Positions 1-33,308 of a DNA stretch of 33,308 nucleotides are shown here, one piece after another (positions within the stretch are counted from its first letter, which is position 1; each line of letters begins with the position of its first letter). Origin of the DNA: Candidatus Micrarchaeota archaeon. GTDB lineage: Archaea > Micrarchaeota > Micrarchaeia > Anstonellales > J096. The notes under the pieces were generated by a model that did no database searches, was not told where the DNA came from, and worked only from the letters and a program-made list of their open reading frames with translations. Made by a program: the position numbers and the translations under genes. The stretch is taken from contig JANXEC010000002.1 in assembly GCA_025058915.1 (NCBI GenBank), positions 1 through 33,308 on the forward strand, in the 5' to 3' direction.

Positions 1-1560
1 TGGTTTTAGCATGTTCTGAGGAACTCTGCCTTGGAATTCCAAGATGCTGAACATTTTCACATCGAAGACTATGTATTTTACTCTATATTCTCTGAGCAGT
101 TGCTGGGCTAGTTGTCTATCTTCTGAGTACAACATGATTGCAGCGTCTAGATCTCTGTTCGAGAAGTTCAGGAAAGGGAGATGGAATGATTGAGCCCATC
201 TGCTTGTCACAACCTGAGATCCTGTGTAGGAATTTATCAGGAATGATATAGGTTTGTTAGACAACACCACTCCTGGGTCTCTAGATATGATATTTATAGC
301 CTCTACATAACTAGGAATTGTATCCGCCAGCGTAATATTCTTGTAGGTGCTTATGGATTTCAGTCTCTCTGGGAATTCAGAATATAATTCATATATACCT
401 GCTATGATCAGTATTATGCCTGCTATCATTCCATGTTGATTGGAATCTTTGATTCTGTATAACATCCCTAATAATATAAGAGGTTTGAAGACTATCCCTA
501 AGGAGTATGAAGGGACTATGTTTATTCTGAACAGAGCATCTAGTATAGGCGAAGATATCAGTAGAATCACAAAGATTAAAATCATACTGTCTATAGGATC
601 AATCTTGAGATTCCGATAGATTGTAAAGAGATATATGATAATAGGAATTATCATAAGATCATTCAGAAGAAAATCCAATACTTTTTTCACTAGGAACTCC
701 ATCCCTTCTGGTCTAGAATAATTAGGGAAATCCATCCTCATTCTGGGGAAGTAATCTGTTAGATCAATCCTTGTGATTACAATGAACAGGATAGATACAG
801 CGATTGTGATCAACATGAGATTGTTTTTTATGATTCTAACTATACTTCTATTTGTCTGGAACTCTAGCAAGAGTCTATATGCTATGAACATACCTGTAAA
901 TCCAAACAATATGAAATGCGATATGAATGATAGAGCTAAGGACAACCAATATATTCCAGTCTGTAGGAGATACAGAACAATCACAGAGACTATCTGTGAT
1001 GCGAATTCTGTGTATTTCAGGATGTATGGGAAGTTTGAGATTGAGAATAACATTACCCCTAGACTTAGAACAGGTTGATTAGTGATTCTGAATGCAATTA
1101 TATACCAAACTATGTTGAGATAGAGTAAGAAGGTTGATAGATGTTTCATTGTGTCTATTCCATTCATTCCAGAGATCTTCATCCATAATACTGCAAGCCA
1201 TGAATAGATGGGATTGTATGAGAATATCTTGTTAGAATAGTAATGGTTTCCAAACAGATCCAAGGTTCTGTTCATGTAGTTTATCTGACCCAATTGAGCA
1301 TAGTAATCCCCTCCTATTATAGGAGAAGGTAGTTCTTGGACTGTTCTGAGCATTTCAAATGAGGTTGTAGCATAGATAGATGCTAGCAACATACTGATCA
1401 GGAAATACACTCCTCCTTCTCTTCCAAGCCCTATCCATGCCAAGGATATACCGATGAGAGCTACGAGATTGATATATATGTTATCATGTAGTCTAGAGCC
1501 TGTAATAAGAGTAGTGGATATTATGAAGACTATTATAGACACTATTGCAGTCTTCTCCAT
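1..1560 (-). CDS. Large polytopic membrane protein, 3' end runs off the window (>=520 aa). Possibly a GT-C-like glycosyltransferase or envelope-biogenesis protein; function not established.
   Basis: Absent from the ORF track because no stop lies inside the window. Hand reverse-complement translation from the ATG (CAT at 1558-1560) reads MEKTAIVSIIVFIISTTLITGSRLHDNIYINLVALIGISLAWIGLGREGGVYFLISMLLA... It stays open to position 1 (...ILEFQGRVPQNMLKP). There are many hydrophobic segments followed by a more polar C-terminal part. The start overlaps the stop of the upstream gene by 19 nt. The + strand ORF 773..1078 is its antisense shadow. Confidence 0.7.
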   Translation of the reverse strand, partial: MEKTAIVSIIVFIISTTLITGSRLHDNIYINLVALIGISLAWIGLGREGGVYFLISMLLASIYATTSFEMLRTVQELPSPIIGGDYYAQLGQINYMNRTLDLFGNHYYSNKIFSYNPIYSWLAVLWMKISGMNGIDTMKHLSTFLLYLNIVWYIIAFRITNQPVLSLGVMLFSISNFPYILKYTEFASQIVSVIVLYLLQTGIYWLSLALSFISHFILFGFTGMFIAYRLLLEFQTNRSIVRIIKNNLMLITIAVSILFIVITRIDLTDYFPRMRMDFPNYSRPEGMEFLVKKVLDFLLNDLMIIPIIIYLFTIYRNLKIDPIDSMILIFVILLISSPILDALFRINIVPSYSLGIVFKPLILLGMLYRIKDSNQHGMIAGIILIIAGIYELYSEFPERLKSISTYKNITLADTIPSYVEAINIISRDPGVVLSNKPISFLINSYTGSQVVTSRWAQSFHLPFLNFSNRDLDAAIMLYSEDRQLAQQLLREYRVKYIVFDVKMFSILEFQGRVPQNMLKP

Positions 1561-2552
1561 CTTTTACCATCAAAGTAATCTATCCAATCCTTGCTAATAA
1601 CCATGGTTACACTATCCGGTCTTCTGAAACAGTCTGGAAACTCACATATTTGGAATTTATCCCCTAAAGGACCCAGAACCTCTCCAGTCAGAGGATCTAC
1701 AACAAATCCCCACCTTATATCTCTGTAGGAATTCACCTTGATCGATGATATTGCTACACCGCAATGACCCTTATTTTGAGTGTTGAAACACACGACCACA
1801 AACTCATAGTCTTTGCGTCTTGAGAAGAGATGATAGGTGTATCCTTTCACAGTTAAATTATTGTGGATCTTGTACGAAAAGTATTCATAATCAATTATGT
1901 TCACTCTCTTCATTCCCTCAAGCAACATATTTGTATCAAGCGACTCTAGCAGGGCTCTCAGTGCAAGAGCATGATGTTTACAATCTCCTCTACCGATCTC
2001 AAAGAATTTAGATAGGCTGTAGAATTCATCCACCCTACTGATGTATCCGTATTTGTCTCTCATTAAATATGTTGCACAGGGTATGTTGAGAGAGAAGATG
2101 TTTGAACATTCTCTAAGTATTTTTGATCTCAGTTCAGTATCTGAGAAATTTGAATTCTCTCTGAACCATGCTGAGAGATTCTTGAACATCTCCCATTCAG
2201 ATCTATTAGCCTGAGATCTTAGCTCTCTGATTATCTCGATAGAGCGATTGAGTTCTCTAGAGAGATTATCGTAATCTTGTATCAAAGAATCATAGTCTCT
2301 AGATAGATTATTATATAGACTCTGGAGTCGCCTGTAGGATTCGTTCGTATCTCTAATTAATTCTATCAATATCTGATTCTGTTGCCTCTGATCTGCTAAT
2401 TGTTCTGATAGTTCTGAAATGTTCGATCTGAGCATCTGAATTGTATTCATCAACTCATCAATTCTGGCTTGATTCTGTTGTGATGTGGTTATTAGATACA
2501 TCCATGACCCTACAAGCAACAATATCAATCCTATAGTGACATAATTAGTCAT
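1542..2552 (-). CDS. Membrane-anchored coiled-coil protein with a C-terminal transglutaminase-like (papain-fold) cysteine protease domain
   Basis: N-terminal TM helix (VTIGLILLLVGSWMYLI) followed by about 100 aa of Q/L/R/S-rich heptad-like sequence. The C-terminal domain has GRGDCKHHALA (nucleophile motif G-x-C-x2-[HF]-A), then KGHCGVA (His) and FVVDP (Asp), in the order expected for a Cys-His-Asp triad. Confidence 0.55.
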   Translation of the reverse strand: MTNYVTIGLILLLVGSWMYLITTSQQNQARIDELMNTIQMLRSNISELSEQLADQRQQNQILIELIRDTNESYRRLQSLYNNLSRDYDSLIQDYDNLSRELNRSIEIIRELRSQANRSEWEMFKNLSAWFRENSNFSDTELRSKILRECSNIFSLNIPCATYLMRDKYGYISRVDEFYSLSKFFEIGRGDCKHHALALRALLESLDTNMLLEGMKRVNIIDYEYFSYKIHNNLTVKGYTYHLFSRRKDYEFVVVCFNTQNKGHCGVAISSIKVNSYRDIRWGFVVDPLTGEVLGPLGDKFQICEFPDCFRRPDSVTMVISKDWIDYFDGKRWRRLQ

Positions 2553-2555
2553 GTA

Positions 2556-2583
2556 TTTATAATAAAAACATTTTTATAATAAA
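2556..2583. promoter_or_regulatory. Two direct TTTATAATAAA TATA-like boxes in a 34-bp divergent intergenic region
   Basis: Boxes lie at 2556-2566 and 2573-2583. Box 1 is centred about 28 nt upstream of ATG 2587 (+ gene). Box 2, read on the minus strand, is centred about 26 nt upstream of the minus-strand ATG at 2552. Both mRNAs would be leaderless. Confidence 0.45.
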
Positions 2584-2586
2584 CTC

Positions 2587-3768
2587 ATGGAGATTATAGT
2601 AGATCTTCATGTACATGGAAGATATGCAAGAGCAACTTCATCTAGACTAAATCCAAGAACTATGAGGAAGGCTGCTATCCAAAAAGGAGTTAATGTTCTT
2701 GGGACAGGTGATTTTACACACCCAGAATGGTTCAGAGAGTTCAAGGAACTAGAAGAGAGAGATGGCTTGCTGTTCTTAGAGGAATTTCCATTCATGTTGT
2801 CTGTAGAGGTTAATAATGTTTTCGAATACAGAGGGAGGGTTTTGACAATACATAATGTGATAATCACAGATTCTTTGGAATCTGCAGAGCAGATATGTGA
2901 TTATCTGGGTAAATACGGAGATCTAAGTAAGGACGGTAGACCTAATATAAATCTTTCTATGGTTGAAATGATGGATTCGTTGAAATCTATGAATCCCAGA
3001 ACAGAGGTATTTGCAGCTCATATCTGGACACCTTGGTTCTCGATACTTGGAGCAAGAAATGGTCTTAGATCGATATATGAAGTAATAGATAGTAGATTGT
3101 TAGCTGTGGAGACAGGTCTGAGTGCGGATCCTGAGATGACATGGAAAACTCATGCAGGTGATTTTCCAATCATCTCTAATTCAGATGCACACAGTCTAGA
3201 AAACATAGGCAGAGAGGCTACCAAGATAGAGGTAAGTGATCTGTCCTACCAGAGTATAATAAGGAGTATCAGAGAGAGGAAGATACTGAAAACCTATGAA
3301 TTCTACCCTCAGGAAGGGAAGTACTACTACGATGGCCATAGGAATTGTGGAGTGAGTCAACATCCTGATGAATCTATTTCTAATCTGAACATATGCAAGA
3401 AATGTGGTAGAAAACTAACCATAGGAGTTCTGCACAGATCTATGGAATTGAAAGACAACATTAGCAGACCTCATCAGAAATTCCAATATATAATCCCTCT
3501 CAAATCAATCCTTTCATATGTGATGGGGGTGGAGGAATCTAGTAAGAGAGTTGAGAGAGAATACGAGAGAATCATAAAGGTGTATGGAACAGAGATGAAT
3601 GTTTTTGATAGTTATAGTAGAGAGATATTAGTGAGTCTGTTTGGTTCGGAGATGGGTAACAAGATGTATAGGATTCTGAGCGGTGGTATAGATTGGGAAC
3701 CTGGATATGATGGTTTATATGGAAGGTTTAGACTCAAGGAGCAGAATCTCCTAGAGCAACTGAAATGA
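2587..3768 (+). CDS. PHP-domain protein of the endonuclease Q (EndoQ) family with a C-terminal Zn-finger-like CxxC
   Basis: N-terminal PHP metal motif DLHVHGRYARATS. Also GTGDFTHPEW, GRPNINLS, AHIWTPWFS, ETGLSADPEM, ISNSDAHSLENIGRE, CKKCGRK and a terminal GYDGLYG. This pattern matches what I recall of Pyrococcus EndoQ and its homologs. Confidence 0.6.
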   Translation: MEIIVDLHVHGRYARATSSRLNPRTMRKAAIQKGVNVLGTGDFTHPEWFREFKELEERDGLLFLEEFPFMLSVEVNNVFEYRGRVLTIHNVIITDSLESAEQICDYLGKYGDLSKDGRPNINLSMVEMMDSLKSMNPRTEVFAAHIWTPWFSILGARNGLRSIYEVIDSRLLAVETGLSADPEMTWKTHAGDFPIISNSDAHSLENIGREATKIEVSDLSYQSIIRSIRERKILKTYEFYPQEGKYYYDGHRNCGVSQHPDESISNLNICKKCGRKLTIGVLHRSMELKDNISRPHQKFQYIIPLKSILSYVMGVEESSKRVEREYERIIKVYGTEMNVFDSYSREILVSLFGSEMGNKMYRILSGGIDWEPGYDGLYGRFRLKEQNLLEQLK

Positions 3769-4135
3769 TGAATACACTTATGTAGAGCTGTGCAACTGTT
3801 GGTATTCTGTGTTTGTATACAAGAGTTGTGGCTAATATCATAAGGACATAGATAATCAGGAACACAGGGAGATATGTAATATCCTGAAGCAGACTTATAG
3901 AATTAGCTATGTGTAGATAGTCTGATCTATCGACGAAATTTCTACGTATGGCTACAGATATCGTCTCATAGACTATGAACGTGATGGTGAGAGAGACTAT
4001 CCATAGGATATATCTATCTGTGTTTACAAGCACTAGGGATGTTATGAGTAATGACAATGGAAGATTAGGAACAACGTATCGGAGATCGTAATATACTAGT
4101 ATTACCAATGATATAATCAGTAGTTCATATATCAT
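3734..4135 (-). CDS. Small 5-TM membrane protein, possibly a minimal A24-type (prepilin/preflagellin peptidase-like) aspartyl peptidase
   Basis: Five hydrophobic segments. YYDLRYVVPN after TM1 resembles the first Asp motif (D-[LF]-R-x3-[IV]-P-[ND]) of the A24 family. ALGD at the C-terminus resembles the GxGD motif. ATGA overlap with the upstream dUTPase-family gene. Confidence 0.35.
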   Translation of the reverse strand: MIYELLIISLVILVYYDLRYVVPNLPLSLLITSLVLVNTDRYILWIVSLTITFIVYETISVAIRRNFVDRSDYLHIANSISLLQDITYLPVFLIIYVLMILATTLVYKHRIPTVAQLYISVFIISVALGDSAP

Positions 4136-4617
4136 TTACCTCTCTTTGTCCTGTATATTCCTGAATACTCTCTGAAGCTTGACCTAGATCTTAGGAATAC
4201 TATCTGCCCTACTCTAGCATTTCTGTATATTTCAATCCCATTTGGATTGATCACATGCATCAGCATTTCTGCGTATCCTTCAAATCCAGGATCAAACAGG
4301 CCTGAATATATAGCAACACCATTCCTCAGCAATGATGTTCTGGGGAAGAATATACCTAAAGTTCGATTATCTATCTTAAGATACTCGTTCAGAGATATCT
4401 TGTATACTCCTTGTGAGAGATGAGCCTTGTCATCAAACTCTATCTTCAGAGTCTGGGCTAGTTTTCTATGTTTATTATCAAAATCTACCCTGCCATATCC
4501 TATGAAATAATAAACATCTTTCAGAGTCAGATCGATACCAGCCTGCTGTTCCTGAATCTCTCTATCTATATATTCAGATATGATTCTATCAAAAACCTTC
4601 GATGGTGGAACTATCAT
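4132..4617 (-). CDS. dUTPase / dCTP deaminase family protein (short archaeal MJ1102-like type)
   Basis: AGIDLTL, FFPRTSLLRNGV, GLFDPGFEGY and ARVGQIVF are the trimeric dUTPase-fold motifs. The 161-aa length fits the short archaeal type. Confidence 0.7.
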   Translation of the reverse strand: MIVPPSKVFDRIISEYIDREIQEQQAGIDLTLKDVYYFIGYGRVDFDNKHRKLAQTLKIEFDDKAHLSQGVYKISLNEYLKIDNRTLGIFFPRTSLLRNGVAIYSGLFDPGFEGYAEMLMHVINPNGIEIYRNARVGQIVFLRSRSSFREYSGIYRTKRGK

Positions 4618-4637
4618 GCTATTCTTTTTGACTGTAC

Positions 4638-4672
4638 ATTTTTAAAATCCCTACGAAGGTTAGGTTTAAAAA
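4638..4672. promoter_or_regulatory. Divergent promoter pair (ATTTTTAAAAT for the minus gene, TTTAAAAA for the plus operon)
   Basis: 4638-4648 is centred 26 nt from the minus-strand ATG at 4617. 4665-4672 lies about 25-33 nt upstream of the candidate starts at 4693-4702. Confidence 0.45.
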
Positions 4673-4692
4673 GATATTCAGATTAACATTAA

Positions 4693-4896
4693 TTGGTGGA
4701 TATGATGACAAAAGATAAGAAGCCAGAAGAACCAAAACCAAAGAGACCAGAGGATGATAAGAAGAAGCCAGAAGATGAAAAAAAGAAGCCAAAGGACGAG
4801 GAAGAGGATTGGGAGGAGGAGGAAGAGGATTGGGATGAGGATTGGGAGGAAGATTGGGAAGAGGAAGAGGATTGGGAGGAGGAGGAAGAGGAATAG
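4693..4896 (+). CDS. Small (64-67 aa) intrinsically disordered protein with a K/P/E-rich N-half and an acidic (E/D)n-W repeat C-half
   Basis: MVDMMTKDKKPEEPKPKRPEDDKKKPEDEKKKPKDEEEDWEEEEEDWDEDWEEDWEEEEDWEEEEEE. The track start at 4693 is TTG; GTG 4696 and ATG 4702 are alternatives. Its own TATA box lies upstream, and the stop abuts the next ATG (TAG|ATG at 4894-4899). Confidence 0.5.
   Translation: MVDMMTKDKKPEEPKPKRPEDDKKKPEDEKKKPKDEEEDWEEEEEDWDEDWEEDWEEEEDWEEEEEE
4795..4893 (+). repeat. Purine-rich degenerate tandem repeat (GAGGATTGGGAGGA-like) encoding five D-W dipeptides in a poly-E/D background
   Basis: Direct reading shows gaggattggga recurring 5 times. The + strand is almost pure purine from about 4700 to 4895. 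Confidence 0.7.
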
Positions 4897-5388
4897 ATGA
4901 GATTCTATTTCTCATATTTCTATGAATTCTTGAAAAATGGTCTGCTGATATCTATAATAGGTTTAATCCTGTTAATGTTACCTGAGATAGTACAGGCTCT
5001 ATCCGTGAATCTACCATTCGATTTTTTGTATTTTGAGGAAAATTTCTTGGTATTGAGAGGTGTGGGTATATTATTGATATTATTTGCTTTCATCTATAGT
5101 TATCTGAAATTCAAGTTCAGTTTTCTAGATATTACTCCTGAGTATCTATACTATGAAGAAGGTATAATTGCAAAGGTCAGGAAAAAAATACCTTACAAAA
5201 CAATCACAGACATTCAGATGAAGAGATCTGTGTTAGATACTATAATGGGATGGGATTCAATATACATAAACACTGCAGGGAGAGCAGATTATGAATTGAT
5301 TATAAAGGGCATATCTATTGAACATGGCGATCTCATGTTTGAAGAACTGAAGAAGAGAATTTCTGCATCAAATCTGAGCAGAGAATGA
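4897..5388 (+). CDS. Membrane protein with a bacterial-type PH (bPH_2 / YdbS-YdbT-like) domain
   Basis: Two N-terminal TM helices. These are followed by YYEEGIIAKVRKKIPYKTITDIQMKRSVLDTIMGWDSIYINTAG, typical of the bPH_2 domain. Confidence 0.6.
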   Translation: MRFYFSYFYEFLKNGLLISIIGLILLMLPEIVQALSVNLPFDFLYFEENFLVLRGVGILLILFAFIYSYLKFKFSFLDITPEYLYYEEGIIAKVRKKIPYKTITDIQMKRSVLDTIMGWDSIYINTAGRADYELIIKGISIEHGDLMFEELKKRISASNLSRE

Positions 5389-5894
5389 AAATAGGGATTA
5401 CAGGTACTCCTGGAACAGGTAAAACAACCATCTCCAAACTCCTATCGAAAAGGTTGGGTTATAAGTATATAGACATCAAAGATATCGTTAAGCAGAATGG
5501 GTTAGGGAAGGAGGTGGATGTGGAGAGATTGGAAGAGATTCTTAGAGAGATCTTGAGAGGGAGAGATGATTATGTGGTAGAGAGCCATCTGCTTGTTGAA
5601 ATGAACATAGATCTGGATATTATAATAGTACTGAGGGCATCGTACAGAGCACTTCTGAGGAGATACAGAGTTAGAGGATATGATGCAGAGACAATCTGGG
5701 AAAATATTGCTGCAGAGGTTCAGGATTATTTTGTTACAAAACTAGAGAACAGAAAGTACATACAGATAGATACTACTGCCAAGAGACCTGAACAGGTAGT
5801 AGAGACTATAATTAAATACATACAGACTGGCAGAAGTGATAGTGTAGATTGGACCAGAGATCTGATGAATCTAGCACTAAGACGCAAAATATAG
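5385..5894 (+). CDS. Fap7 / AK6-like putative adenylate kinase (ribosome-biogenesis NTPase)
   Basis: MKIGITGTPGTGKTT P-loop at the N-terminus. The 169-aa length and overall pattern match the archaeal Fap7-like kinase. ATGA overlap with the upstream gene. Confidence 0.7.
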   Translation: MKIGITGTPGTGKTTISKLLSKRLGYKYIDIKDIVKQNGLGKEVDVERLEEILREILRGRDDYVVESHLLVEMNIDLDIIIVLRASYRALLRRYRVRGYDAETIWENIAAEVQDYFVTKLENRKYIQIDTTAKRPEQVVETIIKYIQTGRSDSVDWTRDLMNLALRRKI

Positions 5895-5935
5895 TTTTTA
5901 AAATCTATTCTATTGAATAATAAACGTGATTTGTG

Positions 5936-6478
5936 ATGGAGAACATTAGAGAGGAACTAGACAGGCTCAAAGATGAGAGGAAAGAGATATTCTTCCATCT
6001 AAAAGAAGTAGAGGAGAACCTTGGATATTTGATCAAGGAGAAAGAGTACCTCCAACCAAGTGTAGATAAGTTCAATGAGATGAAACTGTACGATCTGAAG
6101 AGAAAACAGAAGAGGTTAGAATATTTGCTTGTTACTCAATCCAAAAATGCAAAGAACGAGAAGAAATACCTAGATAAACTTATTAGTATAGAGAGAAAAC
6201 TGAAGGAGTATGCACATCTGTTTGAGGCTCGGACTAGATATAACATAGTCATAAAACAGATAGAGACCTTAGAGAAACAGAGGGATGAGCTGAAACAGAA
6301 GATACAGGAGCTAGATAATAAAATAAATGAACATCTGAAGGCACTCAAATCCAACATGCCTAAGAGGAGAAAGAGAGAAAAACCTGAAATTGACGTAGAG
6401 AATCAAGAGACTGATGATGAGAGCATAGGTAAGAATTACGTATCTCTAGAGGATCTGATCAGTCAAGACACTAAATAA
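5936..6478 (+). CDS. Coiled-coil protein of unknown function with a basic/acidic tail
   Basis: E/K/L-rich heptad-like sequence throughout. The track start at 5933 is GTG and the first ATG is at 5936. A TTTTTAAAA box at 5895-5903 overlaps the end of the upstream gene. Confidence 0.6.
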   Translation: MENIREELDRLKDERKEIFFHLKEVEENLGYLIKEKEYLQPSVDKFNEMKLYDLKRKQKRLEYLLVTQSKNAKNEKKYLDKLISIERKLKEYAHLFEARTRYNIVIKQIETLEKQRDELKQKIQELDNKINEHLKALKSNMPKRRKREKPEIDVENQETDDESIGKNYVSLEDLISQDTK

Positions 6479-6514
6479 TTTAAAAACATACAGAGTTTAT
6501 AAATTGGTGATCGT

Positions 6515-6907
6515 ATGGAAAATAAGATCAGTGCTGAAAGAATCCTAGCATATATAGTGGATCTAATAGTAATAATTATAATAAGTTTTGTAGTGAGCAT
6601 TGGATTTGGTATCTTGGGATTCATACTGTTCTTCATTGCACCCCTGATGTTCCTTATATCTACGTTAGTCTCTCTGTTTATTCCTCTTGTGTACTTCTAC
6701 GTCACAGAGTATGGATTTGGTCGAACTGTTGGACACGCAATCTTCGGATTGGCGGTTACAGGATATCAAAATGCTAGTTTGGGGAACAGATTGAAGAGGA
6801 CATTACTTAAATACCCTCTCATAGCCCTTATTGTATTCCTGTATAGTTTGATCAGTGATAGATATCTCCACGAAGAAATATCAGGTATCAAGACTCAGAA
6901 GATCTGA
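6515..6907 (+). CDS. RDD-family membrane protein
   Basis: ERILAYIVDLIV (R...D), three TM segments, GRTVGHAIFGLAV and a C-terminal LHEEISG are arranged as in RDD-domain proteins. GGTGA lies 5 nt upstream of the ATG. Confidence 0.6.
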   Translation: MENKISAERILAYIVDLIVIIIISFVVSIGFGILGFILFFIAPLMFLISTLVSLFIPLVYFYVTEYGFGRTVGHAIFGLAVTGYQNASLGNRLKRTLLKYPLIALIVFLYSLISDRYLHEEISGIKTQKI

Positions 6908-6941
6908 TGATCAGGTTGAATAGTAAAATTTCCCTAAGATA

Positions 6942-6951
6942 GTTTTTAAAG
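6942..6951 (+). promoter_or_regulatory. TATA-like box GTTTTTAAAG for the thiolase gene
   Basis: Centred about 27 nt upstream of ATG 6973. Confidence 0.4.
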
Positions 6952-6972
6952 ATATCTCAGATAATACACAGC

Positions 6973-8136
6973 ATGCGAAGAGTGGCTGTTATAGGAATAG
7001 GTATAACGAAGTTCGGTGAACATTGGGATAGGAGTCTTAGGGATCTTGCACTTGAGGCTGGTATAAAGGCAATTACAGATGCGGGATTGGAAGGCGAAAA
7101 AATAGATGCTGGATATTTAGGGAACATGGCTGCTGGTAATTTTGCCATGCAGGAACACCTAGGTGCTCTGCTTGCAGACGAGTTGGGATTGAATCCAATC
7201 CCTGTCACCAGAGTAGAAGCAGCATGCGCCTCCGGTGCAGTAGCATTCAGACAGGCATACATGGCAGTAGCCTCTGGAGTTCATGATATAGTTGTAGCAG
7301 GAGGTGTTGAGAAGATGACTGATCTAGATACGGAGACAGTCACTAAGATACTCTCTGCTGCAGGGGATCAGGAATGGGAAGCCTTTCAGGGAGCAACATT
7401 TCCTGCTCTGTATGCACTGATGATGAGAGCATACATGATTAAGTATGGTGCCAAAGAGGAGGATTTTGCATACATAGCAGTGAAGAATCATAGACATGCT
7501 AAGAATGTGGAATACGCCCAATTCAGAAATGAGATCACTGTAGAACAGGTCATGGAGTCTAAATATGTAGCAGAACCTATCAAAGTCCTAGATTCATCTC
7601 CGATCACAGATGGAGCAGCAGCAGTGATACTTGCTCCTCTAGAGATTGCATATTCGTATACTTCAGAACCTGTAGAGGTACTAGCAAGTGCACAGGCCTC
7701 TGATACAATAGCACTCCATAGTAGGGAAGATATCACATTTCTGAGAGCAACCAGAATCGCTGCTGATAGGGCATATAGGCAGGCAAACATAACACCGTCT
7801 CAAATAGATGTGGCAGAGGTACATGATGCATTCACAATAGGTGAGGTTCTAGCTCTAGAGGGACTTGGGATATTTGATAGAGGTACTGCATATAGAGCTG
7901 CAAGAGAGAATCTAACAACATATGGAGGTCAGCTCGTTGTGAATCCTAGTGGAGGTCTTAAGGCTGCTGGTCATCCTGTAGGTGCAACAGGTATTAAACA
8001 GATATATGAAGTAGTACTACAACTGAGAGGCAAGGCAGGTAACAGACAGGTGAAAAATGCAAGTTATGGATTGACCAATAATGTAGGGGGTAGTGGTGCT
8101 ACATCAGTGGTTCATATATTTGGTAAGGTGTATTAA
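6973..8136 (+). CDS. Archaeal-type thiolase (acetyl-CoA C-acetyltransferase family)
   Basis: VAVIGIGITKFG N-terminus, nucleophile motif VEAACASGAVAF, NPSGGLKAAGHPVGATG (His) and C-terminal NNVGGSGAT. Confidence 0.85.
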   Translation: MRRVAVIGIGITKFGEHWDRSLRDLALEAGIKAITDAGLEGEKIDAGYLGNMAAGNFAMQEHLGALLADELGLNPIPVTRVEAACASGAVAFRQAYMAVASGVHDIVVAGGVEKMTDLDTETVTKILSAAGDQEWEAFQGATFPALYALMMRAYMIKYGAKEEDFAYIAVKNHRHAKNVEYAQFRNEITVEQVMESKYVAEPIKVLDSSPITDGAAAVILAPLEIAYSYTSEPVEVLASAQASDTIALHSREDITFLRATRIAADRAYRQANITPSQIDVAEVHDAFTIGEVLALEGLGIFDRGTAYRAARENLTTYGGQLVVNPSGGLKAAGHPVGATGIKQIYEVVLQLRGKAGNRQVKNASYGLTNNVGGSGATSVVHIFGKVY

Positions 8137-8139
8137 AGG

Positions 8140-8147
8140 TTTAAAAA
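8140..8147 (+). promoter_or_regulatory. TATA box TTTAAAAA for rpoK
   Basis: Context GGTTTAAAAAT. Centred about 27 nt upstream of ATG 8170. Confidence 0.45.
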
Positions 8148-8169
8148 TTTTCTTTCTGAAGTAATTAAC

Positions 8170-8325
8170 ATGAATAAATTTGTAAAGGCTAGGTTGATAG
8201 GTGCACGTGCTCTACAGATCTCTTGTGGGGCTCCTTCTATGATAGATGAGAAGGTAAGAGATTCTGTAGAGTTGAGTTATATTGAGTTCCAGAGATCCAA
8301 GATTCCTCTAGAGGTGAGAGAATGA
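8170..8325 (+). CDS. rpoK: DNA-directed RNA polymerase subunit K (Rpo6/RpoK), 51 aa
   Basis: Below the ORF-track size cutoff and found by hand. The sequence is MNKFVKARLIGARALQISCGAPSMIDEKVRDSVELSYIEFQRSKIPLEVRE. The R-x-IGARALQIS-x-GAP core and the K-IP-x-x-[VI]-R C-terminus are the RpoK/Rpb6 signature. Confidence 0.85.
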   Translation: MNKFVKARLIGARALQISCGAPSMIDEKVRDSVELSYIEFQRSKIPLEVRE

Positions 8326-9158
8326 TGAAATCTGTGTTTGTGTTAGTAGCTCTGGTATTGCTTTCAGGATGTATAGATCTAGGAGGAACAACTCAATCCA
8401 AGAGCTGCCAGACAGATGGAGAATGCAGATCATATCAGAGATGTGTTGATAACAAATGTGTTCTGAAACCAGGTGCATGTGAAGGTGACAAGGATTGTGA
8501 GTTCTATCAATCTTGTGACAGGAGATCTAATTCTTGTGTTCTGAAAGAAGGGTTCTGTGTAGATAACAATCAATGCAAGCTATTCCAATTCTGTAACTTG
8601 AGCACAAAGAGATGTCAAACCATCCAAGGCTTCTGTGAGAAGAATTCTGATTGTGCTGACTGGCAGACTTGTGATACTAAAACAAACAGATGTGTTGCAA
8701 AACCAGGTTACTGTAAAGATGACAAGGATTGTCAGGCCTGGGAGAGATGCAACAATCTAAATAGATGCCAACCTCTACCAGGAAGATGTAATATTGATTC
8801 TGATTGTAAATCCTATGAATCCTGTAGTAAGAGAGACAATACATGTGTACCTAAGAAAGGATATTGCAATGTAGATGGTGATTGTGAGAGTTGGGAATAT
8901 TGTTTGAACAACAGATGTAAGGTTCTACCTGGTAGATGCAATACTAATCAGGACTGTGCAGCTTGGGAGATATGTGATAGCAGGAAGAACATCTGTGAAT
9001 TGGCTCCTGGAAGATGTGTGTCGAATTCAAATTGTCAATCTTGGCAATACTGTGATATAGGTCAGAGGATGTGTAAACCAAAACCTGGAAGATGTGCATC
9101 ATCTCAGGATTGTAGGGAAGGTCAAGTATGCGATACGATGACGAACACTTGCAGGTAA
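8322..9158 (+). CDS. Secreted cysteine-rich repeat lipoprotein (10 tandem 4-Cys modules)
   Basis: Signal peptide with lipobox MMKSVFVLVALVLLSG|C. This is followed by 10 modules of 21-26 aa with the pattern C-x5-C-x5-C-x4-6-C-x3-PG-x. I count 41 Cys in 278 aa. ATGA overlap with rpoK. Confidence 0.8.
   Translation: MMKSVFVLVALVLLSGCIDLGGTTQSKSCQTDGECRSYQRCVDNKCVLKPGACEGDKDCEFYQSCDRRSNSCVLKEGFCVDNNQCKLFQFCNLSTKRCQTIQGFCEKNSDCADWQTCDTKTNRCVAKPGYCKDDKDCQAWERCNNLNRCQPLPGRCNIDSDCKSYESCSKRDNTCVPKKGYCNVDGDCESWEYCLNNRCKVLPGRCNTNQDCAAWEICDSRKNICELAPGRCVSNSNCQSWQYCDIGQRMCKPKPGRCASSQDCREGQVCDTMTNTCR
8406..9155 (+). repeat. Ten tandem, degenerate 72-78-nt coding repeats (protein-level 4-Cys modules)
   Basis: R1 is CQTDGECRSYQRCVDNKCVLKPGA, R4 is CEKNSDCADWQTCDTKTNRCVAKPGY and R10 is CASSQDCREGQVCDTMTNTCR. 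An aromatic residue (W/Y/F) followed by E/Q is conserved between Cys2 and Cys3 in 9 of 10 modules (R10 has G-Q). Confidence 0.8.
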
Positions 9159-9631
9159 AGACTCTGAATAGGAAGAGCATAGATCAGATAGTTGAATTTC
9201 TTGAGGAAGTAAAGGAACTAGAACTAGATGAGGATGAGATACAGGAGATCAAGGATATATTGATAGAGGGATATAGTTTTGGTGTGTATAGTAACAATAC
9301 TCTCTATGGAATAAGTATGATGTACGAATGTAGTTTTGATGGAATTCAGGTGCTGTTTGATAATGAACCTAATGCTCTGTCAGCAGAACCACATATTGAT
9401 TACTCATTTGAAGACACAGAGCTTCTGGAGAGAGTTATGTTCAGAGCCATGGATAGGATGGCTCTGGATAACAACTTTGATTTCATAGTCATACAATTGG
9501 CCAAGACAGTGAAAGAGATCAGAGACAGTCCTAGTGAATTGATCAGAGCTATAATAGTGAATGGATATAGATTTATAGAGTCTCCTGATGATGTGACAAT
9601 TGCCTATAAGGACTTGGGAGAGAGCCAATAA
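9128..9631 (+). CDS. Hypothetical acidic cytoplasmic protein (possibly a degenerate GNAT-like fold)
   Basis: The alternating strand/helix pattern and the NGYRFIES end resemble GNAT proteins, but the Q/R-x-x-G-x-G/A acetyl-CoA motif is absent. The start overlaps the upstream gene by 31 nt. Confidence 0.45.
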   Translation: MRYDDEHLQVKTLNRKSIDQIVEFLEEVKELELDEDEIQEIKDILIEGYSFGVYSNNTLYGISMMYECSFDGIQVLFDNEPNALSAEPHIDYSFEDTELLERVMFRAMDRMALDNNFDFIVIQLAKTVKEIRDSPSELIRAIIVNGYRFIESPDDVTIAYKDLGESQ

Positions 9632-10136
9632 TTTCTATATTTCTCAATTCTAACCTCTCTATATCATACAAGTATACTTTTATATTCACATTACTGAAAC
9701 GCTCCTTCAGTCTTCTGGCCAGACCAACTGCATTAGCTATTTCCAGATCCTGAATATCTCTTGCTCTATGTATGTTCTGAGATATGAGGTTATAGATGTG
9801 TGGGAATTCATGCATTAATCCTTGAGAATACACTCTCACTGCACCACAGCCTGTGTGTGCGATTATACAGATCTCCTGGATCTTAAGATGATTTACTGCG
9901 AATGTAAGTGTGTCTATTCCATAATCATCAAGTGCGTTCCCTGCGTTTCTTATTACAAAATTCTCCCCCAAGAATTCTCTCTTGAACATCTCTTCAGGTA
10001 TTCTAGAGTCAGAGCATGTTATTATTACTCTGCAAGGTCTCTGGCCGTCTCTGGCAAGTCTCTGTGCCAATAATATATCTCCCTCTCTTATGTGTTTCAG
10101 ATTGTATTCGAAATTATTCTTTATATCATTACACAC
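9573..10136 (-). CDS. Beta-class carbonic anhydrase
   Basis: Zinc-ligand motifs ITCSDSRIP (C-x-D-x-R) and IIAHTGCGAV (H-x-x-C). The start codon is GTG at 10136. The 3' end overlaps the convergent gene by 59 nt. Confidence 0.8.
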   Translation of the reverse strand: MCNDIKNNFEYNLKHIREGDILLAQRLARDGQRPCRVIITCSDSRIPEEMFKREFLGENFVIRNAGNALDDYGIDTLTFAVNHLKIQEICIIAHTGCGAVRVYSQGLMHEFPHIYNLISQNIHRARDIQDLEIANAVGLARRLKERFSNVNIKVYLYDIERLELRNIEIIGSLPSPYRQLSHHQETL

Positions 10137-10161
10137 GTTTTACTAAAATTATTCGCATAGG

Positions 10162-10169
10162 TTTAAAAA
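10162..10169. promoter_or_regulatory. Single TTTAAAAA box in the 56-bp divergent region, possibly serving both the carbonic anhydrase and malic enzyme genes
   Basis: The centre lies about 27 nt from ATG 10193 (+) and about 29 nt from GTG 10136 (-). I see no second A/T box at a suitable distance. Confidence 0.4.
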
Positions 10170-10192
10170 CTAAACTCTACCAAAATTCAGAC

Positions 10193-11260
10193 ATGTCAAA
10201 AATCAGAATAGAGTTAAATGTATCACTCAATAGTAGAGAGGATCTATCCTTGCATTACACCCCTGGAGTTGGAAAGATTGTGGAGGAATTGAGCAGAGAC
10301 AGGAGCAAGGTATTTGATCTGACATACAGAGGTGATTTTGTGGCTATTCTATCTAATGGTACCTCTGTGCTTGGATATGGTAATTTAGGACCTGTCCCGA
10401 TGATGCCTGTTCTCGAGGGTAAATCTCTCATACTGAGAAGGTTTGGTAGAGTAAACCCAATTCCAATATCAATCAGAGGTAATCACAGAGATATCTATGA
10501 TATAGCAATGAGAATACAAGATAATTATTCACTCATAATGATAGAGGATGTTGCTGGACCTGAATGTATTGAATTACATGAAATGCTTAACAGAGATCTA
10601 GAGATTCCTACATTCAACGATGATATGTTTGGTAGTGCTATTATCACTCTATCAACTCTCAAGAGAGCAATCCATATACTAGGCAAGGATGATCCTAAAG
10701 TGATTGTGTATGGTGCTGGTGCTGCAGGCCTGACAGTATCTAAATACCTGAGAGCAATACAAATAAATAGGGTAATAGTTTTTGATTCCAAAGGATCATT
10801 GAGCAAGAGCAGAACTGATATGAATGAATATAAGAAGGAGATTGCAGAGATGTACGATATCAAAGATGTATCACTGAAAGAGGCTCTCAAGGGAGCTGAT
10901 GTATTTATAGGCTTCTCCAGAGGAAATGTCATACATAGGGATCATGTTAGATTGATGAACAGAGATGCAGTGGTTTTTGCATTAGCGAATCCAATTCCTG
11001 AGATAGATGAGAGAGAGGCAATGTCTGCAGGAAATGTCAGGATATATGCAAATGGTAGGAGTGATAATAAGAATCAGATCAACAATTCATTAGTTTTCCC
11101 ATCGTTAGTTTCATACATGGCACTCAGGAGAGTTAAATTAGATGACAGACTGATTGAGAGAGCGATTGATATAATATATAGATACAACACAGATAGACTT
11201 GTTCCAGATATGTTTGATATGGGATTTCATGAGTATCTCTTCAGGTCACTTAGCATGTGA
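10193..11260 (+). CDS. NAD(P)-dependent malic enzyme (short prokaryotic type, divergent)
   Basis: LHYTPGVG, PVLEGKSL, IEDVAGPEC, FNDDMFGSA (canonical HDDQHGTA), VYGAGAAG, VFALANPIPEI, GRSDNKNQINNSLVFP. The track ORF starts at TTG/GTG 10016, but that extension crosses the divergent promoter. ATG 10193 is preferred. Confidence 0.8.
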   Translation: MSKIRIELNVSLNSREDLSLHYTPGVGKIVEELSRDRSKVFDLTYRGDFVAILSNGTSVLGYGNLGPVPMMPVLEGKSLILRRFGRVNPIPISIRGNHRDIYDIAMRIQDNYSLIMIEDVAGPECIELHEMLNRDLEIPTFNDDMFGSAIITLSTLKRAIHILGKDDPKVIVYGAGAAGLTVSKYLRAIQINRVIVFDSKGSLSKSRTDMNEYKKEIAEMYDIKDVSLKEALKGADVFIGFSRGNVIHRDHVRLMNRDAVVFALANPIPEIDEREAMSAGNVRIYANGRSDNKNQINNSLVFPSLVSYMALRRVKLDDRLIERAIDIIYRYNTDRLVPDMFDMGFHEYLFRSLSM

Positions 11261-12863
11261 AAATATACTCTTGTGGTCTGTCCTTCCTTACATAACCGAC
11301 TCTGGATAGATAGAGTCTCTCCTCGGTTTCGTACTTCTTTGGGATTATGCCTGTGATTGTTTCCATGGAATTAGGATTCAGCTCCTCGCCTAGCATAAGT
11401 TCATGGGGAATTTTTAGAGTCACTTCCAGAGGCTTGTCTATCCAATCCGTAGGAGGTAGGTTGGAATCGGTCTGGTATGAGATGTATTCATCACCGACTC
11501 TCTTCACTGTCCCTAATCCCCTGAGGTTCATTATCTCAGACAATTCTTTCTCATCTATATACAATTCTCCTTCCCAGTAGAATCTATCTGAATTCTTCTC
11601 TTTCAGTATCCTGGTGTGTATTTTCACAGGGTTCTTTATGAAAGATACTCTGGGTATATTCCTGTCTCTATCTAAGAATTCTCTATTGATCTGCAGTAAC
11701 ATACCCCATTCCACTTCAGTCTCCTGCTTCCCAGGGCCTAGTCTAGATACAAATTCCCTGATTGCTTTTGGTAATATTCCTCTCCTCCTGAGTGCTCTGA
11801 CAGTAGTCAGTCTGGGATCATCCCATCCTTCGACTATATTTTTCTCTACGAGTTCTCTGATCTTCCGCTTGGATGTAACACTACCTTTTATCTCCAGCCT
11901 AGAGAAGTGTATTAGGAATATATCCCTTAATCCTAGATCTCTGAGTATAGAGTAATACAGCTCAGTTCTGAGTTCATACTCTTTAGATCTCAAAGCGTAA
12001 TTTACCATCTCTATACTATCTAAGATAGGTGTGGCAAAATCATATGTAGGCCAGAACCTGTATTTGTTCCCGTGTCTATAATGGGGATGATCGACTACTC
12101 TGAACATTGTGGGGTCTCTCATTGTTGTGTTCGGAGATTTTAGATCTCCTTTGTATAAAGCAACTATCTCTCCCTCTCTGTATTCCCCATCTATGGCTGC
12201 TCTAAACATATCCAAGTTCTGTTCTGTAGAATTGTTCCTGTCACTCACTGGTAATCCACTTCTCCTCATCTCTGCTATTTCATCCTGTGAGGCCGTGGTT
12301 AGGTAGATCTTATCCATTTTTATTAGTTTCTCTGCATGTTCATACAGAACATCCATATAATCCGAGGAATGTGTAACAGAACTATATTTTATGTTCAACC
12401 ACTGAATATCATCCATGATTGCATTTTCGTATTCCTGAGAAACCTTCTCAGGATTTGTATCATCGAATCTTATTATCAACTTTCCACCATACTTCTCTAG
12501 ATAGAATATATTCAAGAATACAGATTTGCAATGGCCTATGTGCATGTATCCAGATGGTTCTGGTGCAAATCTAAGAACCAGATACGAAGGGTTGTATGGT
12601 AGGTTATACCTCTTCTCGTCTCTTGTGTATTCCTGATAGTCATACTGATTAAATTCTTTCTCTGCCTCTCCAGGATCTAGAGTGTTGACACTATTTATTA
12701 TCTCATTCAGAATGGGTATTATATCTTTTACTCTACTCTTCAATTCAGGATGCTCATACAGTACCCAGCTGATGGTTGATTTCAGATCTGCCTTGCCATA
12801 TTCTATTCTGTTCTTCAGAGCCTGTTTTCTGAAGTCGTTGTAATATCTTTCTAGATCCTCCAT
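11250..12863 (-). CDS. gltX: Glutamyl-tRNA synthetase, archaeal/eukaryotic type
   Basis: RFAPEPSGYMHIGH (HIGH motif), the class I catalytic core, VTSKRKI in the KMSKS position and a C-terminal anticodon-binding beta-barrel region. The 537-aa length fits. Confidence 0.85.
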   Translation of the reverse strand: MEDLERYYNDFRKQALKNRIEYGKADLKSTISWVLYEHPELKSRVKDIIPILNEIINSVNTLDPGEAEKEFNQYDYQEYTRDEKRYNLPYNPSYLVLRFAPEPSGYMHIGHCKSVFLNIFYLEKYGGKLIIRFDDTNPEKVSQEYENAIMDDIQWLNIKYSSVTHSSDYMDVLYEHAEKLIKMDKIYLTTASQDEIAEMRRSGLPVSDRNNSTEQNLDMFRAAIDGEYREGEIVALYKGDLKSPNTTMRDPTMFRVVDHPHYRHGNKYRFWPTYDFATPILDSIEMVNYALRSKEYELRTELYYSILRDLGLRDIFLIHFSRLEIKGSVTSKRKIRELVEKNIVEGWDDPRLTTVRALRRRGILPKAIREFVSRLGPGKQETEVEWGMLLQINREFLDRDRNIPRVSFIKNPVKIHTRILKEKNSDRFYWEGELYIDEKELSEIMNLRGLGTVKRVGDEYISYQTDSNLPPTDWIDKPLEVTLKIPHELMLGEELNPNSMETITGIIPKKYETEERLYLSRVGYVRKDRPQEYIFTC

Positions 12864-12884
12864 GTGTGTTGTATCTTGGATTCG

Positions 12885-12893
12885 TTTTAAAAA
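12885..12893 (-). promoter_or_regulatory. TATA box (TTTTTAAAA on the minus strand) for gltX, overlapping the stop codon of the upstream gene
   Basis: Centred 26 nt upstream of the minus-strand ATG at 12863. It covers the TAA (12887-12889) of the 274-aa ORF. Confidence 0.45.
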
Positions 12894-13711
12894 TTCAGCT
12901 CTTCATATATCTTGTTCTTCTCCTCTCTGTTTAGAGACCGGAGAGAGAAGATCAGTAGTTTTGATAGAGATAGTGCCTGGTCTGTATCGTAGAATGCAAG
13001 AGATGATAGAAAAACCTGTTTGATCTGCTCTATCATACTATTCTTATTCTCATCGATTTTGCTCTGAATTGCAGGTATGCTTGTTCTGTTCATGAGTTTG
13101 GTCATCTCAACTATCTTCTTATCTATTCTGAATATTTCTTTGAATTTCTCCTTGATAATCTTGGGTAGAAGATTTGGATTGTAGCCTAGAGGAAATATAG
13201 AATTATACATCATATAACTTATCACTTCAGGAGAATATTTTAGATCGTTCTCTATAACAAACACCAATCCTTGGATCTTCATTATGTTATCTTCAACGTC
13301 ATCAGATTCAAACACATCATCAATCATCTTCTGTATCTGTGATTTCTCCAAAACTCTCCTCTTGGCTCTGAAATAATCATATATCAAATACACAAGAGGA
13401 TCATAGTCTCCAACTGCGTATGGTCTTACTTCATTCAGCAATACCTCTATGTAATCCTTGAGCTCTGGACTTTGCTGGATCCTGTCTAACAAGATATTCG
13501 CCTCCTGTATTGTTATTCTTAACTCTACAAGTATCTGAACAGCCCTCTTGATGTATTCCTGATCTAGATACCTCTGAAATAGTTTTATGTTTATGATCGC
13601 AAGATGTAGTTTATCTTCTTCTGTTAGATGCTTGGATTTTCTGAATGCATTCTCTGCTAATTGCAAATATCCATTAGCATACAACACCTTTGCAACTATA
13701 TTATATATCAT
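12887..13711 (-). CDS. All-helical hypothetical protein, third gene of the SMC-like ATPase operon
   Basis: No recognisable motifs and predicted to be helical. ATGA overlap with the upstream ATPase gene (13708-13711). Confidence 0.6.
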   Translation of the reverse strand: MIYNIVAKVLYANGYLQLAENAFRKSKHLTEEDKLHLAIINIKLFQRYLDQEYIKRAVQILVELRITIQEANILLDRIQQSPELKDYIEVLLNEVRPYAVGDYDPLVYLIYDYFRAKRRVLEKSQIQKMIDDVFESDDVEDNIMKIQGLVFVIENDLKYSPEVISYMMYNSIFPLGYNPNLLPKIIKEKFKEIFRIDKKIVEMTKLMNRTSIPAIQSKIDENKNSMIEQIKQVFLSSLAFYDTDQALSLSKLLIFSLRSLNREEKNKIYEELNF

Positions 13712-15957
13712 TCTGTATCCACCTTCGTATAGTTAATCGATGTATCTCTAGACATATCTCTATTCAGAGATATAACCATGTTCCATGATATATTTGTTTT
13801 GATTTTTTCATCGTGAGTTATGATAATGAACTGATCTATGTGCTCTAGATAGAGTTTATTGATATTATCAATCAAAGAATCTATCGCGCTTTCGTCTAGG
13901 TTATGGGTAGGTTCATCAAGTATCATTACTCTTAGGTTCTTTGTGACTAGTGATAGAATTGCCATTCTCAGGGCCAAAGCATACATAGTCTTCTCACCTC
14001 CACTCAATCTATCTGCAGTAACCTGATTATTACCTGATCTTATGACTAGAACATACCCTGAGTCTTCTACCTCTATCTTAGGATCTGAATACACACCAGA
14101 ATAGTACAGACTGTTCCAGTACATACTGAAATACATGTTGATCTTATTTATTAGATTCCTTCTCCTCCTGTTCTGTAGATCTTCCATCCTCATGTGTATC
14201 TCAATTAGCTCCTGAACTATCTTCCTGAGTATCTCGAGTCTTTCGCGTTTGGAATTGTATTCATTCACCTTTGTCTTCAGATAGTTTAGCCTCTGTTTGG
14301 AATCATCTATACTCTTATCATCTCTTTTCAGAGTTTCTTTGATTGCTCTGAGCTCACTACTGATCTTTACATATTCAGAATTCCAGGTGTTGTATCTGTT
14401 CTCATCTATATCTAATCTTTTGATCTCATCCAGGAGCTTTGCCCTTTCGAGACTCAGATCTTCCTTTCGCTTCCTCTTCTGTTCTATAAGATGTTTTGTT
14501 TCACTGAGAGATCTAAGTCTTTCTCTCTCACCTATTAAATCTTTCTCAGATACTTTAGGTTCGTCTGGAATATTGATCTGTCTCAATCTCTCCTGCCTAT
14601 TGTTGAGTTCGGTCTCGATGGATTTCAGTTTCTCATCTATAGCTCTGATGCTTGATTCTGAGTCTGATATTTTTGACTTAAGTGTTTCTATGGTAATATC
14701 TATCTCTCGGATTCTGTTCTGTGTATTTGAGTTCATTCTCTCAAGTTCCGAGTATCTGATGTATCCTAATACTGCAATTGGTAGGGCGATTGCAATTAGA
14801 TATGGATTAATAGAGGATAGGAGCAGGACAATCATAATACTTATCCCATATATCTGTATATTCCTATCCTGCAGAGGAGGAACAATCTTCAATTCTGATC
14901 TCTGTGTCTGCAGAGTTTGGATATTCTGAGTGTCTTGATCTATCTGCCGATAGATATTTTCTCTCTGAGATTTTAGTTCTTTGATAGATGATTCTATGTT
15001 CTCTACCTCTGTCTCTAACCTTATTCTTTCTTCTTTCAACTTTGTTATGTTCTCTATCGTAGAGCTGATTAATTCTATTTCTCTATCTATCTCCAGAATT
15101 CTTTGTTCTATTCTTTGAAATCCTCCTAATCTCTCTATGTCTTCTGTTATTCTCTTTATTTCCTCATCAATACTTTTGATCTGACCATCTATCCGGTTCA
15201 GTGTCTGTTTGGCATTCAAATACTTCTGATACCTATCTGTGATATTGCTCTCTTCTTTCTTCATCTGATCATATCTCACAGCAAGTTCGTTGTATTGTTT
15301 CTGATGTATCTCCCTATCGTTCTCATGGCTCTTGAGTCTCTCTAACTCTCTCTGGTATTCCTCTAGATCTTTTTTGTAACTATCTATGTTATTCGATAGC
15401 TCTTTGATTCTCTTCTCCCCTTCATTTATGATTCTTTTCAACATATCGATTCTACCTTGAAATTCCTCTATACCGAGTATTCTATCTAAGTATTCTTTGA
15501 TCTGTTTTGGCTGTAGATCCATTATCTGGTATATCCCATCCTGTGCTCCATAGAAAACATTTGCAAATATAGACTCATCTACGTTCAGTAATTTCAATAC
15601 TATATTTCTTACCTCATTATCATTCTCAGATATCTTCTTGTCATCAACATACATAATCACTCTTTCTGGTTTGTTCCTGGACAGAATTCTGGTTATTTTG
15701 CATTTCCTATTATTGATTGCGAATTCCACCTCCACAGTGGCAGTATCAGATCCATCTCTGATATATTCCTTCTTTGTTGTCCTATTTATTTTTCTGTATC
15801 CCTCCCTTATCTCTCCAAACAATCCATAAACTATTCCTTCTATTATACTAGTCTTCCCTGATCCATTCTTACCATGTATGAGTATCTTACCCTTTCTGAA
15901 TTGGATCTGTGTGTCCTTATGGGACATCCAATTCTTAAGTGTGATCTTTGTTATCAT
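13708..15957 (-). CDS. Rad50/SbcC/SMC-superfamily ABC ATPase with a long coiled coil interrupted at its midpoint by a hydrophobic helical hairpin
   Basis: Walker A HGKNGSGKTS (aa 28-37), signature LSGGEKT, Walker B VMILDEPTHNLD and H-loop IIITHD. About 600 aa of E/K/R/I/L coiled coil lie between the head halves. The hairpin IQIYGISIMIVLLLSSINPYLIAIALPIAVLGYI spans aa 367-400 of 749. There is only one Cys, so no CxxC hook. Confidence 0.75.
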   Translation of the reverse strand: MITKITLKNWMSHKDTQIQFRKGKILIHGKNGSGKTSIIEGIVYGLFGEIREGYRKINRTTKKEYIRDGSDTATVEVEFAINNRKCKITRILSRNKPERVIMYVDDKKISENDNEVRNIVLKLLNVDESIFANVFYGAQDGIYQIMDLQPKQIKEYLDRILGIEEFQGRIDMLKRIINEGEKRIKELSNNIDSYKKDLEEYQRELERLKSHENDREIHQKQYNELAVRYDQMKKEESNITDRYQKYLNAKQTLNRIDGQIKSIDEEIKRITEDIERLGGFQRIEQRILEIDREIELISSTIENITKLKEERIRLETEVENIESSIKELKSQRENIYRQIDQDTQNIQTLQTQRSELKIVPPLQDRNIQIYGISIMIVLLLSSINPYLIAIALPIAVLGYIRYSELERMNSNTQNRIREIDITIETLKSKISDSESSIRAIDEKLKSIETELNNRQERLRQINIPDEPKVSEKDLIGERERLRSLSETKHLIEQKRKRKEDLSLERAKLLDEIKRLDIDENRYNTWNSEYVKISSELRAIKETLKRDDKSIDDSKQRLNYLKTKVNEYNSKRERLEILRKIVQELIEIHMRMEDLQNRRRRNLINKINMYFSMYWNSLYYSGVYSDPKIEVEDSGYVLVIRSGNNQVTADRLSGGEKTMYALALRMAILSLVTKNLRVMILDEPTHNLDESAIDSLIDNINKLYLEHIDQFIIITHDEKIKTNISWNMVISLNRDMSRDTSINYTKVDTE

Positions 15958-16691
15958 ATCTTTCTAATCGACAGAGAGAATTTATTAAAGTATAGGTTTG
16001 CTCCTAGTATTATCATAAAAGGTAGTAAGAAAAAAGTGTTTATGAACAGCATCACGTATCTTGAGATCTCCAGAGGGAATAATAGATCTAATAAGAACAA
16101 TATAGCTATGTAAAATACTATCCCCACTACTGCATACATAAACGGATATAATGCTAATTCTCTCCTAAATAGCAATAATTTCCTGATAGCAGTGTCAAAG
16201 TCAACTCCCTCTATGACGATTGCATACGGTATGAATAGAATTACATAATTCATTATCAAGAATACAACAGATATGTAAAAAGTATCAATAGACAACACAT
16301 ATGCAAATATAGTGATATTGAATTGTATCAGGAACCATACTAGAAGGAATTTATACACCTCTGGATAGGAATTGAGGATCTGTTTTATGAATAGATTCCT
16401 AGAGAGTTCTTCACTCCTGTACTCTCTGGTCGCAATTGTCAGAGTCACAAAAACTAATGTGTATATTCCCATAACTAGCAAAAACACCATAAGAGGTAAT
16501 ACCAATCCGAATAGATCTATCTCAGTTATCTTTGATATCCTCAAGAATATTCCTGTAACTGAAATATAAATATAATCATCAAACAGAAACAGAAGCACTA
16601 GAATACTAAGCAGAATCACAATACCTGATAGAGCCACTAGATCTAATCCTGTTCTGTATACATTCCATGAACTCCTGAGCTCGAAGAGCAT
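15954..16691 (-). CDS. Polytopic membrane protein (about 6-7 TM), first gene of the SMC-like ATPase operon
   Basis: Hydrophobic throughout. ATGA overlap with the downstream ATPase gene (15954-15957). Confidence 0.65.
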   Translation of the reverse strand: MLFELRSSWNVYRTGLDLVALSGIVILLSILVLLFLFDDYIYISVTGIFLRISKITEIDLFGLVLPLMVFLLVMGIYTLVFVTLTIATREYRSEELSRNLFIKQILNSYPEVYKFLLVWFLIQFNITIFAYVLSIDTFYISVVFLIMNYVILFIPYAIVIEGVDFDTAIRKLLLFRRELALYPFMYAVVGIVFYIAILFLLDLLFPLEISRYVMLFINTFFLLPFMIILGANLYFNKFSLSIRKI

Positions 16692-16695
16692 ATCT

Positions 16696-16720
16696 ATATT
16701 TAAAGCTTAGGGTTTAAAAA
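16696..16720. promoter_or_regulatory. Two TATA-like boxes (ATATTTAAAG, TTTAAAAA) in a 46-bp divergent intergenic region
   Basis: 16713-16720, read on the minus strand, is centred about 25 nt from the minus ATG at 16691. 16696-16705 lies about 38 nt upstream of ATG 16738, which is preceded by AGGTGA (16726-16731). Confidence 0.4.
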
Positions 16721-16737
16721 TAATCAGGTGAGAATAT

Positions 16738-17403
16738 ATGGCACTTTTGGATGAGGAAACAAAGAAAGCAATAAAGGATTACCTATCGAAGATGAGAGAT
16801 GTGGTAGAATTGGTTGTTGTGATAGATAGAAACTCTAAGAATTGCATGTATTGTGATGAGATCAAACAGCTGTTCGTTGAACTGGATGAGCTCAAAGTTC
16901 CGAAACTCAAGATCAAGTTGATTGAGAAATATGATGATAATGTCAAAGTATCTTACGATATATCTCCTGATCAGGTTCCTATAATTCTGATCAGAAACCC
17001 TAACATAAAAGCCTATATCGCATATAGAGGGATTCCTGCAGACCATGAATTTGGATTGTTCCTTGAGACTATTCTAGAGGTATCTACAGGACATGTTCAT
17101 CTATCTGAGGATCAGATCAATAAGGTCAAGAACATAAAGGAGAGTGTTAAGATAGATGTGTATGTAACACCTTCCTGTCCATACTGCCCTGCAGCGGTGG
17201 CATCTGCATACATGCTTGCTATGATAAATCCAAACATCAAGGCATATGCAGTGGAGGCAACAGAATTTCCAGAGGAGAGTAATAGATATAGAATAAGAGC
17301 AGTGCCTACTGTAGTAATAAATAATGGGCAGAATAGGTTTGAGGGAGCATTACCTATAGATAGGTTCATTGCAAAGATAGAGGAGACTCTATCTAAAAAA
17401 TGA
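16738..17403 (+). CDS. Protein disulfide oxidoreductase (glutaredoxin-like, two thioredoxin-fold units; PfPDO type)
   Basis: Two CxxC sites, NCMYCDE in the N-terminal unit and PSCPYCPAAV in the C-terminal unit. The C-terminal AVPTVVIN carries the cis-Pro motif. The 221-aa length fits. Confidence 0.8.
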   Translation: MALLDEETKKAIKDYLSKMRDVVELVVVIDRNSKNCMYCDEIKQLFVELDELKVPKLKIKLIEKYDDNVKVSYDISPDQVPIILIRNPNIKAYIAYRGIPADHEFGLFLETILEVSTGHVHLSEDQINKVKNIKESVKIDVYVTPSCPYCPAAVASAYMLAMINPNIKAYAVEATEFPEESNRYRIRAVPTVVINNGQNRFEGALPIDRFIAKIEETLSKK

Positions 17404-18437
17404 GTATTGAGACCAGGCTAAATCTCATAAGGAGAAGACCAACAGAGGAGATAGTTAACGAAGAGTCTCTAATACAGAGACTATCCACTGGAGGTAGGAT
17501 AAAACACTATATCGGATTTGAAGTCTCTGGATTGATACATCTAGGTACTGTATCAACTCTCCTGAAGATCCAAGATCTCAGGAGAGCTGGCGTGGATGTG
17601 AATATATTCATAGCAGATTATCATAGTTGGATAAATCGCAAATTCGGAGGAGATCTGGAACTCATAAGGAAGATTGCTAATGAATATTTCAAACCATTCC
17701 TGGAGGCTCTAGGTATAGAGGCTAATTACATCATGGCATCTGAACTCTATGACAATGAATACTGGAAGATGGTTATACAGATAGGTAATTCTAGCACTGT
17801 GAGCAGAGTCAGGAGAACCCTAACGATAATGGGTAGGGAAGATGCCGATAGTAATCCTGTATCTTTCTTTATTTATCCTCTCATGCAGGCTGCAGATATA
17901 TTTAGATTGGATGTAGATATTGCTCATGCGGGTATGGATCAGAGAAAAGTACACATGCTTGCTATCGATGTGGCAAAGAAGATAGGCAAGCCTGAGCCCA
18001 TATGTTTACACACCCATCTTATACCTGCACTGGATTATGATGGTAGGATGGATATAGTTGATGCTAAGATGAGTAAGAGCAAGGAGGGAGGGGCCATATT
18101 CATACATGATTCTGAAGAACAGATCAAGGAGAAAATTTCTAAGGCATATGCTCCACAGAGGACACTTGAGAACAATGTGGTTTATGAGATCTTGAAATGG
18201 ATGCTTGTGAGAGATGATACTGAAGAGTTTACTATTCATAGAGACATGAAATTCGGAGGGGATATAACTATCACAATCCCAGAGTTTGAGAGACTCTATA
18301 CTGAAGGTAAAATACATCCTGCAGATGTAAAGAGATACGTGTATGAGAGACTGGTTGAGATGCTCAGGCCTGCAAGAGAGTTGACAGAGAGAAAGAGAGA
18401 ATTGGTTGAGTTTGTGAAGGCTGCCAGAACAAGGTAA
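17400..18437 (+). CDS. tyrS: Tyrosyl-tRNA synthetase (archaeal type 4)
   Basis: MSIETRLNLIRRRPTEEIV, HYIGFEVSGLIHLG (HIGH region), ADYHSWIN, YPLMQAADI, HAGMDQRK and KMSKSK. It resembles the Pyrococcus-type TyrRS closely. ATGA overlap with the PDO gene. Confidence 0.85.
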   Translation: MSIETRLNLIRRRPTEEIVNEESLIQRLSTGGRIKHYIGFEVSGLIHLGTVSTLLKIQDLRRAGVDVNIFIADYHSWINRKFGGDLELIRKIANEYFKPFLEALGIEANYIMASELYDNEYWKMVIQIGNSSTVSRVRRTLTIMGREDADSNPVSFFIYPLMQAADIFRLDVDIAHAGMDQRKVHMLAIDVAKKIGKPEPICLHTHLIPALDYDGRMDIVDAKMSKSKEGGAIFIHDSEEQIKEKISKAYAPQRTLENNVVYEILKWMLVRDDTEEFTIHRDMKFGGDITITIPEFERLYTEGKIHPADVKRYVYERLVEMLRPARELTERKRELVEFVKAARTR

Positions 18438-18438
18438 A

Positions 18439-18446
18439 TTTAAAAA
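18439..18446 (+). promoter_or_regulatory. TATA box TTTAAAAA for the S19e operon
   Basis: Lies immediately after the tyrS stop and is centred about 28 nt upstream of ATG 18471. Confidence 0.45.
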
Positions 18447-18470
18447 CTCTTGTATGGTCTAAAATTAAAC

Positions 18471-18869
18471 ATGCATGTAGTTGAAACCAGAGCAGATCTA
18501 CTGATCAGAAAGTTAGCTGAGAGACTCAAGGGTGAACTACCCAAACCAGAATGGGTGGATTATGTTAAGGCAGGGGTGTATGCGGAGAGACCTCCTGAGA
18601 GCGAGGATTTCTGGTGGATCAGAGCTGCAGCTATCATGAGAAAACTATATCTCAATGGATCTATAGGGGTGAGTAGGATGAGAAGGCTGTATGGTAAGAG
18701 GAAGAAGAGGGGGGTAAAGCCAGAACACAGATATCCAGCAGGAGGTAAGATAATAAGAAATATATTTCAGGGTCTTGAGAGGCTTGGTTATGTTAAGAGA
18801 ACTGAGAGAGGGAGAGAACTTACTGGGAAAGGGAGAGCTCTCTTGGATGAACTGGCTAAAGGACTATGA
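18471..18869 (+). CDS. rps19e: 30S ribosomal protein S19e
   Basis: MHVVETRADLLIRKLAERLKG..PEWVDYVKAGVYAERPP..DFWWIRAAAIMRKLYL..GVSRMRRLYG...LERLGYV. The track start at 18450 is TTG inside the promoter, so ATG 18471 is preferred. Confidence 0.85.
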   Translation: MHVVETRADLLIRKLAERLKGELPKPEWVDYVKAGVYAERPPESEDFWWIRAAAIMRKLYLNGSIGVSRMRRLYGKRKKRGVKPEHRYPAGGKIIRNIFQGLERLGYVKRTERGRELTGKGRALLDELAKGL

Positions 18870-19147
18870 AAACAGACGATCCAGAGAATCAGGATCAGAA
18901 CAAACTCGTAGAGGAAATAAAACTGAAGAGATTTCTGTCTCAAGCACTATCTCCAGAAGCATATAGCAGGTTGATGAATGTTAAGGTTGCCAATCCAGAG
19001 TTGTTCCAGAGAGCATCTGCTTTGATAATACAGTATTACTCGAGATATCACAAGAGGATAGACGAGAGAGAATTGATAGAGCTACTGAAACAGATCATAG
19101 GGAGAGATGATAGTGATAGGGGAGGTATAATAATAAGGAGAAAGTGA
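18866..19147 (+). CDS. DNA-binding protein of the PDCD5/TFAR19 (MTH1615-like) family
   Basis: LSQALSPEAYSRLMNVKVANPELFQRASALIIQ...IDERELIELLKQI matches the dsDNA-binding PDCD5 pattern. The conserved archaeal S19e-PDCD5 gene pair is retained, with an ATGA overlap. Confidence 0.7.
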   Translation: MKTDDPENQDQNKLVEEIKLKRFLSQALSPEAYSRLMNVKVANPELFQRASALIIQYYSRYHKRIDERELIELLKQIIGRDDSDRGGIIIRRK

Positions 19148-19150
19148 TGA

Positions 19151-19161
19151 TTTTTTAAAAA
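19151..19161 (+). promoter_or_regulatory. TATA-like box TTTTTTAAAAA for the six-gene membrane-protein operon; its T6 run may also terminate the S19e operon
   Basis: Centred about 28 nt upstream of ATG 19184. It is the only such box I see before the six abutting genes. Confidence 0.45.
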
Positions 19162-19183
19162 GTGTTCTAAATAATAAAAATAG

Positions 19184-20722
19184 ATGGGGGTAATAGATAT
19201 AATTTTGCTCAATATACCAATGCTTGCAATAGGTTTAGGTATTGGTATATCTATATCGGTAATGATGTATTTCTATAATGTTATATTCAACAAAGACCAA
19301 GCAAAAGCACTCGATACAACCAAAGATGTTCTCATAATTGTACTATATATAGCCATGCTGTTTGTTATAGATGGATTCTACGGAATGTTTCTATCGAGTT
19401 GGTTAGGGATAAGTGCAACATCTTCAAGTGGCCTCAGAATCGCAGAGGCGGTTATATACAAAGACATAGACAAATTCAGAGAGACATTGTTCTATATCTA
19501 CATAACTGATTTCCTGTTCAGTCTAGCAGGATCTTTCAATGCTCACTTACATGTTGGCCTGAACCCAGAGCAGAGCAAACTATCTGGATCATCCATAATC
19601 AGAGGATTGGCAGGTCCATTTGCCAGTATGATGGGAGGGAAGGCTGCAGTGGATCCGTACAAAGCAGACATATCGATCGATCTTATGGGTAAGATGGGAT
19701 CTAGTATTCAGTTGCTCTACAATGCATCATATGGATTGTTCCTGGTATTAGTATATAAATACATCAAATTAACAGTAATCACCTATTTGCCTCTGATTAT
19801 GTCTATATTTATACCCATGGCCCTGGTGTTGTTGTTCATCCCTATCACTAGAAAGGTAGGTCTCACTATCATAGGTTTGGCAATAACCCTCTACTATCTC
19901 TTCCCAGTCTTCATTATATACTCAGACACTGTTCTTAGGAGGATGCCTGATTTTGATCATAGATACATATCATCGTACATATCCCCTACAATCGTAGAAT
20001 TTCTAGATAGATCCTATTCACCTAACAATCCATCACAGAGTATAGGATATAAATATGCATTTCTGGAGAGGGAAAGAAGAATTGCAAGTGTGATGAATGA
20101 TTATGTGTTCCTGGAGCAAGATACTAGTAACATTATGGAACCTGATAAGAATAATATTTTAGCCAACAGAACCAAAGAGGGCATGGGTATTATGTATGTA
20201 TATTCCTTCGTTGATGCACAATCTGTATGTGAGAGGAATGTTTATGACACAGAGGTTTGTAAGGAGTACCAAACACAGAATGTAGGGGATTTCAGATCAG
20301 AAAACGCATTAGCTCCTGTGGGATCTTTCTACATGAATGTTGTAAAGTATTCTGGATTGGTTAGGATGAGTGCTGGGTTGGCAGAATTGTCTAAGGTTAT
20401 CAAAGGAACTACTCCCCTGACTATGATCATAGGGAGTATGCTGGGGATCGCTTTGAACATTCTCTCATTTGCACTGTATGCAAGTATGCTCCTACCTATA
20501 CCTGGTCTATCGCAGATACTCTATGGATTCTTGGGTATTCCATTCTTACCATTCCTACTCTTCAAGACTGCACTGGAGGCAGCTCTGATAGCATACAAAG
20601 TTATTATATATGGATCAATTACTATCTTTTTAGATATATTTCTCATAATAACAGGCTACAGAGCAGTGGCATCTGTGATAGGGGCCGAACAGAGAATATT
20701 AGGATTGGAGAAGGTGTTGTAG
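19184..20722 (+). CDS. Paralog A (512 aa) of an unassigned polytopic membrane protein family
   Basis: About 9-10 hydrophobic segments. The core block LLFIPITRKVGLTIIGLAITLYYLFP is at aa 216-241 (nt 19829-19906). A hydrophilic loop of more than 100 aa contains a C-x9-C pair (nt 20228-20260). The C-terminus is GAEQRILGLEKVL. Confidence 0.85.
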   Translation: MGVIDIILLNIPMLAIGLGIGISISVMMYFYNVIFNKDQAKALDTTKDVLIIVLYIAMLFVIDGFYGMFLSSWLGISATSSSGLRIAEAVIYKDIDKFRETLFYIYITDFLFSLAGSFNAHLHVGLNPEQSKLSGSSIIRGLAGPFASMMGGKAAVDPYKADISIDLMGKMGSSIQLLYNASYGLFLVLVYKYIKLTVITYLPLIMSIFIPMALVLLFIPITRKVGLTIIGLAITLYYLFPVFIIYSDTVLRRMPDFDHRYISSYISPTIVEFLDRSYSPNNPSQSIGYKYAFLERERRIASVMNDYVFLEQDTSNIMEPDKNNILANRTKEGMGIMYVYSFVDAQSVCERNVYDTEVCKEYQTQNVGDFRSENALAPVGSFYMNVVKYSGLVRMSAGLAELSKVIKGTTPLTMIIGSMLGIALNILSFALYASMLLPIPGLSQILYGFLGIPFLPFLLFKTALEAALIAYKVIIYGSITIFLDIFLIITGYRAVASVIGAEQRILGLEKVL

Positions 20723-21811
20723 ATGGGTTCTATCCTAGGGAGTCTAGGTACATTCACCATGACATTAATAGGAATAGTAGTAGTGTATATGGTATTACTT
20801 TATGTTCTATCTAGACTGGCTAAGAATGAGGAGTGGAACCAGAATTTCAAGATAGAATTCAAACAGCTCCTCCTGAGTATTATGATATATGTAAGTATAT
20901 TTGGAATATCAAACGCAGTGCATCAACTGTATTCAACGTATTCTGTAGGTACAGATCTTTTCAGTTTCATATCAACCCAACTCATAATGATGTTGAAGAA
21001 CCTGCAATTCTATGCCTCTCATCTCATGCTATCTGCTAGTATGATGAAAATGTATGGAGAGTTTACAAATATAGGTTATCCACATGGATCATATGGATCT
21101 GCAAGGTTAGTAGCTTTCCCTGGGATTGATCTGTTGGCATCTGTAACGTTTCAGATAAGAGATATCATAATGATAGCTACGGGTGGATTGGTGGTTCAGT
21201 CCGTGGCTATGGATCTGATCAGAAACTTAGCCCTTACAGTGGTATTACCCATAGGCGTTATACTTAGAATATTACCCATCACGAGACAGTTTGGTAATGA
21301 GATGATAGGTCTGAGTGTAGCGATGTACCTCATATTACCTCTGATGTATTTTGTTTTTCTTAACACAATTGCAGAGATCAGCGATGATAGAGGAGGATTC
21401 ATGAAGAGATTCACAAACCAATATCTAGGTCTGAATTCTAATGACGTAATAGAACCAGACAAGATATTTGTGAACCTCATGAATAATAAATCCAATAATG
21501 GCATTGAACAGGGAGAGAGAACTCTGAAGGACTATTTCGATACATACTACAAGAGAGAGATCGACAGAGAGATTCAGGAGAAAACATCAACTCCTGATGA
21601 AATATACAGAACTTTTGAAGTCTACATGACAATCAGTCTGATCCAATCTAGCTTTGTGATAACTCTACCCATACAGTTCCTATTCATGTATTCTCTGTAT
21701 CTATATGCATCTGGATTTCTAGTGTTTGGTTTCGGTTTGCCTGGATTTGCTCTAGCAATAACACTGACCGCTGCAAAGAGCATAAGAGATTCACTAGAGA
21801 GGTTGGTATAA
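20723..21811 (+). CDS. Paralog B (362 aa) of the same membrane protein family
   Basis: The ATG abuts the stop of A. The core block LRILPITRQFGNEMIGLSVAMYLILP is at nt 21263-21340. The C-terminus is KSIRDSLERLV. There is no Cys. GGTG lies 6 nt upstream of the ATG. Confidence 0.85.
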   Translation: MGSILGSLGTFTMTLIGIVVVYMVLLYVLSRLAKNEEWNQNFKIEFKQLLLSIMIYVSIFGISNAVHQLYSTYSVGTDLFSFISTQLIMMLKNLQFYASHLMLSASMMKMYGEFTNIGYPHGSYGSARLVAFPGIDLLASVTFQIRDIIMIATGGLVVQSVAMDLIRNLALTVVLPIGVILRILPITRQFGNEMIGLSVAMYLILPLMYFVFLNTIAEISDDRGGFMKRFTNQYLGLNSNDVIEPDKIFVNLMNNKSNNGIEQGERTLKDYFDTYYKREIDREIQEKTSTPDEIYRTFEVYMTISLIQSSFVITLPIQFLFMYSLYLYASGFLVFGFGLPGFALAITLTAAKSIRDSLERLV

Positions 21812-21812
21812 G

Positions 21813-23015
21813 ATGAACCCTATCTTCCAAGCGATCATGCCTGTGGTGTTGCTATCTATTCTTATATACATAATCGCCCAATTGGTTGCTAGAGTGCTGA
21901 ATAAACCAGATGTGGTTGGATATATGAATTCCGAACTACTTGGAATATTGATATTTTTGACTATATTAGTTACATTGGTTCATGTGATAGATCTAATTGT
22001 TTATGGAAGTGTTTCGATTCTCAATCCAACTGCAAAACAAGACATATGTGATGCAAACGGAATATCCATACACAGATGTCATGTTACTATTGCTGGATAT
22101 TTCTTAGAGAGTATTCTGAGAGAACTTACGGATTACTATATACAACTGAATTCTCTATCGTTGATTGTAAGTTTTGTCAAGTCACTCTATGGAGTGAAGG
22201 CAATTCAGGGAGATAAGTTTGTGAAACTGAATTTCATGGGATTTGTACACATACCCGAATCCTACATAGATCCATTGATAGGTTTGACACAGAGTATGTT
22301 ACAGTTTGGGATAGCACAGTTTATGATATTATGGTACATTACATCACCCCAATTCTTCGTTGGATTCTTAAGTCTAGGTTTGGTATTGAGATTGTTTGCA
22401 CCAACCAAGAGTGCTGGTGGTTTGATAATAGCTCTGGTGTTAGGGCTATATTATGTATTTCCTATGGCATATGTTTTGATAGATGTTCATTACAGAAATG
22501 CATACGATGGAACATATGGTTTTAACAAGATCAATACTTTTAGAATCACAGATCATCTCCTATCAGCATTTGGATTACCATTTTCTAGTGAAATAGAAGG
22601 GGCTATAAATGCCCTGAGAGAGGTACAGAGATCATATGACGGGTCTCAGTCAGGCACTTCCAATCCAGATTCTGCAGCATCATCAGTAGCAGGATCTATA
22701 TCATATCTATCTAGTCTAGTAGCATTGATTATGAAAATATCTGTGATAGTGAGTGCTCTCTTCATACCTCAATTGCTCTCTTTCATACCTGGAATTATAA
22801 CAGGATATACTCTGTTGGCAGATGTGTCCCCACAGGTTTTCTTGGGGAGTGTGGTGAGAGTACCTGTGATACTTCTAAACATATATACTGAGTTCTTCCT
22901 TATCTTTGCAGTACTGATCTACATATCTCTGATCAGTACTATTGCTTTTATTAAAACATTCTCTCCTATATTGGGTGGTGACGTTGAGATTGCTGGTATT
23001 ACTCGTTTTATTTAG
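21813..23015 (+). CDS. Paralog C (400 aa) of the same membrane protein family
   Basis: A 1-nt spacer follows B. The core block LRLFAPTKSAGGLIIALVLGLYYVFP is at nt 22386-22463. A C-x9-C pair (CDANGISIHRC) is present. The C-terminus is GGDVEIAGITRFI. Confidence 0.85.
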   Translation: MNPIFQAIMPVVLLSILIYIIAQLVARVLNKPDVVGYMNSELLGILIFLTILVTLVHVIDLIVYGSVSILNPTAKQDICDANGISIHRCHVTIAGYFLESILRELTDYYIQLNSLSLIVSFVKSLYGVKAIQGDKFVKLNFMGFVHIPESYIDPLIGLTQSMLQFGIAQFMILWYITSPQFFVGFLSLGLVLRLFAPTKSAGGLIIALVLGLYYVFPMAYVLIDVHYRNAYDGTYGFNKINTFRITDHLLSAFGLPFSSEIEGAINALREVQRSYDGSQSGTSNPDSAASSVAGSISYLSSLVALIMKISVIVSALFIPQLLSFIPGIITGYTLLADVSPQVFLGSVVRVPVILLNIYTEFFLIFAVLIYISLISTIAFIKTFSPILGGDVEIAGITRFI

Positions 23016-24252
23016 TGTATTTGTATATGCATCTAGTTGCGATCAGGGTGGATTTATCAGTGAGGAGTGTCTAGAGAGAGATATATTTGGAAAATTCGAC
23101 CAGAATTCATTTGAAGCAGCTATCAAGAAGATATTTCAAGATACCAAAACCAGCACTATGAACATGATAGAGAATTTTATAGTTAATGTGATAGCTCCAT
23201 ACACAGTATGTAAATCCACCAATCCGGTGGATGCAACCACACTACTCAACACCACAGCAGTTATAGTATTCATATCGATGATGCTAGTGTTTATACTGAA
23301 TGGAGTTGCATCTATGCTTGGTAGTCAGTGGAGGATCTCTGTACTAGAGGAGGGATTACAGGGATTGATATCTATCCTCGTGGTTCTGATTATAGTGTCT
23401 GTTCTGAATTACTACACTACTAACAATATATTCCAAGAATCCAAGAAGTACATAGTGAATCTGATTGTTAATTTCTCGTTCTTCACAATGCTACTGAAGA
23501 CTCTTGAGACTATGATGATTGGATTATCAAACCTAACTTTGCCATTTGGACCTCCCGATGCCAGAGGGATATTCAGTATATCCTTCTCCCAACTCTTCAC
23601 AATCATCTTCAAATCTCTAGATGTGATAAAGGGATTCTTCAGTCTAGGAATTCTGGAATACGTGTTTAAATTGTTCATCCTATGTATCGGACCTCATGTG
23701 ATAATACAGATATTACTCCCTGTAGGCATACTCATGAGAGCATTCTACTTCACAAGACCAGGAGGAAATGTGTTGGTGGGTATATCAATAGCCTTCATAA
23801 TGATATATCCTATCATAATGTATGTATATTCAAAAATCTACAACAGTATTTCGATGATATGGGATGTATACTTAACAGAATCTGTGTATAGACTTTTGGT
23901 AGGTATTATGGGAGGAATAGCTATTGTATTAATACCTCTAGCCATAAAGGCATTCATAGGCATGACCTTTAACCAAATAGCAAACATTGCAGGTATAGCA
24001 AACATATGGATGGCAATCAGGAGAAATGTAGAGATAATTAATATGAATTCATTTGGAATAGCATCAGTATTGAATCTAACTCAAATAGTACCTGTTCTGT
24101 ACTATCTGGTATTTGGATATCTCCAGCTCGCACTGATCTTCGGAGCAATACTAGGTCCTCTAGCCCTATACCTCACAGTATCCTTAACAGGTCAGATAAG
24201 CAGAGCTCTTGGTACTGAGATAAACATAGCTGCTCTGTCGAGGTTGATATAA
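22978..24252 (+). CDS. Paralog D (about 424 aa) of the same family, with an N-terminal signal peptide and lipobox-like Cys
   Basis: The track start at 22942 is TTG. The next in-frame ATG is 72 codons downstream, so a non-ATG start is needed (candidates GTG 22975/22978, TTG 22984/22990). That would give (M)TLRLLVLLVLFSVFVYASS|C. The core block MRAFYFTRPGGNVLVGISIAFIMIYP is at nt 23734-23811. A C-x9-C pair (CDQGGFISEEC) is present. The C-terminus is GTEINIAALSRLI. Confidence 0.75.
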   Translation: MTLRLLVLLVLFSVFVYASSCDQGGFISEECLERDIFGKFDQNSFEAAIKKIFQDTKTSTMNMIENFIVNVIAPYTVCKSTNPVDATTLLNTTAVIVFISMMLVFILNGVASMLGSQWRISVLEEGLQGLISILVVLIIVSVLNYYTTNNIFQESKKYIVNLIVNFSFFTMLLKTLETMMIGLSNLTLPFGPPDARGIFSISFSQLFTIIFKSLDVIKGFFSLGILEYVFKLFILCIGPHVIIQILLPVGILMRAFYFTRPGGNVLVGISIAFIMIYPIIMYVYSKIYNSISMIWDVYLTESVYRLLVGIMGGIAIVLIPLAIKAFIGMTFNQIANIAGIANIWMAIRRNVEIINMNSFGIASVLNLTQIVPVLYYLVFGYLQLALIFGAILGPLALYLTVSLTGQISRALGTEINIAALSRLI

Positions 24253-24253
24253 T

Positions 24254-25639
24254 ATGAGCATCTCACATGATAAACCCAACATAGATGAGAATGCAATACA
24301 GATGAATGTAGACCAGATGATAGGTTTGTTATCGAGTACATGCACAGATCCTATCAAAGATAGATGTAGAATGGAGGATCAGACCATAGCAGAGATATTC
24401 GAATCTATCAAACCTCAACTGGGATTGTTCAGTAAAGCTATAGACGAGGCTGTTGACAAGGCTATAGGGAATCTCTACAGACTAGGAGCAGGAGGCATGG
24501 GGATATTCGAAGATAAATACTGTGGATACGTACAGAATCTTGGTTATATTACATCGATGATAGGTTGGGGAATGATAGTGGTATTGTCTTACATTTTAAT
24601 AGACTTCATTGCTAGGATCATAGGGAACTCAAAATACTCTGCAATAGCAAGGAGAGAGATATTTGAAATAATAATACTCATCCCGCTCCTACTGGCATTG
24701 CTCAATCTACCTTGTGTGTTGAGGTTGAATGATAATGTTCCTATACACTCAAAGTCTCTTCTATATATACATTCTGCTATTATTTCCTCTATGATATCCA
24801 TAATACCGATCAGTTACTATGGAGCCAGTGTTGCAATGCATTCAATAACGATAGTCCAGAACCTAGGGGGAGGTGCACCTCAGACGGCTCCTCTTGCAGC
24901 CCAATACTATGAATCTGCTCTATCTCTGGCCAAGCAGGCAGCAACATTTCTCACTCTATCTTTCATATGGGTAGGTACATTTGGATTTATGTTTGATATA
25001 TTCACATATGGATTTGTGAAGTACCTACTACCAATAGCCATAATTCTAAGATCAATTCCATTCACAAAGAGTCTAGGGGGTGGTCTGATTGGATTGATCA
25101 TAGCAACTAATTTATTCATCCCTATCATCCTATCTGTGAACTACGAACTCATAAAGATGTTTGGGCCAGGTTATTTCTACTACTCTGGAAACAATGTTAA
25201 GTTCAAGTTCAATCCATGGATTGAGATGGTTATTCATATATTTGCAGGTTTTGTGATCCTCATGTCAATACTTCAGTTGTTGATGGGATTCAGATTGTTT
25301 ATAGACGTAATCAATGCAATTCAGAGATTTAGGGTCTGGCAATCGATAAGAGAAGGATTTAGGAGATTGCTAGGGTCTCTGGTAGGTCAAGGTGGAGGAG
25401 TGGCATCCACTCTCATAGATATATTCATGGTTATGAGAGTTCTATCGGTACCTACGATCAGAACCTTTGCATTCCAAATACCATTACTGCTGCTGATTGC
25501 ATTCATCGTAGTTGCTGCAATCATATTCAACATTCTCTTACCAACACTCACATTCCTGTTCTTGACATCTACTATTAAGTATCTCTCATCTATGTTTGGT
25601 GAGGAATTTGATCTTGCTAACCTCACGAGGTTGATCTAG
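24254..25639 (+). CDS. Paralog E (461 aa) of the same family, with an N-terminal soluble extension of about 95 aa
   Basis: A 1-nt spacer follows D. The core block LRSIPFTKSLGGGLIGLIIATNLFIP is at nt 25046-25123. A C-x7-C pair (CTDPIKDRC) is present. The C-terminus is GEEFDLANLTRLI. Confidence 0.85.
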   Translation: MSISHDKPNIDENAIQMNVDQMIGLLSSTCTDPIKDRCRMEDQTIAEIFESIKPQLGLFSKAIDEAVDKAIGNLYRLGAGGMGIFEDKYCGYVQNLGYITSMIGWGMIVVLSYILIDFIARIIGNSKYSAIARREIFEIIILIPLLLALLNLPCVLRLNDNVPIHSKSLLYIHSAIISSMISIIPISYYGASVAMHSITIVQNLGGGAPQTAPLAAQYYESALSLAKQAATFLTLSFIWVGTFGFMFDIFTYGFVKYLLPIAIILRSIPFTKSLGGGLIGLIIATNLFIPIILSVNYELIKMFGPGYFYYSGNNVKFKFNPWIEMVIHIFAGFVILMSILQLLMGFRLFIDVINAIQRFRVWQSIREGFRRLLGSLVGQGGGVASTLIDIFMVMRVLSVPTIRTFAFQIPLLLLIAFIVVAAIIFNILLPTLTFLFLTSTIKYLSSMFGEEFDLANLTRLI

Positions 25640-26618
25640 ATGGATCAGTACCAAGTAATAGCAATAGGGATTGCATTCTTGGGTGTTATCATAGGCATTA
25701 TATTGTATCAGATCTCAAAGATCTTCAACCTAGGAGGTCTGAAGAGAATATCCGAGATATTCATATGGGAAGCTGGAGTTACGATACTACTGGCACTATT
25801 CATATTTCTCATAGTAGATAGGATGAATAGTTTTCTATTCGATGTATCCGAGATGATGTATAAAAGTATAGGTAGAGATATTTCCCAGATAACTCCAAAA
25901 ACACCTATGGCTGCTGCCAAGGCAGTCTTGAAGGAACTCATAAATAGTTGTTATCTCAGTACATATGGAATACTAGTACTGAACAGGATCGTACTTGAAT
26001 CCTTAGGATCCTCGATATCGGATTTGGGTGCAGAGGTCGGTAGGCTTCCTACTGCAACTGTGGCATATGCTCTGATATATATTTCAGATCTGCTGAGAAT
26101 AATGTTCTTCCTGCTATGGACCAGTATAGCAATGCTTAAGATCTTCCTATTCTTCTCAGCATACTACCCATTTCTGATCATGTTAGGTATAATTCTGAGA
26201 GCATTTGAACCTACAAAGTCTATGGGAGCATATCTGATCAGTCTAGGCATAGGATTATATATTGTATTACCAACAGCCTATACAGTAGGATTGGTCCTAA
26301 ATTATAATGATTTACTATGCAAATTGCCTGAATCTTTCAGAGGTGATCAGACACTTCAGATGGGGGTGGCAAATGCAATAGATATAGGCGAGAATGCAAA
26401 GAGTTTCATGGGATTTAGTAGTATGTTAGTTATGTTGTCTTCTGGTTTTATAATATTACTGAATCCTAACCTTATGGTATCTCTCATATACTCTGTCATG
26501 TCTCTGGCTCTGATTACTCCTCTGATAGCTTTCATAATAGCCCTGTCCTTTGTGAACATATCTACAACTGCTCTTGGAGGTAGAATAAGTGAAGTTGGTA
26601 GAGGATTGTTCAGATTGG

Positions 26619-26623
<5 letters not shown>
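25640..26623 (+). CDS. Paralog F (327 aa) of the same membrane protein family
   Basis: The ATG abuts the stop of E. The core block LRAFEPTKSMGAYLISLGIGLYIVLP is at nt 26195-26272. The C-terminus is GGRISEVGRGLFRLV. Confidence 0.85.
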
Positions 26624-29273
<2,650 letters not shown>

Positions 29274-29312
29274 AATAGCTTTTTATAGAGAATTAACTAC
29301 TTAAAAGAAACT

Positions 29313-30215
29313 ATGATAGTCATAACTGGAGGAAAAGGTTTTATAGGAGGACATCTATACGATTATGCAATCCAACACGAGCAGGAGGTAATAGTTATAG
29401 ATAATCTCTCCCATCCCTCCCAAAGATCCACTCACATACCATTCATTAGGCTAGATCTAGCGAATGATAATATTTACTATTTGAAAGATGTTGATGTTAT
29501 ATATCATCTTGCTGCAGACATATCTGTGATCAACAGTATGAAAAATCCACTATACACTTACAGAAACAACATGATGTCTCTACTTAACATGCTCGAGTTG
29601 GCTAGAAAGAAAGATGCCAAGTTTGTTTTCTCCAGTTCTGCAGCAGTATATGGAAACACCCCTGAAGGGATCAAGGTTGATGAAACTTTTCCTCTAAGAC
29701 CCACTAGTGTATATGGACTGTCTAAACTACATGGTGAACACCTAATAGAGATGTATCATCAGAACTATGGTATTGATTATTGTATTCTGAGGTATTCGAA
29801 TGTGTATGGCCCTGGAGCTGATCTGGAAGGAGGGGTTATATCTAAGTTTACTAGCAAGATGTTGAGGAATGAACAAGTTGAAATATACGGAGATCCTGTG
29901 AGAGATTTTATATATGTTGATGATGTAGCGAAGATTACCTACCTAGCTAGATATCACACAGGAAAATACAATCTTAGCAGTGGAGTGCCAACCAGGATAA
30001 TCGATCTTTTCAACAGTCTATCAAGACTTACAAATTATACTAAAACTCCAATCCTCCAACCCCAGAGACAGGGCGAGATAAAATACAGTGTCCTTGATAA
30101 TAAAAAACTCATGACGGAATTCAAAGATTCACTGGAGAGGTATTCTGTATCTCTAACTCCTCTTGAACTAGGATTAAGAAGAACAGTTGAATATATAAAG
30201 TCTTTGTTCAGATAA
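29313..30215 (+). CDS. NAD-dependent epimerase/dehydratase (UDP-glucose 4-epimerase-like SDR)
   Basis: ITGGKGFIGGHL (Rossmann GxxGxxG), SSAAVYG and the YGLSK catalytic YxxxK motif. Confidence 0.75.
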   Translation: MIVITGGKGFIGGHLYDYAIQHEQEVIVIDNLSHPSQRSTHIPFIRLDLANDNIYYLKDVDVIYHLAADISVINSMKNPLYTYRNNMMSLLNMLELARKKDAKFVFSSSAAVYGNTPEGIKVDETFPLRPTSVYGLSKLHGEHLIEMYHQNYGIDYCILRYSNVYGPGADLEGGVISKFTSKMLRNEQVEIYGDPVRDFIYVDDVAKITYLARYHTGKYNLSSGVPTRIIDLFNSLSRLTNYTKTPILQPQRQGEIKYSVLDNKKLMTEFKDSLERYSVSLTPLELGLRRTVEYIKSLFR

Positions 30216-30221
30216 TAACTC

Positions 30222-30785
30222 ATGGACAGCACCCAACAGATCCAGAATTACTATGATCAAATCTTAGATAGTAGAAAACCTAGAGAGCTTCATAGAGCTG
30301 CTATTCAGATGTTTACCACATTTCCAGATCTCGTAAATCGTGAAAATACTAGAGACTTGGTGATAAATAAATACAAATCCTTAAAAGTTCCGTATGAGCG
30401 CAGAAGAGAACTATTAGTAAGAATTCTTTCATCTGACACTGAACTACACAAACTCAATACTCTGATAGAGTGGAAAAGAAAGTTATTCGATGAACCATAT
30501 CAACTCGACCTCTTAACAGTTATCGATGATGTTACGGAGATTTACTCTAAGTCTAAGACTATCCCTGCTCTTCAATATCTAATACTTTTCAGTACTAATT
30601 TCAATGATAATCTTAAATCTATAAAACTCAGAGAGGCACTTGGATTTTTGAAAAACCTTGAGCAGGCAAATAATCTCAAGAACCTCTCAAAATCTATAGC
30701 TAAATTACTAGGCATCAATGATCCAAATGAACTTTGTATCAATGACATTATGAATTCATTCAAATTAGACACAAAAAAATTCTAG
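30222..30785 (+). CDS. Hypothetical helical protein
   Basis: ATG lies 6 nt after the epimerase stop. No recognisable motifs. Confidence 0.5.
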   Translation: MDSTQQIQNYYDQILDSRKPRELHRAAIQMFTTFPDLVNRENTRDLVINKYKSLKVPYERRRELLVRILSSDTELHKLNTLIEWKRKLFDEPYQLDLLTVIDDVTEIYSKSKTIPALQYLILFSTNFNDNLKSIKLREALGFLKNLEQANNLKNLSKSIAKLLGINDPNELCINDIMNSFKLDTKKF

Positions 30786-31339
30786 ACGACTCTCTCACCG
30801 AACACGAGATAGGCTGTATGATAGAGTTGTTTGTGTTTAGGTCTTAATACATTACTATCAACCTCCCATTCCTCCAGAACACTTCTCAGAAGATATGCTC
30901 TAAATCTGAGAGATTTTAAGAGTTCATAGGATTCCTTTGCCTGATTGATATTAGGTAAATACAGAACAACCCATTTCATAACTCTATCCACAACGTTTGG
31001 TAGTATCTCATGGAAGTCTGGCGAGTCTATGAGATACAGATAAGCATTCTGTTTGGCATTTTTACCATCATCATTTATCAATTCTACATTATGGAATTCC
31101 CTTAGGTTCTCTCTAAGTATTGTGAAAACATCCTCTCTTCTTTCGAATACATATACTCTCTTTGCTACCCTTGCTAGGTAGAATGTTGCAAATCCACTCC
31201 CTCCTCCTATCTCCACTACCTCATCATCTTTTGACAGTGCTGTTATTGATATTATTATTCCAATATCTTTAGGTAAAATCACTGCAGTTTTCCTCCTGAA
31301 TTTAGATAGTCTGTCATCTATGAAGAACTTCTTTACCAT
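30782..31339 (-). CDS. SAM-dependent methyltransferase, TrmI/Gcd14-like (tRNA m1A-type catalytic domain)
   Basis: ILPKDIGIIISITALSKDDEVVEIGGGSGFATFYLA (SAM motif I), VYVFERRED, YLIDSPDF and the order of the remaining elements resemble TrmI. Confidence 0.55.
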   Translation of the reverse strand: MVKKFFIDDRLSKFRRKTAVILPKDIGIIISITALSKDDEVVEIGGGSGFATFYLARVAKRVYVFERREDVFTILRENLREFHNVELINDDGKNAKQNAYLYLIDSPDFHEILPNVVDRVMKWVVLYLPNINQAKESYELLKSLRFRAYLLRSVLEEWEVDSNVLRPKHKQLYHTAYLVFGERVV

Positions 31340-31460
31340 GTTATTTTATGATGCTGAATGCTTTATATTCTATACAGTTTTACAGAAAAGTGAATTTGGG
31401 TTTTTATTTTAGTGTAATGGATCTTTTTGGGTGTTTGGAAAACTGGCTTGAAATAGAAAT

Positions 31461-31500
31461 ATTTAAAAAGGTTTTGGTTTTCTTTATAATCAACGGTGAT
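31461..31500 (+). promoter_or_regulatory. S-layer gene promoter (ATTTAAAAAG at 31461-31470) plus Shine-Dalgarno GGTGAT (31495-31500)
   Basis: The TATA box is centred about 42 nt upstream of ATG 31507, implying a leader of about 16 nt. GGTGAT lies 6 nt before the ATG and is complementary to the conserved 16S 3' end. Confidence 0.45.
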
Positions 31501-31506
31501 CGAAAA

Positions 31507-33308
31507 ATGAAAAAGATGTCTGCAAAGAAGATAGGAGCTGTGTTAGGAGCAGCTCTAGTGGCTAGCTCTGCATTTGGAGCAGTATCTTTTGAGAACACAG
31601 AGCTAGTCTCAAATAATGGTCAGGTAGTAGCAAAGGTAGTAGTAGGATCCAAAGCACAACCATCTGATGGAGTGGCTGCAGCAAAGATAGCATCTTACCT
31701 AGCAAGCAGAGCATTCTCCAAGAGACAGGTATCTGCAGAGTTAGAGGGTCAGGCAGTATGTAGAATCACAAATGGAACAAGCGATGCAAGATGTGAAGTT
31801 GTTAACAAGAGTGTAGATCTAACCATAATAATGCCTGGTCTGAGGAGTAGGCAGGTTGTTCAGCTAAACCCTCTGATAGGAGAGACACTAGATACAGAGC
31901 TAGGAGACAGAGATGCACCAGGATCTAGTGATTCATTGAATGTCCTAACAAAGTTATGGGATGACTTTGCACACCCAGATCAGAATCAGGTAGGATCATC
32001 AGGTCTATTTGGAATAAGTAGTTCATCACCATATGATGCATTTGTAATAGACTATAGAAACTTTGATGGATTCAAAATACACACTGTTGCAGGTAGAGGA
32101 ATACAGAACGTTCAGGAGAAGGAGAGAGTGTATGTTAAAGGAGAAACCTACTATGATGATGGGCAGGTAAAGTTTAGGCTCAGAGATCTAATATACTCTG
32201 CAGTGTTTGGACCTGACAACAGTGGATTACCTCTATGTCCTGGAGATGTACAGAAAGATTATAATAGCTGTGAACCTAGCAAGAGAATAGAGGCATCTAG
32301 AGCACAGATCAAGTTCATGGGACAGAATTGGTATATAACAAAAGTAGACATACCTGTACAGAGTTCAGGAGCTCCTACTCAATCTCAACAAATATACACT
32401 GTATCTGGTGCAGAGATACATTTAGCAAAGGAGTCAACATATGGAATTATAAATGTAGGAGAATCGTTGTCAACAGAGGATGGACAGTTGAGAGTGGTAT
32501 TAGATGATATAAACAAGAACGATATCCAGAACAACCCTGCAATTATATCTGTAGTCGATAGGAACAACAATACATTAGTGCAGGATCAGATAAGACCTGG
32601 AGAGACAAAGACTCTACAGCTAGGAGGTGGTAGAACGATTAAGGTTCACGTGTATCAGACTGCACCTGGTACTGTGCTATTAGCAAAATGGGCAGAGTTG
32701 GCAATTCTCAAAGATTCAATAGTGTTGAGACACGGAGATGAGTTCTTGGATGACCAGAACACAGTGTATAGTGTCGGTATAGGATTCACTCACAGAAGAG
32801 CATCCTCATCTCTATCTCCATTCACAGCAACTCATCTAAAAGAGATAGTAGTATATGCAACAGGTCTAAATGAAGCAATGAAGAAAGGTGATAAATATCA
32901 TCTAACAGACGTCCAGGGATACAAAGTGTTTGAACTAACATACGATGGACTAACAAATCCTTCTATGAACAACATAAATCTTAGATACTCTACAAGTAGT
33001 ATTACTGGAACATTAGCAGACGGCAATCTATATTCATTTGATGTAACTGAATATGTAGAAGTCCAACTAGGTCAACCAGTAAGAGTAACAGCAAGAGCAG
33101 GAGGGGGAAATAATAATCCTGATACAACTTTCGAGACCAAGACATTATACTTTGTCACAGCTAACCTCCCTAGTTCTACAGTAAAGGTAGGTGATCTTCT
33201 GGTAAGAGATAGTGGAAGATGGTATTATGTAGATAATCCTGGAACTATTACATTGGATTATAGACCTGCAGGTAATATATATGGAAAATTGTTATTCAAT
33301 ACTAGTTT
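31507..33308 (+). CDS. S-layer protein (Methanococcales/Thermococcales-type N-terminal domain), 5' 600 codons; continues beyond the window
   Basis: Absent from the ORF track because no stop lies in the window. Hand translation gives MKKMSAKKIGAVLGAALVASSAFG|AVSFENTELVSNNGQVVAKVVVGSKAQPSDGVAAAKIASYLAS... The signal peptide plus the VVVG-x5-D-x2-AA-x-IA motif is typical of archaeal S-layer N-domains. The rest is beta-rich T/V/G/N-rich sequence with two Cys pairs and N-x-S/T sequons. Confidence 0.8.
   Translation, partial: MKKMSAKKIGAVLGAALVASSAFGAVSFENTELVSNNGQVVAKVVVGSKAQPSDGVAAAKIASYLASRAFSKRQVSAELEGQAVCRITNGTSDARCEVVNKSVDLTIIMPGLRSRQVVQLNPLIGETLDTELGDRDAPGSSDSLNVLTKLWDDFAHPDQNQVGSSGLFGISSSSPYDAFVIDYRNFDGFKIHTVAGRGIQNVQEKERVYVKGETYYDDGQVKFRLRDLIYSAVFGPDNSGLPLCPGDVQKDYNSCEPSKRIEASRAQIKFMGQNWYITKVDIPVQSSGAPTQSQQIYTVSGAEIHLAKESTYGIINVGESLSTEDGQLRVVLDDINKNDIQNNPAIISVVDRNNNTLVQDQIRPGETKTLQLGGGRTIKVHVYQTAPGTVLLAKWAELAILKDSIVLRHGDEFLDDQNTVYSVGIGFTHRRASSSLSPFTATHLKEIVVYATGLNEAMKKGDKYHLTDVQGYKVFELTYDGLTNPSMNNINLRYSTSSITGTLADGNLYSFDVTEYVEVQLGQPVRVTARAGGGNNNPDTTFETKTLYFVTANLPSSTVKVGDLLVRDSGRWYYVDNPGTITLDYRPAGNIYGKLLFNTS

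Follow-up and report, generated by a model that had tools for sequence, protein, structure and literature searches.

The zinc hook at the tip of the arms is normally universal in Rad50. The question raised by this locus from a Candidatus Micrarchaeota archaeon, one of the Micrarchaeota, which are tiny symbiotic archaea, is what a Rad50-type ATPase that carries a hydrophobic segment at that position might do. The stretch analyzed (positions 1 to 33,308 of the forward strand of contig JANXEC010000002.1) is referred to here as the window. An earlier note, made from the sequence alone, had described in it a three-gene operon and an ATPase with a membrane hairpin instead of the hook, and had read the protein as anchored in the membrane by its apex. 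The observation was confirmed, and the interpretation was partly supported.

Organization of the locus and the two partner proteins

The three open reading frames were present on the minus strand, between positions 12887 and 16691. The ORF listing gave a polytopic membrane protein of 245 aa (15954..16691) and a TPR-like all-alpha protein of 274 aa (12887..13711), and ORF, profile and motif evidence defined between them a Rad50-type ABC ATPase of 749 aa lacking the zinc hook (13708..15957). Both junctions of the ATPase gene were, as had been noted, 4-nt ATGA overlaps. Such overlaps occur at 6 of the 21 same-strand junctions in the window, PDO/TyrRS among them, and are therefore weak evidence of functional coupling. 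The gene for glutamyl-tRNA synthetase (GluRS; 11250..12863, minus strand) lies 23 nt downstream of the TPR-like gene, is its invariant neighbor in every locus examined, and may be served by a separate TATA-like box that overlaps the stop codon of the TPR-like gene. Upstream, a divergent intergenic region of 46 nt (16692..16737) contains two TTTAAA-type TATA-like boxes and is likely the promoter region for both the triad and the divergent gene (16738..17403, plus strand) of a protein disulfide oxidoreductase (PDO; TIGR02187, 198.5 bits, above the cutoff of 185). PDO recurs beside the Rad50-like gene in Micrarchaeia (L001-L005, L008, L009, L011, L015, L017, and L019). The triad locus is single-copy; in all relatives it lies among housekeeping genes in conserved order, and in close relatives the whole neighborhood is syntenic with the window. 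The absence of Mre11, NurA and HerA reported for the operon extended to the entire 33-kb window; no Mre11 was found in any of the fetched family flanks, and profile searches of the operon detected neither a nuclease nor a DNA-binding partner.

The AF2 model of the 245-aa protein (pLDDT 79.9, pTM 0.77) contained six long helices and a short beta-hairpin loop, where six to seven transmembrane segments had been proposed earlier. In family alignments the loop DYIYISVTGIFLRISKxTEI was conserved and the C-terminal tail, ILGANLYFNKFSLSIRKI, was invariant. Pfam and NCBIfam searches with this protein returned no match, and the top Foldseek matches of the model were CysZ structures (3tx3/6d79; prob 0.96-0.99, TM 0.45-0.58, E 0.08-0.4), so that the fold can be called CysZ-like only as a borderline prediction. 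This likeness to CysZ/EI24-type proteins is a structural one and is no evidence of transport. The proposed partnership between this protein and the ATPase was supported by their adjacency in three divergent lineages that form one clade; the pair persists where the other neighbors differ (L008 and L014). Adjacency is in itself weak evidence in a compact genome. Elsewhere, homologs of the membrane protein stand alone (L013) or beside the gene for Nre (L016), a DNA-repair factor (PMC4929162) and the sole other protein found translationally coupled to one of them.

The 274-aa protein was all-helical in its AF2 model, as had been predicted (pLDDT 86.8, 14 helices, no strands), and the model had no match in a PDB fold search (TM below 0.3). 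Some members of its family gave weak TPR matches, and one ortholog is named 'TPR repeat protein' by JGI. The check for a kleisin-like or winged-helix fold that the earlier note had suggested revealed neither feature. The gene accompanies that of the ATPase in two groups, the hairpin clade and the L008 clade, and is found elsewhere alone beside GluRS; it occurs without the ATPase in L006/L007 and is missing from L014. Of the three-gene linkage, the membrane-protein/ATPase pair is the firmer part and the TPR-like gene the weaker.

A Rad50-type ATPase with a hydrophobic apex

All the catalytic motifs of the complete ABC set attributed to the 749-aa protein were located. Walker A, GKNGSGKTS (aa 29-37, 15847..15873, minus strand), is invariant in the family. 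A motif scan placed the signature LSGGEKT and the Walker B/D-loop in aa 651-688 (13894..14007, minus strand), with LSGGE at aa 651 and VMILDEPTHNLD at aa 677-688, and the H-loop IITHD at aa 712-716 (13810..13824, minus strand). The top NCBIfam matches were Rad50 equivalogs, on which this ATPase scored 185 bits and its Mre11-linked relative P0008 scored 168 bits; its heads are therefore no less Rad50-like. Of the label Rad50/SMC-like, the Rad50 part held: the closest solved relative was the Rad50 of M. jannaschii (158 bits), and the nearest entry was a DNA-bound complex of that protein. The SMC part did not, with scores of ~35 bits. Heptad periodicity, expressed as z against shuffles, was found in two arms, aa 166-360 (14878..15462, minus strand; z = 13.0, 41% charged, one Pro) and aa 405-600 (14158..14745, minus strand; z = 5.4, 45% charged), and the heads showed none in the same comparison. 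The coiled coil, given previously as about 600 aa, thus amounts to about 2 x 195 aa, the larger figure being the distance from motif to motif.

Between the arms lies the apex, aa 366-400 (14758..14862, minus strand), a run of 35 uncharged residues directly after a degenerate hook position, IVPPLQD. This run, NIQIYGISIMIVLLLSSINPYLIAIALPIAVLGYI, is the longest uncharged stretch of the protein, with its center at 0.51 of the chain; the hydrophobic segments had thus been correctly located at the midpoint. It comprises two helices of ~15-17 residues with N-P between them and R/K on either side. Such a run is not expected in arms that are 41-45% charged. The only cysteine of the protein is C85 and there is no CxxC, so the absence of a hook also proved correct. 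Summed Hessa dGapp values for the two halves, in 15-residue windows, were marginal (-1.1 and +0.3 kcal/mol), and the zinc-hook ortholog had no comparable low-dGapp window. The apex was present in every family member, at seven independent loci, as 30-43 consecutive uncharged hydrophobic residues with KD means of 2.3-3.0, basic residues flanking both sides, and halves with dGapp below about 0. Hydrophobicity was kept while the sequence was poorly conserved, which is typical of lipid-facing helices; the apices of P0003 and P0004 contained Gly-rich, GxxxG-like runs. Judged from its sequence, this predicted hairpin would insert into the membrane. With 15-21 residues, the apex helices are on the short side for crossing the whole membrane.

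Replacement of the zinc hook within one clade

An exhaustive HMM profile search covered 1.84 billion representative proteins, and the best 150 matches, as 50%-identity clusters, were inspected. Among these, the hydrophobic apex was found in only 4 clusters, all from Micrarchaeota/Anstonellales MAGs, and 144 of the remaining 146 carried a mid-chain CxxC hook. Hook and membrane protein were found together in the orthologous operons L008 and L017, which encode the membrane protein, a 720-aa ATPase with a CPVC hook and the TPR-like protein, and in L014, in which the C-terminus of the membrane protein overlaps by ATGA with the gene for a 762-aa ATPase with a CPVC hook. The close zinc-hook relatives P0109, P0110, and P0005 lacked the membrane protein and were single genes in a PDO/S19e/dsDNA_bind neighborhood with no adjacent Mre11.

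In neighbor-joining (NJ) trees, which are simple distance trees of long-branched sequences, the hairpin clade received 100% bootstrap support, and it grouped with two membrane-protein-linked hook proteins at 94-95% (89% with the heads only). The group containing the Mre11-linked P0008 (97.5-99%) was separate from this membrane-protein-linked clade. The hook column of the CxxC relatives aligned to aa 360-366, immediately ahead of the hairpin, and the sister operons still encode CPVC; the wording of the earlier note, in place of the zinc hook, was therefore literally apt in evolutionary terms. Since the pairing with the membrane protein is already present in hook-bearing sisters and these ATPases form their own clade, the hairpin would have replaced the hook after the coupling to the membrane protein. 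The sequences indicate that the exchange of the hook for a hairpin of ~35 residues took place in one clade, Anstonellales and relatives, to which the window belongs.

Known systems, rival readings and a possible function

Canonical archaeal Rad50 (M. jannaschii/P. furiosus) shares with the window ATPase the full-motif ABC head, with the best solved-structure and NCBIfam matches, the antiparallel coiled coil with a mid-chain apex, and a length near that of the short Rad50s from the search (720-790 aa). It differs in carrying CxxC where the hydrophobic hairpin is found; the window ATPase belongs to a separate clade and has a polytopic membrane protein beside it rather than Mre11, NurA or HerA. 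SMC-kleisin complexes (Smc-ScpAB) likewise combine an ABC ATPase with long arms and small proteins encoded beside it, but the window ATPase has no hinge domain, its scores against SMC structures were the low ones given above, and the 274-aa partner has no winged helix. A canonical hinge-bearing SMC is encoded separately in the relative L008. The closest precedent is SbcE/YhaN of Bacillus subtilis, a protein of about 960 aa. SbcE is an SbcC/Rad50-like ATPase without CxxC. Its two heptad regions flank a central domain that has many hydrophobic residues and a conserved proline and that was insoluble on expression; membrane insertion of SbcE was not demonstrated (PMC2811018). Its roles are in DNA repair and transformation, and in competent cells it gathers at the poles (PMC2811018). 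Its hydrophobic center and DNA roles therefore make it the nearest functional analogy for the apex. Nevertheless, SbcE is a protein of a Gram-positive bacterium, the comparison of the apices is one of described properties, and SbcE has a nuclease partner, SbcF/YhaO (PMC2811018), whereas none is encoded in this operon; the Pfam model AAA_27 (YhaN N-terminal) gave 14.4 bits, below its cutoff of 22. The window ATPase branches within hook-bearing Rad50-like proteins from archaeal MAGs, so its hydrophobic apex arose independently of that of SbcE. Arcadin-4 (Rkd4) of Thermoproteales is a Rad50-derived ATPase of ~750 aa encoded away from the Mre11 operon (PMC9389158). The NCBIfam Rkd4 model aligned to aa 2-690 at 103 bits, far below its cutoff of 860; this match is generic, since the Mre11-linked control P0008 reached 106 bits, and no crenactin or arcadin neighbors were found. 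The ASRP family (coalescin ClsN, Sph1/Sph2) comprises archaea-specific coiled-coil proteins of the SMC superfamily, mostly with a zinc hook (PMC9389158), and its model NF045487 gave 100.8 bits, where the cutoff is 300.

The reading to which we give somewhat better than even chances is that of a Micrarchaeota subfamily of Rad50-lineage ABC ATPases, co-encoded with a six-helix membrane protein and anchored in the membrane by a hairpin apex. The protein could instead be the only Rad50 of its lineage, acting in double-strand break repair together with an Mre11 whose gene lies elsewhere; in that case the hairpin would alter only its location or the pairing of the apices, and the neighbors would be bystanders. 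The Rad50 equivalog scores, the frequency of 4-nt overlaps and the solitary zinc-hook genes, in a similar neighborhood and also without adjacent Mre11, agree with this; the separation of the well-supported membrane-protein-linked clade from the Mre11-linked group, the adjacency that outlasts neighborhood change, and the failure to find Mre11 in the window or any fetched flank make it unlikely, if still a serious competitor. A recruitment to a non-DNA role (membrane remodeling, division, cell-surface assembly or host contact) is improbable, and so is the mechanism it would involve, in which ATP-driven head movements are passed via the arms to the hairpin and the polytopic partner. An operon without nuclease or DNA-binding partner, the CysZ-like, permease-like membrane protein and the precedent of arcadin-4, of proposed Rad50 origin and in a cytoskeletal cluster (PMC9389158), point in that direction, but the heads retain the full Rad50 signature and resemble most a DNA-bound entry, the other coupling partner of a membrane-protein homolog is a DNA-repair factor (PMC4929162), and an arm of ~28 nm is long for mechanotransmission.

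Two further readings were rated lower. That the apex is soluble, as a buried four-helix bundle between two protomers serving for dimerization in the stead of the hook, is very doubtful: the length and hydrophobicity of the uncharged runs, their conservation in character without conservation in sequence, the basic flanks at both ends and the fact that the hairpin lineage is specifically one co-encoded with a membrane protein all argue against it, even if the marginal dGapp of the window protein, the Gly-rich runs of P0003/P0004, which could pack protein to protein, and the hydrophobic, insoluble central domain of SbcE (PMC2811018), possibly a like case, fit it. An SMC-like defense system against phages or plasmids, resembling Lamassu, Wadjet or Dnd/Pbe and acting through a membrane effector, is the least credible reading and very unlikely. 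The generic PADLOC matches of the ATPase (mad3, 108 bits; LmuB, 89 bits; DndD; PbeC) were below its Rad50 score (185 bits), the membrane and TPR-like proteins matched no PADLOC defense model, and the single-copy locus, in housekeeping synteny, was not on viral contigs; in the loci examined, no patchy, island-like distribution with mobile-element neighbors was seen.

For the putatively membrane-anchored ATPase, we favor a function as a DNA clamp or tether. The hairpin would lie in the cytoplasmic membrane, its two ends on the cytoplasmic side, either crossing it as a short in-in transmembrane hairpin or dipping into it as a re-entrant wedge, probably beside or packed against the 245-aa protein. 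The two antiparallel arms of ~195 residues (about 28 nm) would extend into the cytoplasm with the ATP-driven Rad50-type heads at their distal end, and membrane confinement and helix packing would substitute for the hook in keeping the apices together. ATP-dependent engagement of the heads would clamp a substrate, most likely DNA by homology with Rad50, so that DNA of the chromosome or DNA entering the cell would be kept at the membrane. The TPR-like protein, the weakest link of the model, may be a head- or arm-proximal adaptor in the canonical place of Mre11. Both the DNA substrate and the roles of the partners are what we infer. If true, this model points to a membrane-anchored machine for handling DNA.

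The ATPase and its hydrophobic apex

The three genes lie on the minus strand and encode a 245-aa membrane protein (15954-16691), a 749-aa ATPase (13708-15957) and a 274-aa TPR-like protein (12887-13711), with a 4-nt ATGA overlap at both junctions. Every ATPase motif quoted in the earlier note was found in the 749-aa protein: Walker A at aa 29, LSGGE at aa 651, VMILDEPTHNLD at aa 677-688 and IITHD at aa 712-716. The Walker A, signature, Walker B/D-loop and H-loop of a Rad50/SbcC head are all present, split by a long insert, and they were kept in the relatives with small changes (MSGGE at locus L009; DEPTYGMD and FVTH at L008). When compared with solved structures, the ATPase scored 158 bits against M. 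jannaschii Rad50, about 99 bits against P. furiosus Rad50 and about 35 bits against SMC heads. Its top NCBIfam matches were the archaeal Rad50 equivalogs (185 bits), and a Pfam scan gave no match to SMC_hinge (PF06470). By the NCBIfam matches, the structure scores and the absent hinge, the protein is Rad50-type and not SMC-type.

The 185 bits lay below the cutoffs of the Rad50 equivalogs (700-1087 bits). On the same models, the Mre11-linked control P0008 reached 168 bits, less than the window protein and itself below the cutoffs; hence, missing these cutoffs is uninformative, and their use for telling a Rad50 ortholog from a paralog was rejected.

Heptad periodicity was detected at aa 166-360 and aa 405-600 (z = 13.0 and 5.4 against shuffles) and, computed in the same way, was not detected in the heads. 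This corresponds to two arms of about 195 residues, which would form an antiparallel coiled coil of roughly 28 nm, so that the long antiparallel coiled coil of Rad50/SbcC is also predicted for this ATPase. The longest uncharged run of the protein, at aa 366-400 (nt 14758-14862), is centered 0.51 along the chain and comprises two hydrophobic helices with an N-P junction, flanked on both sides by basic residues. The claim of the earlier note that a hydrophobic apex stands where the hook belongs was borne out by the multiple alignment, in which the CxxC column of all the hook-bearing relatives corresponded to aa 360-366 (IVPPLQD), directly before the hairpin. The accompanying claim of a single cysteine and no hook also held, since C85 is the only cysteine of the 749-aa protein and no CxxC, the zinc-hook signature of Rad50/SbcC, occurs in it.

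The hydrophobic apex is a real and conserved feature of the family. Its sequence is little conserved, and what is retained is the hydrophobicity, a length of 30-43 residues and, at the center, an N, NP or G. Simple Hessa dGapp sums for the apex halves were about zero or lower across the family; they were marginal in the window protein (-1.1 and +0.3 kcal/mol) and clearer in at least one half in the relatives (-1.3 to -3.7 kcal/mol), and no comparable segment was found in the zinc-hook ortholog. Since both arms must exit on one side, any membrane insertion would be that of an in-in hairpin, and the halves, of 15-21 residues, could either span the membrane as a short hairpin or form a re-entrant wedge. 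An origin of the hairpin from a duplicated TM segment of the neighboring membrane protein, or from other window sequence, was rejected after a permissive tblastn search that returned noise only.

Hook and hairpin among the relatives

A word-indexed search with the ATPase returned three close relatives only, followed by hook-bearing Rad50s. When 1.84 billion representative proteins were searched exhaustively with an HMM, 28,796 matches were obtained, and the apex was examined in the best 150. Among these best 150, four clusters (P0001, P0003, P0004, and P0106) had the hydrophobic apex, and a mid-chain CxxC was present in 144 of the 146 others. P0199 (825 aa) was the only further protein of these 150 noted to have no mid-chain CxxC; its apex was not hydrophobic, and it may have lost its hook in another way. 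The loci L004, L005, and L015, all of the hairpin clade, came from scans of GTDB genomes and JGI metagenomes, and the hairpin form was present in seven independent loci besides the window. The relatives came from 'Candidatus Anstonellales' or Micrarchaeota MAGs, which places the organism among the DPANN archaea. A viral or mobile origin was rejected, the sole IMG/VR match being a generic relative with 23% identity. The loci L006, with the partner alone, and L018, with the ATPase alone, were also considered as parts of one organism and, given their GC contents of 36% vs 43%, were judged not to be.

The locus L008 (GCA_028282985.1) was recovered with a profile of the 274-aa neighbor, and L017 was found later. 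In both, the gene of a membrane protein (241 aa) is followed by those of an ATPase (720 aa), a partner (259 aa) and glutamyl-tRNA synthetase (GluRS), and every junction overlaps. Their ATPase carries, mid-chain, a CPVC zinc hook of the canonical kind, and the hydrophobic segment is absent. The locus of a third lineage, L014 (GCA_015520875.1), encodes a 762-aa hook-bearing ATPase whose start overlaps, through ATGA, the end of an upstream gene; the last 82 residues of that gene product (...LVPFGIILASHFYFDKYTLSIREI) show clear homology to the 245-aa membrane protein.

Two further features of these loci were recorded. At L014, two paralogs of 240 and 269 aa (2561-3283 and 3307-4116) that have no assigned family and both begin with ..VWR.(D/E)GP.. 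lie 3' of the ATPase, in the place of the TPR-like partner. At L008, a canonical hinge-bearing SMC of 1000 aa (10375-13377) lies two genes 3' of the triad and shares an overlap with the end of GluRS, and that organism thus has a separate SMC.

Bootstrapped neighbor-joining trees of 58 Rad50-like proteins were built with a simple distance method, and a rerun with capped distance gave the same result. The hairpin clade was recovered in 100% of the replicates, and its grouping with P0107 and P0108, exactly the two hook-bearing proteins that have a membrane protein encoded upstream, in 94-95% (89% with the heads only). The P0006-P0009 group, which includes P0008, was separate (97.5-99%); P0008, whose context was the only one inspected in this group, adjoins a 418-aa Mre11. 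In evolution, the hook was replaced by the hairpin, and the link to a polytopic membrane protein is specific to the clade that joins the hairpin proteins with P0107 and P0108. The simplest reading of the trees is that the linkage to the membrane protein would have come first, and that the hook would have given way to a membrane hairpin later, in one sub-clade.

Partner proteins and neighborhood

Searches of Pfam, NCBIfam, and PADLOC and a profile search of PDB sequences returned nothing significant for the 245-aa protein. Its AF2 model (pLDDT 79.9, pTM 0.77) consisted of six long helices with a short conserved beta-hairpin loop, and its C-terminal tail was of low confidence though invariant in sequence. 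The best PDB matches of the model in Foldseek were the CysZ sulfate permease and CTL1 (TM 0.45-0.58, probability up to 0.99 and, for CysZ, 0.96-0.99, E 0.08-0.4), and the predicted likeness to CysZ is borderline. On inspection of the sequence, positive charge was clustered in even-numbered loops as well as in the C-tail, a distribution that suggests an N-in/C-in topology. At L016, the gene of a homolog with 28% identity (780-1499) has a 4-nt overlap with an archaeal Nre gene (1496-2665; Nre_N and Nre_C), which occupies the place of the Rad50-like gene. Nre is a DNA-repair family that binds PCNA (PMC4929162), and this single case gives a further hint of a connection to DNA. P0105, at L013, was set aside as a distant membrane-protein homolog, the gene standing alone and being uninformative.

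The 274-aa protein is better conserved than the ATPase (60-87% identity), and its AF2 model was confidently all-alpha (pLDDT 86.8, 14 helices). The kleisin-like or winged-helix fold considered for it in the earlier note was rejected, as the model is an all-alpha helical repeat and the best hit of the PDB fold search had E = 0.46 and a TM below 0.3, that is, no fold match. PDB sequences searched with a profile of it gave no match, and the matches in Pfam, NCBIfam, and PADLOC were not significant. TPR models gave weak matches in some orthologs only (TPR_2, E = 1e-4 in one), and one ortholog is labeled TPR by JGI. This gene occurs without the ATPase at L006 and L007, is missing from L014 and always neighbors GluRS; hence, its functional tie to the ATPase is plausible at most.

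The triad is embedded in archaeal housekeeping genes of about 38% GC, with GluRS directly downstream and TyrRS, S19e, SerRS, and RtcB nearby. The ATGA coupling on which the earlier note relied was present at both junctions; as proof of an operon it was downgraded, because 6 of the 21 same-strand junctions of the window have 4-nt start/stop overlaps (e.g., PDO/TyrRS at 17400-17403 and S19e/dsDNA_bind at 18866-18869). At several of the other junctions the gap is 0-1 nt, and the genome is very compact. Since such overlaps are common and close relatives share the entire neighborhood with the window, adjacency alone proves little. The case for the membrane-protein link is made instead by its persistence over three divergent lineages and by the clade structure. 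Of the proposed three-gene linkage, the pairing of membrane protein and ATPase was supported, whereas the TPR-like partner was absent from L014 and free of the ATPase at L006 and L007.

A protein disulfide oxidoreductase (PDO) gene (16738-17403, plus strand; TIGR02187, 198.5 bits vs a cutoff of 185), encoding two thioredoxin folds with the motifs CMYC and CPYC, lies upstream of the triad and divergent from it. PDO recurs beside a Rad50-like gene in Micrarchaeia (L011, 7315-7971; L019, 2480-3127); elsewhere it is convergent and downstream of stand-alone hook-bearing ATPases, and in L011 FtsZ comes next. TATA-like TTTAAA/TTTTAAAA boxes were seen at 12864-12886 and 16692-16737, about 25-30 nt 5' of the GluRS, membrane-protein and PDO starts. 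This spacing suggests leaderless or short-leader transcripts, and GluRS possibly has its own promoter, overlapping the stop codon of the TPR-like gene. The tRNA and Rfam scans of the window were both empty. Additionally, six successive and tightly packed ORFs of 512, 362, 400, 436, 461, and 327 aa (19184-26623, plus strand) had no Pfam or NCBIfam match; the first three hold the same position in L001-L003, L009, and L015, and the L015 ortholog of the 512-aa ORF has a hydrophobic N-terminus. A 336-aa ORF (1542-2552, minus strand) gave weak coiled-coil matches only (TPR_MLP1_2 and SMC/Rad50 arm fragments) and is possibly another long coiled-coil protein.

Known systems and possible function

Among the systems compared, Rad50/SbcC was the closest in its mode of working. 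The heads and the coiled coil were found and the zinc hook was not, and the window protein is therefore called a hook-less Rad50 derivative and not a canonical Rad50. The absence of Mre11 from the operon, as stated in the earlier note, extends to the whole 33-kb window, and no Metallophos/Mre11 protein was found in the flanks of any family locus either. Unlike in SMC complexes, both the hinge and a winged-helix kleisin are absent here, the 274-aa partner being all-alpha. The nearest precedent for the hydrophobic apex is SbcE/YhaN of B. subtilis, a protein that lacks CxxC; its central domain is hydrophobic and insoluble and includes a conserved proline. SbcE is involved in both repair and transformation and, in competent cells, gathers at the poles (PMC2811018). 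The two proteins share a hook-less SbcC-like ATPase and a hydrophobic middle, a resemblance only, with SbcE taken by its description. They differ in that AAA_27 (PF13514) scored 14.4 bits vs a cutoff of 22 in the window protein, and no SbcF-like nuclease neighbor was found at the window locus. Membership of the SbcE/YhaN family was rejected on that subthreshold score and on the nesting of the window protein among hook-bearing Rad50-likes from archaeal MAGs. Identity with Arcadin-4 (NF053563, 103 bits vs a cutoff of 860; actin and arcadin genes absent from the window) and with the archaea-specific ASRP family, which includes ClsN/Sph (NF045487, 100.8 bits vs a cutoff of 300; hook absent), was likewise rejected. 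In the open-access literature searched, no description of a membrane-hairpin apex of Rad50 or SMC was found, and queries for a membrane-anchored apex gave SbcE only.

The mechanism proposed starts from the intact Rad50-type motifs, the heptad arms and the conserved hydrophobic hairpin, which lies exactly at the hook position. Judging by hydropathy, the dGapp sums and the flanking charges, the hairpin would sit within the membrane in an in-in orientation, probably close to the 245-aa protein, and this placement would take over the apex pairing mediated by the hook. The heads, about 28 nm away, would clamp DNA in an ATP-dependent manner, as in Rad50, and DNA would thus be held at the membrane. 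The structural part of this proposal is probable, and DNA tethering as the function is put forward tentatively, as a possibility that we rate below even.

Several rival explanations were considered. The apex could be a soluble hydrophobic dimerization domain. Alternatively, the protein could be an otherwise ordinary Rad50 of double-strand break repair that is localized to the membrane. The genes of the hook-bearing close relatives P0110 (labeled Micrarchaeia), P0109, and P0005 stand alone in the vicinity of PDO or S19e/dsDNA_bind, where Mre11 and the membrane protein are both missing, and, the NCBIfam cutoffs being uninformative, the window protein could be the only Rad50 of its lineage. The complex could also have a membrane role that does not involve DNA. 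A defense system is unlikely, given that the PADLOC matches of the ATPase were generic (108 bits or less), that both partners matched no model and that the genomic context is one of housekeeping genes; an identity with Lamassu, Wadjet, Dnd/Pbe or MADS was rejected.

The family is limited to a handful of uncultured lineages. In DPANN archaea, a Rad50-like ATPase is here paired with a CysZ-like membrane protein, a combination previously unnamed, and among archaea it parallels SbcE of Bacillus, itself poorly understood. The zinc hook is regarded as a hallmark of Rad50/SbcC, and the contribution of apex pairing to function is an ongoing debate in the Rad50/SMC field. Here the substitution occurs within an otherwise orthologous operon, in which sister lineages have either hook or hairpin with the same heads and membrane-protein partner and, for the L008 lineage, also the same TPR-like partner. 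This unusually clean contrast opens the question of whether membrane anchoring can stand in for apex pairing. It is conceivable, though we consider it improbable, that in these Micrarchaeota the sole Rad50, its apex permanently fixed in the membrane, forms with a membrane protein dedicated to it an envelope machine that handles DNA; one possibility would be the capture, tethering or processing of DNA at the site of host contact, the symbiont being dependent on its host for nucleotides. If a sole, membrane-anchored Rad50 were true, these archaea would represent a natural experiment in which two-dimensional confinement in the membrane can functionally replace the zinc hook.

Follow-up and report, generated by a model that had tools for sequence, protein, structure and literature searches.

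The locus and its genes

We analyzed a stretch of 33,308 nucleotides (hereafter the window) from a Micrarchaeota (DPANN) archaeon, a tiny and symbiotic organism. Six genes, named A to F after their paralog types, occupy positions 19184–26623 on one strand (the forward strand, as for every feature below), with gaps of 0, 1, −38, 1, and 0 nt between them, and all encode polytopic membrane proteins. An earlier note on this DNA had described these abutting or overlapping genes, including an overlap of C with D and a guess of about 424 residues for D, and the coordinates bear it out. Gene A (19184–20722, 512 residues) has the biggest insert in the variable outer loop predicted after transmembrane helix 4 (TM4), about 160 residues with two Cys, and ends in the motif IGAEQRILGLEKVL. 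The product of gene B (20723–21811, 362 residues) ends in a degenerate version of this motif, KSIRDSLERLV, and that of gene C (21813–23015, 400 residues), which is identical to the NCBI MAG protein NZ908_00350 (Candidatus Micrarchaeota archaeon), ends in LGGDVEIAGITRFI, nearly invariant phylum-wide. Gene D appears in the ORF list with a start at TTG 22942 and 436 residues. Its start is likely to be GTG 22978, because the N termini of orthologs (MxTLRLLVLLVLF...) and the DNA point there; this gives 424 residues (22978–24252) and a 38-nt overlap with C. In D a signal-peptide-like N terminus is followed by a small Cys-bearing outer domain and then by the scaffold, which ends in LGTEINIAALSRLI. 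Gene E (24254–25639, 461 residues, ending in FGEEFDLANLTRLI) carries an N-terminal extension of about 95 residues with conserved Cys, and gene F (25640–26623, 327 residues, ending in LGGRISEVGRGLFRLV) is the minimal version of the scaffold.

Within the 36-nt spacer before gene A lies an AT-rich, TATA-like box, TTTTTTAAAAA (19151–19161), 23–33 nt before ATG 19184. The box had been noted before, and its position would plausibly suit an archaeal promoter with a short leader or none, although this is weak evidence in a genome of 62% A+T. The GC content of the cluster (0.37–0.39) is the same as that of its flanks, as had been claimed, and base composition is uniform. The window flanks are housekeeping in nature (aaRS genes, S19e, and RtcB), and, again in agreement with the earlier reading, an S-layer-like gene lies 4.9 kb downstream of the cluster, with its start at 31501.

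Paralogy of the six products

Translation of the entire window in six frames yields a core block of 26 residues just six times, with a single copy in each gene: LLFIPITRKVGLTIIGLAITLYYLFP in A (19829–19906), LRILPITRQFGNEMIGLSVAMYLILP in B (21263–21340), LRLFAPTKSAGGLIIALVLGLYYVFP in C (22386–22463), MRAFYFTRPGGNVLVGISIAFIMIYP in D (23734–23811), LRSIPFTKSLGGGLIGLIIATNLFIP in E (25046–25123), and LRAFEPTKSMGAYLISLGIGLYIVLP in F (26195–26272). As first noticed from the letters, T7, R/K at position 8, G11, and P26 are invariant from A to F, and R2 is present in five of the six; residue-shuffled proteins gave a mean of 0.0015 matches to a pattern that came from these same six sequences. In the family alignment (F numbering), R187 shows no variation, and conservation is 90% or higher at G183, R/K193, G196, and P211.

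When ortholog profiles of seven sequences each were compared in hhalign, 12 of the 15 paralog pairs reached 94–98.8% (E 1e-8 to 1e-17), and a family profile of 140 sequences reached 98.2–99.6% against A to E. Because these values (94–99.6%) stand against less than 1% for a VirB6 profile, taken as an unrelated polytopic control, A to F are, as judged by profile, true paralogs, well beyond chance. The similarity had been thought to run along the whole length of the proteins. The paralogy holds, but most pairwise alignments span TM1 to the core block (about 180–225 columns), and only that of D with its sister paralog E covers the full length.

The family matches nothing in Pfam, NCBIfam, PHROGs, PADLOC, the sequences of the PDB, or the viral contigs of IMG/VR. 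No T2SSF domain was found in it, and the cluster contains no MCE domain, YrbE/MlaE-like permease, or ATPase. Foldseek searches with AlphaFold models of F returned no significant structural match in the PDB or among viral structures (best E 0.16). By E value the list is led by TTYH1/2 (E 0.16–0.5, TM-score about 0.2). Chains of TrwI/VirB6 recur among the top matches of both models and have the best full-length TM-scores of the PDB search (8rt9_F, prob 0.57, TM-score 0.31/0.35), and a phage “TrbL” stands at rank 5 in the BFVD search; all of these are non-significant. The proteins, previously called an unrecognised family, have kept that standing: no solved structure matches the predicted fold significantly, and these comparisons show a family and a modeled fold not previously seen.

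Conservation of the operon

An exhaustive HMM search (E ≤ 1e-3) yielded 684 family clusters at 50% identity, and all named members are from Micrarchaeota, Anstonellales, Bilamarchaeaceae, or Ca. Gugararchaeum. The phyletic mapping that the earlier note had proposed thus reveals a large, phylum-wide family and not a one-off. Every full locus that was classified (the window, L001–L004, L011–L013, L016, L026, L028, L030, L031, and L033), down to about 25% identity, holds all six types, one of each, in the order A-B-C-D-E-F. L014 contains B to F and the tail of A, in order; L006 and L008 have six called genes of matching sizes; and the cut contigs L005, L025, L029, and L032 carry part of the series, also in order. 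Usually the genes abut or overlap, with gaps like those of the window in six of the ten other loci measured and wider ones in L026, L028, L030, and L033, a spacing that indicates translational coupling. Flanking genes vary between lineages. The fixed order combined with differing flanks marks an ancient, self-contained, native operon. The earlier judgment that the cluster is native and not mobile is upheld by flanks of housekeeping genes, which differ between lineages, and by the lack of matches in viral contigs. We conclude that the operon is native and widespread in Micrarchaeota (Microcaldota, DPANN) and encodes six paralogs of ancient origin, from a family not described before.

The window has no ATPase or other partner linked to the cluster, and the same is true of about 15 loci out of 17. 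The earlier statement that no ATPase is associated is true of the window, but two distant lineages have one adjoining the cluster. In L028 a FlaI/TadA/VirB11-family ATPase gene follows F at a distance of 10 nt, and in L029 it follows F directly; this type of adjacency is seen in that one lineage only. On the P0014 contig, whose family member is bona fide if distant (98.3%, E 1.8e-14), a DUF87/P-loop_TraG/AAA_10 ATPase is encoded two genes after the family genes, together with small uncharacterised proteins. These ATPases could be chance neighbors.

Predicted topology

Sequence and models together suggest a subunit with its N terminus outside, five TM helices, and its C terminus inside. TM1 and TM2 would be joined by a short cytoplasmic loop, and between TM2 and TM3 a helical hairpin of about 100 extracellular residues would extend both helices above the membrane. 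In the core block, TM3 would end and TM4 begin, joined by an invariant turn (L-R-x-F-P-x-T-R/K-x-x-G) that is cytoplasmic and positively charged. A variable, acidic, Cys-bearing loop or domain on the outside, about 20 to more than 400 residues long, would then lead to TM5, and the last element would be a cytoplasmic amphipathic helix of paralog-specific sequence.

The count of five helices and the cytoplasmic tail are deduced from charge bias and from insert-bearing relatives. The core turn has 2.04 K+R versus 0.05 D+E, both the hairpin and the loop after TM4 are acidic and Cys-bearing, D and E of L014 and L016 bear classic signal peptides, and C-type members have Cys-rich inserts of 300–400 residues, after which come one TM and the tail. 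The AlphaFold model of F (pLDDT 87.1, pTM 0.82) has long helices at 32–76, 89–129, and 138–187, with segment 138–164 partly hydrophobic, and a sixth, low-confidence helix at 258–274. Extra hydrophobic segments lie downstream of the core block in D and E, where a loop of about 20 residues had been proposed; that detail falls, and the broader picture of a conserved scaffold with diversified exposed parts is supported.

The putative cytoplasmic helix of F is encoded by its last 16 codons (26573–26620), with counterparts in A (20672–20719), B (21776–21808), C (22965–23012), D (24202–24249), and E (25589–25636). The C-terminal motif of the earlier note is thus present, but it is degenerate in B. 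The motifs differ by paralog, and each is near-invariant even in lineages only 25–30% identical overall, which speaks for six distinct positions rather than for a single docking peptide common to all. The earlier suggestion of a shared docking tail is amended in this sense.

Discussion

Because the six genes keep the same order throughout the phylum, their products probably act as one cell-surface machine. We favor, at a rough probability of 0.45, a single hetero-oligomeric envelope platform or conduit in which the six are present at 1:1:1:1:1:1 and which plays a VirB6-like role. A surface or secretion context in distant branches also speaks for it, with the secretion-type ATPases adjoining the cluster in two lineages and the giant secreted proteins on its flanks in L030, L031, and L033. 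That six types are retained one-to-one and in order down to about 25% identity strengthens the hetero-oligomer proposed earlier as a putative pore, channel, or contact complex, although it does not prove it; stoichiometry and ring shape are read solely from conserved gene number and order.

That A to F are themselves extremely diverged VirB6/TrbL/CedA/TedA homologs, arrayed in tandem like the VirB6 paralogs of Rickettsiales and serving a chromosomal T4SS- or Ced-like transfer of DNA or protein between symbiont and host, is in our view unlikely. In gross plan they match VirB6 of A. tumefaciens, for which Jakubowski reportedly proposed in 2004 a topology with the N terminus out, the C terminus in, five TM helices, and a large loop outside that joins TM2 to TM3. 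VirB6/TrbL proteins, TrwI of R388 (PDB 7O3V/8RT9) among them, are inner-membrane proteins with about five TM helices and long helices projecting from the membrane. To this may be added the recurrent Foldseek matches and the VirB4/HerA/TraG-like ATPase on the P0014 contig. Further, archaeal VirB6-like proteins are detectable only through deep profile comparison (PMC9905601), and chromosomal T4SS that include VirB6 are widespread in epibiotic Patescibacteria, where virB6 is essential for growth in the one strain tested (PMC12102498). Profile comparison was nevertheless negative here: the family profile and each paralog profile stay below 1% in hhalign against a nine-sequence MPF_T VirB6 profile, a single TrwI sequence reaches 0.2%, none of 124 family members matches Pfam TrbL, and the Foldseek values are all non-significant (E 0.8–2.2, TM-score below 0.4). 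Membership in VirB6/TrbL is not supported by these tests, and VirB6 remains an analogy only, as the earlier note had it. Homologs of VirB4, VirB2, and VirB3 are absent from the window and most loci, and the operon has no VirB8 gene. VirB6, encoded by one gene or a variable number, homo-oligomerizes (as a pentamer in R388) into the base of a stalk, whereas A to F are six fixed, distinct types whose cytoplasmic R-x-F-P-x-T-R/K-x-x-G turn and C-terminal helix have no described VirB6 counterpart. CedA and TedA of the Ced/Ted DNA import systems, compared by description, are also archaeal, polytopic (about seven TM helices), and chromosomally encoded, and their conserved element is an N-terminal two-helix hairpin (PMC9905601). 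Unlike A to F, which are six paralogs usually without ATPase or pilin, they are single genes beside a VirB4-like ATPase and a VirB2-like pilin. PilC/TadC/ArlJ (T2SSF) platforms are polytopic and pair with a hexameric T2SSE ATPase, and L028 and L029 recall this arrangement; those platforms, however, have cytoplasmic helical bundles, whereas the cytoplasmic parts of A to F are tiny.

Four further readings are less likely still. A fixed envelope pillar, anchoring or scaffolding the S-layer or giant surface proteins, would suit the extracellular helical stalk, the lineage-specific Cys-rich outer domains, the S-layer-like gene downstream, and the giant Cys-rich secreted proteins that flank the cluster in L030, L031, and L033. 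It is quite unlikely in our estimation: the S-layer linkage is confined to the clade of the window, with other neighbors elsewhere, and the best-conserved elements, the core turn and the C-terminal tail, are predicted to be cytoplasmic, which would not be expected of a purely extracellular anchor. Still more doubtful is a conduit or extractor of host lipids or other hydrophobic molecules. Micrarchaeota are believed unable to make lipids and have to acquire those of their membranes, the long helices rising from the membrane include the partly hydrophobic segment 138–164, and the context is housekeeping, with the operon directly downstream of a ribosomal-protein gene in several lineages. Mce1A-F of mycobacterial lipid import are also six paralogs from one operon, thought to build one hetero-hexameric, envelope-spanning helical assembly, and lend an analogy of stoichiometry. 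But Mce proteins are single-pass and have an MCE domain, and their partners are YrbE permeases and the MceG ATPase; the cluster has none of these, and there is no homology. TTYH proteins (PDB 7RTU/7P5J/9G71), with lipid-bound structures, resemble the predicted subunit in their five TM helices, N-out/C-in topology, extracellular bundle built from TM extensions, and outer-domain disulfides; they are eukaryotic, and show non-significant structural matches and no sequence similarity to A to F. That the six act independently, as permeases or receptors of differing specificity, would agree with their diversified outer loops and with how common tandem arrays of transporter paralogs are, but is very improbable given that 15 loci across deep divergence show exactly these six types in an unchanging order, that none of the loci examined has lost, gained, or shuffled a type, that the spacing indicates translational coupling, and that the fold matches no known transporter. 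Finally, there is next to no chance that a mobile element or virus carries the array as cargo, or that the array stems from faulty annotation. An IS605 OrfB/TnpB gene does lie upstream of the operon in one lineage; the idea is refuted by uniform base composition, housekeeping flanks, the absence of PHROG, PADLOC, and IMG/VR matches, and ORFs conserved in hundreds of clusters.

On the favored reading of a VirB6-like platform, the six products would come together in equal numbers as a single hetero-oligomer of the cytoplasmic membrane, probably ring-shaped with pseudo-six-fold symmetry, and their extracellular helices would jointly raise a stalk below the S-layer. On the cytoplasmic side, the six turns together with the C-terminal helices would offer a ring on which a partner could dock; a plausible candidate is a hexameric ATPase of the secretion type, whose gene would in most genomes lie away from the operon. 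A surface machine for translocation or assembly would have this complex as its membrane platform or conduit, much as type IV secretion relies on VirB6-type proteins, with the variable outer domains turned toward the S-layer or the host cell.

Results

Gene arrangement and flanks in the window

All six genes lie on the plus strand, at 19184-20722 (A), 20723-21811 (B), 21813-23015 (C), 24254-25639 (E), and 25640-26623 (F), and the ORF listing of the window places the ORFs exactly where the earlier note had them. For D, also on the plus strand, the mechanical ORF list starts at TTG 22942, but the DNA together with the N-termini of D orthologues, which read MxTLRLLVLLVLF..., makes GTG 22978 the likeliest start. 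From this codon D is 424 aa long, overlaps C by 38 nt, and most likely opens with a signal peptide, as judged from its sequence (MTLRLLVLLVLFSVFVYASSC). The gaps from A through F are 0, 1, -38, 1, and 0 nt. Upstream of A is a 36-nt spacer containing the AT-rich stretch TTTTTTAAAAA at 19151-19161. Its position is right for the archaeal TATA box that had been suggested here, with a leaderless message, although such a stretch is weak evidence in AT-rich DNA.

The cluster has a GC content of 0.37-0.39, against 0.34-0.43 in its surroundings, and the operon, at about 7.4 kb, would take up roughly 0.7-1% of such a genome. Upstream on the same strand are genes for a class-I tRNA synthetase (identified through a Pfam tRNA-synt_1b match in its orthologue at L002, one of the related loci described below), ribosomal protein S19e, and a PDCD5-like dsDNA-binding protein; downstream are SerRS, RtcB, a sugar epimerase, a methyltransferase, and, from 31501, an S-layer-like gene. 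The window contains no tRNA genes or Rfam features.

Other genes of the window also merit description. The S-layer-like protein (31501-33308) runs past the window end, carries the signal peptide MKKMSAKKIGAVLGAALVASSAFG, and matches PF05124 at 23.5 bits, just below the cutoff of 23.9; its L002 orthologue has an unmarked match to the same family (S_layer_C). On the minus strand, at 12887-16691, a Rad50/SMC-like ATPase of 749 aa (13708-15957) sits between genes of 245 aa (15954-16691) and 274 aa (12887-13711), both without a Pfam match. The pair of 245-aa gene and ~750-aa ATPase recurs in the related loci L001 (16238-18539) and L002 (1113-4933), in the latter with a 273-aa gene as well, and the whole looks like a conserved, uncharacterised SMC-like module. 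The protein at 8322-9158, with DUF5885 (E 8e-19) and a weak DUF7107 match, represents another uncharacterised family.

Paralogy of the six proteins

BLAST between the six proteins gave only weak matches, centred on the core block, a 26-aa segment spanning the end of TM3, a turn, and the start of TM4. We therefore compared profiles, built from a 7-sequence ortholog alignment for each gene, by hhalign in all 15 pairs. Twelve of these score 94-98.8% (E 1e-8 to 1e-17), with aligned spans of 175-225 columns running from TM1 through the core block. The A-C pair is an exception, with only a 56-column core aligned, and D and E align over their full length (368 columns). A, B, C, D, and E score 98.2-99.6% against a profile made from 140 F-like proteins, whereas a control for hydrophobic bias, a VirB6 profile of nine sequences (R388 TrwI and eight plasmid homologues) from an unrelated polytopic family, stays below 1% with all of them. 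Translated in six frames, the window contains the core-block pattern six times, with one copy in each gene; shuffled-residue proteins give a mean of 0.0015 matches, the pattern having been derived from these same sequences. Judged by these comparisons, the six-fold paralogy is real and far beyond chance, as is the core-block alignment that had been proposed earlier. The accompanying claim of whole-length paralogy is borne out only for D and E; the other pairs share TM1-TM4 plus a short C-terminal motif.

Distribution and conservation of gene order

A, C, and F are identical to "hypothetical proteins" in Candidatus Micrarchaeota MAGs, and the related loci derive from Candidatus Anstonellales and Micrarchaeota MAGs, which the NCBI taxonomy assigns to the phylum Microcaldota of the kingdom Nanobdellati (DPANN). 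Word-index searches returned only 7-12 relatives, and the one made with the six-paralog alignment only A orthologues and P0014, a distant member of the family; pattern scans recovered only three loci (genome) and six (metagenome). Our view of the phyletic distribution is based mainly on an exhaustive HMMER search with the F profile, and on cluster names. This search reached 684 representative clusters (50% identity) at E<=1e-3, 155 of them at E<=1e-10, most being full-length matches. All named members belong to Micrarchaeota, Anstonellales, Bilamarchaeaceae, or Ca. Gugararchaeum adminiculabundum, and IMG/VR viral contigs gave zero family matches. As far as can be seen, the family is restricted to one DPANN phylum.

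When genes were typed with six paralog-specific HMMs or by one-to-one BLAST, the series A-B-C-D-E-F was complete and in order in the window and in loci L001-L004, L011-L013, L016, L026, L028, L030, L031, and L033. L014 has B through F and the cut end of A; L006 and L008 have six called genes of matching sizes, which we took as orthologues; L005, L025, L029, and L032 are cut contigs with partial series in the same order. The farthest loci are only about 25% identical to the window proteins; there, the HMMs type some genes less clearly, but the C-terminal motifs continue to match the positions. Neighboring genes of the series abut or overlap in the window, as they do in 6 of the 10 other loci measured; the gaps are wider in L026, L028, L030, and L033. 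In L028, the B-C spacer (9733-10000) is 268 nt long, unusual for this operon, and a direct repeat of ~34 nt, ...CATGTTGTTTTCGTGAGTGTTTGGTTGTATGCGT..., occurs twice.

The flanks, in contrast, vary by lineage: S19e and SerRS; an aminotransferase and a PIN-domain gene; NDK and dCTP deaminase with GatD; LeuRS and RtcB; or an IS605 TnpB. Often the operon directly follows a ribosomal-protein gene. In L026 and L027, on contigs of 1.37 Mb and 0.9 Mb, an IS605 OrfB/TnpB gene (Cas12f-like) at 2941-4077 lies directly upstream of the cluster. Because the flanking genes change between lineages, the six genes are the conserved unit. This pattern indicates that a six-fold duplication took place long ago and was already fixed when the sampled lineages split, and the number and order of genes conserved since then are our main argument for one obligate complex of fixed stoichiometry.

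Predicted topology

AlphaFold2 modeled F with a pLDDT of 74 from a 12-sequence alignment and of 87.1 (pTM 0.82) from one of 140 sequences. The model is all-helical, with helices at 4-29, 32-76, 89-129, 138-187, 190-220, 258-274, 276-311, and 317-326 and short ones of low confidence. Several concordant lines from sequence and model suggest a plan with the N-terminus outside, five TM helices, and the C-terminus inside. The scaffold N-terminus is placed outside because, in L014 and L016, D and E open with classic signal peptides (...LLACASFAQ...) before the extension that precedes TM1. The 10-residue core turn would be cytoplasmic, since among 140 relatives it averages 2.04 K+R against 0.05 D+E, and the hairpin at 61-138 and the loop after TM4 would be extracellular, as both are acidic and bear cysteines. 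By our estimate, the TM2-TM3 helical hairpin would project 4-6 nm from the membrane. What corresponds to F 253-274 is, in most members, a short, charged segment and so probably not a transmembrane helix. The signal peptide of E is cleavable and classic in L014 (4329-4500) and L016 (8621-8800) and absent in the clade of the window (24254-24540), where the Cys-bearing N-terminal extension is nevertheless still present. Two C-type members, P0161 (755 aa) and P0169 (647 aa), carry a cysteine-rich insert of 300-400 aa after TM4, and a single hydrophobic segment and the tail come next. This shows the post-TM4 loop to be a hot-spot of lineage-specific surface domains.

Conservation is highest in the L-R-x-F-P-x-T-R/K-x-x-G turn and the amphipathic helix at the C-terminus, both of which would face the cytoplasm on this plan. 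The C-terminal helices are paralog-specific and nearly invariant across the phylum; in the lineages aligned for tails, that of C reads LGGD[VI]EI[AG]G[IL][TS][RKH][FLI][IL] and that of E [FL]G[EQ]E[FI]D[LVI][AGST]NL[TS]RL[IV], with further substitutions in the farthest loci. The earlier note had taken the tail to be a shared peptide docking a common partner. Since the tail differs by paralog, six non-equivalent positions in one assembly fit better than a single common docking peptide.

Searches against known families and folds

The family had been described as unrecognised, and it has remained so. Pfam, NCBIfam, PHROGs, and PADLOC gave only noise-level matches to the six proteins, Pfam found no consistent family among 124 family members, and searches of PDB chains with single proteins and three profiles were empty. 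Foldseek of the pLDDT-87 F model against PDB returned 334 matches at E<=10 and none at E<=0.001, and two AlphaFold models searched against PDB and BFVD likewise gave nothing at E<=0.001; a phage "TrbL" ranked fifth in BFVD, non-significantly. Known transporter, insertase, and biogenesis superfamilies (MFS, ABC, RND, SecY, YidC, TatC, flippases, and others) yielded no Pfam or NCBIfam domain or PDB fold match, and our literature searches turned up no description of the cluster. Eight of the 124 members (family alignment A5) have weak matches, at best E 2.9e-4, to PF15420 (Abhydrolase_9_N), a membrane-spanning N-terminal region. On this evidence, A to F appear to represent a protein family not described before and a multi-paralog membrane system of a new kind, with CedA/TedA compared by description only.

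Neighbors in distant lineages

In the window and most loci the operon has no ATPase or other obvious partner, in keeping with the earlier note; its statement that no ATPase is associated does not extend to L028, L029, and the P0014 contig. An ATPase of the FlaI/TadA/VirB11 family directly follows F at L028 (15403-16387, 10 nt away) and L029 (5449-6147), assigned by PF00437 and NCBIfam FlaI (174 bits), both copies being cut by the contig end. P0014 (hhalign 98.3%, E 1.8e-14, 300 columns) comes from an archaeal contig of 12.7 kb (JGI 3300075153) with genes of 356, 341, 363, 269, and 274 aa; a 501-aa DUF87/P-loop_TraG/AAA_10 ATPase stands two genes after three family-sized genes, and genes for proteins of 98, 118, 242, 49, and 779 aa, several of them small and of no known family, follow. 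This cluster may be a Ced/T4SS-like system linked to the A-F family. Finally, giant secreted or membrane-anchored proteins of 806-1917 aa flank the operon in L030 (1-3680, 11773-19904), L031 (798-4175, 12087-15491), and L033 (14927-20680). Those inspected in L030 and L031 are cysteine-rich, and Pfam matches to the giant proteins are nearly absent (one has a faint FG-GAP/Big_7 match, another a cupredoxin-like one); L030 and L031 also share a homologous single-pass protein of ~245 aa after F. These three kinds of neighbors point to the cell surface or secretion, as leads rather than statistics.

Discussion

The explanation that we favor, at a probability of about 0.45, is that A to F are subunits of a single hetero-oligomeric platform or conduit in the cytoplasmic membrane. 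They would assemble in equal numbers, an extracellular helical stalk would rise from the membrane complex, and the basic turns and C-terminal helices would make up a ring on the cytoplasmic side at which a partner docks. The complex would play a VirB6-like role in a translocation or assembly process at the surface. The role is probably in the envelope. Gene set, paralogy, conservation, base composition, and the absence of known relatives are direct results, and several lines agree on the topology; assembly, stoichiometry, partner, and substrate are here proposed from sequence and models.

How close this role comes to actual VirB6 homology has to be weighed. In the model of Agrobacterium tumefaciens VirB6, the N-terminus is periplasmic, about five TM helices follow, with a large outer loop after TM2, and the C-terminus is cytoplasmic, and the predicted plan of the A-F family agrees with it. 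TrwI/VirB6 matches recur in both Foldseek searches, below any significance threshold: against the VirB6 fold (TrwI, 7O3V/8RT9/8RTD), the best full-length comparison with the F model, 8rt9_F, reaches TM 0.31/0.35 (E 0.8, prob 0.57, rmsd 10.6, 326 columns). The VirB6 profile scores only 0.1-0.9% against the family and paralog profiles, and alignment A4 against TrwI alone 0.2%; Pfam TrbL (PF04610) matches 0 of the 6 proteins and 0 of 124 family members; and T4SS partner genes (VirB4 ATPase and others) are found neither in the window nor in most loci. Because the signal recurs but is never significant, and the profile test is negative, we leave the family outside VirB6/TrbL. A true homology that has become unrecognisable is a different matter, since CedA/TedA, which are archaeal VirB6-like proteins, can be recognised only by HHpred (PMC9905601); we consider such a VirB6 or CedA origin unlikely. 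Less likely again is that the six anchor the S-layer structurally, or do so for giant surface proteins, which flank the operon in three loci. Lower still we place a lipid-uptake conduit, by analogy with Mce or TTYH. The Mce heterohexamer is like A-F only in that six paralogs share an operon, and its MCE domain (PF02470), YrbE permeases, and MceG ATPase are not found by Pfam in A-F or their neighbors; TTYH1-3 compare with the F model at E 0.16-1.4 and TM 0.15-0.21, TTYH1/2 being the top matches at E 0.16. These three alternatives refine the favored platform rather than exclude it.

Two others we considered and rejected. Tandem arrays of paralogous transporters are common, and A-F could be independent permeases, but no known transporter superfamily was matched and the series is kept in number and order, and we regard this reading as improbable. 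An IS605 gene does adjoin the operon in one lineage, but A-F have no PHROG, PADLOC, or viral-contig match and the flanks are housekeeping genes, and a mobile element, viral origin, or artefact has a negligible chance of being the answer. Nor can A-F be assigned to the T2SSF platform proteins (PilC/TadC/ArlJ, PF00482): Pfam and NCBIfam find no T2SSF domain in them, and the T2SSE ATPase that is adjacent in such systems has a counterpart only at L028 and L029, with none in the window.

A bolder form of the platform hypothesis, which we hold to be possible but doubtful, is a hetero-hexameric, Micrarchaeota-specific envelope machine of new fold. A hexameric secretion-type ATPase would dock on its pseudo-six-fold cytoplasmic face, made of the invariant basic turn and six distinct helices at the C-termini, and its extracellular stalk and variable Cys-rich domains would extend to the S-layer or the host. 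Such a machine would either have an origin separate from type IV secretion or be a VirB6 diverged beyond recognition. ATPases of the FlaI/TadA/VirB11 and DUF87/TraG/AAA_10 types generally act as hexamers, which would match six subunits. If this is true, the operon would give the interface of symbiont-host exchange in this DPANN phylum its first molecular candidate.

The DPANN archaea, Micrarchaeota among them, have ultra-small cells that depend on a host, and to our knowledge very few molecular candidates exist for their attachment to hosts and their uptake of lipids, nucleotides, and other building blocks. An operon that is fixed across the phylum and whose products match no known family or solved fold can be put forward as a concrete candidate, open to testing, for one of the core envelope machines of the phylum. 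For structural study, it also offers a clean example from nature of a membrane assembly with six paralogs. Should deep profile or structure work link it to VirB6 or CedA, type-IV-secretion-like machinery would extend to DPANN. This would parallel the chromosomal T4SS of epibiotic Patescibacteria, in which virB6 was essential for growth of the one strain tested (PMC12102498). The cell surface of Micrarchaeota and their interface with the host are poorly understood, and for these A to F offer a concrete candidate found throughout the phylum.
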